Origin: a virus | Taxonomy: Duplodnaviria; Heunggongvirae; Uroviricota; Caudoviricetes | DNA: 64,000 nt | Strand: one strand, 5' to 3' | Virus record (IMG/VR): IMGVR_UViG_3300031951_000044 | Shown here: piece by piece, positions 1-64,000 of the stretch | How the letters are laid out: each line of letters opens with the position of its first letter | How positions within the stretch are numbered: position 1 is the first letter of the stretch | The notes under the pieces: generated by a model | Databases searched by the model: none | Told to the model about the DNA's origin: nothing | The model's input: only the letters and a program-made list of their open reading frames with translations | Program-made: the position numbers and the translations under genes

Positions 1-125
1 CCTGAAATCAATTCCAAGAATCGTTGTTCTTTGGTTTTAACATCTTTATTTCGTTGTTTATCAATCTGAGCAAGTTGTTCTTGCGTGAGTTCGATGACAA
101 TTCCGTTTTCAAGCGTTGCTTTCAT
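1..125 (-). CDS. hypothetical protein, C-terminal part beyond window edge; N-terminal 41 codons identical to gene 4159..4608
   Basis: 1..126 is an exact copy of 4483..4608 including the start codon (revcomp cat 123-125). Confidence 0.4.
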   Translation of the reverse strand, partial: MKATLENGIVIELTQEQLAQIDKQRNKDVKTKEQRFLELIS

Positions 126-126
126 T
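1..126. repeat. 126-bp exact direct repeat, copy 1 (copy 2 at 4483..4608)
   Basis: identical sequence read directly at both loci. Confidence 0.85.
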
Positions 127-177
127 TTATTCTATTTTGATGATGCAAAGATATATCAATTTTTTTGATTTTCCAAA

Positions 178-495
178 TCAAACAAGTTCAATTTTTAGTT
201 TCTTCGGAAGAAATTCAGTCCAAAATTCTCGATCGGTAAGAGGATTAAGATTTCCTTTTTGCATATTACAGCGACGACAACAAACAAATAGATTCTCAGG
301 AGAATTAGCACCTCCTTTCTTAACAGGTACAAAATGGTCAGCGGTCATACCATTTTTACTGTGCTGATGATTCCTCAGCTTAATAACTTTCTTTTCACAA
401 TACACACAATGGAAATCAGAATTAATCGCCATAATTTTATCAATGAACTTTTTGGTTACACGACGACGAGCGTTCTTTGATGGTGCTGTGTTCAT
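178..495 (-). CDS. HNH endonuclease
   Basis: HCVYCEKK...ADHFVPVKKGGANSPENLFVCCRRCNMQKGN = HNH motif with Cys pairs. Confidence 0.7.
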   Translation of the reverse strand: MNTAPSKNARRRVTKKFIDKIMAINSDFHCVYCEKKVIKLRNHQHSKNGMTADHFVPVKKGGANSPENLFVCCRRCNMQKGNLNPLTDREFWTEFLPKKLKIELV

Positions 496-553
496 TGTTG
501 GTTGTTTTGTTGATTAACAACACAAAGATACAATTAATTTTCAATCTAACAAC

Positions 554-763
554 TTAACGCTGAGAAAATTTTTGACCAAACTTATTAACAAACAATATAA
601 CATTATTTTCGTCAATGTGTCGGGTCATTACTTCATATCCTCGATAAATGATATCGGTGATAACTTCAATTAGGTTCCCTTCAAACACCTGATTATGAGG
701 ATAATGGTCAGTGAAATCCGAAGGAAGATGGGGGTACCAATAATAAATGTTAATTGTTTTCAT
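554..763 (-). CDS. hypothetical protein
   Basis: co-oriented tightly packed ORF. Confidence 0.4.
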   Translation of the reverse strand: MKTINIYYWYPHLPSDFTDHYPHNQVFEGNLIEVITDIIYRGYEVMTRHIDENNVILFVNKFGQKFSQR

Positions 764-942
764 AAGTTATATCCAATTAGTTTTTCATCTCGAATGATTA
801 GTTTAATATCTTGCTCTTTACACCAATCATAAATTACATTATCATAGGCATTATTAAAAAAACAATCCCTAAACTGTTCTCGCGTTCCTTCAAACATTTC
901 ACCATCTTCAAGAATAATAATATCTGTCTCCTTTTCTTCCAT
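760..942 (-). CDS. hypothetical protein
   Basis: co-oriented ORF, 4-bp overlap with downstream gene. Confidence 0.4.
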   Translation of the reverse strand: MEEKETDIIILEDGEMFEGTREQFRDCFFNNAYDNVIYDWCKEQDIKLIIRDEKLIGYNL

Positions 943-959
943 TTTAGAAATTTGTTATG

Positions 960-1169
960 TTAGATAATAAACCCTTTACGTTTCCTTACCTTATTGGGGT
1001 CAACACTTTTTGTCATGACACCATACCTATCCATCAAGGTCAAACCATTATCATCAATTTCGATAACCTTAAAAGTATGACATACACCCAAATATCCGGT
1101 TATCGACGAACGACTATACACATAATCACCCTCGTTAATATTTTTTGGTCTTGGATAAATGGGTTTCAT
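960..1169 (-). CDS. hypothetical protein
   Basis: co-oriented ORF. Confidence 0.4.
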   Translation of the reverse strand: MKPIYPRPKNINEGDYVYSRSSITGYLGVCHTFKVIEIDDNGLTLMDRYGVMTKSVDPNKVRKRKGFII

Positions 1170-1176
1170 TTTATTC

Positions 1177-1344
1177 TATTTTTTCCCTTACAACTGGTTC
1201 ATCGTCGAGAGTGTGTGAATATTCTGTATCAAGAAAATCTCCACCACCATCCATTACAATTTGCGCAGCTTCATCAGCATTTTCAGCTTCAACCTCATAA
1301 AATGATACATGAACCTCACGAAGTTCAACAATATATTTTTTCAT
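1177..1344 (-). CDS. hypothetical small acidic protein (55 aa, below ORF-track cutoff)
   Basis: manual translation MKKYIVELREVHVSFYEVEAENADEAAQIVMDGGGDF...; fills gap between called genes. Confidence 0.3.
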
Positions 1345-1477
1345 ATTTCTTATTGTGTTTACGGTTATACACTTTTGCTGAAGGTTTTACCTTCTGTATC
1401 ATTTTCCTACGCACGATTTGTGCTACGTGACGCTCAGAGAGACCATTCAAGTTTTCCATGTTATTTTATTGTTTTGG

Positions 1478-1498
1478 TTTGACAATACAAATATACAT
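1478..1498 (-). promoter_or_regulatory. phage promoter motif (gene strand TAtaTTTGtattgtcaaa; Bacteroidetes -7 TAnnTTTG)
   Basis: tttgacaatacaaatatacat on + strand; same motif recurs upstream of many minus-strand genes. Confidence 0.55.
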
Positions 1499-1536
1499 GG
1501 AATTTTTGAATCTGCAATACTCCCTTTGAAAATTAA

Positions 1537-1758
1537 TTACTCGATGATAAACAATTCCTCATCAAGTTTTTCAAGTTCTTCTTCTGAAAACTGACCATTA
1601 TCGAACACAATACATTCAACTTTATTGAATTCAGCTTCATCAATAGCTTGATCAACTTTTTTAATCAATTCATCAATATCGCTGAATTTAATCCCAACGG
1701 TGAATGATGGATTAAAGTCACCACGACTAACTATTTGTACAGTTGCTTGACGTTCCAT
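1537..1758 (-). CDS. hypothetical protein
   Basis: ORF preceded by conserved promoter motif at 1773-1793. Confidence 0.45.
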   Translation of the reverse strand: MERQATVQIVSRGDFNPSFTVGIKFSDIDELIKKVDQAIDEAEFNKVECIVFDNGQFSEEELEKLDEELFIIE

Positions 1759-1772
1759 GTTGTTAATTTTTG

Positions 1773-1793
1773 TTTAACGATGCAAAGATAATG
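1773..1793 (-). promoter_or_regulatory. phage promoter motif (TAtcTTTGcatcgttaaa on gene strand)
   Basis: tttaacgatgcaaagataatg. Confidence 0.55.
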
Positions 1794-1810
1794 AATTTTT
1801 CAATACCAAC

Positions 1811-1993
1811 CTACCATTCGATAAAATTTCTTATTGCATCAAGTTCCTCGGTGGTCAAATCACGACCTTCAACATCAATTTCGGGGGGATATTCATCATC
1901 ATTGTAATATGTAACGCTTGCAATTATCCCATCATCAAGCTGAAATTGCATTGTATATCCAACAATAACTGGTGTTGTTTTAATAATTTTCAT
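1811..1993 (-). CDS. hypothetical protein
   Basis: co-oriented ORF. Confidence 0.45.
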   Translation of the reverse strand: MKIIKTTPVIVGYTMQFQLDDGIIASVTYYNDDEYPPEIDVEGRDLTTEELDAIRNFIEW

Positions 1994-2205
1994 TAGAGAA
2001 TGGTTTTGGTTTGCAAAAATCGACGAAATGCAATGCGAATATCTTCAGATGTATAATCATCGTCAGCACAATCTTCCAAATCTTTAATCACAAATTGGAG
2101 AATTTCGTCATGATTATCAGGTACATCAATACCAATTGCACCATAAATCCATCGCAACTGAAATTCAAGATTATCAATTTCTTTGGTTGGAAATTTATTT
2201 TTCAT
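1993..2205 (-). CDS. hypothetical protein
   Basis: co-oriented ORF, start/stop overlap ATGA-type. Confidence 0.45.
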   Translation of the reverse strand: MKNKFPTKEIDNLEFQLRWIYGAIGIDVPDNHDEILQFVIKDLEDCADDDYTSEDIRIAFRRFLQTKTIL

Positions 2206-2216
2206 TGTTAAGAAGT

Positions 2217-2486
2217 TTAATCACAATCGTAATCAGTAGGATTTACCTTAGCAACACGTCCTCCGCACATAATCAAATCAAAAATATGACCATCTTTTTC
2301 GGTTGCAAATTCACGAACAATGGTATTATCCGCAACATTAATTTCGTTGACCATCATCCATCCACGATTTTCATATTCATCTGTTGTCCATTGAAATGCG
2401 TTATATGCAGCATCAAGTGGTAGAATGGTATCTTGCACCACATTTTTGCTTTTTGCGTCCCAAAGAATGATTGTAAGTGTGTTCAT
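2217..2486 (-). CDS. hypothetical protein
   Basis: co-oriented ORF; promoter motif 2508-2527 upstream. Confidence 0.45.
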   Translation of the reverse strand: MNTLTIILWDAKSKNVVQDTILPLDAAYNAFQWTTDEYENRGWMMVNEINVADNTIVREFATEKDGHIFDLIMCGGRVAKVNPTDYDCD

Positions 2487-2507
2487 TGGTTGTTGGTTTT
2501 TGGTTTG

Positions 2508-2527
2508 TTTGACAACACAAAGATAAG
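2508..2527 (-). promoter_or_regulatory. phage promoter motif
   Basis: tttgacaacacaaagataag (gene strand TAtcTTTG). Confidence 0.55.
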
Positions 2528-2544
2528 AAAATCTAATTAAACAA

Positions 2545-2688
2545 TCAAAATTGAATCACTTTGAAGTAAGTTACAGCAAATCCCAAAGACTTCATGAGAT
2601 TAACAGAATTAAATGTGTCATTCACAGTGCGTTTGATGGTTTTAACCTTGCTTTGGTTAACGTTGTGCTTAAACTCAATGATAATCAT
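2545..2688 (-). CDS. hypothetical small protein (46 aa)
   Basis: manual ORF MIIIEFKHNVNQSKVKTIKR... between two promoter motifs (2508-2527 and 2711-2732). Confidence 0.3.
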   Translation of the reverse strand: MIIIEFKHNVNQSKVKTIKRTVNDTFNSVNLMKSLGFAVTYFKVIQF

Positions 2689-2710
2689 CTTGTTTGGTTT
2701 TTTGGTTTGT

Positions 2711-2732
2711 TTGACAATACAAAGCTACAAAT
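2711..2732 (-). promoter_or_regulatory. phage promoter motif
   Basis: ttgacaatacaaagctacaaat (gene strand TAgcTTTG). Confidence 0.55.
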
Positions 2733-2787
2733 AATTTTCTATACTTGCAAATTTATTCGGATGAACAAATTTTATCATTCGGTTTTG

Positions 2788-2861
2788 TGGTCCCAACAGG
2801 ATTTGAACCTGTAACCTACTGATTATGAGTCAGTTGCTCTAACCGATTGAGCTATGAGACC
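2788..2861 (-). tRNA. tRNA with CAT anticodon (elongator Met or, more likely given adjacent TilS, tRNA-Ile2 k2CAU)
   Basis: gene strand ggtctca-ta-gctc...actga/CTCATAA/tcagt...caggTTCAAATcctg...tgggacc-a; 7-bp acceptor, G1-C72 paired (not initiator), C4-G69, anticodon loop cuCAUaa, T-loop TTCAAAT. Confidence 0.8.
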
Positions 2862-2887
2862 ATTTTCTACTACAAAGATAGCAAATT

Positions 2888-3490
2888 TTACGTTTCTTGT
2901 CTATTCATTACCAACTTTTTAACAATTTTTCTGATACCGGGATTAATAATAAATACTTCCGGAATAATTTTATGTCTGATTCGATTACGTGCAAATCGAA
3001 TATCATCATTTGATTTATCATCCCAATATGGAACACTTTTATCGTTACACCAATTTTGAAACGCTACCTTTGACGTGGTTAAAAATGGTCGAATAACATT
3101 TTTATTACAATAGTTGATTACTTTTGGTTTTCCATGAATACAGGAAAAAATATAAGTTTCAACAACGTCATCAAGATGATGTGCGGTAATAACCGTCCCA
3201 TTAATCGAATGAAAAAACTCATAACGAATGTTTCTCCAATATTCCTCAAGAGATTCAGTTTTAAGACGATTTCTCTTAGATAATCCAAAAATTATCTTAA
3301 CATTATTATTTTCACAATATTTGCGAATCTTATCTTCTACAAATTGTGAATGTTCAGTTCCATGATTGAAGTAAAGAACGGTTACATCCTTTTTACCTCT
3401 AATTAAAAAATCAAGAACAGCCATAGAATCAACACCACCTGAGCAAGCAAGGTAAACATTGTGGGGAATACTACCCATGATTTTAATCAT
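2888..3490 (-). CDS. tilS: tRNA(Ile)-lysidine synthetase, catalytic N-terminal domain only (200 aa)
   Basis: PP-loop SGGVDS; AHHLDDVVETYIF; IRPFL; WDDKSNDDIRFARNRIRHKIIP all match TilS signature blocks. Confidence 0.75.
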   Translation of the reverse strand: MIKIMGSIPHNVYLACSGGVDSMAVLDFLIRGKKDVTVLYFNHGTEHSQFVEDKIRKYCENNNVKIIFGLSKRNRLKTESLEEYWRNIRYEFFHSINGTVITAHHLDDVVETYIFSCIHGKPKVINYCNKNVIRPFLTTSKVAFQNWCNDKSVPYWDDKSNDDIRFARNRIRHKIIPEVFIINPGIRKIVKKLVMNRQET

Positions 3491-3731
3491 CGGAATCTAC
3501 GTCATTTCCATCATGGTCCATACTAAAGAACTCAACATCTGAACCAACATCATATACAGCTTGAACAGCGTCATAACCCACTTTCTTTTCTTCACCAGTT
3601 TTTACCCATTCACCAACACAATCACCTTCATTAATTTGATAAGCGAGAATTTCCAATGAATTAGGATAAAAATTAGGTTCTTCATGAAGAACTGTAACAA
3701 CAAATGTGCTTTTATAGAGTTCTTTTTTCAT
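3483..3731 (-). CDS. hypothetical acidic protein
   Basis: co-oriented ORF; promoter motif 3750-3773. Confidence 0.45.
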   Translation of the reverse strand: MKKELYKSTFVVTVLHEEPNFYPNSLEILAYQINEGDCVGEWVKTGEEKKVGYDAVQAVYDVGSDVEFFSMDHDGNDVDSDD

Positions 3732-3749
3732 CAGACTAATCTTTTATTA

Positions 3750-3773
3750 TTTGACAATGCAAAGCTACAAATT
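3750..3773 (-). promoter_or_regulatory. phage promoter motif
   Basis: tttgacaatgcaaagctacaaat. Confidence 0.55.
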
Positions 3774-3804
3774 AATTGATTCGGTTTTACGATTGTTAAT
3801 AACT

Positions 3805-4086
3805 TTAGTTCGTCACATCAGGTTCAATCTTTTTACCATCACTCAAATACACCTCAATCGTTGGTTGATTATCATTTTCCTTTTTGCTTAATGGTTCAGA
3901 AGTATCAAACTCATAACCATTTTGATAAGGAAAAATATCTTCATCGTAGAAATGACGATACAAATCCTCACAATTATCAATTACACCAGTTTCAATAAGT
4001 TTTACAACCTCCTTTTCTTGTTCCTCAGACAAGTCAACACGTACTTCACGCCAAGCGGTTTCTTTGAAGAAGAATTTTGTACTCAT
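3805..4086 (-). CDS. hypothetical protein
   Basis: co-oriented ORF. Confidence 0.45.
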   Translation of the reverse strand: MSTKFFFKETAWREVRVDLSEEQEKEVVKLIETGVIDNCEDLYRHFYDEDIFPYQNGYEFDTSEPLSKKENDNQPTIEVYLSDGKKIEPDVTN

Positions 4087-4158
4087 TGTTTTGTTGTTTT
4101 TGGTTTCTAATGCTAAGTTAAAAAGAAAAAATCAAACCACCAAATTTAGTTATTAACA

Positions 4159-4608
4159 TTAATTATACAACGGGTCACTTTTGGTTGTAACACCCTCCAA
4201 TTTGAAATGTTCTTCCACCGCAACAGCAGGGGCGGCGTGAGTTGCCTTTGTTGTAACACCCTCCAATTTGAAATGTTCTTCCACCATACCATTCAAGAAC
4301 ATCCTGATTTCCTGATAATTAAGGGCGAATTCCGATTCAAAAACTGACCAAACATTTGAATATGAGAACCAAAAATGGTTATTTTTCCAATCGTATTCGC
4401 AGACATAATTTCCATCTTTATCAAACCAAAACAAGAGATTTGGATATTTTTGGAAATCAACCTTCGGTTGATGAACATCAATTCCTGAAATCAATTCCAA
4501 GAATCGTTGTTCTTTGGTTTTAACATCTTTATTTCGTTGTTTATCAATCTGAGCAAGTTGTTCTTGCGTGAGTTCGATGACAATTCCGTTTTCAAGCGTT
4601 GCTTTCAT
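4159..4608 (-). CDS. hypothetical protein with C-terminal tandem repeat EEHFKLEGVTTK; shares 5' end with window-start gene
   Basis: 36-bp direct repeat gttgtaacaccctccaatttgaaatgttcttccacc at 4186 and 4250; 5' 126 bp duplicated at 1..126. Confidence 0.5.
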   Translation of the reverse strand: MKATLENGIVIELTQEQLAQIDKQRNKDVKTKEQRFLELISGIDVHQPKVDFQKYPNLLFWFDKDGNYVCEYDWKNNHFWFSYSNVWSVFESEFALNYQEIRMFLNGMVEEHFKLEGVTTKATHAAPAVAVEEHFKLEGVTTKSDPLYN

Positions 4609-4681
4609 TTGTTGTTTTGTTTAATACAAATATACACATAAATCTTTTATCTCCAACGAATGTTAATAACTATTTTTAGAC

Positions 4682-4873
4682 CTAATCATAAAATAGTTTC
4701 GCAATAGCTAAAAAGACGTGTGCAACAATTGTAGCGCCAATGGGTGATACGAGAAATAGAAGCAAATACAACGGTTCGTCCTTAGTAATCACATAATAAA
4801 GGGGCGAAATCAAAACCCCAATAGTGATAATTATACCAACGACAGCAATAATTAACCCAATAATGTATTTCAT
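4682..4873 (-). CDS. small membrane protein (2 TM)
   Basis: hydrophobic IIGLIIAVVGIIITIGVLI... ; co-oriented. Confidence 0.45.
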   Translation of the reverse strand: MKYIIGLIIAVVGIIITIGVLISPLYYVITKDEPLYLLLFLVSPIGATIVAHVFLAIAKLFYD

Positions 4874-4874
4874 A

Positions 4875-5195
4875 TTAAAGATTTTTGTTTGCGTAATCCT
4901 TACCTTTTTCAGTCAAGAAAAATACCTGCTCACCGTTTTCATCTTCGATGCTATCAATCATATTTTTATTCATCAATTGCTTCATTGTAGATTCAACAAT
5001 TGATAGTTGCATACCCTTAATAGCATCTTCCTCACTCATTACCAAATCATCACCACGTTTCCATCGCTCAAATACAACCTCACCGAATGCTTTGATTGCT
5101 GATTCCTTATCAACATCATTTTCAGTCAGAAATCCACTCTCATCAAGAGATTGGACAACCTGAGCAACAAATTCATTTACTGATTGTGGATACAT
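4875..5195 (-). CDS. hypothetical protein
   Basis: co-oriented ORF. Confidence 0.45.
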   Translation of the reverse strand: MYPQSVNEFVAQVVQSLDESGFLTENDVDKESAIKAFGEVVFERWKRGDDLVMSEEDAIKGMQLSIVESTMKQLMNKNMIDSIEDENGEQVFFLTEKGKDYANKNL

Positions 5196-5250
5196 TGGTT
5201 TTCTGTTTTTGGTTTGGTAAAGTTACAACAATAATTCGGAAGATGCAAAT

Positions 5251-5601
5251 TTATTTGAAGAGTTCGGGTGAACGTTTTTTCAATTCTTCAAGAAGTTTCG
5301 CATCATTTACTTTTTGTTGTACTTCTCGTTTTGCATTCATTTGCAAAACTTCATTGAGGTTTTTATCGAACGCTGGTACTTCTACATTATATGTGAATAC
5401 CACCTCATAACCATCCTCGTACTTCAAACGTTCTGTTGTGAAAAGAGCATCAGGATAGTTAGCGAGTACTCGCTGAACGTGTTTAAGATGTTCTTTAAGA
5501 GTTGTGGAGGTATCCACGCTTTCTTTTTGCTCACGATAGAACTTATCACCATCTTGGTAATATGAAGTATCACTATAAGAATGTGTTCCAATATATTTCA
5601 T
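5251..5601 (-). CDS. hypothetical protein
   Basis: co-oriented ORF; promoter motif at 5614-5632. Confidence 0.45.
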   Translation of the reverse strand: MKYIGTHSYSDTSYYQDGDKFYREQKESVDTSTTLKEHLKHVQRVLANYPDALFTTERLKYEDGYEVVFTYNVEVPAFDKNLNEVLQMNAKREVQQKVNDAKLLEELKKRSPELFK

Positions 5602-5661
5602 ATTCGTTTGGTTTAGTGATGCAAAGATAGATTATTTTTTTGGTATGTGCAACCACATTTG

Positions 5662-5692
5662 AAAAAAAAATGAGGTGACTGGCTACCACCTC
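5662..5692 (-). terminator. intrinsic terminator (minus strand)
   Basis: gene strand gaggtg-gtagccagt-cacctc followed by aTTTTTTTTTc. Confidence 0.6.
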
Positions 5693-5918
5693 TGTACCGT
5701 TTACCCGGTTGACGACCCACCCATCTCTTTTTATCCCACAACAGCGGATGGATGGTAGTTCCGTTGTGAGATCCGGGTCAAATCACGCTGGAGTCGAACC
5801 AGTTACGGTTGCGTCAACAACCGAAGCACCGCTGCATTTAAGTCACTTGTTCACTTTCGCTGTTGACGCAGTATACTGATGAACAGTTAACCGTGATTGA
5901 GATTGTAAAGTTACATCA
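5693..5918 (-). ncRNA. GC-rich structured RNA candidate with tRNA-like 3' module
   Basis: GC-rich island in 30% GC genome; T-arm-like ctggTTCGACTccag; 9-bp inverted repeat gcgtcaaca/tgttgacgc; aatcacg...cgtgatt pairing ~124 nt apart; no ORF. Confidence 0.3.
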
Positions 5919-6572
5919 TTAATCCGAGACTTGCAAATTTTTCTTATACTTATTTTTCAATATTCCATAAGATTTCGCCCATTTCCGTATTGCATTATCT
6001 GATACACCATATAATTCACCTATTTTCGTGTATGGTGTTGTTTCGATTAGCGTTTGTAATTCTTCTTTGGTTGGGCGATTTTTGACTTTACGTTTACCAT
6101 ATGTATTTTTAGGGTAAATCATTCTAAAATTTGGGTTAATATCACTCGGTTTACGATAGGTGATTGTAGTTCCGGTTGGGTATTTATAGTCTTCCCACCA
6201 AATTATATCCCTATCTTTGTAAAGAGGTAAAGTAGTTCTTACTGTCATATGTGTTAACCCAACATTGGGTATGTATGCGCACTCGTCTATATCAGGTAGA
6301 TAAATTGCATAATATTCAAAATCGTGAATCTCATATTTCTTTACTACCTCCCCGTTAGTTGTGCGAAAATTTTTCGTACAAAGAATCGCATTAACCTTAT
6401 CGTATTTAACTTGTAATCTAAACAATTTATTATTTGTCGTATCGTGACAAATTAAATCATATTGTAGATGTTCCGCGATTGGGATTGCAACTTGATACCC
6501 CTTTTTAGTTAAGTCTGCTATTACTTGTGTGACACCAATATCACCTTTGGTTTTTTCATTATTTAATCTCAT
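5919..6572 (-). CDS. putative free-standing homing endonuclease (PD-(D/E)XK-like N-domain + C-terminal HTH)
   Basis: YDLICHD...FRLQVKY (D...QxK) nuclease-like core; C-terminal ELYGVSDNAIRKWAKSYGI HTH typical of phage HEases; sits inside tRNA/ncRNA island. Confidence 0.4.
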   Translation of the reverse strand: MRLNNEKTKGDIGVTQVIADLTKKGYQVAIPIAEHLQYDLICHDTTNNKLFRLQVKYDKVNAILCTKNFRTTNGEVVKKYEIHDFEYYAIYLPDIDECAYIPNVGLTHMTVRTTLPLYKDRDIIWWEDYKYPTGTTITYRKPSDINPNFRMIYPKNTYGKRKVKNRPTKEELQTLIETTPYTKIGELYGVSDNAIRKWAKSYGILKNKYKKNLQVSD

Positions 6573-6637
6573 TATCGAATCTTTCCCTATAAATATAAGG
6601 AATAATTCAAAAGTTCGATTTAGGATGAAAAAGTTTC

Positions 6638-6710
6638 AGTACCCCCACCTAGAATCGAACTAGGAACCGAAAATTAGAAGTTTTCTATTATATCCATTTA
6701 ACTATGGGGG
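6638..6710 (-). tRNA. tRNA-Arg (anticodon TCT)
   Basis: gene strand gcccccA...gaaaa/CTTCTAA/ttttc...cctagTTCGATTctagg-tgggggt-a; anticodon stem 5 bp, T-arm canonical, acceptor 7 bp with G1-U72; D-arm not cleanly resolved by eye. Confidence 0.6.
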
Positions 6711-6732
6711 CAAAAGTCGAACCTAAAAATGT

Positions 6733-6830
6733 GCTCCCGGTCAGAATCGAACTGACAAGCCCGTTGGGGGCGACAGATTTTCTTACCACTTCGACTTTCG
6801 CCGCCCCAATATTGGGTTTGTGGTCTGGAC
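6733..6830 (-). ncRNA. tRNA-like element (canonical T-arm gtcagTTCGATTctgac) - cloverleaf not resolved manually
   Basis: perfect T-arm + GC-rich stem ggggcg/cgcccc; could be type-II tRNA, intron-containing tRNA or tRNA fragment. Confidence 0.3.
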
Positions 6831-7049
6831 TATACCATCGCCATAACTTTCGTTTTAGGCGTACCGTGTCTAGTCTCTGCACCTTCATGATTTTCATCAC
6901 GCTTGGCTCAGGATTGGCAGTTAAGCGTTCCCTGAATTTACGGTATTCTACATTCACCTTTTCAAGTGATGCACTCAAATTCTAACTACCTGAAAATGAG
7001 GTAGTTAAGTCTAAAGTCTGTTGTGTTTACCAATTTCACCACGGGAGCA

Positions 7050-7075
7050 TTAAGTCAAAGAACATCACAAAGATA
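7050..7075 (-). promoter_or_regulatory. promoter motif upstream of tRNA cluster (repeat copy 1)
   Basis: aagtcaaagaacatcacaaagatac (gene strand TAtcTTTGtgatgttctttg); identical 20-mer again at 7245-7264. Confidence 0.5.
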
Positions 7076-7244
7076 CAACATCCATTTCACATTTCCAAAT
7101 TAAATTGTTCCGGTGACTAAAAATATTAATGGTTAGGAATATTTGCGCCAAATAACAGCATAACGCTGTGTTCCTTTGCGTCAGAACATAAATCTTGGGA
7201 TTTGTAAGACCTAACGATACCCAAGCGTCACCGAAACAATCTAA

Positions 7245-7264
7245 TCAAAGAACATCACAAAGAT
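7245..7264 (-). promoter_or_regulatory. promoter motif (repeat copy 2) driving ~170-nt ORF-less transcript 7080-7240
   Basis: caaagaacatcacaaagata repeated. Confidence 0.4.
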
Positions 7265-7502
7265 AAGCATTATTTTCATATCTCCAACACTTACCTGAAA
7301 ATTTTCATATCTGTGGGTGTGCAAGTTCATGTGGTGGGATTACGGTTTACCCACATCGCTGGTCGCAGACCATGCAGTTGTCGCTTTACAATCACACATG
7401 AACATAGGTCGTTTACACAACCGAAGTTTCTCTTCTCCCGACCAAGGAGCGGTCTTGACCCACAGATATGATATTCAAAGAACTCTTTTACTTTTCGGTG
7501 GG

Positions 7503-7525
7503 GGTCGGTGACGTTTTCACCGACC
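7503..7525 (-). terminator. stem-loop downstream of AT-hook mini-gene 1
   Basis: ggtcggtg-acgtttt-caccgacc perfect 8-bp stem; weak U-tract. Confidence 0.35.
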
Positions 7526-7558
7526 CTCTCCACCTACTTAACCAAACCAACCAACCAA

Positions 7559-7717
7559 TTATCCTTGTGCTTCCTCAGCTTTCCTTGCTTCTCGCTCTGC
7601 TCGTTCGCGCAACTTTTGTTGACGCTTAGAGTCAGGTTTAACAGAACCTTTGGGACGACCGCGCTTGCGCTTTGCAGTTTCCACAGACGTTACCGGTGCT
7701 TCAAGAGTTGCTTCCAT
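7559..7717 (-). CDS. AT-hook mini-protein (52 aa), paralog 1
   Basis: manual ORF MEATLEAPVTSVETAKRKRGRPKGSVKPDSKRQQKLRERAEREARKAEEAQG; RGRP AT-hook; own TAacTTTG promoter at ~7745-7765. Confidence 0.4.
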   Translation of the reverse strand: MEATLEAPVTSVETAKRKRGRPKGSVKPDSKRQQKLRERAEREARKAEEAQG

Positions 7718-7857
7718 CGTTTTTCGTGTTTAAGGTTTGTGTTTCTGTTACCGATACAAAGTTAACTATTCTTATTCAATTTTGCAAGTCTTTTTTCTCT
7801 TTTTTTTCGGTGGGGGATCGGATGACCAATTTCACCCGACCCAAATACCCCACCTAC

Positions 7858-7996
7858 TTATGCTTCCACTTCAACAGTCTTATGTGCATCTCGCTCTGCT
7901 CGTTCGCGCAACTTTTGTTGACGCTTAGAGTTAGGGTTCACCGAACCTTTGGGACGACCGACTTTACGCTTCTCACTTACCACTACATTTTCCATG
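7858..7996 (-). CDS. AT-hook mini-protein (46 aa), paralog 2
   Basis: MENVVVSEKRKVGRPKGSVNPNSKRQQKLRERAERDAHKTVEVEA; tandem duplicate of 7559..7717. Confidence 0.4.
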
Positions 7997-8082
7997 TGTA
8001 CTTAGATTTTAGTTAGACATTTAATTTACCGAGACAAAATTACAACCTTCATTTGATTTATGCAAATCTTTTTTGTTAATTT

Positions 8083-8364
8083 TTAGTTAAGACACAAAAG
8101 TTTTACATCAATATTTGCTTGAACAGGTCCAAAGATTTCTTTGAGCATTTCCATTCCCTCCACAACATCTTCATGACGAGCAACAGCTACTTCATAAGGA
8201 TTGATTTCGTGAAATTTATGATTCAACCATTTATGCTCAGATGCACTAAAGGTGAAGGTTGCAAAGTCGTTGATTCTTGCTACGAGTTGGAACATGGTTG
8301 TTGTTGTTTTGGTTTGACCCCACAAAGGTATAACTATTTTCGTTACCTCCAAATACCTGAGCAA
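8083..8364 (-). CDS. hypothetical protein
   Basis: co-oriented ORF. Confidence 0.45.
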   Translation of the reverse strand: MLRYLEVTKIVIPLWGQTKTTTTMFQLVARINDFATFTFSASEHKWLNHKFHEINPYEVAVARHEDVVEGMEMLKEIFGPVQANIDVKLLCLN

Positions 8365-8370
8365 CTTTTT

Positions 8371-9225
8371 TTATCCCTCCACAAGTTCGCTCAATTCCCT
8401 AAAAATTTGTCGCTCACGATTTCCATAGGTTCCGAACATCTTATTCTCCGTACTATCACCTTTACCCAAAGAGTGCGTTGTGTATCGTGTCACACCTGAG
8501 AACAAACCCCACAAGGTATTACCCTTTTCTTTCAATTCGCGGAGCAAGTCATGTTCAAAAGTTGTGATGCGATTTCTTGTGGTTGTCGATACCGCATCAA
8601 TATCCATAAGATTAACATTATCCTTAACGTTAAACAATGTCTTGGTGACAAAATCTCGTTCCTTCGCACCAAACTCTGTTTCAAACATTCGTTTGATGGT
8701 TTCAAACATTTTTGCTTCTTCCTTCATTGCAACCTCCATACCTTTGCATACATCATCAATTCGCAATTCCATATTCTTGGTATGCTTAATCTTATTCTCC
8801 AATGTTCTGAAGACCGAGAAAAATGTATTCTGACATGAAATGGTCAAATTGCTTGGTCCGAACGCAAGACTTGTGGATCCATCGAATGAATTAATTCCGG
8901 TGATGTATCCAACAACTTTGTCAGAACCGAGCGAAAGGTCATTCGATTTAAGTTGGATGAATACTTTTTTACCCTCACCAAATAGACCACCTGAATGAAT
9001 TGGTAGACCAACTTGTGCGGAAACCCTATCCAAGAGTTCAACGAGTTGGTAATTCTGATATGCTTGATAACCTTCACCATGCACAGACAATACCTCATTA
9101 TTATCCTCACGGATGAGTGCTTTGCGATCCGGAATCACGATTCCGCTTGCTGTTACCATGCTTTCTTCACGAACGGTCCAGTTAAGTCCGGTTTCGTTCA
9201 AAACTTGTTCAATTCGATTGTTCAT
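8371..9225 (-). CDS. hypothetical protein (possibly DUF932-like phage/plasmid family); start reassigned to internal Met
   Basis: ORF-track start at 9342 would overlap upstream gene and promoter; MNNRIEQVLNETG... at 9225 lies just below promoter motif 9246-9266. Confidence 0.45.
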   Translation of the reverse strand: MNNRIEQVLNETGLNWTVREESMVTASGIVIPDRKALIREDNNEVLSVHGEGYQAYQNYQLVELLDRVSAQVGLPIHSGGLFGEGKKVFIQLKSNDLSLGSDKVVGYITGINSFDGSTSLAFGPSNLTISCQNTFFSVFRTLENKIKHTKNMELRIDDVCKGMEVAMKEEAKMFETIKRMFETEFGAKERDFVTKTLFNVKDNVNLMDIDAVSTTTRNRITTFEHDLLRELKEKGNTLWGLFSGVTRYTTHSLGKGDSTENKMFGTYGNRERQIFRELSELVEG

Positions 9226-9245
9226 GTTTGTTCTGTGTTTTAGAG

Positions 9246-9266
9246 TTTGACGATGCAAATATACAT
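9246..9266 (-). promoter_or_regulatory. phage promoter motif
   Basis: tttgacgatgcaaatatacat. Confidence 0.55.
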
Positions 9267-10081
9267 CAATTTTGTGATTCGCGCAACTTTTTAATCTCCG
9301 AGTTATCAACAATTTTGAAATCTTGTCGCGCAATTTTCTCAATCAAATCATCAAGATTAAATCGCATTGCTTCATCTTGTCGCCAACCATTCTTATAGAA
9401 TGTCGCATGAACGGTTTTCTTGTTAACTTTATGAATAAAGATATGTTCCGTTACCGTTCCACCTTTGTATTTGAACTCAATGGTAACACCATCTGCAATA
9501 GCTGACATAACCTTATTTCGTTGCTCTTCACGAACCCTTTGTTGAGTTTCTCGTACCAATTTATCCATCGGAGCGGAAATACTATACACTTTATTGTTCA
9601 TTTCATGGTAGACATGATATGCGCGAACAATCTGACTCTGAACTTCATCCATACGCTTTGCAATTTCCGCACAAAGCATCAAGTGAACAAAATCTTCAAC
9701 ATCAAATTTTGTGGATGAAAAACGCATACTTGACATCGACATTTCAATACCTTCAATTTCCACCTTATTATTAACATAATCGCGATTCTCTTTAACATAA
9801 ATGTTCAAATCACGACCCCAGTTTTTGCTATCCTTTTCTGTGATTCGCAACGTAGTAGAGTAACCGCCAAAATTCACATTAAGTCCAATGGTATCAGGTA
9901 CATCAACAAGACCTTTGAAGTAATATTCAAGATTACTATTGAGGTTCTTGATACCTACTTCATTCTCAGCATATACACTCTGAAGTTTCTCAAAAAGAAG
10001 GTCGTAAACCATCTTATCGGAATCGGTCATGTGTTCGTATGTTTTGCTCTTTTCCATTGTTGTTTTGGTTTGACGATGCAA
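9266..10081 (-). CDS. hypothetical protein (271 aa)
   Basis: co-oriented ORF; promoter motif 10069-10090. Confidence 0.5.
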   Translation of the reverse strand: MHRQTKTTMEKSKTYEHMTDSDKMVYDLLFEKLQSVYAENEVGIKNLNSNLEYYFKGLVDVPDTIGLNVNFGGYSTTLRITEKDSKNWGRDLNIYVKENRDYVNNKVEIEGIEMSMSSMRFSSTKFDVEDFVHLMLCAEIAKRMDEVQSQIVRAYHVYHEMNNKVYSISAPMDKLVRETQQRVREEQRNKVMSAIADGVTIEFKYKGGTVTEHIFIHKVNKKTVHATFYKNGWRQDEAMRFNLDDLIEKIARQDFKIVDNSEIKKLRESQN

Positions 10082-10090
10082 ATATATGTA
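10069..10090 (-). promoter_or_regulatory. phage promoter motif
   Basis: ttgacgatgcaaatatatgta. Confidence 0.55.
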
Positions 10091-10114
10091 TAATTCCGTT
10101 ACCTTTTACGATTG

Positions 10115-10393
10115 TTAATAACTAATTATGAATTTTTGGGGGTGTTTCTTCGCGCAAGAGTTACCAATATTAAAACAACCTTGACTTTTAGCACCAGTCA
10201 ATACTTCACAATTTTCATCTGTAACATCATTTGATACAATCAACCAATCTTCATTCATGTGAACCATTTTGGTTTCACCGGGTTTCATCGGAAGATAACA
10301 ACAAATGCAATAATTCCCATCACCTTCACCATATTTCTTACGATTTTTATCCTTAGCGGGAGAGACATACAAAGGGTGCGTGTATTGATTCAT
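10115..10393 (-). CDS. Cys-rich hypothetical protein
   Basis: CICCYLP...C...C pattern; promoter 10408-10428 (ttaatgcaaaggtataatg). Confidence 0.45.
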   Translation of the reverse strand: MNQYTHPLYVSPAKDKNRKKYGEGDGNYCICCYLPMKPGETKMVHMNEDWLIVSNDVTDENCEVLTGAKSQGCFNIGNSCAKKHPQKFIISY

Positions 10394-10460
10394 TGTTACT
10401 TTGGTTTTGATTAATGCAAAGGTATAATGAAAATTCTAATTCTGCAAATTTTATTACCCC

Positions 10461-10838
10461 CTAATATTCATCATCCCAATTATTGCTTGTTGGTGGAACA
10501 CGTCTTTGATAGACAGTACAAAAATCCTCTTCACCATACTTACAAGAATAAATACTACAATGTTCAGTATGAACATCTTTAATCATCCAAAGACATAGTT
10601 CTGTAAATTGTTCAGATTCAGATGGAACACATCTCGCAAAAGCCCAACCAACATTAATGTATTCCTTAACAATCTCTTTGCAGATTTCAAAAGATAATAC
10701 ACCATCTATTGATGCGGTATAATAATTAAAATCCGGAGATTTCTTTTTAAGAATATTATCAAATCTTGCTACTGCAATATTAACCTGTTCTTTAATTTTT
10801 TCAGAATCCGTAATAAGTTCATTTGGTTTAATTGCCAT
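10461..10838 (-). CDS. hypothetical protein
   Basis: co-oriented ORF; promoter 10851-10872. Confidence 0.45.
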   Translation of the reverse strand: MAIKPNELITDSEKIKEQVNIAVARFDNILKKKSPDFNYYTASIDGVLSFEICKEIVKEYINVGWAFARCVPSESEQFTELCLWMIKDVHTEHCSIYSCKYGEEDFCTVYQRRVPPTSNNWDDEY

Positions 10839-10874
10839 ATTATCTTTGGTTTAGTGATACAAAGGTACAAATAA

Positions 10875-11204
10875 TTATTGAACCACCAAATTAATTTTGA
10901 AAAGTTTATCCAACTCTCTCACAATCTGACCAAACACTTTAGCGTTCTCATAATCACCATCCTTCATTGCTTCCAACATCATATAACCATTAATGTCAGC
11001 AGAATCATGACATTCTACCATAACCATCATCATGTGATGTTGTGGAATTTCCCATTCACCACCATCAACGGGAAGTGAAGAAACGAGTTGGTAAACTTCA
11101 TCTTTGGTTACACAATAATCGTCCAACAAGTCATCGGTATCATGTATCACCATGAGTTTGTGTTGGAGTTCGTTAGAGATTATTTTTGAAATCGTGACCT
11201 TCAT
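10875..11204 (-). CDS. hypothetical protein
   Basis: co-oriented ORF. Confidence 0.45.
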   Translation of the reverse strand: MKVTISKIISNELQHKLMVIHDTDDLLDDYCVTKDEVYQLVSSLPVDGGEWEIPQHHMMMVMVECHDSADINGYMMLEAMKDGDYENAKVFGQIVRELDKLFKINLVVQ

Positions 11205-11545
11205 GGTTGTTTTGGTTTTATTGGTTCTACTCTTTCTCTCTTAACAATATTAATTACCTTAAAATAAGACTCAATCGGTCCATATCCGTGATTTGTCCTA
11301 ACTTCATATGGACGATAATCACTATACGATAAGTTAATAATTTTATGAGAATCATTAGGAAAACCAGTGCAATATTGCTTTTCATCTGAACACATTCCAT
11401 CTTTTAGTCTCAGACCCGTTAAATACCACTCACCATTTACAAGTCTTGACTCAACAATAGGAAAAACTTCATCACCCTCTTTCAAATCCTCATTTGAGAA
11501 AAATACATCCGAATCAATATCCTTAAAATAAATGCAAATTTTCAT
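11201..11545 (-). CDS. hypothetical protein
   Basis: co-oriented ORF; promoter 11556-11579. Confidence 0.45.
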   Translation of the reverse strand: MKICIYFKDIDSDVFFSNEDLKEGDEVFPIVESRLVNGEWYLTGLRLKDGMCSDEKQYCTGFPNDSHKIINLSYSDYRPYEVRTNHGYGPIESYFKVINIVKRERVEPIKPKQP

Positions 11546-11672
11546 TGTTATCTTTCATTTATGCAAAGGTACAAAAAATTCCGGTTCGATGCAAGTAAAA
11601 CTTTTCAACAATGGACCAATTTTTTGTTAAAAAGTTTGTGTATCTTTGCCCCAATGGTTGTTTAATTTATAT

Positions 11673-11858
11673 CTACTCATCCTTAAACAAAATTATATCA
11701 CCATCCCCATCAACATCAACGTCATCCCACTTACCCATCGCTCGATAACGACTGAGGACAGTATCGGTGTCTTTGCTATCAAAGACTTCCAATGTCCTCA
11801 TATTGTCAGCATCAATCACTCGTTGCTTATTCATGGTCGTCATTTTTAATTTATGCAA
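11673..11858 (-). CDS. hypothetical acidic protein
   Basis: co-oriented ORF; promoter 11848-11872 (ttatgcaaagctacaacaaaaat). Confidence 0.4.
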   Translation of the reverse strand: MHKLKMTTMNKQRVIDADNMRTLEVFDSKDTDTVLSRYRAMGKWDDVDVDGDGDIILFKDE

Positions 11859-12126
11859 AGCTACAACAAAAATTCAAAAATACAAGCGCCAACGAAAAAT
11901 AATTTTTGACCATACCCCACACTAATAAGGAACGTGCGTGTGCGCGAAGTATACGCAAAAGACTTCGTATTTCCAAATAGTTTGAAAGAAAAAGTTATTA
12001 ACAGAAAAAAAATGTTAAAATCCTTGCTTTTGTTATATTTATTGTTATATGTTCTTTAGCTATTGCAGAATCAAAAAGTTCTCCGTATCTTGCTGGGTTT
12101 TTGAGATTAATTCGGTCCTATTAGAC

Positions 12127-12240
12127 GTTATGGACGCTATTGTATTAAGCTGTATAGCGTCTATTGTATTAGGCGTTATGGACGCTATTGTATTAAGCTG
12201 TATAGCGTCTATTGTATTAGGCGTTATGGACGCTAATAGG
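12127..12240. repeat. 48-bp tandem repeat x2.3 (iteron-like) inside 650-bp noncoding region
   Basis: gttatggacgctattgtattaagctgtatagcgtctattgtattaggc repeated at 12127, 12175, 12223; flanked by ttaataagttaataagttaat micro-repeats. Confidence 0.8.
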
Positions 12241-12507
12241 ATTACTGAAGTCAAGATGAAATTGTAATAAAAAAATAAATTCAACACAAAAAAAATAGTT
12301 AAAGTTAATAAGTTAATAAGTTAATTTGGAAATTTAATATTTAATGTTATTCATTGTTCATCTATTCCAAATTAAAAAAAATATTCGTAACTTGTGAGAT
12401 TTTTCAACTTAACTCAAACCTATTATTAACCATAAAACGTATTGTATTATGTGTTATTGTATCTAATAGAAAAATTAGACTAAAAAACGAATTTTTAATT
12501 TTTATTA

Positions 12508-12702
12508 TTATTTTTTTTCAGAATATTGATGACATAACACAACTTCTTTGGTTTCCTCGTCAACTATCACACTGACTATTGGTTTATCAACTCTATATCT
12601 AATTTCATCTTCAAAAATACCTTCCTCACCATTAACAATCGAATAATCTAGAAATTCTTCTGGTAATGTTTTCAAAAATTCTAATAGTTCTTTTGTTTTC
12701 AT
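12508..12702 (-). CDS. hypothetical protein
   Basis: co-oriented ORF. Confidence 0.4.
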   Translation of the reverse strand: MKTKELLEFLKTLPEEFLDYSIVNGEEGIFEDEIRYRVDKPIVSVIVDEETKEVVLCHQYSEKK

Positions 12703-12741
12703 TATAAATTTTCTATTTTTTTTTAATCTTATTAAATAAGA

Positions 12742-12770
12742 GGGGGGGGGAGGGGGGGGGAAGGAAAGGA
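12742..12770. repeat. homopolymeric purine tract G9-A-G9 (C-tract in 5' leader of minus-strand gene)
   Basis: aggggggggg aggggggggg aaggaaagga. Confidence 0.9.
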
Positions 12771-12779
12771 AGACGGGAA

Positions 12780-12959
12780 TTATTCTTGCACAACAAAATA
12801 TTTGAACGCTTCAACCTCTTCTTTAAAAATATCATCCGGTCCATAATGTTTCTTTATAAAAACATTTGCTTCTTCCTCAGTTTCAAAACCATGTGTAATG
12901 TATTGTACATATGGTTTTTCATTAGGTAAATTAACAGTTCTGTATATTGTGTAACTCAT
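12780..12959 (-). CDS. hypothetical small protein (59 aa)
   Basis: manual ORF MSYTIYRTVNLPNEKPYVQYITHGFETEEEANVFIKKHYGPDDIFKEEVEAFKYFVVQE between the two G-tracts. Confidence 0.35.
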   Translation of the reverse strand: MSYTIYRTVNLPNEKPYVQYITHGFETEEEANVFIKKHYGPDDIFKEEVEAFKYFVVQE

Positions 12960-12979
12960 TTTATTATTTTTTTTGTTAA

Positions 12980-13010
12980 GGGGGGGGGGGGAGGGGAGAA
13001 GGAACGGAGA
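12980..13010. repeat. homopolymeric purine tract G12-A-G4 (second copy)
   Basis: gggggggggggg aggggagaaggaacggag. Confidence 0.9.
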
Positions 13011-13014
13011 TTAT

Positions 13015-13317
13015 TTATTCTGGATAACCTTTAAATTTTGTTGGTTTTTTATTTTCCATCTTTTCTTTCTCTAACACATGTTTTATAAATTCATTAATAT
13101 CGGAACTTAAATTAAACATTAAATTTGTTACAGTGGTACATTCTCTCCAATAGGTAAAAAGTATATAATTAAAAACCTTTACAAATGTTTTACGTTCAAG
13201 AATGTGATATTCCAGACCATCATTTGATGGTATAAAACGAATTCTTGTGTTTTTATCAATATAATAAATATTTTTCATTTTAAGAAAAATTAAAATATTG
13301 TTCACAATAGATATCAA
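13015..13317 (-). CDS. hypothetical protein
   Basis: co-oriented ORF. Confidence 0.4.
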   Translation of the reverse strand: MISIVNNILIFLKMKNIYYIDKNTRIRFIPSNDGLEYHILERKTFVKVFNYILFTYWRECTTVTNLMFNLSSDINEFIKHVLEKEKMENKKPTKFKGYPE

Positions 13318-13570
13318 TCATCGCTCTATCTTTATTTTTTTCCAATTTGTCAATTAAAGTTTTTGAAAGACATTCAACGACATATTGATTTTTGGGATTA
13401 AATCCTTCCTCATATTTAACACCAACCATATAATAATCCGCATATTGTTGTCCAATATGTCTTGACATGCTCGATAAAGCTTGTTCTTTTGTATTTGCAT
13501 CAACAATATTTAAGAAAACTGTTCTTCCTTCACCTGTCGCAAAATAATCAATCCAAAGCGTATAAATCAT
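13280..13570 (-). CDS. hypothetical protein
   Basis: co-oriented ORF. Confidence 0.4.
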   Translation of the reverse strand: MIYTLWIDYFATGEGRTVFLNIVDANTKEQALSSMSRHIGQQYADYYMVGVKYEEGFNPKNQYVVECLSKTLIDKLEKNKDRAMIDIYCEQYFNFS

Positions 13571-13947
13571 TTTTCTAGTTGTTCTATATATGTTTTTGTT
13601 ATCCTAACAACCAATTCCGACTCACTATCTAGTTTATAATAAGCTTCATTATATAATTTTTTATACCAATCTGAATTATATAAATCTTTATATATTTTAT
13701 CAATTATTAATAAATCAATATCTTTATTAATTTTATAATTACGTAAAATATCAAAAAGTCTTCTTATGATTGGTAAAATTAAATATGAGACACCGGTTTC
13801 ATCAAAAATATTTTCAGATAAAAGATTGTATTTTACAACCGCATCATTAAAATATTTTACAAGTTTAATTTTCTCATCATCTGATAAATTAACCAATAAT
13901 CCAGTATATTCCCACTTTTCCAGTGTTAGTTGTTCACCCCTTAGCAT
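13567..13947 (-). CDS. hypothetical protein
   Basis: co-oriented ORF. Confidence 0.45.
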   Translation of the reverse strand: MLRGEQLTLEKWEYTGLLVNLSDDEKIKLVKYFNDAVVKYNLLSENIFDETGVSYLILPIIRRLFDILRNYKINKDIDLLIIDKIYKDLYNSDWYKKLYNEAYYKLDSESELVVRITKTYIEQLEK

Positions 13948-13950
13948 TTT

Positions 13951-14154
13951 CTACAGTTCTCCAAACTCGTTTAATTTTTTTGTTATGTGTGCTATAGCCT
14001 CATCACGATTGTTCGCATAAAATGGGGTTATAACCACACTCACAAATGGATTTCCTTCACAATCATCAGTATAGTCTTTATGGTCTCCAAACCATCGTTT
14101 AACTTGGATATTACCGTTTGAATGTAGATATCCCCACCACATTAAGTCACTCAT
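13951..14154 (-). CDS. hypothetical protein
   Basis: co-oriented ORF. Confidence 0.4.
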   Translation of the reverse strand: MSDLMWWGYLHSNGNIQVKRWFGDHKDYTDDCEGNPFVSVVITPFYANNRDEAIAHITKKLNEFGEL

Positions 14155-14438
14155 TAGTTTAGAATTAAATAGTTATATAATATATTCTCGATTGAGAGCA
14201 TTTTATCAATCGTATCATTAAATTTTTTGATTTCTTTTTCCACAATAACTTTATTTGCTTTTTCAATAAAAGATTTATTATTTAGTGTTTTTTCAACTGA
14301 ATCCAAAAACTCCCAAAGTCTTTCTAATTCGCTAATTAAATTTTTAATCTCATCGAATTTATTAACCCTATCATTAGATGATCCATAAATTTCATATGTT
14401 ACATTATCAATTATTACCGTCTTTAATAACGTCTTCAT
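14154..14438 (-). CDS. hypothetical protein
   Basis: co-oriented ORF. Confidence 0.4.
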   Translation of the reverse strand: MKTLLKTVIIDNVTYEIYGSSNDRVNKFDEIKNLISELERLWEFLDSVEKTLNNKSFIEKANKVIVEKEIKKFNDTIDKMLSIENILYNYLILN

Positions 14439-14603
14439 ACTAATTTATTGTTTAAAAATCATTTTTTATCCGTTTTTTTAAGAAAAATTTGTACGCTAAA
14501 TAATAAACCAATGAGAGAAATAAATGCTATAATAAAAATTTCGTGTGATTGCATTGTAATATATGTTTAATGTTAGACAATAAGTTGGTGATTTGGTTGC
14601 CTA

Positions 14604-15185
14604 CTAATCATTCAATTCTTCCTCCAAATAATCAATTTCTTTTTGCAACTCATCAAGTTCAAGTCTAGCCTGTTCCAATCTTTCTCTTTTTTCTTCCTCC
14701 TCATTATCATTAATTTCAGTTTCATCTCTGGTAACGTTAGTTGAATCGGAATCAATTTGTATTCTATAGTTATATCCGTAACTTTCATCAGTAAAATACA
14801 AAGTTACCTCATCTGAGTTATTCAAATCAACTGAAACTTCTAAGTCATGTTCTCCTTCAAAAGCAATTAAAGTGTCTAACGTATTCATAATACTAGCTAA
14901 AGGTTCTTGTTCTTTTAAAAGAAAGAAATCAACCGCTTCCGGAACTTCATATGGGTCATCAATAATAACACTAAAATCATCACCATTTGAAGATTTAAAA
15001 ATAAGAGTAATCTCTTCAATTTCATTATTAAGATTGAGTTTTACCTCAAAATCCATTTCAGGATGAAAATCATTTTGAATTGTAATACTTTCATTAAAAC
15101 CAATTAAATTTTCCTGAACCAATTTGCTCATTTCTGTAATTCCATTGAATACTTTTTCAGTATCTCTAAGTTTAATTTTTTGCAT
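14604..15185 (-). CDS. hypothetical acidic protein with C-terminal coiled coil
   Basis: ORF 193 aa, E/D-rich C-terminus. Confidence 0.45.
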   Translation of the reverse strand: MQKIKLRDTEKVFNGITEMSKLVQENLIGFNESITIQNDFHPEMDFEVKLNLNNEIEEITLIFKSSNGDDFSVIIDDPYEVPEAVDFFLLKEQEPLASIMNTLDTLIAFEGEHDLEVSVDLNNSDEVTLYFTDESYGYNYRIQIDSDSTNVTRDETEINDNEEEEKRERLEQARLELDELQKEIDYLEEELND

Positions 15186-15238
15186 TTTTATTTGATTTAA
15201 AATTTTATATTAAATTATAGTTGAATTTGGTGTTAGAA

Positions 15239-15517
15239 TCAAATCAATTTATCCAAAATATTTTTCATGTATGTGCATTTTTCATATTCTTCGATGTGTG
15301 GTTGCGAAAAATATTGAATTGCTCTGGTTAAAGATTTAATTTTCACGTCTTTGGTTAAAGCTCTTGCTTTTGTTTTAATAAACCTTTCATCACCCATATC
15401 AATTAAATCATTATAAAATGACTCATAAAGAAATCTTGTCATTCTTTCATTATCAATTAGATTAGTTTCATTTTTTTCAAATTTTTCATCATCCAAAAAA
15501 AGGTGTGCGTCATACAT
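15239..15517 (-). CDS. hypothetical protein
   Basis: co-oriented ORF. Confidence 0.4.
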   Translation of the reverse strand: MYDAHLFLDDEKFEKNETNLIDNERMTRFLYESFYNDLIDMGDERFIKTKARALTKDVKIKSLTRAIQYFSQPHIEEYEKCTYMKNILDKLI

Positions 15518-15574
15518 TTTTTAATATTTTTAATTTGTTTCACAAAGATATGGAATCCTTTTCGATTTCCAAAA

Positions 15575-15889
15575 TTATTCTTCTCTAATAGAGATTTTTT
15601 TAATATATACAATAGTTGATTTTGGTATTGAAACACAATAACCAATCATGTTCTCATTTCTAAAATAACTATCAGTTAAGACTAGCTTATTTGCGTCCTG
15701 ATAAACGATAAATCCAAGTTGTGTTACCGTATCTTGTTGTGCTCCTGACCATTCCAGCATTTCGTCATATGTTCTCCATCCACCATCTGTTGCTGTAATA
15801 TCAACCCATTTTATTAAAACTGGTTGGTAATCCTGTGAATAAACATTAATTCCAATAGCTAAAAATATTAAAAAAAGTAAATTTCTCAT
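15575..15889 (-). CDS. secreted hypothetical protein (signal peptide)
   Basis: MRNLLFLIFLAIGINVYSQ N-terminus. Confidence 0.45.
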   Translation of the reverse strand: MRNLLFLIFLAIGINVYSQDYQPVLIKWVDITATDGGWRTYDEMLEWSGAQQDTVTQLGFIVYQDANKLVLTDSYFRNENMIGYCVSIPKSTIVYIKKISIREE

Positions 15890-16146
15890 TTTTGATTATC
15901 ATTTAAAAGATTCCAGAAAGAACCATAAACATTATTATAATAATTTCTTTCTTCACCCTGATATGGTCCTTCCATTCCTTGCATTCTACTCCAAATATTA
16001 ATATTATCTAAAATTTGACGATATCTATCGTCATTTAATGAATAATTTCTACAGAGATACATTTGGTTAAAAACATTTTCATACATCTCAACTTTTTGTT
16101 TCAAAGTTGGTTTTTTATAGTTTCCCCTCTTATCTTTCATAATCAA
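15886..16146 (-). CDS. hypothetical protein
   Basis: co-oriented ORF. Confidence 0.4.
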   Translation of the reverse strand: MIMKDKRGNYKKPTLKQKVEMYENVFNQMYLCRNYSLNDDRYRQILDNINIWSRMQGMEGPYQGEERNYYNNVYGSFWNLLNDNQK

Positions 16147-16180
16147 TTATTTATGACCAAAAGATAGAAAAACTTTTTCG

Positions 16181-16702
16181 TTATTTCAATATCTCACCAT
16201 TAAAAAGTCTTAACGAAGGTGTTTTTGAATAATCGGTAATTGTTACCTTCTCAACATAAATTCCCCACTTTTTAGCTTCAACTCTTGCTTGTTTTGTTAT
16301 GAGTGAACTTAAATTTGATGTATAAGATTCTTCCCAAGTTTTTGTTCTTATTATCTCATAAATAACACCACCGGTCATATCCGATAATGCATCAATTGCA
16401 TCATAAACTTCAACACCAAATATCTTAATATCTTCTATTTTATATTTTATATGTCCTCTAATAACAACATTAATTCCATCGCTGGTAACTATGCTTTGTG
16501 GTGGTAATGTAATTGTTGTATATACAACGGGATGTATTTCAATATCATCAAAAAATGGAATTTTAAACTGAATACCGGGTTTTACAACCTTTCTAAATTT
16601 ACCGAATCTAAATAAAACTCCTTGCTGATAATCCTTTAGGACTTTAAAAGGAATTATCTGCTCAATAATCTCAAGAATAAAATCAATTAGTTTTTCTAGC
16701 AT
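16181..16702 (-). CDS. SPFH/band-7 domain protein
   Basis: PGIQFKIPFFDDIEIHPVVYTTITLPPQSIVTSDGINVVIRGHIKYKIED matches SPFH core. Confidence 0.55.
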   Translation of the reverse strand: MLEKLIDFILEIIEQIIPFKVLKDYQQGVLFRFGKFRKVVKPGIQFKIPFFDDIEIHPVVYTTITLPPQSIVTSDGINVVIRGHIKYKIEDIKIFGVEVYDAIDALSDMTGGVIYEIIRTKTWEESYTSNLSSLITKQARVEAKKWGIYVEKVTITDYSKTPSLRLFNGEILK

Positions 16703-16756
16703 TTAATTCTTAATTATTAATAATATAATCCCCATTTTATAAATATCAAGAAAAGT

Positions 16757-16790
16757 TAAAATCCCCACTTTTTGGGTGGGGATTTTATTT
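16757..16790 (-). terminator. intrinsic terminator hairpin
   Basis: aaaatccccac-tttttg-ggtggggatttt, T-rich flanks on both strands. Confidence 0.55.
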
Positions 16791-16804
16791 AATTTTTGTG
16801 GTTA

Positions 16805-17020
16805 TTAAAGACTATAACCAATTTCGCTATTTTTTCTGCGCATGTAGCTAATTTCATATGCGGTATCAGCAGTTTCTTCATTAATTCTGCGTTCTGCCGC
16901 TAACATTCTGCGAGTGTGGTTGGGACTCATTCCGGTTTCAGAGATAATTCTGGAGACATCACCTTCGCGTCTACGTGCATTAAAAAATGCTAACTTTGCT
17001 GTACGATTAAGATTTTTCAT
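16805..17020 (-). CDS. hypothetical basic protein
   Basis: co-oriented ORF. Confidence 0.4.
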   Translation of the reverse strand: MKNLNRTAKLAFFNARRREGDVSRIISETGMSPNHTRRMLAAERRINEETADTAYEISYMRRKNSEIGYSL

Positions 17021-17097
17021 TTTATAAAAGTTTTAATTTGTTTATAACTCAAATATAGTAAACTTTTTGCACTTGACAAGCCTTAAAACGAACTTTT

Positions 17098-17421
17098 TTA
17101 TCTTTTTAAGATATTTTTGGACATGGTTTCCAAAATTTTTTTAATCTCGGAATATTCTCTCTCATCAAAGTTAACATGTTTGTGTAATAAATCAATGACA
17201 CCAAATAAATCTGCGTCAGTTATAATATAAGAAGAGGTCATTAGTGGTTTAGTATTCCACTTGTTTTTTGCTTTTTTAAACATAACTTTACCAATCTGAT
17301 TAGCTTCTCTGTTATCCCAAATAACATTTATGGTGTCACCATCAATTTTTTCTTTTCTTAACCAAAAAAGTCTTGGTAAAATATTTTTTATATTAATTAT
17401 TACATCTTCTCTAAATTCCAT
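17098..17421 (-). CDS. hypothetical protein
   Basis: co-oriented ORF. Confidence 0.45.
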   Translation of the reverse strand: MEFREDVIINIKNILPRLFWLRKEKIDGDTINVIWDNREANQIGKVMFKKAKNKWNTKPLMTSSYIITDADLFGVIDLLHKHVNFDEREYSEIKKILETMSKNILKR

Positions 17422-18125
17422 TATTTTTCAATTTTTAAATCAAAATTTGAAATAAATTCCTCAAAATTAAATAGAGATTTATTAATCTCATTTATAATAT
17501 TATCTAATTTGTCTTCCGGAAAATCTGTCGGGTCATTGAATTCATATTCATTTTTTATTCGATTGAAAAAATAATCTTTATCTCCGTGTACCATTATTTG
17601 ACCATTATATGATAATTTTTGGGACACTAACATCGCAGCTTGTGTAAATATCTTAATTTTAAGATTTGTTTCTTGATCTTCTGTTTTTGCTGGTTCTAAA
17701 ACTAGTCGATTTTTAATTACAAAATAATAAAAAACAGCATCGCCATTTTGATTTGGAAAAAAAGTAAAATCAGAAAACATGAATATTTTATCAAAATCAG
17801 CATACGTCCCTCCAATATTAACTTTTTGATTTTGTGAGACTTTTTTTAAACCAAATTCAATTCTATATTGCATTCCATCTTCTCTATCATCATGTGGGGA
17901 TCTTCCCGGTTCAAGTATAATATTATAGTCTTTTAAAAACGGAACTCTTTCAATGAAATAATTAACTGTAAATTTGTCTTTATATAATTCTAAAACGTTT
18001 TTTCCCAATTTATTTACCTCATCATATGACATGGATTTTCGTTTAGCTAATTTCTTTTCAATCCATTCATTAGAACCAACTTCTTGCTCTAAAATTCGTT
18101 TAATATTTTTTCTTAATCGACTCAT
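17421..18125 (-). CDS. hypothetical protein (234 aa)
   Basis: co-oriented ORF. Confidence 0.5.
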   Translation of the reverse strand: MSRLRKNIKRILEQEVGSNEWIEKKLAKRKSMSYDEVNKLGKNVLELYKDKFTVNYFIERVPFLKDYNIILEPGRSPHDDREDGMQYRIEFGLKKVSQNQKVNIGGTYADFDKIFMFSDFTFFPNQNGDAVFYYFVIKNRLVLEPAKTEDQETNLKIKIFTQAAMLVSQKLSYNGQIMVHGDKDYFFNRIKNEYEFNDPTDFPEDKLDNIINEINKSLFNFEEFISNFDLKIEK

Positions 18126-18178
18126 ATTATTTTTTTATATAAATATATACGAACCCTAAGTTAATTAAATTTTATTTC

Positions 18179-18685
18179 TCAACCAAAAATTAATACGAGT
18201 AAAACTAAAATACTACCACCAACAATTGCTCCAATTTTTAAATTCTTTTGCTTTTGAATTTCTTCATCTTTTTCAACAATAATTGTATTTAAATTATTAA
18301 TTTCAATGTTTTTATTCACAATTGTTGTGTCAGATAAAGCAATTTCTTTTCTTAATTTTTTAATTAATTCATCTTTTTTAAAGATTTCACTTGTTAGGTT
18401 AATAATTTTATATTTTTGCAATTCAACTTTTTCATTTAAATCATTAATTAAACTGACATAATAATATTGTACGGTATCGACTTGTGAATTTAATTTTTCA
18501 ATATATTCAAGAAGTTCAAGGTCTTTATCAATCTTCTGAACATTTTCAACTGAGAAGATGATACCAAGAGTGTCTGATTGATTTTTAATCACGTAAGCTG
18601 GTAATTCATCCCTATCCAACCGGATATTTTGACAATAACCGAATGAAACCAAAAGTAAAAATAATATTGATAAAATATTTCTCAT
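18179..18685 (-). CDS. secreted/membrane-anchored coiled-coil protein
   Basis: N-terminal signal, C-terminal TM helix. Confidence 0.45.
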   Translation of the reverse strand: MRNILSILFLLLVSFGYCQNIRLDRDELPAYVIKNQSDTLGIIFSVENVQKIDKDLELLEYIEKLNSQVDTVQYYYVSLINDLNEKVELQKYKIINLTSEIFKKDELIKKLRKEIALSDTTIVNKNIEINNLNTIIVEKDEEIQKQKNLKIGAIVGGSILVLLVLIFG

Positions 18686-19107
18686 TTTAATCTTTTGCTA
18701 ATTGAAAAAATTAACTCTTCACCTCGTTTTTCATTTGGTGTTGATTTAATCTTATTTATGTTTTCTTTTGTAATATTTTGTTCTTTCAATACATCATTCA
18801 ATTTACCTTTTGTTCTCTCAATGTCAATATCTTTCTTGTCTAACTGTTTATCAATTTTAACTCTTTCCGTTTGTAAATTAACAATAAATAAAGAATCTTC
18901 TTTAATTTGTTCTCTCAATTCCTTTCTTTGTTTTTCAATATCCTCATTTTGTTTTTTAAGTTCCTCATTTTCTTTTCTAAGATTAATTATTGTTTCGTTT
19001 TCTTTTAATTTACCCAATACAATCTTCCATTTATCAGGCAAAACTACATAAGAAATACCCAATAAACTAACAATAATTAAAATTATATATAAAAAATTTT
19101 TGTTCAT
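18682..19107 (-). CDS. membrane-anchored coiled-coil protein
   Basis: N-terminal TM, K/E-rich coil. Confidence 0.45.
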   Translation of the reverse strand: MNKNFLYIILIIVSLLGISYVVLPDKWKIVLGKLKENETIINLRKENEELKKQNEDIEKQRKELREQIKEDSLFIVNLQTERVKIDKQLDKKDIDIERTKGKLNDVLKEQNITKENINKIKSTPNEKRGEELIFSISKRLK

Positions 19108-19109
19108 AA

Positions 19110-19469
19110 CTATAAATATGGATTATGTTCATTATTATGTGAATTAATTTTATCGAACAATTCTTTTCCAACTAAATTCTCAATATCTTTACAATTGGAA
19201 TCAATTAAACTTTCAGAATCAATCGAAATTATCACATCAGGTATTTGTGGATGATTATATCCTAATGCTAACAATTCTTTATCAGTTATCCTTAACAAAT
19301 CATCAACCGAAATTAAATAATCATTTGAGTTAGATGTTAAAAATTCAGCAGCATTCTTAATCGCAATTTTAACATCATTTTCAAAATCAATTTTTGTTTT
19401 ATTTGGATGCGAATATTCAAATATATTCATACTTTGCCAACCTATATTTTCAATAACAAATTTTTTCAT
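19110..19469 (-). CDS. hypothetical protein
   Basis: co-oriented ORF. Confidence 0.45.
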   Translation of the reverse strand: MKKFVIENIGWQSMNIFEYSHPNKTKIDFENDVKIAIKNAAEFLTSNSNDYLISVDDLLRITDKELLALGYNHPQIPDVIISIDSESLIDSNCKDIENLVGKELFDKINSHNNEHNPYL

Positions 19470-19611
19470 TTTTTATTTTCATTTTTAAGACGAATTATCA
19501 TTAGAATTAAGATGAATAAACCACCAACAAAAAATAAAATATCGAATCCACAAGCTAATGCCCATCCAGCGGATTCTAAACATTCCGAACATTTTGGTGA
19601 TTCAAAACAAA

Positions 19612-19827
19612 TCATGGATAAACAACTTTATCAATAATTTTAGTTTTACTAAATAGATAAAGATTCTTTTTTGCTTCTTCTAAAGTTTTAAATCTTGCGG
19701 TCTCATAAAAACCAAAAGAAGCTATTTCACAATCCACCCACTTATCTTTAAATAACCAATGTTTCTTCTGTATAACATATAAGATATTTCCACTTGGATA
19801 GGTTCTTTCAACGATTCTTAAATTCAT
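19612..19827 (-). CDS. hypothetical protein
   Basis: co-oriented ORF. Confidence 0.4.
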   Translation of the reverse strand: MNLRIVERTYPSGNILYVIQKKHWLFKDKWVDCEIASFGFYETARFKTLEEAKKNLYLFSKTKIIDKVVYP

Positions 19828-20204
19828 TTTATTAGTTTTTTAATTTGATTACCACATCCCGGACAAACCCAACACTTATTCGGATAAACAATTCTTTTAT
19901 TAATATGGTCTAATTCTGCATTTTTATATGCCCAAGGTGGAATCCAAGGATTTTTATTACAACATTTAGTCACCAACATAGAAAATTCAACATCATTACC
20001 ATCAACCCATTTTTTCCATTCTTCTTCGGGTACTGATGGATGATGAACTTCCACATATTCGACCCACTTCAATCGACCTTCTGAGATATGAATCTCATAA
20101 ACATCTCTAACCTCTTCAGCAATAACCGCAGCAAAACTATCTCCTTCTGACCATTTTTCAATGGTCTCATCTGTCACTATTGGTATATATTTATTATCAG
20201 TCAT
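19824..20204 (-). CDS. Cys-rich (zinc-binding?) hypothetical protein
   Basis: CCNKNPW...CWVCPGCGN. Confidence 0.45.
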   Translation of the reverse strand: MTDNKYIPIVTDETIEKWSEGDSFAAVIAEEVRDVYEIHISEGRLKWVEYVEVHHPSVPEEEWKKWVDGNDVEFSMLVTKCCNKNPWIPPWAYKNAELDHINKRIVYPNKCWVCPGCGNQIKKLIK

Positions 20205-20208
20205 TTTT

Positions 20209-20403
20209 TTATTTTTTATAACCCATTTCTACTGCTGTATCATAAGAAACATTATGTGCTGTTACACAATGTACTAAGATACCAAACACATAATAAAAAA
20301 CAGTAACATCTGTTTTTTGAACACTTACTTCGCCAATTTTACCCCATCCCCAAGGACCAACAACTACTTTTTTACCAAACAATGAATTTCTTCGATTGTT
20401 CAT
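20209..20403 (-). CDS. hypothetical protein
   Basis: co-oriented ORF. Confidence 0.4.
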   Translation of the reverse strand: MNNRRNSLFGKKVVVGPWGWGKIGEVSVQKTDVTVFYYVFGILVHCVTAHNVSYDTAVEMGYKK

Positions 20404-21380
20404 TTTTTAGAATCATAAGATTTGTTAATAACTTTAAAAGAACCATTTTCATGATTAATTACAACACCCTCAAAAGGTTTACCTTCAATTTTATCAATAC
20501 CAACCGAATATTTTTGAATCAACTCATTAGTTAATTCGACATCCAATTCAATGATATCAACGAATGGTAATTCCAATTCTTGCGCAACATTTCTAAAATA
20601 GAATCTATCGTTCTTTCTATGATATTTACGTTCTTTAATGTTATATACAGAAAACATTACCCACCCTTTTGGTTTTTGAGAATGTGGATTGTTTCCAGAA
20701 CTTTGAATCCCTTGACCAAACGACTCACCACGAATGCACAAAGAAACATTATGTTTTTTGCAATAGTCAATAAGCTTATTTTTAATGTTGTAACGAGCAA
20801 CATGTGCGGTATAGTTATTTACCGCATCCAACTTCATTTCCAAGTTTCTTCCAAGAACACCAAATTCATCAGTTTCAATGTTATAATAGAAACTACAACT
20901 TTGTCCATCAACTTTAGATGTAACATCAACAATTGAACCGAATGGAAGTTCATCAATGATATTCTCAAATCGAATTTCATCAGTGGGACCAATTCCAACC
21001 GGAAGATAACCTTTTGCTTGAAGATCTTGTGGTTGTGGTGCTTCATAATGAACAACACCAATTTGTTCACTCACATCAGAGCCAACTTGAAGATTTGATA
21101 AATCAACTGGAAGTTGTTCAAACCTAACAATAATACCTTCACTAAATTCGCCACGAAGTTTTACAGCTTTGATTCGTTTTGGTGAATATTTTCGATACTC
21201 TTCAGTCCAAGGTTCAATAGGAAGAACCGCATCAGGTCGAATATAAACAATTTTCTCACCACCCTTATAAAGTCCTTTTTGTGTAACGCATTGAAACCCA
21301 AGAATCTTAACAAGATCAAGTCTATCTGCATCAGGATGAGCTTTGACTTCAGAAATAATTTCAATCGTTGCGTCTTTCAT
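20400..21380 (-). CDS. putative RNA ligase with N-terminal tRNA-binding (Myf/EMAP-like OB) domain
   Basis: N-term HPDADRL...VLPIEP...KLRGEFSEGII = tRNA-binding OB fold; nucleotidyltransferase motif I TSKVDGQSCSFY (KxDG). Confidence 0.55.
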   Translation of the reverse strand: MKDATIEIISEVKAHPDADRLDLVKILGFQCVTQKGLYKGGEKIVYIRPDAVLPIEPWTEEYRKYSPKRIKAVKLRGEFSEGIIVRFEQLPVDLSNLQVGSDVSEQIGVVHYEAPQPQDLQAKGYLPVGIGPTDEIRFENIIDELPFGSIVDVTSKVDGQSCSFYYNIETDEFGVLGRNLEMKLDAVNNYTAHVARYNIKNKLIDYCKKHNVSLCIRGESFGQGIQSSGNNPHSQKPKGWVMFSVYNIKERKYHRKNDRFYFRNVAQELELPFVDIIELDVELTNELIQKYSVGIDKIEGKPFEGVVINHENGSFKVINKSYDSKK

Positions 21381-21436
21381 ATTTTGCTTATTTTATTATG
21401 CAAATCTAAGAAAAAAAATTTCAAATTCCAAAAAGA

Positions 21437-21646
21437 TTATCTAAAAACTTTTGGTTTAAAGAACTCATTATTTTCGGGTTTGTAGAATTTTAGTTTCCAT
21501 TCATCATCGCCACGTCTTTCAAACCGTTTATCCGCACTAAGATCTGAATATGCTCTAACCGCTAATTTAATATCAAATCCTTCATATAACACAACATCAG
21601 CTTTTGTTGTAATTTTATATTCAACTGGTTTTAGTTCTTTACTCAT
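21437..21646 (-). CDS. hypothetical protein
   Basis: co-oriented ORF. Confidence 0.4.
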   Translation of the reverse strand: MSKELKPVEYKITTKADVVLYEGFDIKLAVRAYSDLSADKRFERRGDDEWKLKFYKPENNEFFKPKVFR

Positions 21647-21947
21647 TTTCTTCTAATTTAATTATTTTTAACATTTCACCTTTCACAAAAAAAGCAACAA
21701 ATTCGTACCATATTGAGTTAATATTTTGATAAAATCTAATCTCACCAGTATAATTTAGTTTTTCAGTTTCTCCATGATTACCATATTCATCAACATCAAC
21801 CAATAATAGATTACCATTTTCATCGATTTTCAATAAATTAAGAAGTCTATGATGACTTTTGGTTTTCCAACCAAATTCATAATCTTTTAACTCGTCAGGT
21901 AGATGTTTTTTATCAATATATAAATCATCAAACATTCCCATAATCAT
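21639..21947 (-). CDS. hypothetical protein
   Basis: co-oriented ORF. Confidence 0.4.
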   Translation of the reverse strand: MIMGMFDDLYIDKKHLPDELKDYEFGWKTKSHHRLLNLLKIDENGNLLLVDVDEYGNHGETEKLNYTGEIRFYQNINSIWYEFVAFFVKGEMLKIIKLEENE

Positions 21948-22194
21948 CTGCTACATTAGTTGTTATTTCGACTTCATAACCCAAATGTTTCAATACTTGT
22001 TTAAGTATTGTTGCTGTATCATCATTATGCAATTCCAATTCTTGACCATTAACTTTGGTTATTGTACCATAATGAGTACAACAGCCATCAGCGCAATTAT
22101 AACAATATTCGTTTAATTCTATTTTTAGTTTTCTTTTTTCCATTGGTTTAACACCATAAAGATAAAAAGAAAAAGTCAAAAGGTCAATTCCCAA
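21928..22194 (-). CDS. Cys-rich hypothetical protein
   Basis: CYNCADGCCTHYG. Confidence 0.4.
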   Translation of the reverse strand: MGIDLLTFSFYLYGVKPMEKRKLKIELNEYCYNCADGCCTHYGTITKVNGQELELHNDDTATILKQVLKHLGYEVEITTNVADDYGNV

Positions 22195-22564
22195 TAATTA
22201 AATCATTATGGTCCAACTTATCCATTCCCTTCATTTTATCTTCAACCTCATCATACATATATGCTTTAACAACAGCAACAACGGATTGTTCAGCTTGTGC
22301 TATCTTTGATTCCATCCAATCATCAAGTTGTTCATCATCACCCAATTGCTCCCACATTTTATATGCTAATGTTGCAATTGTAAATAATTGTTGTTTTGCC
22401 ATATAAGAACCGTCCTTATCTTCATTAACTTGTTTTTTTGTTTTCTCAATATGCTGAAGAACTTCCGCCATTTGTTTTTCGGTAAGAATGAATTTTGCCA
22501 TTTTTTGAAGTGTTTTATATATAAATATAACAAAAAAATAAAATGGTGATATTTCTATCACCAT
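22184..22564 (-). CDS. hypothetical protein
   Basis: co-oriented ORF. Confidence 0.4.
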   Translation of the reverse strand: MVIEISPFYFFVIFIYKTLQKMAKFILTEKQMAEVLQHIEKTKKQVNEDKDGSYMAKQQLFTIATLAYKMWEQLGDDEQLDDWMESKIAQAEQSVVAVVKAYMYDEVEDKMKGMDKLDHNDLIIGN

Positions 22565-22566
22565 TT
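22532..22566 (-). terminator. intrinsic terminator (minus strand)
   Basis: aaatggtgata-tttc-tatcaccattt 11-bp stem followed on gene strand by TTATTTTTTT. Confidence 0.65.
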
Positions 22567-22624
22567 ATATTTGGGACCAAACGCTTGCAGGTCGCTCCAC
22601 CACTTGGTTTAAAAAACCAAGAAA

Positions 22625-22882
22625 TTAAAAATCATCATAACACCATATTGGTGTTTTTTCACCAACATAAGAACCGCTCACATTAAAATCAAAAAACTCT
22701 CTTGCTTCTTCATAATTCATACCATCTTTTTTCAGAATGTCAATACATTTTGATACCGAATATATTAATCGCATATCAACCTCATCAATACCGATTATTG
22801 CATTATCAAATCCGTCAGCTTTCATAAAGCTAGCATCATCATATATCTCTAAAATTTTTTCTATCATTTTTTTAAAATTCAA
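22625..22882 (-). CDS. hypothetical protein
   Basis: co-oriented ORF immediately upstream of terminator. Confidence 0.45.
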   Translation of the reverse strand: MNFKKMIEKILEIYDDASFMKADGFDNAIIGIDEVDMRLIYSVSKCIDILKKDGMNYEEAREFFDFNVSGSYVGEKTPIWCYDDF

Positions 22883-23021
22883 TATCTTTAATTGCTTTCA
22901 AGTCTTTAAAATCATTAAAATTAAATTCTTCATCTTTTTTACCTTTTACATTGTTGTAAACCATTTTTCCGCCAATGTATACCAAAATAACACCAAGAAT
23001 GATTTTGAAAAGTTTTCCCAT
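22872..23021 (-). CDS. small membrane protein (49 aa)
   Basis: manual ORF MGKLFKIILGVILVYIGGKMVYNNVKGKKDEEF... Confidence 0.3.
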   Translation of the reverse strand: MGKLFKIILGVILVYIGGKMVYNNVKGKKDEEFNFNDFKDLKAIKDIEF

Positions 23022-23025
23022 TTTA

Positions 23026-23325
23026 TTATTTTGTTTTAGTTGTTAGAGCTTCAGCTTTTGATTTAATGATTTCACTTACACCAATTTCATTTTCTTTGGT
23101 AAAGATAACGCTATTTTTCAAAACTGCAAAAGGAATGTGGATTAAAAAGTTTTTTCCATTAAAATAACTAAAATCTTGTGTTGTATCCAAGCAACCCTTA
23201 ATCGCTTTCAAAAAAATCGAAAATTGTGTTTCATCAACAAATCTTTCATCAACCACTTTTCCAAATGTATCATTCCAGATGATAATTTCAAAAACTTCTT
23301 TTTTCATTTTTGTTATTTTTGACAA
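23026..23325 (-). CDS. hypothetical protein
   Basis: co-oriented ORF; promoter motif 23316-23338. Confidence 0.45.
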   Translation of the reverse strand: MSKITKMKKEVFEIIIWNDTFGKVVDERFVDETQFSIFLKAIKGCLDTTQDFSYFNGKNFLIHIPFAVLKNSVIFTKENEIGVSEIIKSKAEALTTKTK

Positions 23326-23341
23326 AGATAACTAAAACTTT

Positions 23342-24142
23342 TCAAACTGGCAAATTAATTTTGTTCAAAATTTGATTTGAAACGTGTGTGTATATTTCTG
23401 TGGTTTTAACATTTGAATGACCAAGAATTTTTTGAATAATTCTTAAATCTGTTCCATTTTCTAATAAGGATGTTGCAAAACTGTGTCTAAGTGTGTGTAT
23501 ATGTCCATCAGATTCAATATATTTTTTGTATATTTTCTGACAACTACCTATTGAATATTTAGTACTGTTTTGTCCATTGAAGAGATATTCCTTTGGGATA
23601 TAATTTTTATAATAAGTTCTTAATAGTCTTAATACATTTTGAGATAATGGAACAACTCTATCTTTTCTTCCTTTTGCGTTCTTAATGTGGATTAACATTC
23701 GCTTGGAATCAATATCCTCTATTTTAAGATTAATTATTTCTGAGACTCGTAGACCAACTGAAAAAGTTAAGGTGAGAATTGCTTTGTGTTTGAGATTATC
23801 AATCTTATTTAATTTATCAATGATTGAATTTGAATCAATTACTTTTGGTAGTTTCTTCTCAGATTTAGGTCTTTTAAACGATATTTTATCATATTTTTTA
23901 TTAAGACCAAATTTGTAGAGAAATCTTATTGCGTTAATGATTTGGTTTTGTTGTGCTGTTGAAGTGAATTTATAATTATCTAAATAGGATTGAAAATCTT
24001 GAGCATTACAATGTATTACTTGTTTACTACCAATGTGATTTAAGAAATTTTTTATATGTGAAAGATAATTATCTTTTGTTCTTGGTGAATAGTTTAAATA
24101 TATAAACTTTTCTTCACAAATCTTAATAATTTTATTATTCAA
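23342..24142 (-). CDS. tyrosine site-specific recombinase (Xer/IntI-like, 266 aa)
   Basis: GLRVSE (box I Arg); HTLRHSFATSLLENGTDLRIIQKILGHSNVKTTEIYTHV (H-x-x-R, catalytic Tyr); apparent TTG start. Confidence 0.8.
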   Translation of the reverse strand: MNNKIIKICEEKFIYLNYSPRTKDNYLSHIKNFLNHIGSKQVIHCNAQDFQSYLDNYKFTSTAQQNQIINAIRFLYKFGLNKKYDKISFKRPKSEKKLPKVIDSNSIIDKLNKIDNLKHKAILTLTFSVGLRVSEIINLKIEDIDSKRMLIHIKNAKGRKDRVVPLSQNVLRLLRTYYKNYIPKEYLFNGQNSTKYSIGSCQKIYKKYIESDGHIHTLRHSFATSLLENGTDLRIIQKILGHSNVKTTEIYTHVSNQILNKINLPV

Positions 24143-24200
24143 GTCCTTTATTTTTAAGTGGTTAGATTATACTTACTTATATATACTAGTTATGTATAAT

Positions 24201-24407
24201 TTATTCCCAAATGATAACGCCTTTCATATTACCATGTGGATTAGTAAAAACGCCTTCATCATCTAAATCATACATATCCATAGTTCCAGAAAAATCAACT
24301 TGAATTGTGTTTAATTTTCCGTCCAAATTCCAATGAAGTGTTTTTACTTTTTTAATACCCCAGTCTTTACCGTGAATGTCGGTTATTTTAATTTTTGGTT
24401 GTTTCAT
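24201..24407 (-). CDS. cassette ORF, hypothetical
   Basis: first ORF upstream of recombinase; followed upstream by attC-like site. Confidence 0.45.
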   Translation of the reverse strand: MKQPKIKITDIHGKDWGIKKVKTLHWNLDGKLNTIQVDFSGTMDMYDLDDEGVFTNPHGNMKGVIIWE

Positions 24408-24439
24408 AAACTTTTATTTTAATTTGTGAATAAACTATA

Positions 24440-24533
24440 CATAACAAGGTGTATATGTAATTTTTTTTACAAAGGTACGAATAAGTTTTGACATTTCCAA
24501 ATAAAAAACTACATATACACCCAATCGTTAGGC
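24440..24533 (-). repeat. attC-like imperfect palindrome (site A) with internal TAccTTTG promoter
   Basis: +strand cACATAAC-aa-GGTGTATATGTA ...48 nt... TACATATACACC-caatc-GTTAGGc. Confidence 0.6.
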
Positions 24534-24537
24534 GCAA

Positions 24538-24756
24538 TTACAACAAACCCTTCGAGAAAAGTTGTGCAATTTGATTTTCGGTTAAATCTTCGCCTTTGAG
24601 CATTGCAGGTTCATTTACTCTTGTGCCATCGTGTTTAATTGTGTAGGTAACAGGATACTCTTTCTTCGGGTCAACAAATTTGACCAAGTAACTGCGCCTA
24701 ACAACGTATTGCTGAACATTGCCAGCTTCGTCTTTAACTTCAACTCTGATTTTCAT
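24538..24756 (-). CDS. cassette ORF, hypothetical
   Basis: ORF bounded by repeat elements. Confidence 0.45.
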   Translation of the reverse strand: MKIRVEVKDEAGNVQQYVVRRSYLVKFVDPKKEYPVTYTIKHDGTRVNEPAMLKGEDLTENQIAQLFSKGLL

Positions 24757-24823
24757 ATTTATTTTTTTGTTTTTAATTCAACATTTGTGTTTCAAATTGG
24801 CAACGTCAGCAATACGCAAACCG

Positions 24824-25105
24824 TTATATGCCACCTTGCGGTCTCAGCAACAAGTACCATCCGTTTTTTATGACATCTTCCCAAATCAATACTTCTGCAT
24901 TCAAAGATTGTGCTTGTTCAGTTATACCACCTTGTGCAAGTTGCCAAAGCATATTCATATTCAAAACATCTTCACGACTGATAAAGTATTGTTTTTTCAG
25001 TTCCAATTTTGACCAATCCCATGTTAACCCTTTCCTTCCCAAATCAAAAAGGCGGCATATAACAGCAGTTTGGCAAGATGCGGGGTTTTGTACTTCGTTT
25101 GACAT
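24824..25105 (-). CDS. cassette ORF, hypothetical
   Basis: stop codon overlaps aaaccGTTAtatg core. Confidence 0.4.
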   Translation of the reverse strand: MSNEVQNPASCQTAVICRLFDLGRKGLTWDWSKLELKKQYFISREDVLNMNMLWQLAQGGITEQAQSLNAEVLIWEDVIKNGWYLLLRPQGGI

Positions 25106-25171
25106 ATTGTTTTTTATTTAAAAATTTGTAATTCTAATCGTCTTTAGTGCTGTAAATCCCGCACCTCGCCA

Positions 25172-25557
25172 AGCTGCGAAACGTTATGTGTAAGTGTTCC
25201 ACCCATCGTTCTAATCAACATCTATGTTTAAAATTTTAAAAGAAAAATTATTTGTTAAATGGTTCACTAAACATAGTTTTAGGATATGTTTCTTCCTTTC
25301 TACTTGAAGGGTTAAATATAGTTACTCGTCCAACACCATACGGTTGGTTATCATATTTAATAACCAAATAATCCTTTTTATTATGAAGTTGGTAATTATC
25401 TTCTGGTGCGTTTTTACATGTGACGTATAACCCATCTTTAAAGTTTTCAAATTTTTTAACTATGTTTCCCATAATCTATATATTAATTTTTCTTTTAAAA
25501 TTTTTGTTCAGTTCTCCGATTAAACATTCCACCTTAATAATCCACACCTACACATAA
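25172..25557 (-). mobile_element. conserved cassette frame copy 1 (12-bp terminal IRs GTTATGTGTARG, ~80-nt conserved subterminal arms, inner IR AAATTTTAAAAGAAAAAT) carrying ORF 25248..25472
   Basis: arms near-identical to those at 29257..29820 while enclosed ORFs are unrelated. Confidence 0.55.
25248..25472 (-). CDS. cassette ORF, hypothetical (74 aa)
   Basis: inside conserved frame. Confidence 0.45.
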   Translation of the reverse strand: MGNIVKKFENFKDGLYVTCKNAPEDNYQLHNKKDYLVIKYDNQPYGVGRVTIFNPSSRKEETYPKTMFSEPFNK

Positions 25558-25610
25558 CAAATGATAAACAACATTAAAACGATTGTTTATCATCGGACGT
25601 TATTCCCCAT

Positions 25611-26063
25611 TTAAAAAACCTCAAATGGAGACACGTAATACATATTTGGTTTATAATCTGCGTATGATACCGTTTTCTGTTGTAAATATATCTTTATACA
25701 CGATGAATCTTTTGCAGTCAACCAAAAATATTTCACATTCTTACTATATTTTTCATCGTTAATTCTATATTCTTGCCCCTTTTGAATACAAATATTTTCG
25801 TCAATAACTTGATTTCTGTTAAATTCAATAAACGCTCCATAATCTCCAATTACAATTCTTTCATATCCTTTTGAAATTATTGTACCGTTTGCTGTTTTTA
25901 ACTCAAATTCAGAATCACCATTGATATTCAAACATTTTGGTATTTCAGACAAATATTGGTTTCTTACCTTGTCAGATAATTCTGATGGAAGTTTTTTGTA
26001 TTTATATTGTAATGCTAATTCGTCTTGTAACATAAAAAATTGGATAAAAACGGGGCATAACAC
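25611..26063 (-). CDS. cassette ORF, hypothetical (150 aa)
   Basis: ORF bounded by repeat elements. Confidence 0.45.
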   Translation of the reverse strand: MLCPVFIQFFMLQDELALQYKYKKLPSELSDKVRNQYLSEIPKCLNINGDSEFELKTANGTIISKGYERIVIGDYGAFIEFNRNQVIDENICIQKGQEYRINDEKYSKNVKYFWLTAKDSSCIKIYLQQKTVSYADYKPNMYYVSPFEVF

Positions 26064-26178
26064 ACGGTATAAAAAATTGGGGCGTGTGTGCGTTCCCGAA
26101 GGTTTGTACTATTAATTATCATTGTATCGGTGCGAAAGTTTATATCTTTTAATCCCCAACTTTTCATACCGTCAACCG

Positions 26179-26481
26179 TTATGCGGGATCGAGAACAATG
26201 CCGTGCGCTTTAAACACCGCCTCGACCTCTCCGATCCCGACCGCCCACACAATATCGTGTCCTCCGGATCCATCGCTTATATGCAGTCGTTCCTGTTCTG
26301 CGAGAATCTCTCGCACCATCGCCTTCACCTCGCTCTCGGTGAACACGCGCTCTTTCTTTTCCGAGCTCGCCTGAGGCTTTTCGCCTGAGCAGCGGCGGCA
26401 CGGTCTTGGTGGATTGATGCTGATGTGACCTCCGCACTTGGAGCACTTGCCGCTCGATGGGCCTAACTTCCTTTTTGCCAT
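26179..26481 (-). CDS. GC-rich cassette ORF, zinc-ribbon-like protein
   Basis: CSKCGGH...CRRCSG; ~60% GC versus ~30% genome background; flanked by ...caaccGTTATGCgg (26171-26185) and attC-like 26521-26581. Confidence 0.5.
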   Translation of the reverse strand: MAKRKLGPSSGKCSKCGGHISINPPRPCRRCSGEKPQASSEKKERVFTESEVKAMVREILAEQERLHISDGSGGHDIVWAVGIGEVEAVFKAHGIVLDPA

Positions 26482-26520
26482 TGTACCTTTTGCTTTTTAC
26501 CGAGTGAAAAAGAATGACCC

Positions 26521-26581
26521 CGCATAACAGTCGGGTTGCCGTTATTGAATGCACAACGGCAACCCGCCGAACCGTTATGTG
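26521..26581 (-). repeat. attC-like site (site F) upstream of GC-rich cassette
   Basis: cgCATAAC-agtcg-GGTTGCCGTT-attgaatgcac-AACGGCAACC-cgccgaacc-GTTATGTg. Confidence 0.55.
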
Positions 26582-26586
26582 TAATA

Positions 26587-26994
26587 CTACATTTGTTCTC
26601 CGATTTGAGTTTCATCTGCAATATCTTTTTCTTTTCTTTTTTCTCCACGCTCTTTAAGAGTAATAATATTATTTCTCAAAGAATTTATTTTTCTTTCGTA
26701 TTCTTTGAATTTTAAATATTCATCATCATATATTTTTATTCTTTCAACATTTTCTGGTGTGTTTTCAGCCAAAGCCCAAGAATAAGTTGCTTGTAATCTT
26801 TCACCAGTTTCTTTACAAGTAAATTCATAACTGCCATTATCTCGTTGAATAACATTATTCATTATCGTTCCAATTTTAATTGGTTTACTTTCAAGTTTGT
26901 TAGGTATCCAAACCATATCTAATCTGTAAATATATTCCATATCAGATTTTGGTTTTCCATTGTCTTTATCTATTAAACAATCAAATATTCCCAT
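26587..26994 (-). CDS. cassette ORF, hypothetical
   Basis: ORF in array. Confidence 0.45.
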   Translation of the reverse strand: MGIFDCLIDKDNGKPKSDMEYIYRLDMVWIPNKLESKPIKIGTIMNNVIQRDNGSYEFTCKETGERLQATYSWALAENTPENVERIKIYDDEYLKFKEYERKINSLRNNIITLKERGEKRKEKDIADETQIGEQM

Positions 26995-26995
26995 T

Positions 26996-27595
26996 TTATT
27001 TATTATTAAATATGTTTATAATTTTTCGAATTTCATCTTGTTTCCAAGGTCTATTCTTACTGCCATCTTCAGAAATTGTTAAATAATCACCATCATATCC
27101 CAATGCTCTTTCAATTAACCAAGGTCTTGATTCTTGTTCAACTGCAATCCACCCATCTTTTGTTTTACCAATTGGAGTACTTCCTTCCTTAATTTCTTCA
27201 CTACCATCTAATGGTAATAAATCTCTTGTTTCATTATAAATTATTCTTGTATCTTTGAATAGTTCATACACTAATCCAACATCTTCACCAGTCCATTCAG
27301 TATCTTCTGTTTGATGTTCATATTTTTTAGCAAGAAAATAACCATCAGATTCTGTTCTTAAAACATATTTTTGATGTAATATTTTTCTACATTCTCTATT
27401 ATAATGGTCAATAGTGTTTTGAATATCTTCTTGTCCTTTCCAATAGTTGTCTTCGCCTACCGAAAGCGAATCACCATTTTGTGGCTGTTCACCAACAAAT
27501 TTTTGATTATCTAAACAAGCCAGTATCATTTCAAAGGAATCTTCCGATATTACAATGTTTCCTTTACCGTCTTTTTTTGCTTCAATTTTCATCAT
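26996..27595 (-). CDS. cassette ORF, hypothetical (199 aa)
   Basis: ORF in array. Confidence 0.45.
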   Translation of the reverse strand: MMKIEAKKDGKGNIVISEDSFEMILACLDNQKFVGEQPQNGDSLSVGEDNYWKGQEDIQNTIDHYNRECRKILHQKYVLRTESDGYFLAKKYEHQTEDTEWTGEDVGLVYELFKDTRIIYNETRDLLPLDGSEEIKEGSTPIGKTKDGWIAVEQESRPWLIERALGYDGDYLTISEDGSKNRPWKQDEIRKIINIFNNK

Positions 27596-27599
27596 AGTT

Positions 27600-27917
27600 T
27601 TAAATTTTAGTTTTTAACATTTCTTTATAAGCATTACCTGTATCAAATTGTTGTTCAAATGTTGGATTTGGATAATGTTCGTTTTTAATCCAATTATCGT
27701 GATGTTCAAATGTTCTCCATTCATTATCACGTAATTCTTTTACCATATTCATCAATCCAGTTCCAACTTTCATATCAGAAGGAATTTCAACTCCACCATC
27801 TGGTGTAACTTTTACAATTGTTTCTAATTTCATATTATTTATTTTTAAATTTTTCAAATTTATTTTGTCCAACCCACAAAAAAGAAAAGAAAAAGGTTCA
27901 GTTCTCCGAATGAGCAT
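27600..27917 (-). CDS. cassette ORF, hypothetical
   Basis: ORF in array. Confidence 0.45.
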   Translation of the reverse strand: MLIRRTEPFSFLFCGLDKINLKNLKINNMKLETIVKVTPDGGVEIPSDMKVGTGLMNMVKELRDNEWRTFEHHDNWIKNEHYPNPTFEQQFDTGNAYKEMLKTKI

Positions 27918-27941
27918 TTGTAGTTTAAATCCGTACTACTG

Positions 27942-28033
27942 CTAACATCGTGTATAAAACATAGCCAATTAAGGTCTGTGGTTTATATTAAGTATTGTGC
28001 GTGGCTACGTTTCATACACCCAACCGTTAGGTG
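27942..28033 (-). repeat. attC-like site (site G)
   Basis: CTAAC-atc-GTGTATAAAAC ...48 nt... GTTTCATACAC-ccaacc-GTTAGGTG. Confidence 0.55.
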
Positions 28034-28042
28034 TAATAAATT

Positions 28043-28231
28043 TTACTCCAACACACCCTTCAAAGTTCGTTTCTTCATTTCACCAAAGTTTCTTTCTTCT
28101 TCTGCCAATTTTCGTAGTTCTTCTTGAAGTTCCATTGGTATTTTATCACCATACTTACCAAGTATCTGAAATAATAATGTTTCCCTACCTAAAGAAACTT
28201 TCATATCAATTAACAGTTGTATATCTTTCAT
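28043..28231 (-). CDS. cassette ORF, hypothetical
   Basis: ORF in array. Confidence 0.4.
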   Translation of the reverse strand: MKDIQLLIDMKVSLGRETLLFQILGKYGDKIPMELQEELRKLAEEERNFGEMKKRTLKGVLE

Positions 28232-28250
28232 AATCCGTAAAATTTACATA

Positions 28251-28383
28251 CACCTAACAAAGTATAACCAAAAGTGGGGTGTAGTTCCAACATTCAGATA
28301 TTGTGCTTCTAATTTACTTTTGTAGGTAAGTCAGGGTTCGGCACTTCTAATCCCCACCTTCGGTTATACTCAACCGTTATAAG
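28251..28383 (-). repeat. attC-like site (site B), nested hairpin
   Basis: CACCTAAC-aa-AGTATAACC...aaGTGGGG...CCCCACctt...GGTTATACT-caacc-GTTATAAG. Confidence 0.6.
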
Positions 28384-28395
28384 TAATAAAACAAA

Positions 28396-28626
28396 CTACT
28401 TTATTCTGTTTATTTTTATAATAAATATTTTAGTGAAAATCATCCAGATCATAAATAAAGTTGAAGACGAAACTAAAATATTTACCAAAAATTGTTTTAC
28501 ACTGAATCCAAAGTGTGATAAATACCACCACCCACTAATAGAACTACCTATTGTTAAAAATAAACAGAATAAAATAAACAGTGTATATAATATACCATCT
28601 AGCGTAATTTGACCTTCAATTTTCAT
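28396..28626 (-). CDS. cassette ORF, small membrane protein
   Basis: hydrophobic 76-aa ORF. Confidence 0.4.
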   Translation of the reverse strand: MKIEGQITLDGILYTLFILFCLFLTIGSSISGWWYLSHFGFSVKQFLVNILVSSSTLFMIWMIFTKIFIIKINRIK

Positions 28627-28656
28627 ATTTAATTATTATTTAGTTTGTTTTACATA

Positions 28657-28813
28657 CTTATAACAACAAATATAAGAAATAAATTTTGATTTATCTAATT
28701 TTTATAGGTAAAATTTACTTCTCATATTTACAACCGTTATGCAAAAGTGTGGCAAGAAAGTTTTGTCTATAATTTGAAATTTTGGAGTTGCCACACCTTC
28801 GCATAACAACGGC
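28657..28813 (-). repeat. two adjacent attC-like sites (possible ORF-less cassette)
   Basis: cTTATAAC-aa-CAAATAT...ATATTTA-caacc-GTTATGCaa overlapping GTTATGC-aaaa-GTGTGGCAA...TTGCCACAC-cttc-GCATAACaacgg. Confidence 0.45.
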
Positions 28814-28858
28814 TAAAACGACAATATTTAAAAACTTTCCCACCGCACAATTGAACAA

Positions 28859-29182
28859 TTAAGAATTACCAAGTATAATGTCAATCACTTCTTTTGGTGC
28901 TTCTATCAATTCATCTTCACGGTATTTTCTCCATCCTGCCTGATTTTCTTCTTGTGAAATACTGTGAGCAATCACCCAAGTAAATTCTCCTTTTTCAGAA
29001 TACTTTTCTACAAATTCCTTTTGAGCAATTACATGTTTGCACAAATAAAATACCTGCGTTCCTGCATAGCAAGTTTGTGCAATCACTTCCATTACTTCCA
29101 AAGCACTCATCTGGTTCTTTGAATTGGTGTCGAATTTTCTTTTCACCAAATTGTTTACGTCAAATTTTGTTTTGATTTCCAT
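28859..29182 (-). CDS. cassette ORF, hypothetical
   Basis: ORF in array. Confidence 0.45.
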   Translation of the reverse strand: MEIKTKFDVNNLVKRKFDTNSKNQMSALEVMEVIAQTCYAGTQVFYLCKHVIAQKEFVEKYSEKGEFTWVIAHSISQEENQAGWRKYREDELIEAPKEVIDIILGNS

Positions 29183-29256
29183 TTTACTTTTTGTTTTTAA
29201 TTATTATTATTTAATTGATTAATTATTTCCCTCGCAAAAGTTTTTAAATACTGCGT

Positions 29257-29820
29257 TTAGCCGATATACGTTATGTGTAAGCGTTCCGTTCATCGTTCTA
29301 ATCAACATTTCGGTTGAAAATTTTAAAAGAAAAATCAAAATCCATAATGAAACCATTTATCATCATTTGGTAGTTGTTCTTTTAATTGTTTGTTTATTTT
29401 TCCCACTATATTTTGAGCAGTAACCGAAGTTATACCTTTAACATCAAAATCATAAGCAATTTGACCGATTGAATATACAAACATTCTCAGTAATTCTCTT
29501 GGTATATCAAATGTTATATCCACATCATAAGTATAGTTTTTACCAGAAAAGTTTATTTCGTCACTTATTGGTCGCATAACTAAGTGATGTAAATCTTCAA
29601 ACCAATCCTTACTCAGTCTTTCACAACCTTTTTTCATCATTGACTCTACCCAAGTTCCAGATGAATTCCACTCTTCTCTTGTTAGAGAAATTTTAACCAC
29701 CTTTTCAAAATAATTGATAGTTGTAATTTTTTGTTTATAATTCATATATTTTTCTTTTAAAATTTTTGTTCATTTCTACTATTTAACATTCTACCTTAAT
29801 TAACCACACCTACACATAAC
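29257..29820 (-). mobile_element. conserved cassette frame copy 2 carrying ORF 29335..29745
   Basis: acGTTATGTGTAAGcgttcc...ttctaatcaacat...aaattttaaaagaaaaat | ORF | atttttcttttaaaatttttgttca...ccacaCCTACACATAAC. Confidence 0.55.
29335..29745 (-). CDS. cassette ORF, hypothetical (136 aa)
   Basis: inside conserved frame. Confidence 0.45.
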   Translation of the reverse strand: MNYKQKITTINYFEKVVKISLTREEWNSSGTWVESMMKKGCERLSKDWFEDLHHLVMRPISDEINFSGKNYTYDVDITFDIPRELLRMFVYSIGQIAYDFDVKGITSVTAQNIVGKINKQLKEQLPNDDKWFHYGF

Positions 29821-29909
29821 AAGGTGTATAAGAAAGTTTGCTATAAAGTTCAGTGGTTAATTTGAAAGTTCATCTAAGCAAACCTTCTCATACACCCAAC
29901 CGTTATAAG
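29813..29909 (-). repeat. attC-like site (site C)
   Basis: CACATAAC-aa-GGTGTATAAG...CTCATACACC-caacc-GTTATAAG. Confidence 0.6.
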
Positions 29910-29916
29910 TAATAAT

Positions 29917-30162
29917 TTAAAATTTATTTATTATTTTATTTTCAATATATTCTTTAACTTTTGACGGTAATATTTGTGTTGGAAATGACCCTTCCGCACC
30001 AACATACATTTCACTACTTGCAACATCACTTGCATCTATTTTATAATATTGTTCATCTGGTGAACATATCGTTACATGAGTTACCTCACCCCATCTACCA
30101 GAACCAACCCAATAAAACCATAGGTCATTTCCAATATGTATTTTTCTTTTCGTTTTTTTCAT
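29917..30162 (-). CDS. cassette ORF, hypothetical
   Basis: ORF in array. Confidence 0.45.
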   Translation of the reverse strand: MKKTKRKIHIGNDLWFYWVGSGRWGEVTHVTICSPDEQYYKIDASDVASSEMYVGAEGSFPTQILPSKVKEYIENKIINKF

Positions 30163-30244
30163 AGGTATAAATTGTAAATTACATACTTATAACAGCAAAT
30201 AAAACACATTAAAACGATTGTTTATCATCAGACGTTATAAACAA

Positions 30245-30523
30245 TTAAATTATTTTCCGCAACAGTTCATCTTTATCCAAAAAAATATCATCCTGTTTAT
30301 ACCAATCATAACTAGATAAATGTCCACCTGAAGGATAGAATTGTTCATTAACTACAACCAAGTAATCAATTTCAATTCCATCCATTTGTTCCATTGTTTC
30401 GCCTTTGATATAAGGTACCCCATGAACAATTCTAATCTTTTCAATTTTACTTTTAAATATTTTTTTGGATAAAAGTATATATACTTCTTGTCCAACATCA
30501 TACTTTACATTATATGTTTTCAT
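30245..30523 (-). CDS. cassette ORF, hypothetical
   Basis: ORF in array. Confidence 0.45.
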   Translation of the reverse strand: MKTYNVKYDVGQEVYILLSKKIFKSKIEKIRIVHGVPYIKGETMEQMDGIEIDYLVVVNEQFYPSGGHLSSYDWYKQDDIFLDKDELLRKII

Positions 30524-30541
30524 AATAAAATAATTTAACGT

Positions 30542-30664
30542 GTTTATAACAACAAATATAAAACATTTATTTCAGCGTTCCAAATTTATTGTTGGTTTAT
30601 ATTTATATACTGTTTTTCAATTTAAGTTTAGTTTAAAACGTTTTATATTTGCAACCGTTATAAG
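30542..30664 (-). repeat. attC-like site (site D), perfect L boxes
   Basis: gTTTATAAC-aa-CAAATATAAAAC ...75 nt... GTTTTATATTTG-caacc-GTTATAAG. Confidence 0.6.
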
Positions 30665-30670
30665 CAAGTG

Positions 30671-32674
30671 CTACATCTCGTTTCCAAATATAGTCCCTAC
30701 ATGTAAATCTTTTTCTTTTCTTTTTTCTTCCCACGCTTTTTTTATTTCCATAGAAAGAAATGGTAAAATCGAAAAAAGTAGTTTATTTAAGTGTTTTAAA
30801 ACATAGTAAAACTCTGTTTCATATTTAATTCTCATATTGGAATTTGTGTCAGATTCATAAAATTCATTTTTAATATCCTCCGTCAACAAAGATGAATAAT
30901 AGTTTATAAATTCAACAAAACCCCTTACTGCTTTATTCAAATCAAATTCATTGACAAGTAAATCAAATTTATTTTCCAACTCTTTTACTTTAAAAAAAAT
31001 ATTTTCATCAACTTTTGTTTCATCATAATCATATATATATAGATTATTAAATAAATAACGGAGAAAGTTTCTTATTTTAAAATATTGTTTACCAGAGTTT
31101 TTTAATGAATCTTCCGAAAAGACAATATCGTTTTTAAAATCTGACAGTAAAACCCATAGTCTTAATACATCAGGGTTATATGTTTCATACAGCTTTTCCA
31201 AACTTCCGCCATTACCTTTTGATTTTGATAGTTTTTCTAATGTGTTATCAACAATAAATCCGTGTGTTATTATTCTTTTTGTTGGTACTCGACCAATCAT
31301 TGATGCTAATATAATCGAACTTTGAAACCACCCTCTGTGTTGGTCTGAACCTTCAATGTATATATCGGCAGGTTTATCATACATCATAAATGTAGAACCA
31401 CTATCAAACCAAACATCCAATATATCATTACTATTAGGTATTTTAACACCCCATTTTCTTTGTCTTGAAATACACCAATCTTTGCGTGAAAATATTGTCG
31501 TTGATAAACGATTTCTGTCTTTTGATGATAACTTTATTTCTTTTAAACAAGTCTTTATTTTGTTTAAATCAAAATCAAGATACGTTTGTTCCGTTAATAC
31601 TTTATACACCTTATTCCCTTCACGCCAATCAATTGGATAATCGTGTGTGTAAATTTCACGTTTATATACAAACTTTTCATCAATTTTAAAATCTTCTATG
31701 TGTTTTAATAAGCCGATTTTATCGCACACATTTTTGGGGGTTATGTTATTATCCATTAAAATTCGATAATCTTCATCACCGTGTCCACCGCAAAGATGTA
31801 CTATACCTGTTTTATCATCTGAAACGTAGTCATCATAAATAATTGGACATAAATCTCCATTGTGGTTATGATATGACTTAATATTACTCACATCAAACAA
31901 ATCATAATCTAAATTATTTTCAATAGCAAAACTTTCACTACAAATAATATTGTCAACAGTTTTAACATATTTTATATTATTACTTAAACATACTGCCTGA
32001 TTTCCGTTTACAGTCCATTCTGTTGTTGTCCAAACAAGTAATTTAAAACTATCAGAGTTGAATAGAAAATACAAAGATTCATCTTCTATTTTTTTATATT
32101 CAATTTCTGAGTTAGCCAATACTGTTTTTAATGTTGGTGAGTACCAAGTAGGCTTATTCTTTTTAAGAATTAGACCCGCATTTAGTAGTTGGTGGTATAT
32201 ATATAATTCTCTTTCTATAAAATCAATATCCATAGTTTTAAACCTACCTTCAGTTGGATAAATCCCGAAAAGTTCAAGAGTTTTATTTTGAATATCACAA
32301 TATTTGGTTGCGACTAATTTAGCATTTTGAATTAAATCACCACTCATTTCTTTTGCTTTATTTTCAATGGGTAAACCATGACAGTCCCAACCAAATGAAA
32401 CCCTAACTTTCTTACCTTTTGTTAAGTAATATTTTACAACAAAATCTTTCAAGGTTTTGTTTAAAAAATGTCCCAAATGTAATTCTCCATTGGCGTATGG
32501 TTCACCATCTTGTATAATGTATTCATCATTTGAATTTTCATACAAGTTGTTCACATAATCTTTGATAGAAGCGTTCAATAAAGTAAGTTTATCTCTATCT
32601 AACTTCTGTGTAATTTCTTCTTTTGGTAATAATACTTTATTCATTATTTTAAATTTTATTTTCCCACCACACAA
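30671..32674 (-). CDS. ileS: minimalist isoleucyl-tRNA synthetase-like class I aaRS (667 aa)
   Basis: PYANGELHLGH (HIGH), GWDCHGLPIE, WTTTEWT, DWCISRQRKWGV, DVWFDSGST, EGSDQHRGWF, KLSKSKGN (KMSKS) - IleRS signature blocks; CP1 and C-terminal regions much shorter than bacterial IleRS. Confidence 0.7.
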   Translation of the reverse strand: MCGGKIKFKIMNKVLLPKEEITQKLDRDKLTLLNASIKDYVNNLYENSNDEYIIQDGEPYANGELHLGHFLNKTLKDFVVKYYLTKGKKVRVSFGWDCHGLPIENKAKEMSGDLIQNAKLVATKYCDIQNKTLELFGIYPTEGRFKTMDIDFIERELYIYHQLLNAGLILKKNKPTWYSPTLKTVLANSEIEYKKIEDESLYFLFNSDSFKLLVWTTTEWTVNGNQAVCLSNNIKYVKTVDNIICSESFAIENNLDYDLFDVSNIKSYHNHNGDLCPIIYDDYVSDDKTGIVHLCGGHGDEDYRILMDNNITPKNVCDKIGLLKHIEDFKIDEKFVYKREIYTHDYPIDWREGNKVYKVLTEQTYLDFDLNKIKTCLKEIKLSSKDRNRLSTTIFSRKDWCISRQRKWGVKIPNSNDILDVWFDSGSTFMMYDKPADIYIEGSDQHRGWFQSSIILASMIGRVPTKRIITHGFIVDNTLEKLSKSKGNGGSLEKLYETYNPDVLRLWVLLSDFKNDIVFSEDSLKNSGKQYFKIRNFLRYLFNNLYIYDYDETKVDENIFFKVKELENKFDLLVNEFDLNKAVRGFVEFINYYSSLLTEDIKNEFYESDTNSNMRIKYETEFYYVLKHLNKLLFSILPFLSMEIKKAWEEKRKEKDLHVGTIFGNEM

Positions 32675-32772
32675 AAAGAAAAGAAAAAGGTTTCGTCTTT
32701 CAAATCAAGTTCTGTGCTATAATACCGCACCTGCTTATAACAGCGTGTATATGCAAGTGGCGGGTTTGTGGT

Positions 32773-33036
32773 TTATTCAACATAAGTACCTTTTACTTTT
32801 GTAATTTGATATCCAAAAAATAATAAAGCTGATTTTAAAAGTTTATTTCTATCCTTGTTCTGTCTAATATATATTCTTTTTTCATTATCATTTTCGGTTC
32901 TACAGTTAGTTAACTTACCTTTAAACGCTGTTATAATTGCGCATTCATATTTTTGAATATGACTATATATTCTATTTAAACTTGATTCGTTAATGTTATT
33001 AAACTCATTTATGAGTTTTCTCATTTCAGTACTCAT
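32773..33036 (-). CDS. hypothetical protein
   Basis: ORF; upstream of last repeat element 32700-32770. Confidence 0.45.
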   Translation of the reverse strand: MSTEMRKLINEFNNINESSLNRIYSHIQKYECAIITAFKGKLTNCRTENDNEKRIYIRQNKDRNKLLKSALLFFGYQITKVKGTYVE

Positions 33037-33059
33037 GATTTTTATTTTTCAATAAATAT

Positions 33060-33374
33060 CTATACCTTATCCAATTCTTCAGACAATTCTCTCAAGAATG
33101 ATTCATCGCCATCATCACCCGATAAAAACCAATCAACTCTTTGTACATAAATTCTTGCAATTGTTAATGATTTAATTGCTTCTTGCAATTTTTCTTGAAT
33201 TTCTTTTGAATAGGTTGGATAATATTTTTCTTCTGGATATTTTTCAAGATATTCATCACTACACCAACGTTCTTCTTTTGGTCTTTCTTTTCCTTGTCTA
33301 TTTAAAACTCTTTCAATATCATCAATGATATCATTAAGTTGATATTTTTTATAATCAAAATAACCTCCTGACAT
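33060..33374 (-). CDS. hypothetical protein
   Basis: co-oriented ORF. Confidence 0.45.
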   Translation of the reverse strand: MSGGYFDYKKYQLNDIIDDIERVLNRQGKERPKEERWCSDEYLEKYPEEKYYPTYSKEIQEKLQEAIKSLTIARIYVQRVDWFLSGDDGDESFLRELSEELDKV

Positions 33375-33386
33375 GTTTTTATTTTT

Positions 33387-33962
33387 TTAGTACCACCAAT
33401 TAATTAAACCCTTACCATTGTGAACATCTTCATATGCTTTACCTTTATGTTCGGTATACATATCAACATTATAGATATCGCCTTTTAAAATATCAAAAAG
33501 TTCATTCCAAACTTCTTTCTCAATTTTTGAAGATTCCTCAAAAATTTTCCAGTTCGCTTGTCTTTCTTCTTCGCTTTCTTCATCAAAAACCAATCTTTTA
33601 CTGGTAGAACCTTCAATTGGTTCAAATTTAAAATCTCTAAAAACTGTTTTATAACCAAGTCTAGCTTCCGCCATATCATGAAATTTATCTTCGAGAATGC
33701 AATCCGTTAAATAAATTGCTCTCTTCATATAATAAAGTTTCAATCTAAGTGTTGGTTCATATTCATTGCTGAACTTTTCCATTGATTCTTTCTGTGTAAT
33801 CAAAGACCTTCTTAGCATTGAGATAGTATAATACCGGTCCCAACCACCAAAGGATTTAAGTTCTCTCCTGAACCTCCAAATGTTCTTAAAAAATCTTGGA
33901 ATATCCCATCGGATAAATTCCCAAGTATTTCTAAAATAATATGAAAAACTATGTTTAAACAT
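33387..33962 (-). CDS. hypothetical protein
   Basis: co-oriented ORF. Confidence 0.45.
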   Translation of the reverse strand: MFKHSFSYYFRNTWEFIRWDIPRFFKNIWRFRRELKSFGGWDRYYTISMLRRSLITQKESMEKFSNEYEPTLRLKLYYMKRAIYLTDCILEDKFHDMAEARLGYKTVFRDFKFEPIEGSTSKRLVFDEESEEERQANWKIFEESSKIEKEVWNELFDILKGDIYNVDMYTEHKGKAYEDVHNGKGLINWWY

Positions 33963-33965
33963 TAG

Positions 33966-34109
33966 AAAGGAAATTGTGAAAACGTTCTTTGTTGTTGCTG
34001 CTTTTTCGCTTTAAGTGCATGTGTTGTGTTTCCAACACCATGACATCTTTGTGATGCACAGGAAGATGCAAAAATAACAATAATAAGTGCAAAAATTAAT
34101 TTTTTCATT
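33966..34109 (-). CDS. small lipoprotein (48 aa)
   Basis: manual ORF MKKLIFALIIVIFASSC...; TAgcTTTG promoter at 34117-34138. Confidence 0.35.
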
Positions 34110-34119
34110 TGTTTTTTGT

Positions 34120-34794
34120 TTAGACAAAGCTAATCATTCTATTTGACATATCCAAATCAATGTTCAAAGGTTTGTTTTGATAAACATAATTTTCACCAAG
34201 AGAACACGCATTAATAAAATTAATATTGTCTCTTTGCATATAACCATAAGAATAATGAATATGACCAAAACAATGAATTATTGGATTAATTCTTTTAATT
34301 TCTTCGGTCAAAATTTCGCATCCAACGGATTGTCCCTGAATTGTTTTGTCCAAACAACCAAACGGTGGACCATGTGTAATTAATATATCAATATTCTCCG
34401 GTATTGCTTTCCATTTTTCTTTAAGTTTTTCACCGTTTCTTGGAAGATTAAACGCCCAATTATAAAATTCTGGTTGCCAAGGTGAGCCATAAATTTTGAC
34501 CCCCTCAATTTCAACCATATTATCCTGAAGATAAATTATATTTGAATATTCTTGAACCAATTCCTTTGATTGGAGTGGGTTATCTTCAAAGAAGAAATCG
34601 TGATTACCAGCAATGAATACTTTGTGTGTATAGGAATCTAAATCGGTAAACCATTCAAGGAACAATCTAACCTCTTCTCTATAACCACGCGAAGAAATAT
34701 CACCACAATGAATAATCATGTCTCCACCCGGAAGATGTTCTTTCGGAATGTGATGATGTTTTGTGTGGGTATCAGATATTATTGTAATTAACAT
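34120..34794 (-). CDS. calcineurin-like metallophosphoesterase
   Basis: IISDTH...HCGDI...GNHD...HGPPFG motifs. Confidence 0.65.
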   Translation of the reverse strand: MLITIISDTHTKHHHIPKEHLPGGDMIIHCGDISSRGYREEVRLFLEWFTDLDSYTHKVFIAGNHDFFFEDNPLQSKELVQEYSNIIYLQDNMVEIEGVKIYGSPWQPEFYNWAFNLPRNGEKLKEKWKAIPENIDILITHGPPFGCLDKTIQGQSVGCEILTEEIKRINPIIHCFGHIHYSYGYMQRDNINFINACSLGENYVYQNKPLNIDLDMSNRMISFV

Positions 34795-34842
34795 TTTTTG
34801 TATTTATATGCAAATATAAATAAAAATGTTTAGAAAAACAAA

Positions 34843-35913
34843 TTAATTGTTTAAAACAATTTTTTTGGTTTTATCGTTTAATCTTAATAAATATATTCCA
34901 GCATTTAGCTGAACTGATCCATTATTCAAATCATGAATAAATCTCCCAGAGATATCACAAATATTAGCTATTTTGTATTCATGTTGGTTGGTTAATGAAA
35001 CCAATCCATTTTGTATTAAAATTGCATCAAAATTATTATTAACTGAAACTATTGGTGAATATGTATAATCACCATCATAATCAACTTGTTTTAAGCGATA
35101 ATATATTATTTTATCATTATTTACATTAAAATCTGTATAATTATACAATATATTTTGTTGTGAGTAACCAATTGAAATTATATTGGCTATTTTATAGAAA
35201 TTAAACGCATCAAATGACTTTTCAATTTCAAAATGCGAATTATCCACTTCTGATGATGTCAACCACTCTAAATTAATTTTATTTTCAATTGACCTCACAT
35301 TAAAATAAACTAACTCAATTGGTAAAGTTGTAAACGAATGTGTGAGTTTCACATTATCAATTCTTACTGTCCCATCGACCGAGCCACCCCAAAAATAAAT
35401 TTTAAAATTTGCTGAACCAGTCACCAATTGATTAATTCCCGCACCAAGTGAAACGCAACTTGTTGATGTTGAATTAAATATTGATTGAGAAACACCATTC
35501 ATATATACAGCAAGGTTGGTGGGTCCAGTGGATGATCTTCTGAAACTAAAACTTAATTGATTTAAATAAAACGAAACATTTGGATATGTTGATATTGTAA
35601 ACTCATAATAATGAGCGAGATTTATTGCTGGACTAGTCCAAGATTTTGTTATAAAGGATGTGTTGTTATTTGTACAAATCAAATCGGGGCATCCGGCTGC
35701 ACATCCATCATTAATGCTACTACATCCCGAACCAAGTGGTAAAGTTGTTGTCACAGGTGTTGCATTAAAATATGGAAAAATATAATCAGGATTATTATTA
35801 CATACATTAAAATCATAAAATACCAAATCTGTTTGTGAGAAAGTTTTAATGTTGAAAACAAAACCAAAAATTATTATAAATATATATTTTAATTTGTTAT
35901 TTATTATTTGCAT
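34843..35913 (-). CDS. secreted protein with T9SS (Por) C-terminal sorting domain
   Basis: signal peptide MQIINNKLKYIFIIIFGFVFNIKTFSQ; C-terminus ...NAGIYLLRLNDKTKKIVLNN typical Por_Secre_tail. Confidence 0.55.
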   Translation of the reverse strand: MQIINNKLKYIFIIIFGFVFNIKTFSQTDLVFYDFNVCNNNPDYIFPYFNATPVTTTLPLGSGCSSINDGCAAGCPDLICTNNNTSFITKSWTSPAINLAHYYEFTISTYPNVSFYLNQLSFSFRRSSTGPTNLAVYMNGVSQSIFNSTSTSCVSLGAGINQLVTGSANFKIYFWGGSVDGTVRIDNVKLTHSFTTLPIELVYFNVRSIENKINLEWLTSSEVDNSHFEIEKSFDAFNFYKIANIISIGYSQQNILYNYTDFNVNNDKIIYYRLKQVDYDGDYTYSPIVSVNNNFDAILIQNGLVSLTNQHEYKIANICDISGRFIHDLNNGSVQLNAGIYLLRLNDKTKKIVLNN

Positions 35914-35969
35914 ATTTTTAAGCGAAAGAATGTTTTTATAAACATAAGTATTTATATATAAAAAATAAA

Positions 35970-36347
35970 ATGAATATAAGAACAAAAATTAAAAAACTTT
36001 TAAAGGAATCGGATAGACAAAATAATTTAAAAGATTTTATTGTGGATAATATAGATTTTGATGGGTATGATATTAGACCAACAAAAAATCCATTAAAAAC
36101 CGGTTTGGAAATATTCGTGAATGAATATGATTTTGAAATCAAAAGACGTGGTATGAAACGAGCATTTATTGAGTATTTGCAAGGTTTACCAAGTTGGATT
36201 AGTTTACCGTATTCTTATTATGATATTGAGCATTTAATGTATGCTTTGGGTTATGATGAAATCAAAGATAAGAATATGGAAGATGATGAAATCGCTAATT
36301 TATTTTATAACGAGGTTGCAAATATATTTTTAGATAGTATTATCTAA
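35970..36347 (+). CDS. hypothetical protein (plus-strand island)
   Basis: only sizeable + ORF not shadowing a minus gene here. Confidence 0.4.
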   Translation: MNIRTKIKKLLKESDRQNNLKDFIVDNIDFDGYDIRPTKNPLKTGLEIFVNEYDFEIKRRGMKRAFIEYLQGLPSWISLPYSYYDIEHLMYALGYDEIKDKNMEDDEIANLFYNEVANIFLDSII

Positions 36348-36879
36348 ATAACGGAATTTTAGTGTGATTTTCGTCAACCCACCCATCTGCTTCAGATTCC
36401 TTAAAAAATGGACCGTATTTAATATTTCTTTCCCTTTCTGTAAGACCTCCTGTTCTTTGTACATACCATGCAACAGGTTTTCTATTTAGCATTTCATCGT
36501 GTTCATTAATAATATCAATGATATCTTGCCAACCATATTTTGTTGACCATCTTTCACCGTTTTCTAACCAAGAAAAATAAAATCCACCACTATGATTATA
36601 TTCTGGATAAACTGAGAAACCCTCACCATTATCATTAATAAATTCTCTGATTGGACCATCATCAAAATATTCATCACCAAGTTTTGGTTCTGAAAATGTT
36701 AAATGTTTTGGATGTTTATTAACCGGAATTACAAAATCTGGAATATTCCAACTTCTTTCATCATCTTCACTTAAATTATTCCATTCTTCCCATTGCTCAC
36801 GAAATTCATTATTAATTAAATAATAATGGGAATTTTTATCTCTATCTATGAAGAAACTTTTATTTATTTTGTATTCCAT
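36340..36879 (-). CDS. hypothetical protein
   Basis: co-oriented ORF. Confidence 0.45.
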   Translation of the reverse strand: MEYKINKSFFIDRDKNSHYYLINNEFREQWEEWNNLSEDDERSWNIPDFVIPVNKHPKHLTFSEPKLGDEYFDDGPIREFINDNGEGFSVYPEYNHSGGFYFSWLENGERWSTKYGWQDIIDIINEHDEMLNRKPVAWYVQRTGGLTERERNIKYGPFFKESEADGWVDENHTKIPLFR

Positions 36880-37222
36880 ATCTAATTATTCTAGTTTTTA
36901 ATCCCTTTTCAGTTACTATATCAATCATATGTTTCGTCCCTCTAGATTCGCCATCCCAAAATGCTATTAGAGCGTCAGCATATTCAGACATTTTAATATT
37001 TCGAAGATAACCAGCTTTTTTTTTATATTCATCCCAATTCGCCAAAAAAATCTTAAGACCATATCTCCTTTCATTTGCATATCGTTCACCAAGAGCATCG
37101 GCACCTTTAGCGCCTCCACTCACTATCTCGATATCCTTTTGATTTATTAAAATTTTATCGCAAGTTTTCTTTAATAATTCATAATCATTAAAGTCTCTAC
37201 TACCCGCTATTATTACTTTCAT
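36860..37222 (-). CDS. SLOG-family protein (DUF2493-like)
   Basis: IIAGSRDF...VSGGAKGADALGERYA...AFWDGESRGTKHMI. Confidence 0.55.
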   Translation of the reverse strand: MKVIIAGSRDFNDYELLKKTCDKILINQKDIEIVSGGAKGADALGERYANERRYGLKIFLANWDEYKKKAGYLRNIKMSEYADALIAFWDGESRGTKHMIDIVTEKGLKTRIIRYGIQNK

Positions 37223-37230
37223 TAAACATT

Positions 37231-37740
37231 TTATTTTAATATTTGGTTTAAATAATCAAACATGGGTTTTAATTCATCGCAATATAACTCACGATTAAAT
37301 TCCTCATTTTCTTTACGATACGCATTCACCATTGAACTATCATTACTTATAGAATAACTCGCATTTGCAAGTCTATCGCAGACCTTAACGAATCTAGCAA
37401 CAGGAATATCGCGAATACCCTGATAGTATTTAGCATTCGCTCGGTCTTTTCGCGTCCTACCTTTTTCATTCGTTAATGCATAGACAGCTTCTGCAATTTG
37501 CTCACCGAATTCCTTTTTGATGTCGTTGTAACTTATAAAGTAAATATCCTCTAGTGTGTCGTGTAACCATGCGGATGCTTGCGCTATTTCCAAATCATCA
37601 TCTTTAAGGAGATATTGGAACTGACTTGCAAATTCACTGACCATTTTAAGATGAACCTCATAAGGTTGATTATCATATTTTTGATTCACAGCATTGTGTG
37701 CTTTGATTGCAAACTCCCTTGCTTTATTTACTATATTCAT
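37231..37740 (-). CDS. HD-domain phosphohydrolase
   Basis: H...WLHDTLED...D motif. Confidence 0.6.
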   Translation of the reverse strand: MNIVNKAREFAIKAHNAVNQKYDNQPYEVHLKMVSEFASQFQYLLKDDDLEIAQASAWLHDTLEDIYFISYNDIKKEFGEQIAEAVYALTNEKGRTRKDRANAKYYQGIRDIPVARFVKVCDRLANASYSISNDSSMVNAYRKENEEFNRELYCDELKPMFDYLNQILK

Positions 37741-38198
37741 TTTTCTTCAACAATTTTAATGATTTGACTTAATTTTTGCGTATATTCTTGTAAATCAAAT
37801 ATACGTGTCTCTGATGTTAGTAATTCGTTATTTAACCCCTTTACTATAAAATTTTCAACAAAGAACTTAGCCTTATTTAAATCCTCAGATGCGTATATAT
37901 AATATTTGTTACCAAAATCCGGATAAACATAGTATATATCACGATTTTTATTTGTGCCTAACATATAAAAAATATTTCTTATGATTGGGTATCCATATGC
38001 CCAATGTAATCGTTCCACAACCGGAACATACGTTTTTACATCATCAGCTAGAACGTGATCCCAAGATCCCGGAAAATCCTCGCTCTTACCATTATATTCA
38101 ATAAATTCCATTTTAATTAAAATATTTTTATCTATAATTATTTTATAGTTCACCCAAACTTTTAAATAAAGCTTCAATCCAAATATTCGACTCTTCAC
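37737..38198 (-). CDS. hypothetical protein
   Basis: co-oriented ORF. Confidence 0.45.
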   Translation of the reverse strand: MKSRIFGLKLYLKVWVNYKIIIDKNILIKMEFIEYNGKSEDFPGSWDHVLADDVKTYVPVVERLHWAYGYPIIRNIFYMLGTNKNRDIYYVYPDFGNKYYIYASEDLNKAKFFVENFIVKGLNNELLTSETRIFDLQEYTQKLSQIIKIVEEK

Positions 38199-38757
38199 AG
38201 TTTTCTTCTTGTTCCTTTAATTTTTTGGAAGAATATTCAAAATCTTTTTTCAATTCATCATATTTTTCTTTTAAAAAAACATCCAAGGACATTGTTTCAA
38301 GTCGATTTTTTAATTCAGAAATTCTTTCGTCATAATAACTTATATCACAATCTTTTTGAGCATATGAAAGCTGTTCCATAACAAAATTTCTAAAACCAAT
38401 ATGTTCATCAGTTGGTACTACCCACTCATTTGCTTCTTTAAAAATTTTATCAACTAATTTTTTATTTTCTAACCTTTTACTAATTTCTTTTTCACAAAAT
38501 TCTAAATCTTCAATAATTTTTTTCTTCTCACTTTCATATGCTTCATGTGGATATTGTTCTAAAAACAATAATTCATGTTTAACCTCATCAAGACTTTCTA
38601 GATAATATGGGTCAACATATCTCTTCCGATAAGAAGAATCTAACGACTCATCTCGCATATGAATAGCTGCGCTGAATGCTCTTGTACATAATTTAGCAAA
38701 ATCTTTAAAATTCGTAATTTCACCCTTTTCAATTCTTTCCGTGAATGCTGTTGGCAT
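38143..38757 (-). CDS. hypothetical protein
   Basis: co-oriented ORF. Confidence 0.45.
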   Translation of the reverse strand: MPTAFTERIEKGEITNFKDFAKLCTRAFSAAIHMRDESLDSSYRKRYVDPYYLESLDEVKHELLFLEQYPHEAYESEKKKIIEDLEFCEKEISKRLENKKLVDKIFKEANEWVVPTDEHIGFRNFVMEQLSYAQKDCDISYYDERISELKNRLETMSLDVFLKEKYDELKKDFEYSSKKLKEQEENCEESNIWIEALFKSLGEL

Positions 38758-38806
38758 GTTAACTTGATTTTATGTTTAAATTTAATGCAAATATAATTAA
38801 TAAATT

Positions 38807-39265
38807 TCACTTATGCAAGAAGTTATATTTTTTGCACCATTCCTCTTCATTAAATCGCTCATCAACATAACCATACTTTGTCTCAATCCACTTAGCGTGT
38901 TCCGTATGTCGAGGTTCCCAATTGCGAATTTCATCTTTGGAGTCCTTCACCAACTGTTCTATTTCTCCGATGTATCTATCGCACATAACATCCCTAGTAT
39001 CTTTGGTGAAATTCCAATAAACATTTTTGAATCCCATTTCATAAATCATGTCACGAATTTCCTTGCATGGTTCCCAAGGATATGGAATAGATTCCCGAAA
39101 ATAAATTTCAATACTCCAATCATAATAATCACAACCTATTTTAAGGTCATCAAGTTTAATTTCCGGTTCATATTTCTCGAAAGCATCAAAAAGCATGTCA
39201 ATAATTTTTGCTTCCGCTAATTGACCGTCAATTAACATATCTGCTAATGTTTTGTGATTATCCAT
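38807..39265 (-). CDS. hypothetical protein
   Basis: co-oriented ORF. Confidence 0.45.
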   Translation of the reverse strand: MDNHKTLADMLIDGQLAEAKIIDMLFDAFEKYEPEIKLDDLKIGCDYYDWSIEIYFRESIPYPWEPCKEIRDMIYEMGFKNVYWNFTKDTRDVMCDRYIGEIEQLVKDSKDEIRNWEPRHTEHAKWIETKYGYVDERFNEEEWCKKYNFLHK

Positions 39266-39536
39266 TTAATTGTAGTTTAATTTGTTCGTCCAATTCATTT
39301 ATATTCTTATTAGAGGTATCCAAGAATTGCTCGAAAATTCTTTTTAAGAAATCAACTTCTTGATTATGAAGGTTGCAATATGGTTTATCAAATGCATCTA
39401 TACCATCAGCAGATAATGTAATATCAATTCTTATATTATTTGATTGGATTTTATTTAATCTTTCTAAGATTCGAATAAGTCCCTCAATATTAGTTAATTC
39501 ATCTTTATAGTAATTTACTAAATTTTTATCAATCAT
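39258..39536 (-). CDS. hypothetical protein
   Basis: co-oriented ORF. Confidence 0.4.
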   Translation of the reverse strand: MIDKNLVNYYKDELTNIEGLIRILERLNKIQSNNIRIDITLSADGIDAFDKPYCNLHNQEVDFLKRIFEQFLDTSNKNINELDEQIKLQLNG

Positions 39537-39539
39537 TTT

Positions 39540-40613
39540 TTAATCTTCTTTATTCCAATAAGGTTTTTGATATTTTGGTCTTACCAAATCCCAAATTAGT
39601 GGTTTATAATTTCTATTATCCAACATCGAATACAATATTTTTTGATATCTTGGAATCACATTCGATTGTATCCATAATGCTTTATCTTTTCTATTTTCAA
39701 GTTGTTGATTATTGAGTTCATCTTTTTTTGTATTGCAGACTGATAAAATGTAATCAAAAGACTTGTTCAAGTCAAATATCTTACCTCTAACCCACTTATC
39801 AAATTCATCTGGAACTTTATTCAAGAACGCATAAATATCATCTTCGTTTTTCAAACATTCCCAAATATCAACGTTTGAAAAATTGGTTATTAATTTATGC
39901 AAACGAACATATTCATCAAATTTAATTTTGATTCGATAGTTAGATGGTTCAAATTTAATAATATAACCCTCTCTATTTTCTTCAAAAGAATTCTTTAATG
40001 ATTTATAATCAAATACATTTCCATATTCTTTAACAATATGTGAATTGGGTATTTGACAACGATTAAATTCTTCTTTGCACTGAGACCAAGAAAGTTCCTT
40101 ATCTTTATGATAGATGGATAAGAAAAATAGTTTTTCCTCATTATAAACCACAACAATCGTGTTTTCAACATAAATTATTTCAACTAGATATGTGTATTCC
40201 GGATTTAACAAATCAACACGATACAAATTATGTAATATTTCCTCAGCTTTTTGCGCTTGTTCAGACATAAAAGAACCTCTGGTTGCTACATTCCACTTAT
40301 TATCATAATAATAAATAATTCCAAGTGATCCATCACATTTATCTTGCACAATCGGATTTTCTTTTACAATAATATTAAACGCGGAGTGATTTTGTGGTAA
40401 TTCTTCATAATTAAAAAACTTTGAGAATCCTCTAGCAATTAAATTACCGTTCTCATCAAGAATGAGACCACGACAATTAAGCGTAATATCGTCCCACTTA
40501 TTATCAAACTGAGTTTTTCTTGAGTAATTATAAATAAAAAGATTTTTGGTTGGGTGTTTTGTTTCTTCTACCCAACCATCAATAACATATTGCTTTATTT
40601 TATTATGATTCAC
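39540..40613 (-). CDS. RNA ligase, T4 Rnl1-like
   Basis: motif I KCDGSLGIIYY (T4 Rnl1 KEDGSL); 357 aa. Confidence 0.6.
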   Translation of the reverse strand: MNHNKIKQYVIDGWVEETKHPTKNLFIYNYSRKTQFDNKWDDITLNCRGLILDENGNLIARGFSKFFNYEELPQNHSAFNIIVKENPIVQDKCDGSLGIIYYYDNKWNVATRGSFMSEQAQKAEEILHNLYRVDLLNPEYTYLVEIIYVENTIVVVYNEEKLFFLSIYHKDKELSWSQCKEEFNRCQIPNSHIVKEYGNVFDYKSLKNSFEENREGYIIKFEPSNYRIKIKFDEYVRLHKLITNFSNVDIWECLKNEDDIYAFLNKVPDEFDKWVRGKIFDLNKSFDYILSVCNTKKDELNNQQLENRKDKALWIQSNVIPRYQKILYSMLDNRNYKPLIWDLVRPKYQKPYWNKED

Positions 40614-41026
40614 GATAATTTTTTTATAACAATTTTTCTTAACTGCTCACCAATTGGTTCTGGTAGGTTATCTATTCCAAACCAACCACACTGTGAATGT
40701 TCATGACCATCTTGTGCTGTTTCCAAATTAACATCAAATTCATTATCAACCTCACAAAAATAAACATACAAAAGACCTTTCATTTTTTCGCCATTCCTTG
40801 TCATTTTTGCAATTAATGAAATTAATTCAATATCTTCGTTTATTTCAATATCAGTTTCTTCAAAAAATTCTCTATATGCTGCATCGATTGGTGCTTCATC
40901 TTCTTCAATTCCTCCAGATGGTATACTCCATTCACCTCCTCTTATTTTTTTTAAAGAGCGTTTACATAAAAGAACTTTGTCATCACATTTGACCAAAATT
41001 CCAGCATATCTTTTATTTTTCTTCAT
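40610..41026 (-). CDS. NUDIX hydrolase
   Basis: Nudix box GGIEEDEAPIDAAYREFFEETDI. Confidence 0.65.
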   Translation of the reverse strand: MKKNKRYAGILVKCDDKVLLCKRSLKKIRGGEWSIPSGGIEEDEAPIDAAYREFFEETDIEINEDIELISLIAKMTRNGEKMKGLLYVYFCEVDNEFDVNLETAQDGHEHSQCGWFGIDNLPEPIGEQLRKIVIKKLS

Positions 41027-41427
41027 GTTGTATGAGGTGGATTATGTCTTATTGAAGTTTGTGGTCTACGTTTATTTTTCAAATAATTATTAACCACCCC
41101 GATTATATTACTCGCACCAATCGGATTTGCGCTATGTGAATATACCAATGGAAGTTCTTGGTTTGTATCTTCAACATGATGAATTAACCACTTAATTAAA
41201 TCATAACCAGTGCATTCATTAATGTTATCGTAATCTAATATGTAATTGGTTGCAACATTTTTAAAATATTCTTTCATTGATTCGGGACCAAGATCGTGAT
41301 CCAAAGAAATTAACTCAACATCTTTAAGTTCAATTTTTTTAATTAAATTCTTAAATTCGTCGCAAGTTCTAACAACTTCCCAACCACCATCTAATGGTGT
41401 ACGAATATCATCCAAGTAAATTTTCAT
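41023..41427 (-). CDS. hypothetical protein
   Basis: last gene of minus block. Confidence 0.45.
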   Translation of the reverse strand: MKIYLDDIRTPLDGGWEVVRTCDEFKNLIKKIELKDVELISLDHDLGPESMKEYFKNVATNYILDYDNINECTGYDLIKWLIHHVEDTNQELPLVYSHSANPIGASNIIGVVNNYLKNKRRPQTSIRHNPPHTT

Positions 41428-41474
41428 GTTTTTTTTTGGTAAAGATACGATAATTTCAGTACAATGTCAATTTA

Positions 41475-42062
41475 ATGATATTTATGGTTATGAAAAAGAT
41501 AAAATTAACAGAATCGGATTTATATAGAATTGTTAGAAAGGTTCTTCTTGAACAGGAGGAAGAAAAGAGAAGTTTTACATTTTCTCCGGGAGCATTTGCA
41601 TCTTTTATAACATCATCATCAGGTGAAAGATTTGTTAAACATCTTAATAACAAATATGATGAGATTGTTGTTAATGGGCATTTGGATTTAAGTGAAACAC
41701 AAATTCAATCCTTACCGGATAATCTTAAAGTTGGGGGAAGTTTGTGGTTAAATGGAACACCAATTCAATCCTTACCGGATAATCTTCATGTTGGGGGAAG
41801 TTTGTATTTACGAGGAACACCAATTCAATCCTTACCGGATAATCTTGACGTTAAGGGATTGTTGGATTTAAGAGGAACACCAATTCAATCCTTACCGGAT
41901 AATCTTCGTGTTGGGGGAAGTTTGTGGTTAAATGGAACACCAATTCAATCCTTACCGGATAATCTTAGGACTGGATTAGAAATTGATATTATCAATACAC
42001 CATTAAGTAAAAATGATGAATTAGTTGCGAACTATAGAAAAAAATATATAATTGTTAAATAA
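41475..42062 (+). CDS. LRR-like repeat protein (5 x 20-aa GTPIQSLPDNLxVGGSLWLN)
   Basis: 60-bp tandem DNA repeats 41695-41975. Confidence 0.55.
   Translation: MIFMVMKKIKLTESDLYRIVRKVLLEQEEEKRSFTFSPGAFASFITSSSGERFVKHLNNKYDEIVVNGHLDLSETQIQSLPDNLKVGGSLWLNGTPIQSLPDNLHVGGSLYLRGTPIQSLPDNLDVKGLLDLRGTPIQSLPDNLRVGGSLWLNGTPIQSLPDNLRTGLEIDIINTPLSKNDELVANYRKKYIIVK
41695..41975. repeat. 60-bp in-frame tandem repeat x ~4.7
   Basis: caattcaatccttaccggataatctt... repeated. Confidence 0.85.
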
Positions 42063-42418
42063 TGAAAATAAAAATAAATAACAAAAACTTTAACGTAATA
42101 CTTAAAACTTCTGTAGAAGGAAGAACTGAAGGTATGATGGGTAAACGATTTAATGGTTTTGATGGAATGTTATTTATAATGGACAAAAATGAAGAACAAT
42201 CATTTTGGATGAAAAATTGCATTGTAAATCTTGATATCATATTTATAGTAAATGATACTATATCAAAAATTCATGAAAATTGTCCTCCTTGCAAATCAAA
42301 TGACTGTCCAACATATTCAGGTCAAGGTAACATAGTTCTTGAGCTACCCGGAGGTTCTTGTTCGCATCATGATATAAAAGTTGGTGATAAAGTTGCATAT
42401 TTCAAAAAATCTTCTTAA
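42062..42418 (+). CDS. DUF192-family protein
   Basis: GMMGKRF...GMLFIMDKNEEQSFWMKNCIVNLDIIFI pattern. Confidence 0.5.
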   Translation: MKIKINNKNFNVILKTSVEGRTEGMMGKRFNGFDGMLFIMDKNEEQSFWMKNCIVNLDIIFIVNDTISKIHENCPPCKSNDCPTYSGQGNIVLELPGGSCSHHDIKVGDKVAYFKKSS

Positions 42419-42449
42419 TTTTGCGGTCTAACCTAAAAAATTAAGAAAC

Positions 42450-42761
42450 ATGAAATTAGAATTCAAAGAAACTTTCACAACCATTAAGCGTATTATTAAT
42501 CATATGTTATTTGTTGTTGCGGTTGCTGGTGGAATCACAGTTGGTTTTTTGGTCGGTATTAATTACAATAAAATTGTTCCTCAACCAAAAACAAAAATCA
42601 AATATGTTAATAAAAAAGATGTTAATATTGCAATAGATGAGGGAAATAGATTGATTTTGATTGATAACTTTAGTGGTGATTATGTGATTTACTCAGACAG
42701 TGTAGGAAAATCAATTTTCAATAGTTATGCAAACCAAATCATGACAAAAAATGAACCATAA
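42450..42761 (+). CDS. membrane protein
   Basis: N-terminal TM helix. Confidence 0.45.
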   Translation: MKLEFKETFTTIKRIINHMLFVVAVAGGITVGFLVGINYNKIVPQPKTKIKYVNKKDVNIAIDEGNRLILIDNFSGDYVIYSDSVGKSIFNSYANQIMTKNEP

Positions 42762-43305
42762 ATTTTACTTAAATGTTTGGGTCTATATTATTATTTGTTT
42801 CACCATCTTTATGTTTTTCATAATTAAACCTGAGGAAAAAACTACATTAGATGATGGTGATTTATTTTATCTAGCGGAAACAGATAATTCCCCAAATTGT
42901 TTAAAGATGTATTACTTCATCGAGAAGTATTCGGATGAATATAATATCCCAAAATATATCGCATACAATGTAGCATACAAAGAAACTAGATATTTGGGTC
43001 CATTTCATTGGGGTTATAATCACGCACAAGGTTCAAAAGCCGGTGCTCTTGGTCCTATGCAAATTATGCCAGCAACATCTGAATTTATTAATAAAGAACC
43101 AATTGGCGGAAAAAAGCTAAAAACCGATATTGAATATAATGTGCGTACTAGTATGAAGTTATTACGCTATCTCCACAATAAATACAAAAAGTGGGATATT
43201 GTTTGTGGTGTTTATAATACTGGTAAAGTACTTGTAAACGATTATGCTATGTATTGCTCAAATACTAAAGATTATAAGAAAATGTGGATTAAACCTCAAA
43301 ATTAA
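42751..43305 (+). CDS. lytic transglycosylase (SLT domain), membrane-anchored
   Basis: GALGPMQIMPATSEF motif; N-terminal TM. Confidence 0.6.
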   Translation: MNHKFYLNVWVYIIICFTIFMFFIIKPEEKTTLDDGDLFYLAETDNSPNCLKMYYFIEKYSDEYNIPKYIAYNVAYKETRYLGPFHWGYNHAQGSKAGALGPMQIMPATSEFINKEPIGGKKLKTDIEYNVRTSMKLLRYLHNKYKKWDIVCGVYNTGKVLVNDYAMYCSNTKDYKKMWIKPQN

Positions 43306-43636
43306 AAAGAAGAACATCATTAGGTTTTAAATCATTTTCATTCTTTAAAAGTGTATTGAGTTCCATCGGATTCTTAATAATAAAATTACCCTTTTTATTT
43401 AACTTTGATAAAATACCGCTCATAGTGTCACCAGATGCGACTTTATATATTAATGCAAAATATGGTTTATCGCCTTTTACATTATATTTTAAATTACCGG
43501 TTTCCATTAAGCAAGATTCTGAATAACCGCCCTTGCAAATACGATGTTCCCCCGGTTTTAATCCGGTTGCATCTTCATTAACAATTGATTTTCTTAAATC
43601 AATTAATTGTTTTTCTGTTATTATAATTTTAGCCAT
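43289..43636 (-). CDS. hypothetical protein
   Basis: ORF. Confidence 0.45.
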   Translation of the reverse strand: MAKIIITEKQLIDLRKSIVNEDATGLKPGEHRICKGGYSESCLMETGNLKYNVKGDKPYFALIYKVASGDTMSGILSKLNKKGNFIIKNPMELNTLLKNENDLKPNDVLLFNFEV

Positions 43637-44001
43637 TATTCTAATGTTAATAGATATTTTAGTTTATTAAATTGACCAAGCATTTCATCTCTTATATTTA
43701 ATAAGTCAGTGTCTGTTTCGCCTGAAAATTCACCACTTAACGAAATTAAAAACTCAACTGCTGAATCTATAAAGTCTTGAAGTGACATATTTTTTATGTC
43801 AAACAACTCAATTGTACCATCTGTTAATTCAAATCTTCCATATTTACCCATAGAGATTTCAACAAAGTCATCAATCAAACCACTTAATTCATCATATGTT
43901 TTACCATATGCGTTATGTTTTGCATAAGATTTTGTTTGCCAATGTAAAATTCTTAATTGTTGTTGTAATTCAACGAATGTCAAAACTATCGTGTCTTTCA
44001 T
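43636..44001 (-). CDS. hypothetical protein
   Basis: ORF. Confidence 0.45.
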   Translation of the reverse strand: MKDTIVLTFVELQQQLRILHWQTKSYAKHNAYGKTYDELSGLIDDFVEISMGKYGRFELTDGTIELFDIKNMSLQDFIDSAVEFLISLSGEFSGETDTDLLNIRDEMLGQFNKLKYLLTLE

Positions 44002-44004
44002 TTT

Positions 44005-45033
44005 TTATAAAAATAATTGTTTTATTATCATACCAAGAATATCATCAGTCTGAGGTATTAAACTAGATTTCTCTTGTTCTTTTTCTGGTTTTACTTCCTT
44101 ATCAACATCTAAATCTTTAGTCATCTCAGAGCCAGAAAAATCACTATTCCAAGCTTGTGTAGATTGTGGTGTCGATGCATATTTTTCAATTCCGTTAAGG
44201 ACTGTGTTTTTTCCAAGTTTTGCTTCTAGCTCATCTGGACCAATAAAATTAGCCACACCTAGATAATCAAGTAAACCTAAATACCATTTAGTTCTTCTCA
44301 TCAAAGATCTAACTGATCTATTACCCCAAATTCTACCAACCCCACCAACAACATATTTTGACCATAATGATGGGTCTAAATCTTTGTACGTTCTAAACGT
44401 TTTTGTTTTTGCTCCGGGTTTTAAAATATCTTTTATAGTATTTAAAAGACTTATTTTTTCACCAGAAGCGACCGCACCTTTTGCTGCGGTTTTAGTTGTG
44501 GTTGTACCTAATTTATATTCTTTAGCACCCTTCGCTAAAAGAGTAATCCATTCATTAATAACCTTCATAAGACCACCAATGACGGGTATTTTTTCGCCTT
44601 TCTTTAGAATTTGAATAAGTCTCGGTAAGATTTCATCGCTATTTTTTAACAACTTACCAAATTCAGGTACTTTTCTACCAGCATTTGCTAAATCAGAACT
44701 AGTTTTAGCACCTCTTAAAATCTTCGCTCCTTCACCACCTAGTTTAAGTACACCAATTACGGGTTTTGCAAACACATCTCCAAGATAGGGAATTGCTGAA
44801 ATCATCGACAACATACCAAATAAATGGTCACCTTGTCGAATATAATCTAACCCATTTACAATATCAACAACCCCAGTTGGGTCAAAAATACCTACAACAT
44901 CCCCTAGCGTGTTCCACCAAGCAGCTTCGGTAATTACTTGTTTCTTTTCTGGATGTAATAAGAATAATGTCTCAACTACAAACTCTCTTTCAGCTAGAGA
45001 TAGTAAACCCCATTTTATTTCTAATTCTTTCAT
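44005..45033 (-). CDS. hypothetical protein (342 aa)
   Basis: ORF. Confidence 0.5.
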   Translation of the reverse strand: MKELEIKWGLLSLAEREFVVETLFLLHPEKKQVITEAAWWNTLGDVVGIFDPTGVVDIVNGLDYIRQGDHLFGMLSMISAIPYLGDVFAKPVIGVLKLGGEGAKILRGAKTSSDLANAGRKVPEFGKLLKNSDEILPRLIQILKKGEKIPVIGGLMKVINEWITLLAKGAKEYKLGTTTTKTAAKGAVASGEKISLLNTIKDILKPGAKTKTFRTYKDLDPSLWSKYVVGGVGRIWGNRSVRSLMRRTKWYLGLLDYLGVANFIGPDELEAKLGKNTVLNGIEKYASTPQSTQAWNSDFSGSEMTKDLDVDKEVKPEKEQEKSSLIPQTDDILGMIIKQLFL

Positions 45034-45075
45034 AACATCTTTTTGTATAAATATACTGACGTTATGAATAATTTA

Positions 45076-45309
45076 TTAATTTTTATTTTCCAAAAGATAA
45101 ATTTTCCTTTCCAAATAAAATTTTGCTTTTTTTAAATCCTCTAACTCTTTATTGGGGTCTTTTTTACCTGATCTAGCGACATATTTAACTACGTTAAAAA
45201 GATAAGCGTCTTTTTCCAAAGACCATGCTTCACAAACTTTTATCACTTCATAGACATTTTCTTTTCCACCATAATGATTTGGGTGGTTAACCATTTCTTT
45301 ATTTTCCAT
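45076..45309 (-). CDS. DUF3310-family phage protein
   Basis: HPNHYGG...VIKVCEAW...KYVARSGKK...EDLKKAKFYLER. Confidence 0.55.
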   Translation of the reverse strand: MENKEMVNHPNHYGGKENVYEVIKVCEAWSLEKDAYLFNVVKYVARSGKKDPNKELEDLKKAKFYLERKIYLLENKN

Positions 45310-45349
45310 CTAAAATTTTACAGAAAAATAAAAAAAACAACTTAAATTG

Positions 45350-46174
45350 TCAACTAAATTCAAAGTTATCAATTATTTCGGATAACTCATCATATAAATG
45401 TTTTAATTGTTTAATAAAATTATCCCATAAAGGTTGATTATATTCTTTAAATAAATTTAAAACGACTAAATATTCTGGTATAATTTCATCATCAAATGGT
45501 TCAATTAGGTGTTGAAATTCAGATGTTAACTTTAGCTTTTCAAGTAAATTAGTAAAATCGTCAACATTTTCCTCTCTACCAGACATTTTTCTTATTATTT
45601 TTTTTGCTTTTGGTAGTATTTCATATCCTTCAGCAAGATGTACAACAATGTTTTTTAGAGTATTTTTTAAATCATTTAATTCTTCTCTATTATTAACATA
45701 ATTTAATTCATTCAAAATTTCATTATGTAATGCTTCTAGAATTTCGCCCGTCCACGCTCTAAATTCTATGCTGGTACCGTAATAAGTTTCAACGTTTTTA
45801 CTATCATAATAACTTAAATACTCATCAGTTTGTGACGTTGTTAAATCAGGGTCCGTTGCATGTAAAAACTCATGATATAGTTTATTATATAAATCCTTAT
45901 CAGATTTAATTAGTAAAGGATTTACAATAAGTTCAATATCAAACAATTTTTTATTTGTACTTACATCTTGAACGTGAGCATAATGATTTATAGATGTGTC
46001 CAAATAAACAGTAACCTCATACATTGTCCCATCGTCAACCCTAACAACAATATCATCAACTTTTTCCCGATTAAAAACTTTTTTTTTCTTTTTAAGTTTA
46101 AAAATTTTGGGAATTAAGTTTTTAATATTGCGTTTTGTCGCAATATCCAATCTATGACGTATTGTGTCACCCAT
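45350..46174 (-). CDS. hypothetical protein
   Basis: ORF. Confidence 0.5.
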   Translation of the reverse strand: MGDTIRHRLDIATKRNIKNLIPKIFKLKKKKKVFNREKVDDIVVRVDDGTMYEVTVYLDTSINHYAHVQDVSTNKKLFDIELIVNPLLIKSDKDLYNKLYHEFLHATDPDLTTSQTDEYLSYYDSKNVETYYGTSIEFRAWTGEILEALHNEILNELNYVNNREELNDLKNTLKNIVVHLAEGYEILPKAKKIIRKMSGREENVDDFTNLLEKLKLTSEFQHLIEPFDDEIIPEYLVVLNLFKEYNQPLWDNFIKQLKHLYDELSEIIDNFEFS

Positions 46175-46176
46175 TA

Positions 46177-46314
46177 ACGCTTATAGTACTTTTGAATTGT
46201 GTTCTTAATTGATTCACTTACAACTTTAGAATTTGATTGAACAGCTTGTTGAACTTGCTGTTGTGTCTGTTGTTGTTGAGTTGTTGTCTTATTTTTGCAT
46301 CCGCAGCCCATGTT
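46177..46314 (-). CDS. Q-rich mini-protein (45 aa)
   Basis: manual ORF MGCGCKNKTTTQQQQTQQQVQQAVQSNSK...; divergent from 46383 gene. Confidence 0.25.
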
Positions 46315-46382
46315 TAATTATTTTTAAGATATTTATTTATATAATAAATATTCTAGGATTTGGAATAAATAAAGATTAAACG

Positions 46383-47432
46383 ATGAAAGAGAGATTAAAA
46401 TTAATTAAAGAAGCGATTAAAGAGGAATTCAATAAAAATGTTTTTGTACTAAACCAGCCTATGTGGACGGTGTTTAACAATGATATTAATAAAATAATTA
46501 ACTTTTTAAACAAAAAAAATTATGATAGAATTGATATTCCGATGTCTTTATCAATTTATAACAATGAACTAACAAAATTACCGGATAACTTAAATATAAA
46601 TGGTAGTTTGATACTAATGGCAAAAAATTTAATAGAGTTACCAAAAAATTTAACGGTTCGTGGAAATATAGACGCTAGAGACACAAGTATTGTCAATTTA
46701 CCTGAAGATGTAACATTAATAAGAGGTAATTTTTATCCTAGTATAGAGTTGGGAAGTAAAAAAAGAAGAGACAATAATGAATGGAATCTTGATTTAGTAG
46801 CTAAAGATAGTGTTGGAGAAAGAGCAAATGCTTTATACAAATATATAACCAAAACCTTTGATGACTCAGAATTTGATAATATCAATAATTTTGATGTTTA
46901 TGATATCATTCCAGAACCAACTAAATACGAAAAAATGTTTCGATTTGAAATACCAAAATTAGATAATAGTGAGTGGGCGGTTGGAACATATTATGAAACA
47001 GAAGGTACAGCAATAGAATTTAAAAAAGATGAAATTGAAACCATTGTTGATAGTCTTGATATTGATGTGATTGAACCGTATTTAAATAAAAAACAAATGT
47101 TAAAAGACGCATTAGAATATATTTCAGATGCAATATATGATGACCCAGAAGGATGGGGAATTGATCCTGATGATATTGATGAAGATGGTGGATATAATGA
47201 AGATGTAATTTCAGAAAGAATTGATTTTTATTCTGAATTGGCTAGAGAAGATATTATTCAATTTTATAAGGATAATGGTATGGAAAATAAGATAAATGAT
47301 TACTTAATACTTAAGGATTTTGTTGCTGATATTATAGAAAGTGATGGTTTTGATTTCTTAGATCAATATTACAATAATATTGGTGAACAAAGAATTAATT
47401 TAAACGACTATTATATTGCGAGAATAGATTGA
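46383..47432 (+). CDS. LRR-like repeat protein with acidic C-terminal domain
   Basis: LTKLPDNLNINGSLIL...LIELPKNLTVRGNIDA...VNLPEDVTL. Confidence 0.5.
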   Translation: MKERLKLIKEAIKEEFNKNVFVLNQPMWTVFNNDINKIINFLNKKNYDRIDIPMSLSIYNNELTKLPDNLNINGSLILMAKNLIELPKNLTVRGNIDARDTSIVNLPEDVTLIRGNFYPSIELGSKKRRDNNEWNLDLVAKDSVGERANALYKYITKTFDDSEFDNINNFDVYDIIPEPTKYEKMFRFEIPKLDNSEWAVGTYYETEGTAIEFKKDEIETIVDSLDIDVIEPYLNKKQMLKDALEYISDAIYDDPEGWGIDPDDIDEDGGYNEDVISERIDFYSELAREDIIQFYKDNGMENKINDYLILKDFVADIIESDGFDFLDQYYNNIGEQRINLNDYYIARID

Positions 47433-47462
47433 TTTTTTTAACAAAAAAATTATTTTGTTTTT

Positions 47463-48221
47463 ATGGAAACAAAAAAAGAAGAATCTAAAGTAAATTTCAT
47501 GTTGAGTCCTGATTGGATTATTCAACAACCAATCGATTTTGAACATAAAAAATATGTCCTTTTATCATTTTTAAAGAAATGTGAGGAAAAATTCAGTCAA
47601 GGTGAAATTTATCCATATTTTATAGAATTGTCATTACATTTTGCAAATGCTCATGTTCTTGAAAAAGAACACAAAATATTTTATACAGATAAAGTATTCA
47701 AATCTGCGGATGATGAACTTTTGATAAATGAATTAAAGAGTATTAAAATTCCAGATTTTTCACCAAATGAGAATTTAGAATTAATAAAAATAAATAAATT
47801 TTTTGGACTCAGAATTTATGAATATTTTTCTGTTGCAAAATCAATGTGGACATTAGCGTTTGAATCCACAAACTTAAGATTTAAAAGAAATAAATCAAAT
47901 TGTGATTTGAATAAAGGTTTTGTTATTTATAAGAATTTATTTAATAAGAAAAATTATATTTGGGAATACTCAATTGAAAACGAAATAAAAAGTATAGATA
48001 ACAAATGTATATTTAATTTAATTCTTGAGATTGAAACTGAAATTAAGAGTCCACTAAGAACTATAAAAAAATACACAACATTTAATCAAGAAGTTGTTAA
48101 CTCACTACCAGTTATTGAAATGTTTTCAACACAGAACTTCCCTGTTTCTGGTACGCTGGCCCCCATTTTTAAAAGAAAACTTATGAGTTATATATATCAG
48201 AACAAGAGAAAAGAAGACTAA
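47463..48221 (+). CDS. hypothetical protein
   Basis: ORF. Confidence 0.5.
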   Translation: METKKEESKVNFMLSPDWIIQQPIDFEHKKYVLLSFLKKCEEKFSQGEIYPYFIELSLHFANAHVLEKEHKIFYTDKVFKSADDELLINELKSIKIPDFSPNENLELIKINKFFGLRIYEYFSVAKSMWTLAFESTNLRFKRNKSNCDLNKGFVIYKNLFNKKNYIWEYSIENEIKSIDNKCIFNLILEIETEIKSPLRTIKKYTTFNQEVVNSLPVIEMFSTQNFPVSGTLAPIFKRKLMSYIYQNKRKED

Positions 48222-48224
48222 AAA

Positions 48225-48515
48225 TTAAATTCTTTTTTTAATAATTTCAATAGCCTCACTTATTTCATTATAATCTCTACTTGGAGCAAAAAGTTCTGCT
48301 TTTGTTGTACCTTCTTCAATTATCATAAACGCGGGAACAAACTCGTTTTGTGTTACCTCCTTAAACAAATCATATTCCAACTCATTTTCATCAATATCCA
48401 AATCATGATATGTAATATTATTCTCAGATAACATATTTTTCATTATGTCGCAAAAAGGACAACCTTTCATTGTATAAACAACCAATATTTTATTTGTTTT
48501 CATTATTTTTTGCAA
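48225..48515 (-). CDS. glutaredoxin/NrdH-like redoxin
   Basis: VVYTMKGCPFCDIMK (CPFC active site). Confidence 0.6.
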   Translation of the reverse strand: MQKIMKTNKILVVYTMKGCPFCDIMKNMLSENNITYHDLDIDENELEYDLFKEVTQNEFVPAFMIIEEGTTKAELFAPSRDYNEISEAIEIIKKRI

Positions 48516-48873
48516 TTTTTTTTAAACCCATTATGAATAGATTTAAATCATTAATATTTTCTGGTTTATAAAAAATTTTAATTTTCGTTTCACCATTAAT
48601 TGACTTAAAGTATATAAACAGATTTTGAGTTGTTTTTATGATTATCTCCTCACTATCAATTTTAAATTCATTAATACTATTAACATTTTTATATTCAAAA
48701 TATAACTTATTATCGTTCTTTAATAAATCTTGATATTTGATTTTAAAACTTTCACCAAAACTAATGACGGAATGAAAAAATTTATCATTTCCCTTTAATA
48801 GATTCAATATTTCATAATCATTTTTAAAAAATAAAGTGGTAGTTTCGTTATACATTTTAATTAATTTAAACAA
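48490..48873 (-). CDS. hypothetical protein
   Basis: ORF. Confidence 0.4.
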   Translation of the reverse strand: MFKLIKMYNETTTLFFKNDYEILNLLKGNDKFFHSVISFGESFKIKYQDLLKNDNKLYFEYKNVNSINEFKIDSEEIIIKTTQNLFIYFKSINGETKIKIFYKPENINDLNLFIMGLKKIAKNNENK

Positions 48874-49133
48874 ATTTGACCAATCTTAGTTGAAATGAAT
48901 GTCTTGTCTATTTTTTTGTTTGTGGTTAATGCGACCACAATTTCAATTAATTGTTTTTTGGTTAATTCGGCTTCTTTGGTTTCTGCATAATTTTCATAGG
49001 ATTTATTCTTGATTTCTTCATAAAATTTTTCTCTATCGGACTCACCAATTAAAGCCAATAAATCATTAGGATTTTTTTCAAAAAAATTAATTATATTATT
49101 TAAATAAATTTCAACCTCAATATTTTTATGCAT
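48861..49133 (-). CDS. hypothetical protein
   Basis: ORF. Confidence 0.4.
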   Translation of the reverse strand: MHKNIEVEIYLNNIINFFEKNPNDLLALIGESDREKFYEEIKNKSYENYAETKEAELTKKQLIEIVVALTTNKKIDKTFISTKIGQICLN

Positions 49134-51114
49134 ATTTAATAACTAATATGTTTTTAATTTCCTCACTTCTTTTATCCAAATTAGGTAAATCCGCTAAATC
49201 CACCCATTGAACAGATTTCATTTCTAATAGCGATTCGGGTAATTTTACTAGGTTTGGATTATCTGATATGCTAAAAAATTCTAAATTTTCACAATTTACA
49301 ATTGTTTCTGGTAAAGTTTTCAAAACTCTCCTTAGAGTTAAAATTCTTAAGTTAGTAAAGTTACCAATATTATCTGGAATATCTATAGCTATATTTATAT
49401 TTTTATCATTGTTTTCAATATTAATAATTTCAACACTTTCTGGGATTGTTTCAAATATATTGTAATCAGGGTATAATCTAATTACTTTTGTAATTTCAGC
49501 GTCCGGTAATTTTATATCAACACTATTAGTATTAAATTCTGAAATACTTGATATTATTTCCTTCCTCATTGAGTTTTTTATTGTTGCCATTTCTGGTAAT
49601 AATAAGAATTCAATTTCATTTGAACTTAATTTATTTGATGAGGTTTTAATCGAGTTGGCTAGTTCTTTTATTTTCTGAAGTCTAAGTTCTTTCATTTTTG
49701 GAAGGTTCAGTTTAAGTAGAACAAAATCGCTAGGTGTTAAATCTTTTATTGATGCATGTTTAATATGCTCAAATCGTCTATTGATATAATAACTTCTAAC
49801 AGTAGATGGACTTCCAGAAATCATTTCTTTAGTAATATTTCTATCATTAGCATAGGATAAATATTTTTTCATTAAATCCGATGTTAAATTTAAATATTGT
49901 TCCGTAGTTAAAGTTGGTGAACCTATTTCAAGCCACATTCCCGTTACTTCCTCCGGTTTTTTATTAACTTCCGCCGCTATTCTATTAAAATATTCGATAG
50001 GATTTTCTCCAACCGCTGAACTAGATATATTTTGAAGTCTATTAACCATAATTAATTCCTCTTCACTAAATGGTCTCCAAATAAATAAATTTCTTAAATT
50101 TTTAATTCTTGGTATTTTTTCTACAATCGTATCCCAACTGGTAATGCGACTTCCTGAGAAATTACCACTATTTGTTATGTCAGCAAGATAATAATTAGTA
50201 TCATCGTCAACTAAAATAACAAAATATTTATTTATTGGCTCTTCCTCATTTAAATCAAAAACAAAGTACATTGTTCTTTCTTTACCCATCGAACCAAATC
50301 TGTATGAATAATAATAATTTGAGTCTTGAGGTGGTCTAGATATACACCAAGATGCTTTATCGGAACCTAATCTAACACACTGCTCTTTGCTTTCTGGTTC
50401 AAAGATAAGTAAATTATCTTTATTATATATTTTTTTTATACTACTATATTTTTCTTCACCTGAAAAATCACTTTTTTTAGTTTGCCCAAAAGTTCGATAT
50501 AAATCATCAAAAAAATATTCAAACTCTTGCTCGTTTTTAAAGTCTAATAAACTTTTTGCTTCAAGAGGTATACTAAACATATTTTCAGTAAAAAAACTTA
50601 TACTTGCAAGTAATATGTTTTCGTCTATATTTTTTATTTTTTTTGAAATCTTATCATAGATTATTTTTGAATAGTTACTTTGAACCATTTCTTTAAAAGA
50701 TTCAAAATCTTTAAAATTTTTAAAGTTCGAATCTTTTTCAGATAATTCGTCTTTAATTTCATTAAAATATTTTACAGTTTTCTTTAGCATTGGGTCAACC
50801 GTTCCGCCCATTACTTTCTTAAAGTAAGAAATAATATTTTCTTTTTGTTTTTTTGATTCTTTTTCACTTTCTTTTTCTTTAACTAATGATTTTAAATCCT
50901 CATAGTTATATTTAGTAATATCTCTCTGTGATGGTTCTAGTGATTGTTGGTAATTCTCAAATGAATTAATAATATTAACGATATTTTCATCGGAATCATC
51001 AGTTTCTTGTTTAAATTTGTCTAACATCGTTTTTTTAATTCCACTAGACAATTCATTTAACAAAATGGTGGATTCTTGTACTAGAATTTTTTTAAGAACT
51101 TCTAATGTTTTCAT
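49126..51114 (-). CDS. large hypothetical protein (662 aa) with C-terminal LRR-like repeats
   Basis: ...NLRILTLRRVLKTLPETIVNCENLEFFSISDNPNLVKLPESLL. Confidence 0.5.
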   Translation of the reverse strand: MKTLEVLKKILVQESTILLNELSSGIKKTMLDKFKQETDDSDENIVNIINSFENYQQSLEPSQRDITKYNYEDLKSLVKEKESEKESKKQKENIISYFKKVMGGTVDPMLKKTVKYFNEIKDELSEKDSNFKNFKDFESFKEMVQSNYSKIIYDKISKKIKNIDENILLASISFFTENMFSIPLEAKSLLDFKNEQEFEYFFDDLYRTFGQTKKSDFSGEEKYSSIKKIYNKDNLLIFEPESKEQCVRLGSDKASWCISRPPQDSNYYYSYRFGSMGKERTMYFVFDLNEEEPINKYFVILVDDDTNYYLADITNSGNFSGSRITSWDTIVEKIPRIKNLRNLFIWRPFSEEELIMVNRLQNISSSAVGENPIEYFNRIAAEVNKKPEEVTGMWLEIGSPTLTTEQYLNLTSDLMKKYLSYANDRNITKEMISGSPSTVRSYYINRRFEHIKHASIKDLTPSDFVLLKLNLPKMKELRLQKIKELANSIKTSSNKLSSNEIEFLLLPEMATIKNSMRKEIISSISEFNTNSVDIKLPDAEITKVIRLYPDYNIFETIPESVEIINIENNDKNINIAIDIPDNIGNFTNLRILTLRRVLKTLPETIVNCENLEFFSISDNPNLVKLPESLLEMKSVQWVDLADLPNLDKRSEEIKNILVIKYA

Positions 51115-51350
51115 TAGATTTTATAATTTTAAATTAATTTATTAATAAATATTAGCATTTCCCTTTAAATTTTTATATAAATAAATATTTTTTTATAAAA
51201 AAATGGAAACAAATAAAAAAACTTGTAGCAAATGTAAGAAATCGCCGGTGAAGTTCCAAAACCCGTTGGTTTTACTTGCCATTTACATATCACTAACATC
51301 GATTTATGGTAATTATTTATTTTTTAAAAAATTAATTAATTATCTTAGTA

Positions 51351-52277
51351 TTACTTTTTAAATCTAACGACTTTCTTTATCAATAAGTCACCTAGATGTC
51401 CACTTCCTCTAAAACCCTTACCCTTAACTCTTAGAGGAATTGACGTGTCGAATGTTTCCGGTAGCGTAATCGTTAGATTACCGCTTGGGTGAGGTATTTC
51501 TATCTTATCCAGATTTAACTCGTCTAATGTAAAGATTTTAGTATAAACAAGATCATTATCTATACGTTCAAAATTATTTTGAGGTTCAATATTAACTTTA
51601 ATTATTAAATCTCCATACATACTATTTTTAAAATCTCCTTTACCTTGAACTCTGTATAGTGACCCGTTTTGAACACCAATTGGTAAATTCATATTAAGAT
51701 TATCTGTCTGTGTTTTAAATCCATTACCTGAACAACTAAAGCAGGGATTAACAATGGTAGATCCATTACCGGAGCAAGTATCACATATTGTTTGGATTGT
51801 TTGTGAAAAAAATCCGTTTCCAGTTCTTTTTAGTTTGGTACCGGAACCGGAACAATCTGAACATTTTTTTCGTTCTCCACCATTTCCATTACAAGAATTA
51901 CATGCAATATTTCTTAAATATGTAATTGGTTTATTTATCCCCAAAAAAGAATCAACAACACCGATAGAAACAGTAATAATTTTCTCAGGTGCAGAAGGTC
52001 TTCTGGTTCTATTTTGATTAAATAGATGATTTAATAAATCGTTAATATCTCCAGCACCACTAGAAAAACCAAATGGATTTTTCCTTTGATTATCATACAC
52101 GTTTCTTTTTTCTGAATCGGATAAATTCTCATACGCCTCACTAATTTCTTTAAATTTATCAGCACCATTTGGATTTACATCTGGATGATATTGTTTACTC
52201 ATTTTACGATAAGATTTTTTTATCTCGTCAACTGATGCTGTTTCTGGTACTCCTAAAATTTGATAATAATCTTTCAT
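51351..52277 (-). CDS. dnaJ: DnaJ-like chaperone (J domain + CxxCxGxG zinc finger)
   Basis: YYQILGV...YHPDVNP (HPD); CNSCNGNG...CSDCSGSG...CDTCSGNG...CFSCSGNG. Confidence 0.75.
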   Translation of the reverse strand: MKDYYQILGVPETASVDEIKKSYRKMSKQYHPDVNPNGADKFKEISEAYENLSDSEKRNVYDNQRKNPFGFSSGAGDINDLLNHLFNQNRTRRPSAPEKIITVSIGVVDSFLGINKPITYLRNIACNSCNGNGGERKKCSDCSGSGTKLKRTGNGFFSQTIQTICDTCSGNGSTIVNPCFSCSGNGFKTQTDNLNMNLPIGVQNGSLYRVQGKGDFKNSMYGDLIIKVNIEPQNNFERIDNDLVYTKIFTLDELNLDKIEIPHPSGNLTITLPETFDTSIPLRVKGKGFRGSGHLGDLLIKKVVRFKK

Positions 52278-52922
52278 GATATGAATTACTTAATAGTTTT
52301 ATTTAAAAATAAAAAACAAAGAAAAATAATAAAGAAATTTAACACTTTCAATCGCGCAAAAGATTTTTTTAAGAAAAAAATAAAAGAAAGTGAATTAATT
52401 AAATTTCCGAAATTAATTGAAACTGGACGACCAATAGAGCACGAATTAGCTATTGTTGGAATTAAAAACACAAAACATAATATATTATATAAAAGAGATT
52501 CTGTGGGTAGGTCAATTAAAATTGAGTTGGAGGATAATACAAGAGAAATTATAGAGTTAAGTCCGTATAACTTAGAAGAACAAATTTTTGATATTAAAAA
52601 TCAAAAAAGAATATTTTTAACTGAGTTTATAGGCCGGTATTTACCTAAAAAAAATATAAAAATGGTTTCCAAACTAAACCATAAAATTATTGTTCAAAAT
52701 GAAGAAAAAATTAATCTTTTTTCATTAAAAAGTGAAGATGATGCTAATAGATTTATATTAATATTAAGCTCTATTTTTTTGGAGAATCGAAGAGTTGATA
52801 CTCTTTTTGTTAGAGATATAGATACACTACAAAGAAAGTATTTATATAACCTATTAATTGATGCTGGTTATGATAAACAAGCATTATATAGAAAATTTAC
52901 AACTCATCCTTCAAAAAAATGA
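52260..52922 (+). CDS. hypothetical protein
   Basis: plus-strand ORF between minus blocks. Confidence 0.45.
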   Translation: MIIIFHDMNYLIVLFKNKKQRKIIKKFNTFNRAKDFFKKKIKESELIKFPKLIETGRPIEHELAIVGIKNTKHNILYKRDSVGRSIKIELEDNTREIIELSPYNLEEQIFDIKNQKRIFLTEFIGRYLPKKNIKMVSKLNHKIIVQNEEKINLFSLKSEDDANRFILILSSIFLENRRVDTLFVRDIDTLQRKYLYNLLIDAGYDKQALYRKFTTHPSKK

Positions 52923-53118
52923 AATCAGTACCTGAAATATCGATTTTAAATTGATTATTTGTTATTACCATTCCATTTAATTCAGTTAAGACACTATTGT
53001 AAACACCTTCTTTTAGTTCAAAAACAACGGTTGTTTTACCCTCCAGTAAGTTCTGAAGTTTATCTGTTATTTCTGCTAAATCATTTAAAATCCTAGTACT
53101 TTTATTATTCGATTCCAT
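52897..53118 (-). CDS. hypothetical protein
   Basis: ORF. Confidence 0.4.
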   Translation of the reverse strand: MESNNKSTRILNDLAEITDKLQNLLEGKTTVVFELKEGVYNSVLTELNGMVITNNQFKIDISGTDFIFLKDEL

Positions 53119-53229
53119 ATTGAGATTGGTTTTTGTTTATGAATTAATTCTTCTTTTTTCACTAATTTTAGTTGTTGGATAATTTTTTGCTTTTCAAATT
53201 CAAGCTCAATTTTATCTTTCTCAATCTGG

Positions 53230-53646
53230 TTATTGTACCACGTCATCAATTTTGAGTTCTCCATCGTCTTCGGATATTTCTTTTATAACTTCAATTTTCA
53301 ATAATTTTAAAGAATCTAAATTATTTTGATCAAACAAAGCTTTCAATTCATTAACTTTATTTTTAAATAATTTTTCTTTATCTTCACGTTCCCTATTTAT
53401 CCTAATTATTGTTTTTATATTCTTAAGCGTATTACTTAAAGACTCTTCCTTAAATTCTGAAACAAATGAAAAAAATCTAAACTCACTATCTTGATTCTCA
53501 TTTTCAACAACTTTAGAATCCTCAATGACTGATTTTGGTATAACCCATTTAGATGGAAATTTTACATCTATTGCTAGATATTTCTCTAATTTTCTTATTG
53601 AAAATAGAAATTCAAATATATTATTTAATTCTTTAAAGAAATCCAT
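53230..53646 (-). CDS. hypothetical protein
   Basis: ORF. Confidence 0.45.
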   Translation of the reverse strand: MDFFKELNNIFEFLFSIRKLEKYLAIDVKFPSKWVIPKSVIEDSKVVENENQDSEFRFFSFVSEFKEESLSNTLKNIKTIIRINREREDKEKLFKNKVNELKALFDQNNLDSLKLLKIEVIKEISEDDGELKIDDVVQ

Positions 53647-53701
53647 ATTTTATGATGTTATATAGGTTATGAAATAACTAATGCAAGTCCCGATGAAGAT
53701 A

Positions 53702-53754
53702 AGTTCCCTACTACGAAAATCCATTTTCTTAGGTGGAGTTTGTAGTAGGGAACT
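53702..53754. other. 13-bp perfect inverted repeat with 27-nt loop (intergenic stem-loop)
   Basis: agttccctactac...gtagtagggaact. Confidence 0.6.
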
Positions 53755-53828
53755 CACAAAGTTTAATATTGTCCTTATGAGGACTAATGTTGAAAATACA
53801 AATAAGAATTTTTCAACATCAAATATCA

Positions 53829-54008
53829 TCAAGCTTCGGCTTTACGATGATTAATAATTTCCTCTCTTAGTTGTTGGAGGGTCGCTTTAATTGATTGTGC
53901 TGTTTTTCTTGCTCTTGTACCCGCAGAGTTATTTCCTTTTTGGAAAAATTTATTGGTATCCAATTCAAGTTCAGCAACTAATTGCTTAATTATTTCAATA
54001 GTATCCAT
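53829..54008 (-). CDS. small basic protein (59 aa), possible DNA-binding
   Basis: manual ORF MDTIEIIKQLVAELELDTNKFFQKGNNSAGTRARKTAQSIKATLQQLREEIINHRKAEA. Confidence 0.3.
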   Translation of the reverse strand: MDTIEIIKQLVAELELDTNKFFQKGNNSAGTRARKTAQSIKATLQQLREEIINHRKAEA

Positions 54009-54057
54009 TTTTTTTAATCTTTTTTTAGTTTATTTATATAAAAATAAGATTTTTAGG

Positions 54058-54534
54058 TTAAAGGTAAACAATATTTAAGTTTTTATCCAATTTTTTATAT
54101 AATTCGGTTAACATATCCAAATCAGATTTTGTATATTGTGCATTAATATCAAAAATATTATGATAAAATTTATCTATTGAATCTCTAACTATTTCATTTT
54201 TTTGGGTATAAAATGCGTCAATAAAAAAACTATAAAAATATTCTTTATGTTCACCGGTTAAATTAAAGATTATTTTTTCTTTTTTAAAATTTTGAACAGT
54301 TTTATTCCAACACCATTCGAAATGTTTAATTTTCTCATCATCATTTAAGATAATTGTTGTTTCGGTTTTTTCATCAAAACTACCCAAATACGTTTCCTGT
54401 ATTAAAGAGGTTAAACTAATTGTAAAATCGAAAAACAAATCAAGTTTTTCAATAATAATATTATTCATATTAAACCAAAGAGTAATATCCTCAGGATTTA
54501 ATGGTTTAGATATCCAGTTAATAAAATTCTCCAT
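54058..54534 (-). CDS. hypothetical protein
   Basis: ORF. Confidence 0.45.
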   Translation of the reverse strand: MENFINWISKPLNPEDITLWFNMNNIIIEKLDLFFDFTISLTSLIQETYLGSFDEKTETTIILNDDEKIKHFEWCWNKTVQNFKKEKIIFNLTGEHKEYFYSFFIDAFYTQKNEIVRDSIDKFYHNIFDINAQYTKSDLDMLTELYKKLDKNLNIVYL

Positions 54535-54587
54535 ATGTTTTTATCATATGGAGAATTTATAGTTAATTTAATAAAGTTTTAAAGTCT

Positions 54588-55979
54588 TTATTGTGTTTTT
54601 TGATTATAATTAATCATTTTAAAGATTTTATTCATTTCTTCGTTAATTTTATCTTTTTTAGAATCCTCAGTTGATTCTAATGTTTTAAAGATTTTATTAA
54701 CTTCCATTCCTTTTTTTGCATCAGTTTCACCAGCAAAATCAGTTACCGGTTGAGGTGCTTTGTTATATGACTGTCGCTTTAATGCTGCTAAATAATTCTT
54801 TTTTCTCTTTTCATTTATTTTTTCACCTAAGTCTGTTTTTTCAGCATTTGCATAATCTGACGAATTTCCTGTTTTTGACGAACCTTTGATGTTCATCTCA
54901 ACCCACTCTTCATTAGGTTTAATTTCATCATAGTCTATATTCTCCATACCTGCGGTCTGTGCAAAGTTTTCAATATATTCATCAACCGCTTTTGAGGGGG
55001 TATATGCCTTTTTAGTCATTTTAGTCAATTGACCGTTTCCTTTTGGAAATGTTTTAGGGTTCATATCAAAATCACCTTTTGAACCGTCTTTTAAATATTC
55101 TTTAAACTTTTTTGTGACCGATTTAATGTAGTCATCATTTTCTTTACCAGACTCTTTATGTGATTTTTTATAAACATCTAAACCCTTAGCAGATTTTTGT
55201 TCGTTTACAATATTTTCGATAAATGTGACCATTTCTTCTTCTGTCATTGTAACTTTATCACTCTTTTTAGGTTTTCTATTATCTTTAAAAGCTTTTTCTG
55301 CCTCAAGTCTAGTAACATCATAAACTTTACCAACTAAACGATACATATCGTTCAAACCACCACCACTTCTATGTGTTGTGATACAATCAACATTTGATTC
55401 TTTAGGTGGGCAAATTCTATGACCGCTTTTTAATTCGCTGATATCGAACTTTAAAATTTTTTCAAAATACTTGATTAAATTATTATATTCCTTTTCTTTA
55501 GAAATTTCATTAATTATTTCAATGGATTCACTAACTTTAGCTTTTCCTTTACCTTTCCAACCTTGTTTAGCTCTTTTAGCAAAATAAAGCTGACTCATTT
55601 TAGTTTTGTTTGAATCAGGAACTTTTTTACCTTCTTCTTTATATTTTTCATTTTGATTTTTTAACTTCTTAATTGCAGCATCAAGTTCAGAAATTGACAT
55701 ATCGACATATTCACCCGTCTGTTCAACATCAACATCACCTTTCCACTTCTCATCTAATTCGGAATATTCTTCAACTTTAAATTTTTTACCGTCAACTTGA
55801 AATTCTTTTTTATTTTCTTTTCTTGCGGTGGCTAGTGCTCCAGTAAACGCATTACCTTCTTCAACCTCTTTACCCATATCTGTTTTTAATTTTTTAACAA
55901 TTGATTCAGCTTTTTCTTGGATGGATTCTTCAAGAACTTGATTTATTAAGGATGTGATATATTTTTTTTCGTTCTCCAT
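54588..55979 (-). CDS. lysine-rich hypothetical protein (463 aa)
   Basis: ORF, K/E-rich. Confidence 0.5.
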   Translation of the reverse strand: MENEKKYITSLINQVLEESIQEKAESIVKKLKTDMGKEVEEGNAFTGALATARKENKKEFQVDGKKFKVEEYSELDEKWKGDVDVEQTGEYVDMSISELDAAIKKLKNQNEKYKEEGKKVPDSNKTKMSQLYFAKRAKQGWKGKGKAKVSESIEIINEISKEKEYNNLIKYFEKILKFDISELKSGHRICPPKESNVDCITTHRSGGGLNDMYRLVGKVYDVTRLEAEKAFKDNRKPKKSDKVTMTEEEMVTFIENIVNEQKSAKGLDVYKKSHKESGKENDDYIKSVTKKFKEYLKDGSKGDFDMNPKTFPKGNGQLTKMTKKAYTPSKAVDEYIENFAQTAGMENIDYDEIKPNEEWVEMNIKGSSKTGNSSDYANAEKTDLGEKINEKRKKNYLAALKRQSYNKAPQPVTDFAGETDAKKGMEVNKIFKTLESTEDSKKDKINEEMNKIFKMINYNQKTQ

Positions 55980-56010
55980 TTTTATTTTTAATTATAAATA
56001 TCGTTATATT

Positions 56011-56781
56011 TTAAATTATTCCTTTTTTTTGCATTTCATAAATGAGAATATTTTTAATTATATTTTCAGATATATTATGTTTTTCAGAAATCTTTTTAAT
56101 AATATTATTAAGTTGTTCATTTTCAAATAACTTCAACGACTTAATGTTGCCTTGATTGCAGTATGGAAAGGTCTTACATTTTTTCTTAACTTCAACAAAT
56201 TTACCACCGGGGTACTGTGTTTTAGAGGCTCCTCTCCAATCTTTTTTATTCATGCTTTTAGCTAAGAATGCTGGACCCGAATACTGACCAGCAGATGATG
56301 CGCCAGTAGCTTCTTTTGTTTCGGTTTTCTTTCCTTTTTTTTCCAGTTTTTCTAATTTATCGTAATATTTTGGATCTTCGGTAAGATGATCCATAGCAAT
56401 TTCTTTTCTAGAACCAGTTTTACTAACATGTTCTTTTTCAACATTCATACCTTTCTTTAATTGTTTTTCTAATGTCGTTTTTTTAACATTATGTTTTTTT
56501 GCTAATTGATTTAACGTTTTATTATCTGCCATACCACCTTTAAGGGTCTCTTCTTTGGTTTCACCATTAGAAAGTGACTGAATATATGCACCAGATGACC
56601 CCGATGTTGTCGCTTCTTTTGTTATTCGTTTTTTAGTTTTTTTATTTTTTTCTTCGTTAGCATTAACTTTCATCTGATTTTTTAAATCTGATGCTTTTAT
56701 TGCCATTTCACCTCTAGAAACATCACTTTGTGCTGCTGCTTGTGAAAATGCGCTATCTATTGTATCTTTAATGTTTGCCAT
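56011..56781 (-). CDS. lysine-rich hypothetical protein (256 aa)
   Basis: ORF. Confidence 0.5.
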   Translation of the reverse strand: MANIKDTIDSAFSQAAAQSDVSRGEMAIKASDLKNQMKVNANEEKNKKTKKRITKEATTSGSSGAYIQSLSNGETKEETLKGGMADNKTLNQLAKKHNVKKTTLEKQLKKGMNVEKEHVSKTGSRKEIAMDHLTEDPKYYDKLEKLEKKGKKTETKEATGASSAGQYSGPAFLAKSMNKKDWRGASKTQYPGGKFVEVKKKCKTFPYCNQGNIKSLKLFENEQLNNIIKKISEKHNISENIIKNILIYEMQKKGII

Positions 56782-56785
56782 TATA

Positions 56786-57031
56786 TTATGCTGATTTTAT
56801 TCTTGATTCCCAGTAAGATCTCTGGGTATACATGAATCCATAAAATTCACGTAACATTCTTACAACAATGTCCTTAACATCGCTTTCAATCTTACCTCTA
56901 GAAATTTCTTTTCTAATCACATCAATCATTTTATCCTCAAACTGATTTAGTGTGTTAGAATTTAAGAAATCTTTAATTTCTTTTCTAATCATTACTTCAA
57001 TATCTCTTTTATCGGTATCGGTTAGTGCCAT
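56786..57031 (-). CDS. hypothetical protein
   Basis: ORF. Confidence 0.4.
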   Translation of the reverse strand: MALTDTDKRDIEVMIRKEIKDFLNSNTLNQFEDKMIDVIRKEISRGKIESDVKDIVVRMLREFYGFMYTQRSYWESRIKSA

Positions 57032-57037
57032 GTGATA

Positions 57038-57622
57038 TTATTTTAAAGGTTCAGTTTTTTTTCTTATTGTAATTATTTTACCCCATCTAACTTTAAATTT
57101 ATCATAAAATTTTTGAAGTTTATCGATAAATGCCAAATATTCTTCATCTACTTTATTCATAGTGCCATTTACATAAATCCCGTTTGTTTCACCGACAGAA
57201 AAAATAAATTCTAAATCCATATCAATTATTTTACCTGACCATTCAACATCGCTAGAGTATAAATTAAGAGGATAAAATTCAACTAGATTTGAAACTTCCT
57301 CTATGAATTCATTCATTGTATCTTGAAATGCAGCTTTTTCATCGATAGTTAACTGTAAATCGGAATTTGTTTTACCATGAACAACAATAAACCCACCAGA
57401 AACTCTATATTTCTGTTGTTTATCCTTAGGTGTGACTTCATCACGTAATTCATCATCTTCGATATCTTTTTCAATTTCTTTAGCCATATTAATTCTTTCT
57501 TGTTCAGAAATTAAAGAAGCATTATTCCAAATTTTTTTAATATCTTCCATTACCAAATCATTTTTCTGTAATGATCTAGATTTTTTAAGTAATTCTTTTA
57601 TTTCGTCGTAATTATTTTTCAT
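57038..57622 (-). CDS. hypothetical protein
   Basis: ORF. Confidence 0.45.
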   Translation of the reverse strand: MKNNYDEIKELLKKSRSLQKNDLVMEDIKKIWNNASLISEQERINMAKEIEKDIEDDELRDEVTPKDKQQKYRVSGGFIVVHGKTNSDLQLTIDEKAAFQDTMNEFIEEVSNLVEFYPLNLYSSDVEWSGKIIDMDLEFIFSVGETNGIYVNGTMNKVDEEYLAFIDKLQKFYDKFKVRWGKIITIRKKTEPLK

Positions 57623-58208
57623 ATTCTAATTTTTTAATAAAGGTTGAGAAGGGAAACGATGGGTTTAAATCGGTATAAAATGAGTTATAATTACTCCTAC
57701 AAGTAATTCCTTCGTAAGTTTCAACTGAAACAGATTTTGTATTATGTCCAATAAATTTATATTTCATTGACATTTCCATTGTTATATTTTTACATAATTC
57801 AATTAATGAGTTTATTTGTTCGTCGGTATAAGTATCCCAAAAAAAATAATCTCTCCACTTCTTCTCATAAATATCTTGTTTTTTAATAATTCCCAACCAA
57901 TTTGAATAATAATCTTTCATAGGAACTTTCTCAACCCAACCAATATTTTCTAAACATATATGTATTAAATCATTTTTATTACTTGATAAAAAATATTCAG
58001 AAATACACTCTGGGCTTATAAAACAAAAAATCTCACCATTTTTCTTTATAAAATAGTGAGGTATTTTTTTGCTTTTACCGTTAAATCTATAAATTAGTTG
58101 ATTTTTGAAATCATCAAAATATCTAAAGGAGTTTGAAAGTAATATTTGTTTTTTACTTTCATTTTTCTCAAAGATATCTGTTGTTAATTTAAACTCATTA
58201 TTCACCAT
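57612..58208 (-). CDS. hypothetical protein
   Basis: ORF. Confidence 0.45.
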   Translation of the reverse strand: MVNNEFKLTTDIFEKNESKKQILLSNSFRYFDDFKNQLIYRFNGKSKKIPHYFIKKNGEIFCFISPECISEYFLSSNKNDLIHICLENIGWVEKVPMKDYYSNWLGIIKKQDIYEKKWRDYFFWDTYTDEQINSLIELCKNITMEMSMKYKFIGHNTKSVSVETYEGITCRSNYNSFYTDLNPSFPFSTFIKKLEYEK

Positions 58209-58938
58209 TTTTGGTGTAGACTAATTTTTTTATTGTTGGTTCTGTTTGATTTTGAGTTTCATCAATGACTGAATCTTCTGTGATTGATTGTTTTTTTAAT
58301 AAAATTTCCTCCATTTTTTTAATTTCTTCTTCTGTTGGGTTAATCGGTTTTTCTTCTGGGAGTTGTTCGTTCTCCCACTTTGATAACTTTTTACTCAATT
58401 CCTCAATATCTTGCGTATCTTGTTGGATTGATTTGGTATTAATATCATTAGTTTTAACTTCTTTATCTTCTTTTTGTTTTTCAGTAAAAACAACCAGCAT
58501 GTGTGCAAAAGTCAATGAAATAAATGGTAATAACCCACCGGTAAAGAAAGCTAATATTCTTTTCTGAGATGGTATATCTAACAACTCAATTCCCATAGGT
58601 TCAAATAAAGGGCCAATTAATTCAACCCAATTTTTAAATGCAACTGATGTTTCATCAATAAATGAGTAGGCAAAAAAAAGATTACCTAGAAATTGGATTA
58701 TTGTTACGATTATAAATGGTATATAAATAAATCTACCCATTTTAACAGAAACTGCGGCTAATGCAGATAGTGCAGCGATTTCAATTGCTATTGATAAATA
58801 GATAGACCAAACAATTGGATTTGATAATTCATACATAGTTGTTACATGAGAAATAGAAACAAATGCAACCAATAAAATTGGTATTATAAAGCAAGTTACT
58901 ATTATGTTTTTCAAGTTATTTTGTATCCAATTTTTCAT
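58198..58938 (-). CDS. integral membrane protein (4 TM) with hydrophilic C-terminus
   Basis: multiple hydrophobic helices. Confidence 0.5.
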   Translation of the reverse strand: MKNWIQNNLKNIIVTCFIIPILLVAFVSISHVTTMYELSNPIVWSIYLSIAIEIAALSALAAVSVKMGRFIYIPFIIVTIIQFLGNLFFAYSFIDETSVAFKNWVELIGPLFEPMGIELLDIPSQKRILAFFTGGLLPFISLTFAHMLVVFTEKQKEDKEVKTNDINTKSIQQDTQDIEELSKKLSKWENEQLPEEKPINPTEEEIKKMEEILLKKQSITEDSVIDETQNQTEPTIKKLVYTKNGE

Positions 58939-58939
58939 G

Positions 58940-59371
58940 TCATTGATTTATATTTTTATAATTGCGCCATGTCGAATAGAACCAAACAATTAAAGTGATA
59001 ATTAATAACAATGTTCCAACCCAACCATTCTCATTCCAAGTAATAATAGATGTGATATGACCAAAAATCATTATCATGGACATAATAATTACTTTTGTCC
59101 AAGGTGTTCTTCCAACACCTGTCGGTCTTTTTAAGTACTGACAAAATGTTTCTTGTCTTATTTCATCTAACCTATATTTTAATTTACGACCAGCATTATT
59201 GATCACTTCAACACCAATTATGGCGTTATCTTCATCTTCTAATGATGGTGTATATATGGGCCAAGAATTTAATGTTAATAATCTTTTTACAATATACCAT
59301 TCATTTGTTTCGATTATGAATATTCCCTCACCAACATTTGGAATCCAAACATTATTTTTTATGTCTTTCAT
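58940..59371 (-). CDS. membrane protein
   Basis: C-terminal TM helices. Confidence 0.45.
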   Translation of the reverse strand: MKDIKNNVWIPNVGEGIFIIETNEWYIVKRLLTLNSWPIYTPSLEDEDNAIIGVEVINNAGRKLKYRLDEIRQETFCQYLKRPTGVGRTPWTKVIIMSMIMIFGHITSIITWNENGWVGTLLLIITLIVWFYSTWRNYKNINQ

Positions 59372-59630
59372 TTTTTAATTGATTAATGGGTATTTTATTT
59401 TTATCGCTCAATTCCTCCAATTCAAGAAAATCCCACATATTATTTTGTAGGTTTTTATTTAATGTTTTTTCAGTGATTGTTCTTTTTTCCAAAGAATCTA
59501 TTTTATTCTCAATTATCGTTATTTTTTTATTAACTCTAGAAATTTCGCTACCAGCACCACAGCTTCTAAAGAAGATTAAAAATAGAAATACCAGAACAAT
59601 AATATTAAAATATTTTTCAATTATTTTCAT
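59352..59630 (-). CDS. membrane-anchored protein
   Basis: N-terminal TM. Confidence 0.4.
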   Translation of the reverse strand: MKIIEKYFNIIVLVFLFLIFFRSCGAGSEISRVNKKITIIENKIDSLEKRTITEKTLNKNLQNNMWDFLELEELSDKNKIPINQLKNERHKK

Positions 59631-59655
59631 TTTTTTTTGTTTTTTTTAATAAATA

Positions 59656-60456
59656 TCACATATATTCAAATAACTCTGATGATTGGTTTCTAAGCTTTCT
59701 CAATGCTCTTTCTTTTATTTGACGAATACGTTCTTTGGTAAGATTAAAATCATTTCCAATTTCCTCAAGTGTTCTTGTTGATCCACTTAAACCAAAATAA
59801 TCATCAATAATAACTTTCTCCCTCTCATCAAGAATATTCATAACATCAAATAATTTTTGTTTTAATGTGTCCTGAGTTGAGAACCCTGAGTCGGGTGATA
59901 ACGCATTTGGGTTTACAATTACATCAATCAATGAATCACCATCTTCATTAATATTCATATCTAATTTAACAATTGACGGTAATGAAGAAAATCTATCTGA
60001 CAGGTTATCACCAGTTTTTTCAGACTTTTTCTTTTCCTTTTGTAAATCTTGAATTACGTTTACAGGAATTCTAATTGATCTAGATTTTTCATTTAATGAT
60101 TGAATTACTGATTGTCTAATCCACCAAACAGCATATGAAATAAATCTTAATTTTTTGGTCCAATCAAAGCTATCAATTGCCTTAATCAAACCCAAATTAC
60201 CTTCAGCAATTAAGTCACCCAATTCCAGTCCTTGATTTTGATATTGTTTTGCCACACTAATGACAAACCGTAAGTTACCCTCAAGGAGTTCTTTTTTAAT
60301 ATCATCTATCTGCTCTTTATTTGCGATGCCGCTATTCATTACTTCAGAAAGCTCTCTTTCCCTTTCAGGAGTCATTACTTTAAATTTACGGATATCTTTT
60401 AAGTACCCATAAATTTCTTCTTGGTTAATTGAAACTGTAGTGTTTTTGTCTTTCAT
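59656..60456 (-). CDS. sigma-70 family RNA polymerase sigma factor
   Basis: region 2 LRFVISVAKQYQNQGLELGDLIAEGNLGLIKAIDSFD; region 4 TLEEIGNDFNLTKERIRQIKERALRKLR. Confidence 0.75.
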   Translation of the reverse strand: MKDKNTTVSINQEEIYGYLKDIRKFKVMTPERERELSEVMNSGIANKEQIDDIKKELLEGNLRFVISVAKQYQNQGLELGDLIAEGNLGLIKAIDSFDWTKKLRFISYAVWWIRQSVIQSLNEKSRSIRIPVNVIQDLQKEKKKSEKTGDNLSDRFSSLPSIVKLDMNINEDGDSLIDVIVNPNALSPDSGFSTQDTLKQKLFDVMNILDEREKVIIDDYFGLSGSTRTLEEIGNDFNLTKERIRQIKERALRKLRNQSSELFEYM

Positions 60457-60460
60457 TTTA

Positions 60461-61024
60461 TTAATATTTTGAGTTTTTTAAAAAATTTTTTTCTTCTTCG
60501 GTTAATGATTCATAACCAGTTTTATTTATCTTATCTAAAATGTCATCAATTGTATAATTTATTTTTTGACTTTCGGTATTGTCTTGTGGTGTAAAAATTG
60601 TGACACCAAAAGTTGTGCCGCTTATCGGCAAAGGTAATGAAATTTCCCCTTCAAAAATAGAAAAATTTGGTCCAACTCCTTTTTTTTCTGGAATAAAATT
60701 TCTAGTGTCCAAATCAACATTTTCTGTTTCGTTCTCTAAATCAAATAAATGATTATATAAATTTTTTGGCATATTTACTGACAACTTGTCAGAATAATTT
60801 AATAAAAAATATTGATTTACTAATAATGCGAGAACTTCAGAAACATAATCCTTTAATTCATTAAATTCTAAATCAGTTTTAAAATTTATAATCATAGAAT
60901 TATCACCATAATTAAATTTTAATTTTGGTGAAACAACAATCGGTGAAAGACATTCGGTAATTAAAGTAATTTTATTTTCGTTATCTTTAAAATCCGAATA
61001 AATAAACAATAAGTATGTTTCCAT
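60461..61024 (-). CDS. hypothetical protein
   Basis: ORF. Confidence 0.45.
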   Translation of the reverse strand: METYLLFIYSDFKDNENKITLITECLSPIVVSPKLKFNYGDNSMIINFKTDLEFNELKDYVSEVLALLVNQYFLLNYSDKLSVNMPKNLYNHLFDLENETENVDLDTRNFIPEKKGVGPNFSIFEGEISLPLPISGTTFGVTIFTPQDNTESQKINYTIDDILDKINKTGYESLTEEEKNFLKNSKY

Positions 61025-61063
61025 TTTATTTTTTTCTGATATTTATGTTTAAAACTATTTAAT

Positions 61064-61465
61064 ATGTCTAAAAAAATTAAATTAACCGAATCTGAATTAA
61101 TTACTGAATTAAAAAAATTTTTATTAGAGCAATCTGATAATGATGAGTTTAATGATGAAGAGATTGATGACTATAATCCAAGACAAGAATTAATTAATAA
61201 ATTAAAGCAATTAATAGATTCTAATGATGAATTTGATGAAGCTGTCATTGATGATATTGATTCAGATGGTAAGCCACATAGAAGAGCTAGAGGCTCGATA
61301 TATGTTGATTTATTTGTTCCTGAAACTGACGATAAAGAATTTGATCGTAATGTTGCCATGAAAATGATGGAATATTTTGCCAGCCAAATTAAAGAAAATA
61401 ATTATGTGGGCGGTGTTGCATTTAAAACTGGTGATTTAACAAATCCATTTGATGCTAAATTTTAA
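61064..61465 (+). CDS. acidic hypothetical protein
   Basis: plus ORF in intergenic gap. Confidence 0.4.
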   Translation: MSKKIKLTESELITELKKFLLEQSDNDEFNDEEIDDYNPRQELINKLKQLIDSNDEFDEAVIDDIDSDGKPHRRARGSIYVDLFVPETDDKEFDRNVAMKMMEYFASQIKENNYVGGVAFKTGDLTNPFDAKF

Positions 61466-63789
61466 TTAACAATCTTACTAATGTTATTTTCTTTCTTAAT
61501 TTTAATTATACTATCAGCCCAATTTGATACTAATGGATTATGTGTAATAATTAAGATTTTGTCAAAATACTCCTTTATTTTCTTGAAGAACTCTCCAACC
61601 ATTTCTAAATTATCATCAGATACTTTACCAAAAATCTCATCGAATACTATAATATTCGGTTTCGGTAATGAACAAACTTTTGACAGAACGGACCTAAGGG
61701 CTAGACTTGCAATTGTTCTTTCATAACCAGAACCTGTGACCATAAGTTTTTCAATTCCGCTTGAGTTATCCGTCATCCAGAACTCAACTTCATTTTTATC
61801 ATTTATTTTAATTTGAAGAGTAAATAATGCGGAATCCTCAAGAAGTCTTTGGAGTTCAGAATTAATTAATGGAATCATAGATTTCATTATAATTTTTGAA
61901 ATTCCATTTTTACCGTAAATATCAAGATATATTTTATATATTTTCTCTTTTTCAAATTCTTCAGCAATTTTAATAATTCTCTTATTGTTCTCATCTATTT
62001 TCTGATGATAAGATTTAATCTGGAAATTGTTGTTATTAATTTCTTTGTTTACCCTATCTTTATCCGAATTTAATTCATCAATCCTAACTTTTGCTTTTAT
62101 TAGCAGACCATCAATCTTTTGATTATCTGCAATTTTACTTTGTGCATCATTATATCGATTAATTTTTTCCTCAATAGAGTTTATTTTAATATCGCAAGCA
62201 TCAATACTAACTTCAAATTTCTCCTTAATTAATTTTGCTTTTTCATATTCATCAAATTCTTTCTTTAATTTAGTAAAACTTTGTTCACTAACAGATAATG
62301 AATTTAGTTCATTATTAATTAAATTTAATTTGTCGGTTAAATCATTTTTTCTAGAAATTTTTTCCTGCGTATATGTTGCATTTATTAATTCAATTCCGCA
62401 GTGCTCACATTTTATCCCATTTGAGTACTTAGACATTAATGAATCAATTTCTCGTAATTGACTACCTATAACAGCAACTTCACTTTTTCTAGTTGTGATT
62501 TTTTCTTTAACTTCATCATGTTTATCCTCATGATAAAATTCCGATGGTTCAACTACTTTAAGGACGGATAATTCTTTTTGATAATCAGTCTTTTCTTTGG
62601 TTATCTTTATAATGTCGTTTTTAGCTTTTTCGGGTTCAAAGATAATCAAATCTTTGTCAATATCAGAATGTTTTGTTTTTAATAAATCTTCGCGGTATTT
62701 TTCACCGATTTTAATCTTCTCGATAACCTCATTTAATTTAACATCAAGTTCTTTATTAGAATCGTTTAAAATACCAATCATTTTTTCATGTTCAATATTG
62801 TCATTTTTTAATTGCTCAACATTAAACACATTTGAAAGCATTCCTTTTGAATAATTCGAGTAAAGCTCTTTAGCTATTTCTTCTTTCTTCTTAAGAACAT
62901 CTAACCCAAGGAATCTACTTAAAACTTGACCTCTAGCGGTGGGTTTTGCTTCTAAGAGTTCTTCTAGATTGGAAGATGTTGTTAGAATAGTCATTAAGAA
63001 ATCTTCTTGTTCACCAATTGATGTTTTTATAAATTTCTCAGTCTCTCTTCTTTGTTCTCCTGTGAAATTTTGAAGCTCACCATCTGGAAGAACTTTAAAA
63101 AAATCAAGTTCGGTTTTTACATTCCACTCACCTGTTTTATTTAATTTTCTTTCTGCGGTTCTAATAATCACATAATCTTCACCATCAATATTAATAGTTC
63201 CCTTTACAGTGACCTTATTCTTATCTGAGAATTTATTAAAGATATCTTCAGCTTTTGAAGTTCTAGATGTTGAGTTAAAAAATAGATATAAAAGTAATTC
63301 CAGCCCTAAAATTGTTTTACCCCCGAAATTTTTTGGATTCGACTCAATAACACTAATACCTCTTAATGTTTCATAATCCAAAACTTGGTCCTCACCATAC
63401 GATAAAAAATTTGAAAATTCAATTTTTTTGATATACCATTTTTTAAATGGTGAAATATCTGGGTTACTTAATACCAAATTATTTTCAACAATGTTGTTTA
63501 TTCCAACAACATCCTCATAAGAATTCTCAAGACCTTTTTGAGTTAAATAATTTTTAACAACATCAAGTTGATAATTTTTATCTAGAATGTTAAAAGAGGT
63601 GTCAACAGTTGTATCCTCTTCTTCTTTCTCAAGGATTGTTTTTAAAACAATGTTAACATTAGAGGTATTATACTTCTTTGAAAAATATGTTTTGACACGC
63701 TTAATTCTTTCCTGCGTGAAATTTTCTGGTGAATCCTCCCAAACAATCTGTACATAGGGGTTATCTAATTTTTCTATTGAAATATTCAT
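61462..63789 (-). CDS. Rad50/SbcC-like recombination ATPase (T4 gp46-like)
   Basis: Walker A NPKNFGGKT; long coiled coil with CxxC hook (CEHCG); C-terminal signature/Walker B ...IIVFDE...ILIITHN. Confidence 0.7.
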   Translation of the reverse strand: MNISIEKLDNPYVQIVWEDSPENFTQERIKRVKTYFSKKYNTSNVNIVLKTILEKEEEDTTVDTSFNILDKNYQLDVVKNYLTQKGLENSYEDVVGINNIVENNLVLSNPDISPFKKWYIKKIEFSNFLSYGEDQVLDYETLRGISVIESNPKNFGGKTILGLELLLYLFFNSTSRTSKAEDIFNKFSDKNKVTVKGTINIDGEDYVIIRTAERKLNKTGEWNVKTELDFFKVLPDGELQNFTGEQRRETEKFIKTSIGEQEDFLMTILTTSSNLEELLEAKPTARGQVLSRFLGLDVLKKKEEIAKELYSNYSKGMLSNVFNVEQLKNDNIEHEKMIGILNDSNKELDVKLNEVIEKIKIGEKYREDLLKTKHSDIDKDLIIFEPEKAKNDIIKITKEKTDYQKELSVLKVVEPSEFYHEDKHDEVKEKITTRKSEVAVIGSQLREIDSLMSKYSNGIKCEHCGIELINATYTQEKISRKNDLTDKLNLINNELNSLSVSEQSFTKLKKEFDEYEKAKLIKEKFEVSIDACDIKINSIEEKINRYNDAQSKIADNQKIDGLLIKAKVRIDELNSDKDRVNKEINNNNFQIKSYHQKIDENNKRIIKIAEEFEKEKIYKIYLDIYGKNGISKIIMKSMIPLINSELQRLLEDSALFTLQIKINDKNEVEFWMTDNSSGIEKLMVTGSGYERTIASLALRSVLSKVCSLPKPNIIVFDEIFGKVSDDNLEMVGEFFKKIKEYFDKILIITHNPLVSNWADSIIKIKKENNISKIVN

Positions 63790-63792
63790 TCG

Positions 63793-63978
63793 TTAAATAG
63801 TTTTTTGCTCTTCATTTTGTGTATCACCTGATGTTTTAGCACTAATCTCCTTAATTCTCTCCATCATTACTTTTTTATACATTTCACTGTATATTTTCTC
63901 AACACGATTACGTTCTTGTTTAATACGTTCATTACGTGCTTTAATTTTTTTTCTATGTTCTTTCTTTTTTTGTCCCAT
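63793..63978 (-). CDS. small basic protein
   Basis: K/R-rich ORF. Confidence 0.35.
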   Translation of the reverse strand: MGQKKKEHRKKIKARNERIKQERNRVEKIYSEMYKKVMMERIKEISAKTSGDTQNEEQKTI

Positions 63979-64000
63979 TTTATTTATTTTTAGATTCTTC

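Follow-up and report, generated by a model that had tools for sequence, protein, structure and literature searches.

A probable integron-like cassette array beside a Xer-like recombinase in a large lytic-type Bacteroidota phage

The phage DNA analysed here, a stretch of 64,000 nucleotides (the window), shows a tyrosine recombinase gene next to a run of small co-oriented ORFs, which raises the question of whether these ORFs are mobile gene cassettes, as in integrons, or phage genes separated by palindromes of another kind. An earlier note, made from the sequence alone, proposed an integron-like array of about 17 ORFs reaching position 33040. The recombinase gene lies where it was placed and the ORFs are co-oriented with it; 16 minus-strand ORFs are found, between 24201 and 32674. 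The array covers positions 24189-32757 and is made up of 14 minus-strand units, in each of which an attC-like hairpin precedes the cargo ORF or ORFs (Table 1). ORF 32773..33036, inside the range first proposed, is not demonstrably a cassette, and a half hairpin ends the array; no partner arm for it was found by reading the sequence or by the covariance model. The small array ORFs show no Pfam or PHROG match, and the ORF of cassette 14 matches PF00133 (1.1e-65) and TIGR00392 ileS (385 bits, cut-off 621).

Table 1. Position and content of the recombinase gene, the attI-like junction and the cassettes in the window.
Feature	Position	Strand	Content	Boxes	Covariance model
Tyrosine recombinase gene	23342..24142	-	266 aa, TTG start; PF00589 (1.9e-37) and PF13495		
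attI-like junction	24143..24193	-	leader TAGTATATATAAGTAAG..., up to the recombinase start codon	last cassette's box ..TATACATAAC, before the leader	
Cassette 1	24189..24530	-	ORF 24201..24407 (68 aa); hairpin 24442-24530	GTTATGTATA / TATACATAAC, complementarity perfect	77.1 bits
Cassette 2	24527..24826	-	ORF 24538..24756 (72 aa); hairpin 24699-24826	GTTAGGCG + CGCCTAAC, stem 11/11	30 bits, E=2e-4
Cassette 3	24823..25186	-	ORF 24824..25105 (93 aa); hairpin 25060-25186	GTTATATGCC + GGCATATAAC	32.5 bits
Cassette 4	25183..25602	-	ORF 25248..25472 (74 aa); 48-nt hairpin 25555-25602		39.3 bits
Cassette 5	25599..26181	-	ORF 25611..26063 (150 aa); hairpin 26058-26181	GTTATTCCCC + GGGGCATAAC	44.4 bits
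Cassette 6	26178..26577	-	GC-rich ORF 26179..26481 (100 aa); hairpin 26525-26577	GTTATGCGGG + CCCGCATAAC	
Cassette 7	26574..28029	-	ORFs 26587..26994, 26996..27595, 27600..27917; hairpin 27943-28029		74.9 bits
Cassette 8	28026..28379	-	ORF 28043..28231 (62 aa); hairpin 28255-28379	GTTAGGTGT + ACACCTAAC	35.3 bits
Cassette 9	28376..28739	-	ORF 28396..28626 (76 aa); hairpin 28661-28739	GTTATAAGT + ACTTATAAC	54.5 bits
Cassette 10, atypical	28736..29273	-	ORF 28859..29182 (107 aa) inside L stems	L stems CGGCTAAAACG (28812-28822) + CGTTTAGCCG (29254-29263)	
Cassette 11	29270..29905	-	ORF 29335..29745 (136 aa); hairpin 29817-29905		99.9 bits
Cassette 12	29902..30237	-	ORF 29917..30162 (81 aa); decayed 48-nt-family hairpin 30190-30237		26.6 bits, E=1.3e-3
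Cassette 13	30234..30660	-	ORF 30245..30523 (92 aa); hairpin 30547-30660, stem 15-17 pairs		38.4 bits
Cassette 14, distal array end	30657..32757	-	IleRS-like ORF 30671..32674 (667 aa); half hairpin only, about 32733-32757	GTTATAAGCAAG + CTGCTTATAAC	

On the plus strand, the sites show one layout: YTAAC, 1-3 nt, an L stem, a loop, an L' stem, 5-6 nt (caacc) and GTTA. The window contains 12 sites of this layout, or 13 if 28803..29273 is counted, where at least seven had been noticed before. When a covariance model derived from related loci was run over the full 64 kb without filters, it returned 12 matches at E<=1.3e-3. All fall on the minus strand, from 24432 to 30667, and no other match in the 64 kb reaches an E below 0.3. 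The earlier observation that the spacers are not random is real and lies well beyond chance. It is negligibly likely that the palindromes arose by chance or from the composition of AT-rich intergenic DNA, or that they are ordinary terminators: this view draws on a loose pattern (TAAC..stem..GTTA) whose 25 matches in the window, versus 15.7 in shuffles, amount to no enrichment, and it is refuted by the confinement of the specific class to one region and one strand, by its recurrence in more than 80 loci and by the covariation described below, T-runs being absent as well.

Several cassettes show particular features. In cassette 2, the 5' end of the ORF is overlapped by one hairpin arm, and in cassette 3, the TAA of the R box is the stop codon of the ORF. 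The GC-rich cassette already remarked on has an ORF of 56.8% GC (cassette 6), versus 24-39% in the other ORFs. Cassettes 4 and 11 share arms (repeat families D3 and D4) around different cargo, as had been seen: 25172-25248 and 29259-29335 are 84% identical, and 25486-25560 and 29748-29822 are 91% identical. The 48-nt hairpin family of cassette 4 is up to 100% identical in many loci, often with multiple copies per locus, and the hairpin family of cassette 11 is about 90% identical across many loci; the hairpin of cassette 12 (repeat family D7) folds weakly. Between the three ORFs of cassette 7, neither a pattern search nor the covariance model found a hairpin. Cassette 10 contains a short palindrome without ORF between the boxes GTTATGC (28736) and GCATAAC (28803-28809), and L stems, read from the sequence, which surround its ORF; this 10-bp stem has the correct register beside both cores. 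This is the 13th site, 28803..29273, and the covariance model missed it because its loop is 430 nt long.

On the coding strand, each cassette opens with the TAAC core and the bulge (G)GTT of 3-4 nt. A hairpin of 17-21 bp, its loop variable, and T-GTTA come next, then about 10 nt whose reverse complement forms the final 10 nt of that cassette, the ORF or ORFs, and lastly the bases preceding the next TAAC. The stem architecture is conserved. Among 33 non-redundant hairpin families, 96% of the cells are paired, a percentage inflated by the pre-selection of hairpins for at least 12 pairs; both sides have changed in 16 of the 18 pairs of the L helix, and compensatory cells number 190, versus 58±6 after shuffling and no more than 48 with the partners slid. 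All these families have the same R helix, TAACG/TGTTA, and a bulge on the 5' side alone; a single G·T wobble is kept in 30 of 33. Extrahelical bases of the attC type, which the earlier note suggested looking for, are absent from the L helix, which has the one-sided bulge instead. Non-Watson-Crick stem positions of the coding strand are G·T in 573 cases and A·C in 57, and of 12 hairpins folded as DNA, 11 are more stable on the minus strand. The best-folding strand is also the mRNA sense strand, so wobbles of the G·U type could reflect a role at the RNA level.

The cassette boundaries lie at the core. Across the cargo, the 10 nt that follow GTTA and the 10 nt that precede the next TAAC pair at a mean of 6.6 of 10 positions (mode 9/10, n=356), versus 3.5 of 10 within one hairpin (random, 3.4), which bears out the statement that the cores of one site are not complementary to each other. 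Identical cargo found in unrelated contexts retains its upstream hairpin, and homology stops at the TAAC core: the ends of HSPs cluster there, with 9/26 starts at the T of TAAC and 13/26 ends at its C or the next G, although 11/26 starts and 10/26 ends lie over 12 nt away from the nearest core. Cassette 6 recurs with an identical hairpin and unchanged boundaries in contigs of 51-53% GC (L175-L180), where identity starts between AAC and GGTTC and ends at ..CCCGYATAACG. Three loci with backbones 95.5-99.96% identical (L001, L014 and L015) contain the same cassettes reordered, and in cultured Muminvirus isolates cassette order and content vary, with junctions immediately before TAAC. Gene order in related genomes is therefore not fixed. 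Some rearrangements between cassettes with an identical 48-nt hairpin could come from homologous recombination.

These data also bear on a regulatory reading, in which the hairpins are intergenic elements (for RNA processing or stability, or promoter stem-loops), the modules shuffle by homologous or illegitimate recombination between repeats, and the recombinase serves the phage in some unrelated way, for example in integration or in resolving concatemers. The model would be the T4-type phages, whose mobile regulatory cassettes, the promoter-early stem-loops (PeSLs), Arbiol et al. are said to have described in 2010. PeSLs recombine through homology and need no recombinase. Both systems show a hyperplastic region of a large phage, small accessory ORFs split by conserved stem-loops and modular shuffling. 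The sense-strand wobbles suit this reading, as do hairpin families better conserved than the cargo, the identical 48-nt hairpin in many cassettes, a recurrent TTCAAATTTAGCAC-like motif in loops, a Bacteroidetes-type TTTG-N19-TAccTTTG in one loop, a natural breakpoint inside the hairpin loop of one variant (L172) and the existence of arrays without recombinase. It is nevertheless quite improbable: unlike in PeSLs, breakpoints concentrate at a core of 4-5 nt between unrelated sequences, too short for homologous recombination, and the complementarity that spans the cargo is left unexplained, as is the linkage to a recombinase and an attI-like site. A role of the hairpins as sigma-70 promoters or terminators is rejected, with 59 sigma-70-like promoters versus 51±6.7, and 1 terminator versus 2.4; the hairpins have no match in Rfam.

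Arrays, an attI-like junction and an intact recombinase are tightly linked. The leader at this junction is conserved and forms no hairpin; in an alignment of 17 loci the sequences are unrelated upstream of TAAC and conserved downstream of it (TAAC-TATTATATATA..TAA..), the change falling exactly at TAAC. BLAST matches to the recombinase module stop at 24192-24205, and the attI-like motif is present in 55/80 loci. Among the viral loci, 45/48 show at least two hairpins on the same strand within 3 kb upstream of the recombinase (mean 4.3), such groups being found downstream in 0/72; overall, 385 hairpins lie on the strand of the recombinase and 57 on the opposite one. The system is found in many phages and Flavobacteriia chromosomes, and in Flavobacteriia isolates and other phyla homologous recombinases adjoin arrays of the same logic. 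Muminvirus, P12002L and LR756500 show arrays without any recombinase gene.

By its profile scores the recombinase is classed as Xer/XerA-like, all its NCBIfam matches being below cut-off: XerA_Arch (195 versus 220), IntI TIGR02249 (161 versus 265, the match split in two), XerC (161) and XerD (159). It has the catalytic residues, and R132, H216, R219, H242 and Y251 do not vary among 13 homologues. In the comparison with VchIntIA (2a3v), residues 175-208 (34 aa) align to IntI 178-259 (82 aa), so the IntI-specific insertion is absent. Classical IntI is thereby rejected, in agreement with the earlier suggestion of a system outside classes 1-5, and so is an arm-type phage integrase, from the profile scores and the same comparison. 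The nearest homologues in isolated phages are those of Ingeline (41%) and Freya/Leef (35-36%); the Ingeline locus (L081), the only one of these looked at, shows no array. The surroundings of the recombinase gene showed neither a tRNA nor an attP context, the order of the cassettes varies and the hairpins do not behave as terminators or promoters; all testable predictions of the integron-like reading held, which supports it. Since the I2 insertion of IntI is held necessary for hairpin recombination (PMC7790495, PMC9024848), its absence counts against that reading, as do the arrays without recombinase, the breakpoints away from the core and the Ingeline locus without array.

The enzyme type also fits a duplex Xer/dif-type modular recombination, like that of the pdif modules of Acinetobacter plasmids. 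The site would be a double-stranded core formed by an R box (..CATAAC), a spacer GGTT(G) and an L box (GTATATG..) that repeats the R box imperfectly in inverse orientation, with ordinary two-strand exchange by the adjacent enzyme and a different role, or none, for the other hairpin arm. In its favour, a conserved spacer of 4-6 nt separates the R box from the beginning of the L arm, and the two look like a pair of inverted binding elements. The attI-like site, which lacks a hairpin partner, repeats this layout of R box, spacer and TATAT. Modules that end in R boxes also alternate with others that end in L arms, and an ORF lies in one 'loop' (28803..29273). In pdif modules, likewise, inverted short site halves bound the modules, site orientation alternates and the recombinase is of Xer type. 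This alternative is still unlikely. It leaves unexplained the covariation that keeps L'' and L' paired, the 10:1 bias of mismatches to G·T on one strand and the complementarity of the 10 nt beyond the cores, and the two junction spacers of a hairpin differ by 3 nt (about 4-5 versus 1 nt), so they are not both the same duplex site. In place of 11-6-11 duplex dif-like sites, this system has long hairpins that co-vary and whose spacers differ in length, and the recombinase is encoded by the element, beside the array, and is single instead of a XerC/XerD pair.

An integron-like cassette platform with a non-IntI recombinase, in a large lytic-type Bacteroidota phage, is therefore the probable reading. 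A cassette would be excised as a circle whose joined ends form a complete site, with an R helix of 13-14 bp, the bulge and the L helix. The adjacent 266-aa enzyme is the likely catalyst and would recognise the sites, in all likelihood when folded on the coding strand, the 'bottom' strand by integron geometry, cutting presumably within the conserved TAAC(G) core; single-stranded DNA would be used, with replicative resolution. Recombination between two hairpins would excise or reshuffle cassettes, and that between a hairpin and the attI-like site upstream of the recombinase gene would insert them. Arrays without recombinase may be served in trans. The cassettes would then form an accessory-gene pool common to unrelated phages, some with recombinase-less arrays, and bacterial chromosomes. 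The recombinase beside the array is small and Xer-like and lacks the domain thought to define integron integrases.

Integrons, including sedentary chromosomal ones with homogeneous attC families, show the same order of recombinase gene, attI-like site and cassettes, the same site layout, R''-L''...L'-R', in which the cores are AAC/GTT and the spacers unequal, the same array polarity relative to the recombinase side and preferential folding of one strand. Their cassettes also have the R' box at the start, so that R'' and R' pair only in the excised circle; their cargo is likewise mostly ORFan, and integrase-less (CALIN-like) arrays exist as well. In contrast to integrons, the R-box complementarity here reaches about 13-14 bp, the recombinase lacks the I2 helix, the inter-helix bulge and G·T wobbles are conserved, and the host is a lytic-type phage genome. 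The cargo is best read as inverted relative to canonical cassettes: the hairpin is 5' of the ORF, and the phage ORFs face the recombinase gene and are co-oriented with it, which makes Pc-type expression from the attI side impossible in these arrays.

Prior art is limited to "CALIN" attC calls in one Polaribacter phage, P12002L, where no integrase was found and the sites were treated as classical attC (Qi et al. 2023, PMC9892861), with no description of a link to a dedicated Xer-like recombinase, of cassette boundaries or of shuffling. Its attC1 (30005-30060, minus strand), located between methyltransferase genes, is a hairpin of exactly the present class (TAAC-GGCT-stem..stem-T-GTTAGGC) and the only one of six sites not recombined by IntI1 (PMC9892861); attC2, which IntI1 recombined, is a terminal R box plus non-hairpin sequence. 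As for cargo, the window contains ORFans and an IleRS-like gene, and relatives contain DNA methyltransferases.

Between about 20 and 36 kb of the window every gene lies on the minus strand, and 16 small-to-medium ORFs are found upstream of the recombinase gene (at higher + coordinates), of which only one, for an IleRS-like protein of 667 aa, matches anything in Pfam or PHROG. The integron-like array described in an earlier note is confirmed: a covariance model built from the alignment of 33 non-redundant hairpin families of related loci, run over the whole window with the filters off, detects 12 sites (E<=1.3e-3), every one on the minus strand, and nothing else below E=0.3. Direct reading and a pattern search give 12 hairpins and one more with a 430-nt loop, where at least seven palindromes of shared architecture had been claimed. 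On the coding (minus) strand each hairpin opens at its 5' side with some 10 variable nt (x), continues with TAAC, G(G/T)TT, the stem, the loop, the stem return, T and GTTA, and closes with another 10 or so variable nt (y). The consensus of the 33 families, obtained with RNAalifold and pair counting, shows an invariant R helix of 5 bp (TAACG/TGTTA), a bulge of 3-4 nt on the 5' side only, and an L helix of 18 bp in which 16 pairs have changes on both sides. There are 190 compensatory cells; shuffling gives 58±6, and sliding the partners no more than 48. Paired bases occupy 96% of the stem cells, a value partly built in since only hairpins with 12 or more pairs had entered the set, which leaves the covariation unaffected. 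The attC layout R''-L''...L'-R' with AAC/GTT cores is shared by 12-13 window sites and the 33 families with covarying stems; the fit to GTTRRRY is loose only, as many cores read GTTAT... The L helix is continuous and no conserved extrahelical bases are found in it in the 33-family consensus, so that of the attC-like fold that had been anticipated the stem stands and the extrahelical bases do not: the asymmetry consists of the one-sided bulge and of conserved G·T wobbles, one of which is kept in 30 of the 33 families. The region 23000-33500 shows no Rfam match at E<=1.

Both the wobbles and the folding energies point to the coding strand as the folding one. Non-Watson-Crick stem positions on this strand are G·T in 573 cases and in 57 A·C, the equivalent of G·T on the opposite strand, and the minus strand folds more stably in 11 of 12 hairpins with DNA parameters. 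The order on the + strand is the recombinase on the left, the attI-like site and then cassettes running from G|TTA to R''-L''..L'-G. Judged by this geometry, the coding strand is the counterpart of the integron 'bottom' strand, and the cut would fall at the 5' core of the folding strand. As the cargo is inverted, the folding strand is also the mRNA sense strand, and the hairpins may have a role at the RNA level. Many hairpin loops have in common a motif like TTCAAATTTAGCAC / TTAATATAAACCAC, and two 'half hairpins' start at it: one at the distal end of the array and one at the breakpoint of the variant locus L172. This motif could act as a promoter, bind a protein or be a further point of recombination; that each loop is a promoter is unsupported, since TAnnTTTG, the Bacteroidetes -7 box, lies inside or adjoining just a few hairpins.

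The boundaries of the cassettes are defined by the variable boxes. Within one hairpin the bases outside the cores pair no better than at random (mean 3.5/10 against 3.4/10), in line with the claim that the cores of a site are not mutually complementary, and they pair instead with the box across the adjacent cargo (mean 6.6/10, mode 9/10, n=356). Such cross-cargo complementarity is a hallmark of integron cassettes, in which, by analogy, the site would be complete only in the circular unit. All cargo ORFs point to the recombinase, which at 266 aa is as short as had been noted and is co-oriented with them, and each hairpin sits 5' of its own ORF. Both ORF93 (cassette 3) and ORF100 (cassette 6) take their stop codon from the R-box core, TAA being part of TAAC, so both ORFs extend right to the recombination site, and at two positions hairpin arms overlap ORF 5' ends. 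Cassettes 4 and 11 have both 65-75 nt arms in common, with 84-91% identity and unrelated ORFs between them, as had been seen for two cassettes, and these arms recur in at least eight other loci; they behave as an exchangeable 'cassette chassis' and are possibly functional untranslated regions. A reading of the cargo-flanking inverted repeats as MITE or transposon ends was rejected because the repeats differ per cassette and yet co-vary end to end, because a transposase is absent, and because the units begin and end at the hairpin cores. The cargo of cassette 14, the largest cassette, is a compact class I aminoacyl-tRNA synthetase with HLGH and KLSKS motifs, whose best match is IleRS TIGR00392 (385 bits, cut-off 621) and which is much shorter than a normal IleRS; an IleRS paralogue is unusual as cargo of a phage cassette.

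Positions of the array, its cassettes and other features (window coordinates on the + strand, unless a locus is named)
Feature	Position	Strand	Detail
tRNAs	2787; 6639		
Repeated promoter-like motif	146-11900	-	
Tandem repeat	12119-12235		48 nt x 2.4 copies, 98% identical
Recombinase gene	23342..24142	-	
attI-like junction	24143..24193		
Cassettes 1-14	24189-32757	-	
Covariance-model sites	24432 to 30667	-	
Hairpin arms over ORF 5' ends	24699-24722; 25060-25105		
Stop codon of ORF93	24824-24826		
Box pair, cargo ORF72 (cassette 2)			start GTTAGGCG, end CGCCTAAC
Arms of cassette 4	25172-25248; 25486-25560		
Box pair, cargo ORF100	26178 (start); 26529 (end)		start GTTATGCGGG, end CCCGCATAAC
Stop codon of ORF100	26179-26181		
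Loop motif (examples)	27975-28000; 28300-28325; 29850-29870		
Arms of cassette 11	29259-29335; 29748-29822		
Cargo of cassette 14	30671-32674	-	667 aa
Box pair, cargo IleRS-like gene			start GTTATAAGCAAG, end CTGCTTATAAC
Loop motif at the half hairpin of the distal array end	32745-32800		
Loop motif at the L172 breakpoint	L172:960-1000		
380-aa ORF	34843-35985	-	
Tandem repeat	41681-41966		60 nt x 4.8 copies, 84%

The recombinase contains a tyrosine-recombinase catalytic domain (PF00589, 1.9e-37) and a SAM_4 core-binding domain, and Pfam shows only these two, with no arm-binding N-terminal domain. R132, H216, R219, H242 and Y251 are invariant in 13 homologues. It scores below the cut-offs of all the family models: 195 against 220 for XerA_Arch, 161 against 335 for XerC, 159 against 330 for XerD, 107 against 435 for PRK15417, and 161 bits against 265 for the IntI model TIGR02249, to which the match is split in two around the insertion. 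The closest solved structures are XerA 4a8e of P. abyssi (the top one, 131 bits), IntI4 2a3v, XerA 5hxy and XerD 1a0p. The 34 aa found in place of 82 aa of VchIntIA (IntI4) mean that the IntI-specific insertion, the I2 alpha-helix, is absent; the protein is Xer-like by architecture, yet no Xer equivalog. A temperate-phage integrase with an attP, often in a tRNA context, and a lysogeny module, the ordinary reading weighed in the earlier note, is disfavoured by the domain content, by the window tRNAs, which lie far off, and by the neighbouring genes, which encode RNA ligases and a nuclease like SbcC, a set characteristic of large phages of the lytic type. The window holds two RNA ligases, the SbcC-like nuclease and two tRNAs, which fits a large lytic-type phage, and Bacteroidetes-type TTG...TAnnTTTG promoter motifs; megablast of 25 kb of it against 50,697 phage records gave no DNA match to a sequenced phage. 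Over 6,000 homologues pass E<=1e-30 in the protein search. The nearest from an isolated phage is Ingeline (41%), followed by Freya and Leef (35-36%); no hairpin array was found in the Ingeline locus, and the three phages were left out as evidence.

The association of the arrays with this recombinase was followed in 80 IMG/VR loci with recombinases 55-80% identical. Hairpins lie on the recombinase strand in 385 cases and on the other strand in 57. At least two of them are found within 3 kb upstream of the recombinase in 45 of the 48 loci with enough sequence (mean 4.3), and within 3 kb downstream in none of 72. Directly upstream of the recombinase genes there is a variable box with TAAC, followed by a conserved leader, TATTATATATA..TAA..., which resembles the half of a hairpin formed by R box, spacer and L box, the partner arm being absent. 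In 17 aligned loci the junction between conserved and variable sequence falls exactly at TAAC, with the variable part on the upstream side. An attI site would be expected to have this appearance, and cassettes would be inserted there. The recombinase-proximal cassettes differ among near-identical backbones.

Related genomes differ in the order and content of their cassettes, as had been predicted. L001, L014 and L015, three related loci, have backbones 95.5-99.96% identical and the same cassettes in different order, with cassettes c1-c2 distal in one of them and recombinase-proximal in the other two. Flavobacterium Muminvirus isolates share segments 97-100% identical and differ in cassette content and order; one unit of hairpin and methyltransferase occurs there in four upstream contexts, diverging exactly at TAAC. 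In pairs of loci with identical cargo and different neighbours, the upstream hairpin is kept with the ORF and homology stops at TAAC on both sides. The ends of 95%-identical matches between loci cluster at the core: nine of 26 starts are at the T of TAAC and 13 of 26 ends at its C or the following G, the edges far from any core being 11/26 starts and 10/26 ends. Cassette 6, with 56.8% GC the cassette estimated earlier at about 60%, has a counterpart with the same hairpin and unrelated flanks in contigs of 51-53% GC, and identity runs from AAC|GGTTC to ..CCCGYATAACG. A search of viral contigs found no relatives of ORF100; the homologue that proved informative is one from the protein database. 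Since these contigs (L175-L180, phage-like and metagenomic, with arrays of the window hairpin class) hold a diverged copy of cassette 6, cassettes are exchanged across genomes that differ widely in base composition; one gene in them shows a weak Phage_T4_Y07B match. An alternative is that the hairpins are regulatory and the genes between them are shuffled by homology. Cassettes with an identical 48-nt hairpin could indeed be exchanged by homologous recombination, and the breakpoint of L172 lies inside a hairpin loop, at the motif recurrent in loops. The hairpins show no enrichment of the signals of fixed terminators or sigma-70 promoters, the kind of element considered in the earlier note: sigma-70-like promoter sites number 59 against 51±6.7 expected, a partial test as Bacteroidota promoters differ from sigma-70, and terminator-like sites one against 2.4 expected. 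In this they differ from the PeSL elements of T4-type phages, which combine a stem-loop terminator with a sigma-70 early promoter, and regulation with homology-driven shuffling is very unlikely as the explanation of the array.

Compared with IntI integrons, the window sites share the layout R''-L''...L'-R', with only a loose GTTRRRY fit to the RYYYAAC / GTTRRRY cores; R'' likewise pairs with the start box of its own cassette, as expected of an R' box split by recombination, and an attI-like junction adjoins the recombinase as attI adjoins the integrase. The strand is set in IntI integrons by extrahelical L-box bases and an unpaired central spacer, in place of which the window sites show the one-sided bulge and G·T wobbles. 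The I2 insertion of the integrase has no equivalent in the window recombinase. Promoterless integron cassettes face away from attI and are expressed from Pc, whereas the window cargo faces the recombinase. The folded bottom strand of integrons is recombined with replicative resolution, and the bias of the window hairpins to bottom-strand folding is an indirect sign that they may be used likewise. Three defining features tested were not found, so the window system lies outside the IntI integron family, as the earlier suggestion of a non-canonical system had it, although it works like an integron in most respects testable. In Xer/pdif modules host XerC and XerD act on 28-bp duplex dif-like sites (11-6-11) of alternating orientation, and the window sites allow a duplex core to be traced, made up of R box, GGTT and L box; the two sides of the hairpin differ, however, by 3 nt in spacer length, and its arms show hairpin covariation. 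Duplex Xer-type recombination seems improbable. It is likely that the adjacent Xer-like enzyme carries out integron-like site-specific recombination of the cassettes, probably on folded single strands.

The same logic of hairpins and cassettes is found without a recombinase gene in Muminvirus, in the Polaribacter phage P12002L and in a 462-kb uncultured phage. In the Muminvirus loci (L082/L084 and L166-L169), which are 38-kb siphoviruses, the variable left end is a cassette array with up to five DNA methyltransferase cassettes; the Muminvirus paper relates methyltransferase content to plating efficiency and does not remark on cassette structure (PMC7077304). A CALIN was reported in P12002L (Qi et al., 2023; PMC9892861). 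By the supplementary primers of that study, its attC1 belongs to the window hairpin class and attC2 is a different, terminal sequence outside it. In the same study attC1 is the sole site that IntI1 failed to recombine, which contradicts the window hairpin class as an IntI1 substrate. In bacteria, recombinases 42-58% identical adjoin arrays in isolates of Aestuariivivens, Mariniflexile, Wocania, Flagellimonas and Seonamhaeicola, in a complete chromosome of Aquimarina, and in MAGs of Nitrospirota, Cloacimonadota and others. The hairpin finder needs TAAC/GTTA cores, and the bacterial CAAC/GTTG variants were found by the covariance model instead. Aestuariivivens shows CAAC/GTTG cores, cross-cargo complementarity, and ORFs opposite to the folding strand, that is, the canonical order of ORF then attC. 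The bacterial loci (L124 of Aestuariivivens insulae, L136, L115, L164, L165, L142 of the Aquimarina sp. W85 chromosome, L092/L094 of a Nitrospirota MAG, and L127 of Cloacimonadales) show the recombinase followed by co-directional ORFs with opposite-strand hairpins between them; in L124, about 100 of the 377 aa of the recombinase form an extension at the N terminus. These loci look like a bacterial version of the window system, absent from the reports of integron surveys. The IntegronFinder 2.0 survey found essentially no integrons in Flavobacteriia (PMC9024848), and open-access full-text literature gave no description of arrays linked to a non-IntI recombinase, the CALIN report aside.

The chances are about even that these loci represent a second, IntI-independent integron lineage, in which Xer/XerA-like recombinases without I2 recombine folded attC-like hairpins in two layouts with one cassette pool. 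The one-sided bulge and the G·T wobbles would then give the strand cue, replacing extrahelical bases; chromosomes of Flavobacteriia and other bacteria would carry the ORF first and then the hairpin, and phages the inverted cargo. Both layouts would form a single pool, moving anti-restriction and other accessory genes among unrelated phages, across a GC range of 28% to 52% in the genomes involved, and from phage to host or back. If true, this lineage would account for part of the 'CALIN' arrays without known integrase. Two blind spots come to light: the recombinases of such arrays may have gone unrecognised, and integrons were thought nearly absent from Flavobacteriia. In the current view of integron biology, single-strand recombination of hairpins arose once, when a Xer-like ancestor gained the I2 helix (PMC7790495), and integron detection tools require an I2-type additional domain (PMC9024848). 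An abundant family without this domain, locked to attC-like arrays, challenges that account of integron origin, and would be either an independent solution or the ancestral state. The system would also show concretely how the hyperplastic accessory regions of large phages could arise and explain the exchange of methyltransferase genes among them, and its hairpins and recombinase could serve as a cassette-capture tool for Bacteroidota.

Outside the array, the window contains two tandem repeats and a 380-aa ORF without Pfam or PHROG match, which has a signal-peptide-like N terminus and a C-terminal tail resembling the Bacteroidota secretion sorting domain. Near the left end, a strong repeated motif, TTG..N~19..TA(nn)TTTG followed by CAT(C/T)GTCAAAC, is located upstream of many genes and probably marks one class of Bacteroidetes-type phage promoters (late ones?).

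Follow-up and report, generated by a model that had tools for sequence, protein, structure and literature searches.

Integrons and CALINs, the latter being clusters of attC sites without an integrase, resemble the locus presented here in several respects: an array of small, mostly ORFan cassettes lies between imperfect-palindromic sites, a terminal tyrosine recombinase gene reads away from the array, a conserved junction occupies the position of attI, each hairpin is distal to the recombinase relative to its own cassette body, and cassettes of foreign GC content are included. For the CALINs of virulent phages, which have 2-4 attC sites and no cognate integrase, bacterial IntI1 was used in the assays (Qi et al. 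2023, PMC9892861); the system described here, in contrast, is the phage's own and recurs in dozens of contigs. A second group of elements, the PeSLs of T4-type phages (Arbiol et al. 2010, PMC2839356; Comeau et al. 2014, PMC4122927), join a sigma-70-like early promoter to a terminator stem-loop; their sequence is conserved, and homologous recombination is their sole mode of action. Like the present elements they are short, conserved, non-coding stem-loop elements that flank small ORFs, themselves non-essential, within a large phage's hyperplastic region, and act as exchange points between otherwise unrelated sequences. However, the hairpins reported here are diverse in sequence, show core boxes of the integron type and are linked to a recombinase, and the conserved element, a frame, brackets each ORF on both sides. 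Finally, the VCR-type attC families of Vibrio chromosomal integrons likewise place one repeated element around unrelated ORFs in one array type, but the Vibrio repeat is the attC site itself, whereas here the conserved part is inside the cassette body.

The stretch of DNA analyzed (the window) comprises 64,000 nucleotides of a virus (IMGVR_UViG_3300031951_000044), and the carrier of the array is a large uncultured phage. T4-type RNA ligases and a gp46-like SbcC are also encoded in the window. In gene orientation (minus strand) the layout is a hairpin followed by a body, repeated 13 times, then a conserved junction and an Xer-like recombinase gene; the array thus begins with a hairpin and its final body adjoins the junction. 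The main features are:

23342-24142, minus strand: tyrosine recombinase gene, Xer-like, 266 aa
24171-24188, minus strand: putative attI-like junction between recombinase gene and first cassette (plus strand ACTTACTTATATATACTA; gene strand ...ATAAC / TAGTATATATAAGT)
24189-30663, minus strand: cassette array, 13 bodies (X1-X13) alternating with 13 hairpin sites (Y1-Y13)
30671-32674: class-I aminoacyl-tRNA synthetase gene, bounding the array opposite the recombinase

The ORFs of the array (13 or more) are all on the minus strand and read towards the recombinase. A home-made hairpin finder returned 11 sites in 24439-30663 versus one marginal match in the other 57 kb. The hairpins are bounded by attC-like RYYYAAC (R'') and GTTRRRY (R') boxes, of which 5-7 of 7 positions are paired in the 13 sites, and twelve sites measure 54-139 nt, with one atypical site of 475 nt. 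Stems comprise 12-35 bp and are mostly paired to 83-95%, while the 13 sites fall into several unrelated sequence families. The attC sites of canonical integrons are likewise imperfect palindromes, measuring about 55-140 nt and with paired L boxes, that are conserved in structure over sequence. Folding energies were weak for several hairpins (z > -1.6 in 7 of 11), and Rfam offers no attC covariance model. The polarity of canonical attC sites, conferred by 2-3 extrahelical bases of the folded bottom strand, was not recovered across the 13 sites, which displayed no clear extrahelical bases and mostly bulge-free L stems. Polarity is instead seen in the spacers, the one on the AAC side being about 3 nt longer (2-3 versus 5-7 nt in 10 of 13 sites), and among 121 hairpin sites from 53 loci its direction matched that of the genes in 113 of 117. 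Unlike integron cassettes, every body moreover possesses terminal inverted repeats of 10-27 nt, exceeding the 7-bp core. Body X6, with a GC content of 55% against about 28% for the array, may be a foreign cassette, judged by this contrast.

The recombinase belongs to Pfam Phage_integrase (1.9e-37). In NCBIfam it reached 195 bits with XerA_Arch/integron integrase, its best matches being Xer-type, and only 161 bits, in two stretches, with integrase_gron (TIGR02249; cut-off 265). Compared with VchIntIA (2a3v), residues 174-209 of the query span 177-260 of the chain, so that about 48 aa are missing, and the IntI-specific additional domain (alpha-I2 helix and beta-4,5 region) is absent in this comparison. 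This domain holds most of the contacts to the extrahelical bases (K209, Y210, W219, P232, H240, H241; PMC3053210), and in the phage enzyme these contact residues (K209-H241) fall mostly within the missing stretch. Homologues with 57-82% identity adjoin arrays in seven other contigs. At eight independent loci the last cassette ends with ...RYATAAC, followed by TA(T/G/C)NWTATAT, and the recombinase starts about 45-55 nt farther downstream; by position and conservation this junction appears to be attI-like. A canonical integron was considered and rejected, because the IntI-specific domain is missing from the recombinase and the ORFs all face this gene. The orientation of the sites differs as well: canonical cassette ORFs read away from intI/attI and each is followed by its attC, whereas here a body is linked to the hairpin that precedes its ORF, as judged from the array ends and from the body pairs treated below.

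Two of the bodies, units A and B, had been singled out in a first-pass annotation as two copies of one cassette shell around unrelated ORFs. We consider it probable that they are two cassettes of a phage-encoded, integron-like array. The features surrounding them are:

25057-25189, minus strand: hairpin Y3 (ATATAAC...GTTATGT), following unit A in gene orientation
25183-25558, minus strand: unit A, cassette body, ends GTTATGTGTAAG / CCTACACATAAC
25183-25247, minus strand: unit A 3' arm, with core box, GAAC-rich middle segment and inner repeat at 25230-25250
25248-25472, minus strand: cargo ORF A, 74 aa, no leader peptide
25473-25558, minus strand: unit A 5' arm, with inner repeat at 25484-25504, middle segment and core box
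25552-25605, minus strand: hairpin Y4 of the beta type, preceding unit A in gene orientation, fold z = -3.15
27896-27918, minus strand: partial third copy, 87% identical, of the middle segment of the 5' arm (GTTCAGTTCTCCGAATGAGCATT; repeat family D12)
28802-29276, minus strand: hairpin Y10, atypical, downstream of unit B
29270-29820, minus strand: unit B, cassette body, frame as in unit A
29335-29745, minus strand: cargo ORF B, 136 aa, no leader peptide
29814-29908, minus strand: hairpin Y11 of the alpha type, preceding unit B in gene orientation, fold z = -2.76

Alignment bore out the reported near-identity of the arms (65-86 nt, 84-91% identical in A and B): in a repeat search 25172-25248 and 29259-29335 agreed to 84% over 77 nt, and 25486-25560 and 29748-29822 to 91% over 75 nt. 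The single correction to the first-pass annotation concerns the starts of both units, the true ones being at the GTT of 25183 and 29270, and the first 12 nt or so of the units as earlier bounded belong to the hairpin sites that lie upstream in plus-strand coordinates. The 12-bp terminal inverted repeats, GTTATGTGTAAG (25183-25194, 29270-29281) and CCTACACATAAC (25547-25558, 29809-29820), pair at 11 of 12 positions and are the GTTRRRY and RYYYAAC core boxes common to the flanking hairpins, here extended to about 14 bp. The inner inverted repeat was likewise found in both units (19-21 nt), with 100% complementarity over 21 nt in unit A (25230-25250 / 25484-25504) and with its two copies in unit B (29317-29335 / 29748-29766) adjoining the stop and start codons of the cargo ORF. 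The 19-mer AAAATTTTAAAAGAAAAAT has four exact copies in the 64 kb, all at the four inner-repeat positions; the 18-mer CATCGTTCTAATCAACAT occurred twice versus 0.14 expected, and a degenerate 26-nt pattern of the right (5') arm twice versus 0.00. The partial third copy sits upstream of the three-ORF cassette X7. The arms themselves are distinct from the recombination sites and constitute the non-coding frame of a single, abundant family of cassettes; in A and B, two variants of it, the space between the inner repeats is filled exactly by an unrelated ORF.

The hairpins around A (Y3, Y4) and B (Y10, Y11) are mutually unrelated. The stem of Y3 measures 24 bp with 20 positions paired and spacers of 1 and 5 nt, and is recovered by the minimum-energy fold; that of Y11 measures 20 bp with 18 positions paired and spacers of 2 and 5 nt; and the 28-bp stem of Y10 encloses an ORF of 107 aa (28859-29182). 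The proposed analogy to VCR-type attC sites was not borne out, the hairpin sites lying between the units and differing on both sides of A and B.

A search for further copies yielded 111 distinct frame units from viral, MAG and metagenome contigs. Viral contigs with the arms numbered 13 and 33, MAG contigs about 10 and metagenome contigs at least 116, the 3' arm of unit A being present in 13 viral contigs. Among the 111 units mean pairwise identity amounts to 88% in the 3' arm and 81% in the 5' arm, and drops to 31% in mid-unit; the arms are 65-120 nt long and 80-90% identical between copies. The frame consists of the GAAC-rich middle segment and a 19-nt inverted repeat bracketing the ORF, the two inner repeats being found in 107 and 105 of the 111 units. 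Since substitutions in the inner repeats are mostly uncompensated across the family, pairing may not be the selected feature. In most members a G-rich box and then a TATATA box, rich in AT, extend the 5' arm into a common leader peptide. The frame probably also supplies expression signals. The cargos, counted after removal of the leader, form 56 clusters and include GNAT, ART-PolyVal and PARP-like domains, i.e. unrelated Pfam folds. A repeatedly used shell with swapped cargo, as first proposed, is thus seen throughout the family, in a recombination system of the integron kind. Reuse of one frame around at least 56 unrelated small genes suggests that these phages own a system for swapping accessory genes.

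With terminal inverted repeats and conserved subterminal arms around variable content, the units could be taken for a MITE-like, non-autonomous transposon with passenger ORFs, a comparison also drawn earlier. This is highly improbable: no empty frame was found among the 111 copies, even the shortest complete one (unit A, 376 nt) still holding an ORF; target-site duplications are absent from the unit ends; and no transposase is associated. The copies are not dispersed either. All 111 were recovered beside array-type sequence, none away from it or from a recombinase junction, and of the 110 readable upstream flanks 102 end in one of two hairpin types (alpha-end type in 82 and beta type in 20 of the 111 units), while downstream the units are followed by a hairpin-like stretch, an attI-like junction or sequence of another kind.

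The arms could also be conserved 5' and 3' UTRs of a single paralogous family with diverged ORFs, and the leader together with its upstream region is indeed common to about 88 of 111 members. Such an origin is very hard to reconcile with A and B, however, which carry no leader and, as first stated, are unrelated: BLASTP gave zero alignments at E<=100, and hhalign between their homologue families a probability of 0.2%. The 56 clusters formed after removal of the leader, with their unrelated folds, speak against it too. Cargo A (eight homologue clusters) had no match in a Pfam search and was modelled by AF2 as a small beta protein (pLDDT 72); a homologue 77% identical is found in a minimal, shorter frame without middle segments or inner repeat. 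Cargo B (24 homologue clusters; AF2 model with pLDDT 90.9 and no match in the PDB at E<=0.001) has an 82% identical homologue in the same frame, but those with 75, 71, 65 and 54% identity are tightly packed phage genes without a frame. As these more distant homologues are ordinary frame-less phage genes, cargo is apparently captured into the frame, and the arms of A and B are not the UTRs of one family of diverged paralogues.

For the exchange of cassettes we favour, as the likelier account, site-specific shuffling combined with swapping of cargo by recombination in the conserved arms. The recombinase would move cassettes at the hairpin boxes, a hairpin usually travelling with the ORF downstream of it, and the terminal repeats would pair and close the hairpin stem in a circular cassette. 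The 65-120-nt arms might act as portable homology between copies, through which general recombination or copy-choice between co-infecting phages could replace the cargo and keep the shell. Near-identical bodies from different contigs, not all of which form independent pairs, had the upstream hairpin alone in common in nine pairs (about seven independent) and the downstream hairpin alone in one; in 30 further pairs the hairpins differed on both sides, so that the site-specific unit is not cleanly defined. A crossover at both boxes explains these 30 pairs as well as homologous exchange does. One identical body occurred in three different contexts (L006, L007, L011). Identity between related contigs ends exactly at the AAC/GTT boxes. 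In eight contigs of the same phage the array was identical wherever covered, and so does not directly show shuffling to be under way.

The 30 pairs with both hairpins different, the terminal inverted repeats of 10-27 nt on every body and the framed B cassette, whose upstream hairpin differs between the window and locus L073, would also fit a body that is mobile by itself, its GTT...AAC repeats pairing and the recombinase excising or exchanging it between hairpins that form a fixed scaffold, which is the module of the first-pass annotation taken at face value. We regard this as improbable, because inverted sites recombine to inversion and not to excision, and inverted bodies were not seen; the 9:1 bias indicates that hairpin and body often move together, and arm homology suffices for exchange independent of the hairpins, with no new mechanism needed.

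Somewhat less improbable, though still unlikely, are hairpins that serve only as PeSL-like regulatory elements, i.e. intergenic terminators or promoters in a hyperplastic phage region, shuffled like those of T4-type phages by homologous recombination between hairpins and arms, the recombinase being an unrelated lysogeny or resolution enzyme. In T4-type phages, PeSLs flank small ORFans, bring about modular shuffling and give rise to mini-circles (PMC2839356, PMC4122927); the window derives from a large phage with the T4-type genes named above, the 30 pairs fit homologous exchange, and the array does not vary within one phage population. However, hairpin sequences are very diverse here, yet boxes and polarity are constant, and the sigma-70-like promoters typical of the sequence-conserved PeSLs are not enriched in the array: sigma-70-type matches numbered 42 versus 38.8 expected, with a consensus that may not suit the probable host. 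Terminator-like sites numbered 1 versus 2.2 expected, signals that may likewise differ in such a host, and regions upstream of genes are A-rich without a Shine-Dalgarno motif; the host is probably of the Bacteroidota type, in which expression signals are different. Regulatory hairpins further leave unexplained why the array meets the recombinase via a conserved junction at eight independent loci, why identity breaks exactly at the boxes, why hairpin retention is asymmetric, which is unexpected under symmetric homologous exchange, and why a cassette of 55% GC is embedded in the array.

The leader MKDLKQFIKTTIREFLNE (N-terminal, 18-21 aa, ending with LNE) is absent from ORFs A and B and from the whole window; most members share it, and in those a stretch of the frame is coding, unlike in A and B. 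The capsid-targeting sequence of T4, MKTYQEFIAE, is cut after (L/I)xE. By its sequence the leader resembles this signal and, by analogy, may direct its product to the virion. The T-even internal proteins are very diverse, small, injected proteins sharing only a short N-terminal targeting peptide (PMC3012670). The frame family is similar to these proteins (IPI, IPII, IPIII, Alt) in placing a short N-terminal peptide before unrelated proteins, a likeness of sequence pattern from which the leaderless A and B stand apart, and dissimilar in that the T4 genes do not reside in recombinase-linked cassettes. Alt is an ADP-ribosyltransferase, and the frame cargos behind the leader likewise include one.

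The window has a GC content of about 29%, and almost all of its ORFs lie on the minus strand. From 24189 to 30663 it alternates between "bodies" (X1-X13), which start with GTTRRRY, finish with RYYYAAC and contain ORFs, and "hairpins" (Y1-Y13), which start with RYYYAAC, finish with GTTRRRY and measure 54-139 nt, with one of 475 nt. An ad hoc hairpin finder (AAC box, GTT box, paired R boxes and paired stem) returned 11 sites in the 6.3-kb array stretch versus one marginal match in the other 57 kb; the manual count was 13 sites, with stems of 12-35 bp that are mostly 83-95% paired. In 10/13 sites the 5' spacer (plus strand) measured 2-3 nt and the 3' spacer 5-7 nt. Folded as single-stranded DNA, 8 of 11 hairpins formed the expected long stem, with z-scores from -0.5 to -5.3, so that several are weak judged by energy alone. 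Rfam at gathering thresholds found two tRNAs and nothing else in the window; in E-value mode a lone miRNA-precursor match in 24-31 kb, on a 73-nt hairpin body, was judged to be chance. The array is integron-like and hosted by a large phage, whose features needed here are:

2788-2861 and 6640-6711: tRNA genes
20400-21380 and 39540-40613: two different RNA ligases (Rnl2-like; T4 Rnl1-like)
23342-24142, minus strand: tyrosine recombinase of 266 aa (Pfam Phage_integrase, 1.9e-37)
25248-25472, minus strand: cargo ORF A, 74 aa
29335-29745, minus strand: cargo ORF B, 136 aa
30671-32674: class-I aminoacyl-tRNA synthetase, directly adjoining the array

The first-pass annotation had described two units of this stretch, here A and B, as copies of one conserved shell around unrelated ORFs. 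Pairwise comparison showed that both repeated arms are real, the left one matching at 84% over 77 nt (25172-25248 and 29259-29335) and the right one at 91% over 75 nt (25486-25560 and 29748-29822). ORF A is bracketed by a perfect 21-nt inverted repeat (25230-25250 and 25484-25504), and the same 19-mer brackets ORF B; the window holds exactly four occurrences of it, all at the inner-repeat positions of A and B. Arm-specific patterns of 18 and 26 nt each occurred twice, against 0.14 and 0.00 occurrences expected by chance. The claimed lack of similarity between the ORFs holds as well: BLASTP gave no alignment of ORF A with ORF B, and hhalign of homologue-family profiles of the two cargos (24 and 7 sequences) gave a probability of 0.2%. 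The unit ends had to be shifted to GTT at 25183 and 29270 and AAC at 25558 and 29820. The 12-bp terminal repeats reported for A and B exist, but the array bodies themselves end in inverted repeats of 10-27 nt, and hence they are one case of a general property and not special to these two units.

Relatives were searched for further copies of the arms, and viral, MAG and metagenome contigs carry many; the arms form the frame of a single cassette family, which is very common. A left-arm 18-mer was found in 13 viral contigs and a right-arm 17-mer in 33; metagenome contigs that combine the right arm with the inner repeat number at least 116. Real frames occur in about ten low-GC MAG contigs, which are binned to unrelated taxa and are probably phage contigs; the 17-mer matches in genome contigs could not be taken throughout as true frames, as part of them are chance. 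Pooling gave 111 distinct complete units among the matches listed, 376-1934 nt long (median 703). In gene orientation the common form begins with GTTATGTGTAGGTGTGG, then ATTAAGGTAGAATGTTTAATCGGAGAACTGAAC and the inner repeat AAAAATTTTAAAAGAAAAAG, followed by AAGGGTGGGAATTTT...TATTTATATATAAAAGAAAACA, an ATG with a leader, the variable cargo and a stop codon, and closes with AAGTGGGTGGGA, the inner repeat partner TTTTTCTTTTAAAATTTT and CAACCGAAATGTTGATTAGAACGATGAACGGAACACTTACACATAAC. Mean ungapped pairwise identity in the 111 units amounts to 81% in the first 72 nt, 31% in mid-unit and 88% in the last 66 nt, and the two inner repeats were found in 107 and 105 of them.

The outermost 14 nt or so of each arm are part of the hairpin stem, and the middle segments of the two arms are direct repeats of one another with (A/T)GAAC motifs. 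In the 3' arm of one related locus (L030) a GAAC-containing 12-nt unit, ACGATAAACGGA, stands in triplicate. The (A/T)GAAC motifs also fill the hairpin loops and are strand-biased (over 1.6 kb of hairpins and arms the gene strand has 16 GAAC and 2 GTTC); an accessory protein may bind to them. In related loci a G-rich box (GGGTGGGA, with variants) forms a further direct repeat, after the 5' inner repeat and just before the 3' one; its two copies co-vary within a unit, as GGTAGGATTT and GGTAGAATTT in L006. Similar boxes of a T-run plus GTGGGTTGG precede ORFs in other cassettes, e.g., at 27870-27895 of the window.

Concerning the role of the inner repeat, selection on its pairing was dropped after inspection of 24 units, in which changes were mostly uncompensated, and a generic translation-initiation region was rejected, AAAGAA-type motifs being not enriched upstream of 109 window ORFs. 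A scan for promoters and terminators revealed no enrichment. The inner repeat extends a general rule, namely that non-coding cassette DNA is here self-complementary right up to the ORF, and could promote template switching at the stem base. Empty frames were not found among the 111 distinct units, the shortest of which (376 nt) has an ORF, and a scan of the viral contigs for both inner repeats at most 30 nt apart gave a sole match, an unrelated terminator hairpin in L014.

Cargo B, which has 24 homologue clusters, bears on how cargo enters the frame. An 82%-identical homologue lies in the same frame behind a different upstream hairpin (L073). At 75, 71, 65 and 54% identity the homologues are normal phage genes in tightly packed surroundings, beside thymidylate synthase or RNA ligase genes, where arms, repeats and boxes are all absent, and the similarity of cargo B to such frame-less homologues runs from ATG to stop codon. 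For cargo A, a 77%-identical homologue sits in a shorter frame, in which core boxes and the AATATATAGATT-ATG junction are retained and the middle segments and inner repeats are missing. Such pairs indicate that cargo has been captured into the frame. In A, B and a third locus (L032) the ORF lies 0-14 nt from the inner repeats, and in one MAG copy the inner repeat is joined straight to the leader ATG, which marks the end of the inner repeat as a recurrent joint.

Cassette bodies appear in differing surroundings: 30 pairs of near-identical bodies have differing hairpins on both sides, and one identical body occurs in three different contexts (L006, L007, L011). In the simplest account, cargo would be swapped by double crossover or copy-choice inside the 65-120-nt arms between co-infecting phages, a logic that has been shown for the PeSLs of T4-type phages (PMC2839356, PMC4122927). 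Alternatively, bodies with different hairpins on both sides may have arisen by crossing-over at the two boxes of a hairpin.

The cargo itself is diverse. Without their leaders the cargos fall into at least 56 BLASTP clusters, and Pfam recognized, among ten cargos tested, two GNAT acetyltransferases, one ART-PolyVal ADP-ribosyltransferase and one PARP-like domain. In the 1934-nt unit of L048 the cargo is 321 aa long and has a DNA-methyltransferase-like motif (DLILTDLPYG), and thus the frame is not restricted to very small ORFs. For cargo B a confident structure model was obtained, yet it had no PDB match at E<=0.001. The leader is MKDLKQFIKTTIREFLNE-like in 72 of the 111 units and MSKEMREQINKVKNWxQFLNEN-like in 16, with several further variants, and is lacking in about 8-10, A and B included; no ORF of the window carries one. 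At least 88 small proteins that are not otherwise related have one or the other leader type (e.g., in L013, L017 and L040), and of 42 ORFs with a leader about 10 are not in the canonical frame. The T4 capsid-targeting sequence is MKTYQEFIAE, cleaved after (L/I)xE; the frame-family leader ends comparably in LNE. The T-even internal proteins have been described as highly diverse, with the capsid-targeting sequence as their sole common part (PMC3012670). The resemblance is a lead by analogy, under which the ADP-ribosyltransferase and acetyltransferase cargos behind such a leader become candidate injected host-takeover or anti-defence factors, and such proteins could be searched for by means of frame plus leader.

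The recombinase next to the array scored best with the NCBIfam models for archaeal XerA/integron integrase (195 bits), XerC (161) and integron integrase (161, in two stretches), all three below the curated cut-offs. Against the Vibrio integron integrase 2a3v it aligned in two pieces, skipping chain positions 177-260, in place of which it has 35 residues; of the residues in contact with extrahelical attC bases, most fall in the skipped stretch (PMC3053210). Judged from this alignment, the recombinase is not IntI by the defining criterion. Its identity to integrases of cultured phages (Cellulophaga and Polaribacter phages) reaches 41% at most, and in seven other contigs an array is directly followed by a homologue of 57-82% identity. 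At 8/8 loci the last body ends in ...RYATAAC, followed by TA(T/G/C)NWTATAT, with the recombinase gene starting about 45-55 nt further on. By gene order the recombinase is linked to the arrays, and the junction sits, in position, where attI would be expected.

Outward from the recombinase the order is canonical: the recombinase, which reads away, is followed by the junction and then by bodies and hairpins in turn, starting with a body. Among 121 hairpin sites over 53 loci the longer spacer is on the AAC side (gene orientation) in 113 of 117 orientable ones; thus the sites are polar and co-oriented with the genes. The ORFs face the recombinase, which puts every hairpin upstream of its grouped ORF, and we favour hairpin plus downstream ORF as the putative co-mobile unit for three reasons: the array has a hairpin beside the synthetase gene at one end and a body abutting the junction at the other; L017 and L028 have in common one hairpin plus body and nothing more; and near-identical frame-family bodies of different contigs share the upstream hairpin alone in nine pairs (about seven independent) and the downstream one alone in one, with ad hoc flank-identity thresholds and with many of the contigs compared possibly representing one phage sampled repeatedly. 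The linkage test on all cassettes had yielded four homologous pairs only and was hence rerun on the frame family. The opposite polarity, a hairpin downstream of its ORF, was considered by analogy with extrahelical bases and abandoned, as array ends and flank linkage contradict it. No array variation was detected among eight contigs of the window's own phage (identical recombinase), where the array was covered. Three of these eight metagenome contigs (L069, L071, L072) end inside or beside the array, which could reflect heterogeneity or assembly-breaking repeats.

Arms and recombinase recur on IMG/VR viral contigs. Cultured phages offered no close relative; unit B with its hairpin had no blastn match in 50,697 phage records. 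Besides the two T4-type RNA ligases, the synthetase and the two tRNAs, which look like a tRNA repair and translation toolkit, the window encodes a gp46-like SbcC, matches to which were limited to distant uncultured huge phages. The 25 nt upstream of 109 minus-strand ORFs are A-rich and G-poor and show no Shine-Dalgarno motif (GGAG 1/109), which fits a Bacteroidota-type host; among cultured phages, those of Cellulophaga and Polaribacter have the nearest integrases.

The system is filed, on sequence grounds, as integron-like in operation and outside the integron family, because IntI domain, extrahelical bases and ORF orientation were each tested and each differed. Virulent-phage CALINs have been described with 2-4 attC sites, no cognate integrase and function with bacterial IntI1 (PMC9892861); in the literature searched there was no account of a phage-owned recombinase-plus-array system or a reused cassette frame. 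We put forward, tentatively and with less than even confidence, that a large uncultured phage lineage owns an IntI-independent integron analogue, in which a Xer-like recombinase would shuffle hairpin-bounded cassettes and a standard frame (core boxes, homology arms, expression signals, optional virion-targeting leader) would act as a plug-in vector that loads arbitrary phage or foreign ORFs with ORF-level precision. If true, the frame would be a natural device making new cassettes and would diversify injected effector and anti-defence proteins. How integron cassettes originate, with an ORF becoming linked to a recombination site, has been an open question for long, and the same ORF family as an ordinary phage gene and in the standard frame, with joints at start and stop codons, offers before-and-after pairs. 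The arrays further suggest that hairpin-site cassettes can do without the IntI-specific domain, which bears on integrase evolution from Xer-type enzymes, and the system, with its frame present in at least 116 metagenome contigs, points to a dedicated and widespread way of diversifying small accessory phage proteins.

Several members of the array stand out:

26178-26528: body X6, 55% GC versus about 28% in its neighbours, with a 100-aa ORF (26179-26481) that has a CxxC...CxxC motif
26574-27946: cassette X7, three co-oriented ORFs (135, 199 and about 77-105 aa), almost without terminal repeat
28736-28808: body X10, 73 nt, without ORF, terminal repeat of 20 nt
28802-29276: hairpin Y10, a 28-bp stem enclosing a 107-aa ORF (28859-29182)
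30187-30240: hairpin Y12, a degenerate copy of the beta-type Y4, 78% identical

X6 and the bodies X2 and X3, which have 38-40% GC, are probably of foreign origin, X6 from another genome. The stretch 28736-29276 is an "inside-out" cassette: in Y10 the ORF occupies the normally small loop, and on the gene strand this ORF is flanked by the direct repeats TGCGAGGGAAA and TGCGGTGGGAAA. The ORFs 24538-24756 and 24824-25105 have their starts within hairpins Y2 and Y3, the latter ORF covering the entire body X3 and overlapping the sites on both sides. Within X7, 27896-27918 repeats part of the 5' middle segment of the frame, and Y12 has a mutated 5' stem half, with its closed-hairpin fold lost.

Follow-up and report, generated by a model that had tools for sequence, protein, structure and literature searches.

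A probable GC-rich mobile gene cassette in an integron-like array of an AT-rich large phage

The attC sites of integrons have extrahelical bases on the L'' arm of their non-coding strand, the one that is recombined, and these bases govern the choice of strand. Discrete gene modules are also known from Acinetobacter plasmids, in which pdif modules are found in varied contexts between Xer-type sites; these are duplex 28-bp XerC/XerD sites of alternating orientation and are served by the XerCD of the host. Integron integrases are defined by an additional domain (the I2 helix) in the catalytic fold (PMC8138268, PMC7790495), and the recombination of folded single strands in integrons is thought to depend on this IntI-only domain (PMC7790495, PMC4792948). 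Integron components have been reported in phages (Qi et al. 2023; PMC9892861), among them attC clusters of virulent phages which have no integrase and are recombined by IntI1 (PMC9892861). In the CTX phage, Xer enzymes exchange a single pair of strands, one partner being a folded single strand and the other a duplex site, and replication resolves the product (PMC3442271). Finally, T4-type phages carry PeSL, i.e., cassettes of a promoter and a stem-loop (Arbiol 2010, PMC2839356; Comeau 2014, PMC4122927). Here we describe a 396-bp unit which is probably a mobile gene cassette from a GC-richer genome, residing in an integron-like array of an AT-rich large phage; the phage system to which it belongs is apparently undescribed so far.

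We analysed the whole 64-kb stretch of DNA shown above (henceforth the window), for which an earlier note had proposed, from the sequence, a GC-rich cassette at 26165-26581 inside an AT-rich array. Its coordinates fall a few bases from the unit that we define here by crossover points (Table 1), and the abrupt change in composition that it described is borne out: the unit has 55.1% GC (compared with 30% for the window), its flanks have 34.5% on the left and 25.5% on the right, and 100-nt windows give 55-62% GC at 26150-26450, falling to 18-27% by 26600-26700. The unit is thus GC-rich as stated, but the proposed figure of about 60% is slightly high for the whole of it (56.8% in the ORF, 52.5% in the hairpin). 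Among all 396-nt windows in the 64 kb it is the GC-richest (z = 5.7), and a two-boundary likelihood fit to the composition returned the segment 26169-26574, an edge of which coincides with a repeat core. Codon usage, which the earlier note had suggested as a check, agrees: GC content at third codon positions is 0.63 in the ORF and 0.15-0.21 in neighbouring genes.

The ends of sequence similarity place both edges at the repeat cores, as had been claimed. On the coding strand the crossover falls at TAA^C (^ marks the crossover), which is G^TTATG on the plus strand. The DNA match to L006 (26576-26320, 86% identity) begins at 26576, that to L012 (26352-26176, 78% identity) ends at 26176, and native similarity to the relatives L057, L034 and L031 ends at 26570-26573. 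This puts both junctions inside shared AACGGTT/TAAC cores; the boundaries against L006 and L012 each rest on one half of the cassette, and the ORF family is mosaic. The sequence AACCGTTATG is present at both 26174-26183 and 26570-26579, and with at most one mismatch it occurs 10 times (4.1 expected), 9 of these being on the plus strand within 24819-30662. An assembly chimera was ruled out, as five contigs from separate metagenome samples carry the unit, four of them with 100% identity and the fifth (L003) within a 99.9%-identical alignment.

The ORF that the earlier note had read on the minus strand, with its CSKCGG...CRRCSG pattern, is present, and its TAA stop sits within a GCATAAC core. No family was matched in Pfam, PHROG or NCBIfam, and an AlphaFold model built from 6 sequences (pLDDT 60, pTM 0.26) was of insufficient quality for fold comparison; the product can be described no further than as a small zinc-ribbon protein. 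The cassette's own site reads, on the coding strand, ACATAAC-GGTTCGG-CGGGTTGCCGTT-loop-AACGGCAACCCG-ACT-GTTATGC. The perfect hairpin with CATAAC/GTTATG cores that had been described is readily located here, with arms CGGGTTGCCGTT/AACGGCAACCCG at 26532-26543 and 26555-26566, a loop of 11 nt, and cores at 26523-26528 and 26574-26579. A covariance model built from AT-rich relatives scores this site at 30.8 bits (E = 0.0013, minus strand). The first 6 nt of the leader lengthen the R' arm, and GGGGTC is complementary to GATCCC at the end of the ORF. The earlier note had taken the hairpin and a flanking repeat to be the two ends of the unit; repeat cores do lie at both ends, but the hairpin is the cassette's own site, and GTTATGC at the opposite end is part of the neighbouring site, a native one. 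The R'' core of that native site now ends the GC-rich cassette, and its body is part of the next cassette (ORF 25611-26063).

Table 1 Features of the recombinase locus, the array and the GC-rich cassette
Feature	Position	Strand	Basis or remark
Xer-like tyrosine recombinase, 266 aa, at the array end	23342..24142	-	Pfam Phage_integrase, 1.9e-37
attI-like simple site	24143..24195	-	(A/C)TAAC followed by TAT(T/A)ATATATA, ~45-50 nt upstream of the recombinase start
Array of ~13 cassettes with attC-like sites between	24439..30663	-	motif, fold and covariance-model searches
attC-like site	24441-24531		
attC-like site	24698-24827		
attC-like site	25059-25187		
attC-like site	25554-25603		
Native 130-nt attC-like site	26055..26184	-	akin to site 28254-28380 and L074; ~39.5% GC; as a site of the array, 26057-26182
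GC-rich cassette unit, crossover point to crossover point	26179..26574	-	composition, similarity ends, unit rule
Zinc-ribbon ORF, 100 aa	26179..26481	-	N-terminal CxxC...CxxC, ERVFTESEV motif, variable C-terminus
Leader between site and ORF, GGGGTCATTCTTTTTCACTCGGTAAAAAGCAAAAGGTACA	26482..26521	-	kept in L006, L012 and L117
Cassette's own attC-like site (59 nt)	26522..26580	-	perfect 12-bp stem, covariance-model match; as a site of the array, 26524-26578
attC-like site	27942-28030		
attC-like site	28254-28380		
attC-like site	28660-28740		
Degenerate attC-like site	near 29270		
attC-like site	29816-29906		
attC-like site	about 30185-30240		
attC-like site	30544-30663		

Relatives of the unit at the DNA level were found only in contigs of 50-59% GC, which carry the same hairpin, leader and ORF ends inside arrays of like sites. 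In three contig families (L006-L011, L012/13 and L117) the sites on either side of the cassette belong to the same structural family, and L006-L011 have a nearly identical copy of its own site upstream of the ORF homologue. In L006, a model built from AT-rich sites (R1) picked out 8 sites that all share the strand of the zinc-ribbon gene, and in L117 it found one, directly upstream of the zinc-ribbon homologue; ORFs in L006 lie in both orientations. The unit is found in none of 80 related phage arrays, which upholds its predicted absence from related phages, and it is the only one of 215 cassettes to exceed its own locus by at least 15 GC points. Foreign composition, junctions in the cores and relatives in GC-rich contigs support the proposal of a horizontally acquired, discrete cassette. 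Of the high-GC bacterial donor that had been suggested, the GC-richer source stands, but the donors resemble other phages, whose GC is moderate to high, and need not have been bacteria. A search of viral and metagenome contigs with the hairpin pattern gave mainly unrelated palindromes; L007 and L008, which were known already, were recovered as well.

In the phage lineage itself, the arrangement of recombinase, site and array is found in at least 80 large-phage contigs; the sampled loci have 23-46% GC, and related arrays are found in contigs of 50-59% GC. Neither megablast of 24000-29000 nor a distant blastn search with one native site gave a match among 50,697 deposited phages. A tblastn search with the recombinase reached 41% identity at best (Cellulophaga phage Ingeline), and tblastn of an SbcC-like protein gave only about 24% identity, to uncultured huge phages; the lineage thus lacks a usable sequenced isolate. 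The phage also shows T4-like traits, namely two RNA ligases, an SbcC/gp46-like protein and tRNAs.

The attC-like sites of the array are all in a single orientation, and a covariance model of relatives' sites matched the window only between 24441 and 30656 and nowhere else in the 64 kb. They range from 50 to about 130 nt, with a loop whose length varies between 11 and about 90 nt, and on the coding strand follow the pattern xTAAC, an unpaired spacer of 4-5 nt (G(G/T)T(T/G)), stem, loop, return stem, T and GTTAx. The cores xTAAC/GTTAx fit RYYYAAC only loosely (e.g., ACATAAC). Stems pair without bulges, and extrahelical bases on the L'' arm are absent; the asymmetry of the coding strand lies instead in the spacer, which is 4-5 nt on the 5' side and 1-2 nt on the 3' side. 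Compensatory changes are present in 16 of 24 predicted pairs of the fold, the structure being kept rather than the sequence, and one also occurred in the family of the GC-rich cassette, where GCATAAC/GTTATGC in the window corresponds to GCCTAAC/GTTAGGC in L012 and L117. As predicted from their sequences, the sites thus share with attC folded imperfect palindromes, inverse cores and a conservation of structure above sequence. Each cassette has an attC-like site at its 5' end, and its 3' end is the xTAA of the next core.

Where arrays that are otherwise unrelated have a block of high identity in common, it runs from the upstream site's TAAC to TAAC(GGTT) in the downstream site (L070/L069, 422 nt, 97.6%; L041/L064, 315 nt, 100%; L071/L044, 495 nt, 99.4%), so that the same R''-to-R'' unit rule applies in unrelated arrays and to the GC-rich cassette. 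Among pairs of homologous ORFs, 6 have just the upstream site in common and 1 just the downstream site, which indicates that the site body travels with the downstream ORF and that the site lies upstream of its own ORF. Some shared blocks run counter to this rule: in a comparison of HSP ends, starts fell at R' in 26 cases and at R'' in 38, although such general statistics are dominated by matches outside arrays and weakly informative. Canonical integron parsing (ORF followed by its own attC, R' crossover on the coding strand) was ruled out by the shared blocks, the position of the attI-like site and the GC-rich cassette.

Cassettes have complementary ends. Just beyond the R'' core of site i+1 lie 6 nt that show about 80% Watson-Crick complementarity to those 6 nt that lie just beyond the R' core of site i (z = 8-17, n = 219), and the flanks of a single integrated site show no such complementarity. 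We dropped this as proof of the side on which the site body lies, since both parsings predict it; it supports a circular form of the cassette, not an orientation.

Could the hairpins act purely as RNA, in the stability, processing or attenuation of one long leftward transcript, with the GC-rich island an unrelated illegitimate insertion that happens to end nearby? The coding-strand hairpin is more stable than its complement in 161 of 169 sites. RNA parameters favour the fold of the coding strand in 149 of the 169, a G.U pair is kept in 29 of 30 sites, and all ORFs are co-transcribed leftward, toward the recombinase gene, each of these last three observations being in keeping with such a role. 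We nonetheless find it very hard to credit, given that breakpoints fall precisely at the cores in several independent pairs of arrays, that the GC-rich unit brings a site of the same family from its donor, that cassette ends are complementary across the ORF, and that no Rfam family was matched. The bias of the coding strand to G.T pairs would also be compatible with a role in RNA.

A somewhat less remote alternative, which we still consider unlikely, is shuffling of the PeSL kind, in which the hairpins would be promoter/terminator cassettes and the GC-rich unit would have entered by homologous recombination at the short cores, the recombinase being uninvolved. The T4-like traits of the phage are in keeping with it, as are the small ORFs with intergenic stem-loops, which recall hyperplastic regions (PMC2839356, PMC4122927), the conserved leader blocks after some sites, and junctions in shared cores of 7 nt, a possible microhomology. 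In L003, a variant of the same phage, an insertion is bounded by a 36-bp direct repeat and its breakpoint lies inside a site loop rather than a core, so ordinary, repeat-mediated recombination also reshapes the array. The expected signals, however, are not enriched: in 24000-31000 there are 42 sigma-70 promoter-like sites (38.8 +/- 5.5 in shuffles; sigma-70 consensus only), without regular placement after the attC-like sites, and 1 terminator-like site where 2.2 are expected, the stable stem-loops that are present having no T-run after the stem. Homologous exchange gives no reason for the complementarity of cassette ends, and it sits poorly with divergent sites that hold their structure through compensatory changes, occur only beside the recombinase gene in one orientation, and are accompanied by a conserved simple site abutting that gene.

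The recombinase at the array end has the catalytic and core-binding domains of the Xer family. Against NCBIfam it scored 195 bits with XerA_Arch (cut-off 220), 161 with XerC and 159 with XerD, and 161 bits in two pieces with the integron integrase TIGR02249 (cut-off 265); as all scores are below the equivalog cut-offs, it is a relative of the Xer family and not an orthologue. Its best solved relative is XerA (4a8e, E = 3.9e-37). Alignment with IntI4 (2a3v) falls into two blocks (17-174/17-177 and 209-257/260-308), leaving 34 residues where IntI has 82; the enzyme thus has no IntI-specific insert (I2 helix) and is about 48 aa shorter than IntI4 there. This counts against our preferred explanation, as the insert is held to enable single-strand recombination of attC sites (PMC7790495, PMC8138268). 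At least 80 relatives of the recombinase, with 55-80% identity, are found in viral contigs.

Next to the recombinase gene lies the attI-like motif, which is kept in 27 loci and has no hairpin partner; a simple site adjoining the recombinase gene, it has the features of a putative attI. On its cassette side (5' of TAAC) the loci are unrelated, with the TAAC core as the only shared element, and BLAST conservation ends at 24192-24205. In most of the 80 loci, copies of TAACGGTT are grouped on the upstream side of the recombinase gene and share one orientation. This linkage bears on another alternative, a captured bacterial integron array (CALIN) of ordinary attC sites recombined in trans by a host IntI, in which the phage's Xer-like enzyme would serve, say, lysogeny or dimer resolution. 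Integrase-less attC clusters of virulent phages offer a precedent (PMC9892861), the cores approximate RYYYAAC/GTTRRRY, and the mixed ORF orientations of L006 resemble those of some chromosomal arrays. Yet we think it improbable, as the array is tied to the recombinase and the attI-like site in 80 loci of one phage lineage, the window encodes neither a canonical IntI nor a second recombinase, and the site body moves with the downstream ORF, the opposite of integron cassettes. The extra bases, moreover, are in the spacer by the cleaved core of the coding strand, whereas those of integrons are extrahelical, in the L'' arm of the non-coding strand.

We therefore return to the mobile cassette as the probable explanation: exact boundaries, foreign composition and an intact donor-type site together indicate that the array imports whole cassettes from very different genomes. 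In the mechanism that we propose, a cassette would be excised as a circle, in which its two ends would pair into an R stem of 11-13 bp; the hairpin of the coding strand would be cut after TAA and exchanged with attI or another attC-like site, and the product would be fixed by replication, as in integrons and in XerCD-mediated integration of the CTX phage. For the GC-rich cassette, exchange between a circle junction GATCCCGCATAA^CGGTTCGG... and the native sequence ...ACATAA^CGGTTGACGG... would give exactly both observed junctions. The 266-aa recombinase would be the catalyst, the exchanged substrate would be single-stranded, and cassette circles should exist; the excision of circles and their insertion at attI find indirect support in the end complementarity and the exact junctions. 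Neither the circle junction GATCCCGCATAA^CGGTTCGGCGGG nor the empty-site junction ...TATTACACATAA^CGGTTGACGG was found in assembled viral contigs.

Evenly balanced, in our judgement, is the broader proposition that these arrays represent a second kind of integron, in which an Xer-type recombinase without the I2 helix, in widespread large uncultured phages, services arrays of folded hairpins with the site upstream of the gene and the coding strand exchanged. If so, a network of cassette exchange would link phages across large compositional distances, and single-strand recombination would either have been invented independently or be seen here in a surviving relative of the transition from Xer to IntI. 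The GC-rich cassette serves as a natural tracer of cassette import into a phage array. Should a plain Xer-like enzyme recombine folded sites, the view that this depends on the IntI domain would need revising, and the enzyme would offer a tractable system for the origin of single-strand site recognition. Large phages would also possess a dedicated mechanism, beyond homologous shuffling, for the turnover of small accessory genes, which likely include anti-defence functions. Integron detectors that need an IntI-type integrase or a site-after-ORF order are expected to miss or mis-parse such arrays.

Compared with known systems, the phage locus shares with integrons a tyrosine recombinase gene that adjoins a simple site and an array of cassettes, which are small and mostly hold a single gene. 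Its sites, like theirs, are imperfect palindromes in which inverse cores (xTAAC...GTTAx) are accompanied by a second conserved box, a spacer stays unpaired and the loop varies. Compensatory changes keep this structure; the crossover is at AA^C, the best-folding, crossover-bearing strand runs 5' to 3' toward the recombinase gene, and the stop codon of a cassette often lies within the core. It differs from integrons in its Xer-like recombinase, which has no IntI-specific insert with the I2 helix, in stems that have a spacer 3-4 nt longer beside the cleaved core instead of extrahelical bases, and in a site body upstream of its own ORF, where an integron cassette has the ORF and then attC. Its ORFs lie on the recombined strand and point to the recombinase gene, so that a promoter of the Pc type cannot drive them, whereas integron cassettes are transcribed away from intI; and it is carried by a lineage of large phages, not by a bacterial chromosome or plasmid.

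With Xer/dif systems it shares a recombinase closest to XerA and XerC/D and a core, xATAA^C, that resembles the inner end of Xer binding arms (..CATAA^). Unlike them, it has a single, dedicated, phage-encoded recombinase with an array of many sites, and visual inspection of the attI-like motif revealed no 28-bp duplex site of the dif type, which has two inverted arms of 11 bp about a centre of 6-8 bp, although such AT-rich sequence is ambiguous; unlike in the CTX phage, cassettes are exchanged rather than a whole element integrated at a chromosomal dif. The pdif modules resemble the phage cassettes as discrete modules bounded by recombination sites, but have no folded site and no array beside a dedicated recombinase. 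With PeSL, finally, the array shares its place in a variable region of a large, lytic-type phage, small ORFan genes that each follow an intergenic element with a stem-loop, and units that shuffle between genomes, for which mini-circles have been proposed in PeSL. PeSL combine a strong, early sigma-70 promoter with a terminator, neither signal being enriched in the phage array, and recombine by homology without a dedicated enzyme, whereas the phage elements show inverse cores and stems that covary, their cassettes have complementary ends, and a recombinase gene and an attI-like site are linked to them.

The abrupt GC-rich segment reported in the earlier note was recovered in a sliding-window GC run against the AT-rich background of the window (~25-38% GC per kb). 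Specifically, GC reached 46-62% in 100-nt windows from 26150 to 26580 and was back at 18-27% by 26650, with a two-boundary likelihood fit placing the segment at 26169-26574. The unit 26179-26574 has 55.1% GC overall (ORF 56.8%, leader 40%, hairpin 52.5%), lies between flanks of 34.5% and 25.5%, and tops all 396-nt stretches of the 64 kb (z = 5.7). Codon usage, proposed in the same note as a check, gave a GC3 of 0.63 for its ORF vs. 0.15-0.21 in neighbouring genes. The ORF itself, the perfect hairpin (12 bp, 26532-26543/26555-26566) and the surrounding CATAAC and GTTATG were all found as described, together with a second AACCGTTATG at 26174. An assembly artefact was ruled out: five contigs covering the unit, retrieved from different metagenome samples, carry it at 100% (four) or 99.9% (one) identity. 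Among 215 cassette units compared, only this one lies at least 15 GC points above its own locus (+25; next +12). A second, milder GC rise was seen outside the array at 7001-8000 (42.7% per kb; 396-nt maximum 49% at 7310).

We found that DNA relatives of the cassette were all outside the AT-rich lineage, in contigs of 50-59% GC, which bears out the proposed GC-richer origin. Contigs L006-L011 (50-53% GC) matched window 26576-26320 (i.e., hairpin, leader and N-terminal ORF half) at 86% identity, and L012/L013 (51% GC) matched 26352-26176 (C-terminal ORF half to the core) at 78%. Native sequence common to AT-rich relatives stops at 26570-26573. Given where these matches and the native sequence end, the left junction lies inside the shared AACGGTT and the right one inside TAAC, in line with the claim of a discrete cassette bounded by repeat cores. 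With 26179-26574 deleted on paper, ORF 26587 is again followed by a native site of the usual kind, ...ACATAA|CGGTTGACGG.... The two cassette ends pair (GATCCCGCATAAC with GTTATGCGGGGTC), and their counterparts in L012 and the GC-rich contig L117 are GATCCCGCCTAAC and GTTAGGCGGGGTC, a compensatory change.

In L006, a model from AT-rich sites found eight sites, each on the zinc-ribbon gene strand, and in L117 it found one directly upstream of the homologue. L117 (DLGQ01000074.1; 55 kb, 59% GC) carries cassette sites and the phage-type genes DUF5131 and PAPS reductase; it is binned as Flavobacteriales bacterium UBA7690, and is probably a phage contig mis-binned into this MAG. Sites in both contigs and phage-type genes in L117 thus indicate that the donors share the site family of the AT-rich arrays and are probably phages. 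High-GC homologues exist, as the earlier note had anticipated, with phages, and not necessarily bacteria, as the probable donors. The unit was absent from all 80 related arrays in which it was sought, as that note had also suggested checking. Its finding is confirmed, and the GC-rich cassette is the clearest single evidence for cassette movement between very different genomes.

The six members of the ORF family have an N-terminal zinc ribbon (the N-terminus of P0004 differs), an invariant ERxFTESEV motif and a variable C-terminus. In the window protein, the N-half resembles that of homologue P0003 and the C-half that of P0004. Searches of family models with the window ORF gave no match, and its predicted structure was unreliable. 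Homologues P0002, P0005 and P0006 lie in tightly packed gene clusters (51-57% GC) without sites; GC-richer genomes are thus the native setting of this gene family. The product is a small zinc-ribbon protein of phage origin that probably binds nucleic acid or protein.

Coordinates, strand and description of the main features of the window and of blocks shared between otherwise unrelated arrays
Feature	Position	Strand	Description
Tyrosine recombinase gene	23342-24142	minus	266 aa; immediately left of array region
Array of about a dozen folded sites	24.4-30.7 kb	one orientation	between recombinase and synthetase genes
Zinc-ribbon ORF	26179..26481	minus	100 aa; CSKCGG...CRRCSG
Class I aminoacyl-tRNA synthetase gene	30671-32674		667 aa; directly abuts distal array end
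Shared block	L070 7536-7957 = L069 8002-8423		97.6% identity
Shared block	L041 6607-6921 = L064 2131-2445		100% identity
Shared block	L071 7703-8197 = L044 399-893		99.4% identity

The window is phage-like in gene content: besides an SbcC/gp46-like protein and a class I aminoacyl-tRNA synthetase, it encodes two tRNAs and two RNA ligases. Almost every gene lies on the minus strand. No close relative was found among 50,697 deposited phages. Archaeal XerA gave the recombinase its best score (NCBIfam 195 bits; PDB 4a8e), and the integron-integrase model matched it in two pieces only. Aligned with IntI4 (2a3v), it has 34 residues in place of IntI's 82 and thus lacks the IntI-specific insert. Its sequence makes it a Xer relative, with at least 80 relatives of its own at 55-80% identity (IMG/VR contigs up to 362 kb, 23-46% GC). 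TTATAAC of the first array site comes directly after the synthetase stop codon.

On the coding (minus) strand, each site reads xTAAC, spacer G(G/T)T(T/G), stem, loop, return stem, T and GTTAx. Matches within the window to a covariance model of 30 sites, 28 of them from contigs other than the window, were confined to 24441-30656, the best all on the minus strand, and included the GC-rich hairpin (26524-26578; 30.8 bits, E = 0.0013). The consensus hairpin of thirty ~90-nt sites has 24 pairs, 16 of which show compensatory changes, and few pairs are broken. With DNA parameters, 161 of 169 sites folded more stably on the coding strand than on the complementary one. G.T(U) wobbles occur at stem columns 25:79 and 20:84 of the 30-site alignment, one kept in 29/30 and the second common, and may be a strand-choice mark standing in for the extrahelical bases of integron sites; on the opposite strand they would become A.C mismatches. 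A purely RNA-level role of the hairpins agrees with the strand bias but leaves the exact DNA breakpoints unexplained.

In most of 80 related contigs, TAACGGTT clusters upstream of the recombinase gene in constant orientation, and related arrays have up to ~18 sites. Upstream of the recombinase gene (~45-50 nt from its start), 27 loci have the motif (A/C)TAAC|TAT(T/A)ATATATA in common, and the array-side sequence next to its TAAC is unrelated between them, as would be expected of an attI-type simple site. A host IntI acting on a captured bacterial attC cluster (compare PMC9892861) does not fit how consistently the array is linked to the phage recombinase, nor does it fit the reversed site-ORF order or the different site asymmetry.

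Across 81 arrays (the window and the related loci L014-L093), sites fall into length classes of ~50, 81, 90 and 127 nt, and cassette units have a median length of 417 bp. The 50-54-nt mini-site ATAACGTCCGATGATAAACAATCGTTTTAATGTTGTTTATCATTTGTTAT, found at window 25552-25605 and about 30185-30240, is 95-100% identical in several copies per array in many phages (e.g., L014, L027, L028, L064), a conservation far above that of other site classes. Sites of the 127-130-nt class at 24698-24827 and 25059-25187 overlap downstream ORF starts (24756 and 25105), meaning that part of the hairpin encodes the N-terminus. Two pairs of direct repeats (25181-25248/29268-29336 and 25486-25560/29748-29822; 68-75 nt, 88-91% identical), one comprising an ORF 3' flank and R'' core (xTAAC) and the other a leader between site and ORF start, recur in other loci. 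Near 29270, a site shows a core and no clear hairpin partner. Outside the array, a 48-nt tandem repeat at 12119-12235 (2.4 copies, 98% identity) contains GCGTTATGGACGC.

To define the cassette, we at first assumed the integron rule (an ORF, then its own site), which was rejected on the blocks shared between otherwise unrelated arrays: these run from the TAAC in the site upstream of an ORF to the TAAC(GGTT) in the site that follows. Among homologous ORF pairs, the upstream site alone was shared in 6 cases (four independent) and the downstream site alone in 1, and C-terminus homologues of ORF 26587-26994 (L057, L034, L031) each have a different site body after ...TAAC. Together, these observations define the cassette as C-spacer-site body-GTTAx-leader-ORF-xTAA. 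Crossover would then fall at TAA|C of the coding strand (G|TTAT on the window + strand), a position that agrees with that of the attI-like site. The 6-nt stretches outside the two cassette-end cores, R'' at the 3' end and R' (GTTAx) at the 5' end, are ~80% complementary (n = 219; z = 8-17 over shuffles), and the flanks of a single integrated site show no complementarity to each other. End-to-end complementarity is predicted by either cassette parsing. It does show that both ends co-evolve as one 11-13 bp stem, as expected if cassettes go through a circular form and unexpected under homologous shuffling.

The layout of the array resembles that of PeSL-type regulatory cassettes (PMC2839356, PMC4122927), yet we found no enrichment of promoters or terminators, and end-to-end complementarity, covariation and single orientation, as well as linkage to a recombinase and an attI-like site, favour site-specific recombination. 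Ordinary recombination acts on the array as well. In L003, a variant of the same phage, a 260-aa ORF is flanked by a 36-bp direct repeat (AATTAAA.CAACCAACCTCAATAATTTAA.ACAATGG; L003 1-1000 vs. window about 28320), and the variant and the window diverge within an attC-like site's loop instead of at a core, meaning that repeat-mediated insertion also remodels the array.

The literature we searched reports canonical integrons in phages, along with attC clusters and PeSLs, and gave no description of this arrangement of recombinase, attI-like site and upstream-hairpin cassettes; papers beyond that literature may contain one. Xer enzymes recombine a folded single strand during CTX phage integration (PMC3442271). 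The phage arrays are a conserved platform and not a local oddity. Like integrons, they have a recombinase gene, an attI-like site and an array of folded sites, with crossover at AA|C and a folding strand that runs toward the recombinase gene. By contrast, the recombinase is without the IntI insert, the site stems are without extrahelical bases, and the site lies upstream of its ORF, with ORFs pointing toward the recombinase gene. As it departs from integrons in these three defining features, the system should not be filed as an integron, which is nevertheless its closest functional counterpart.
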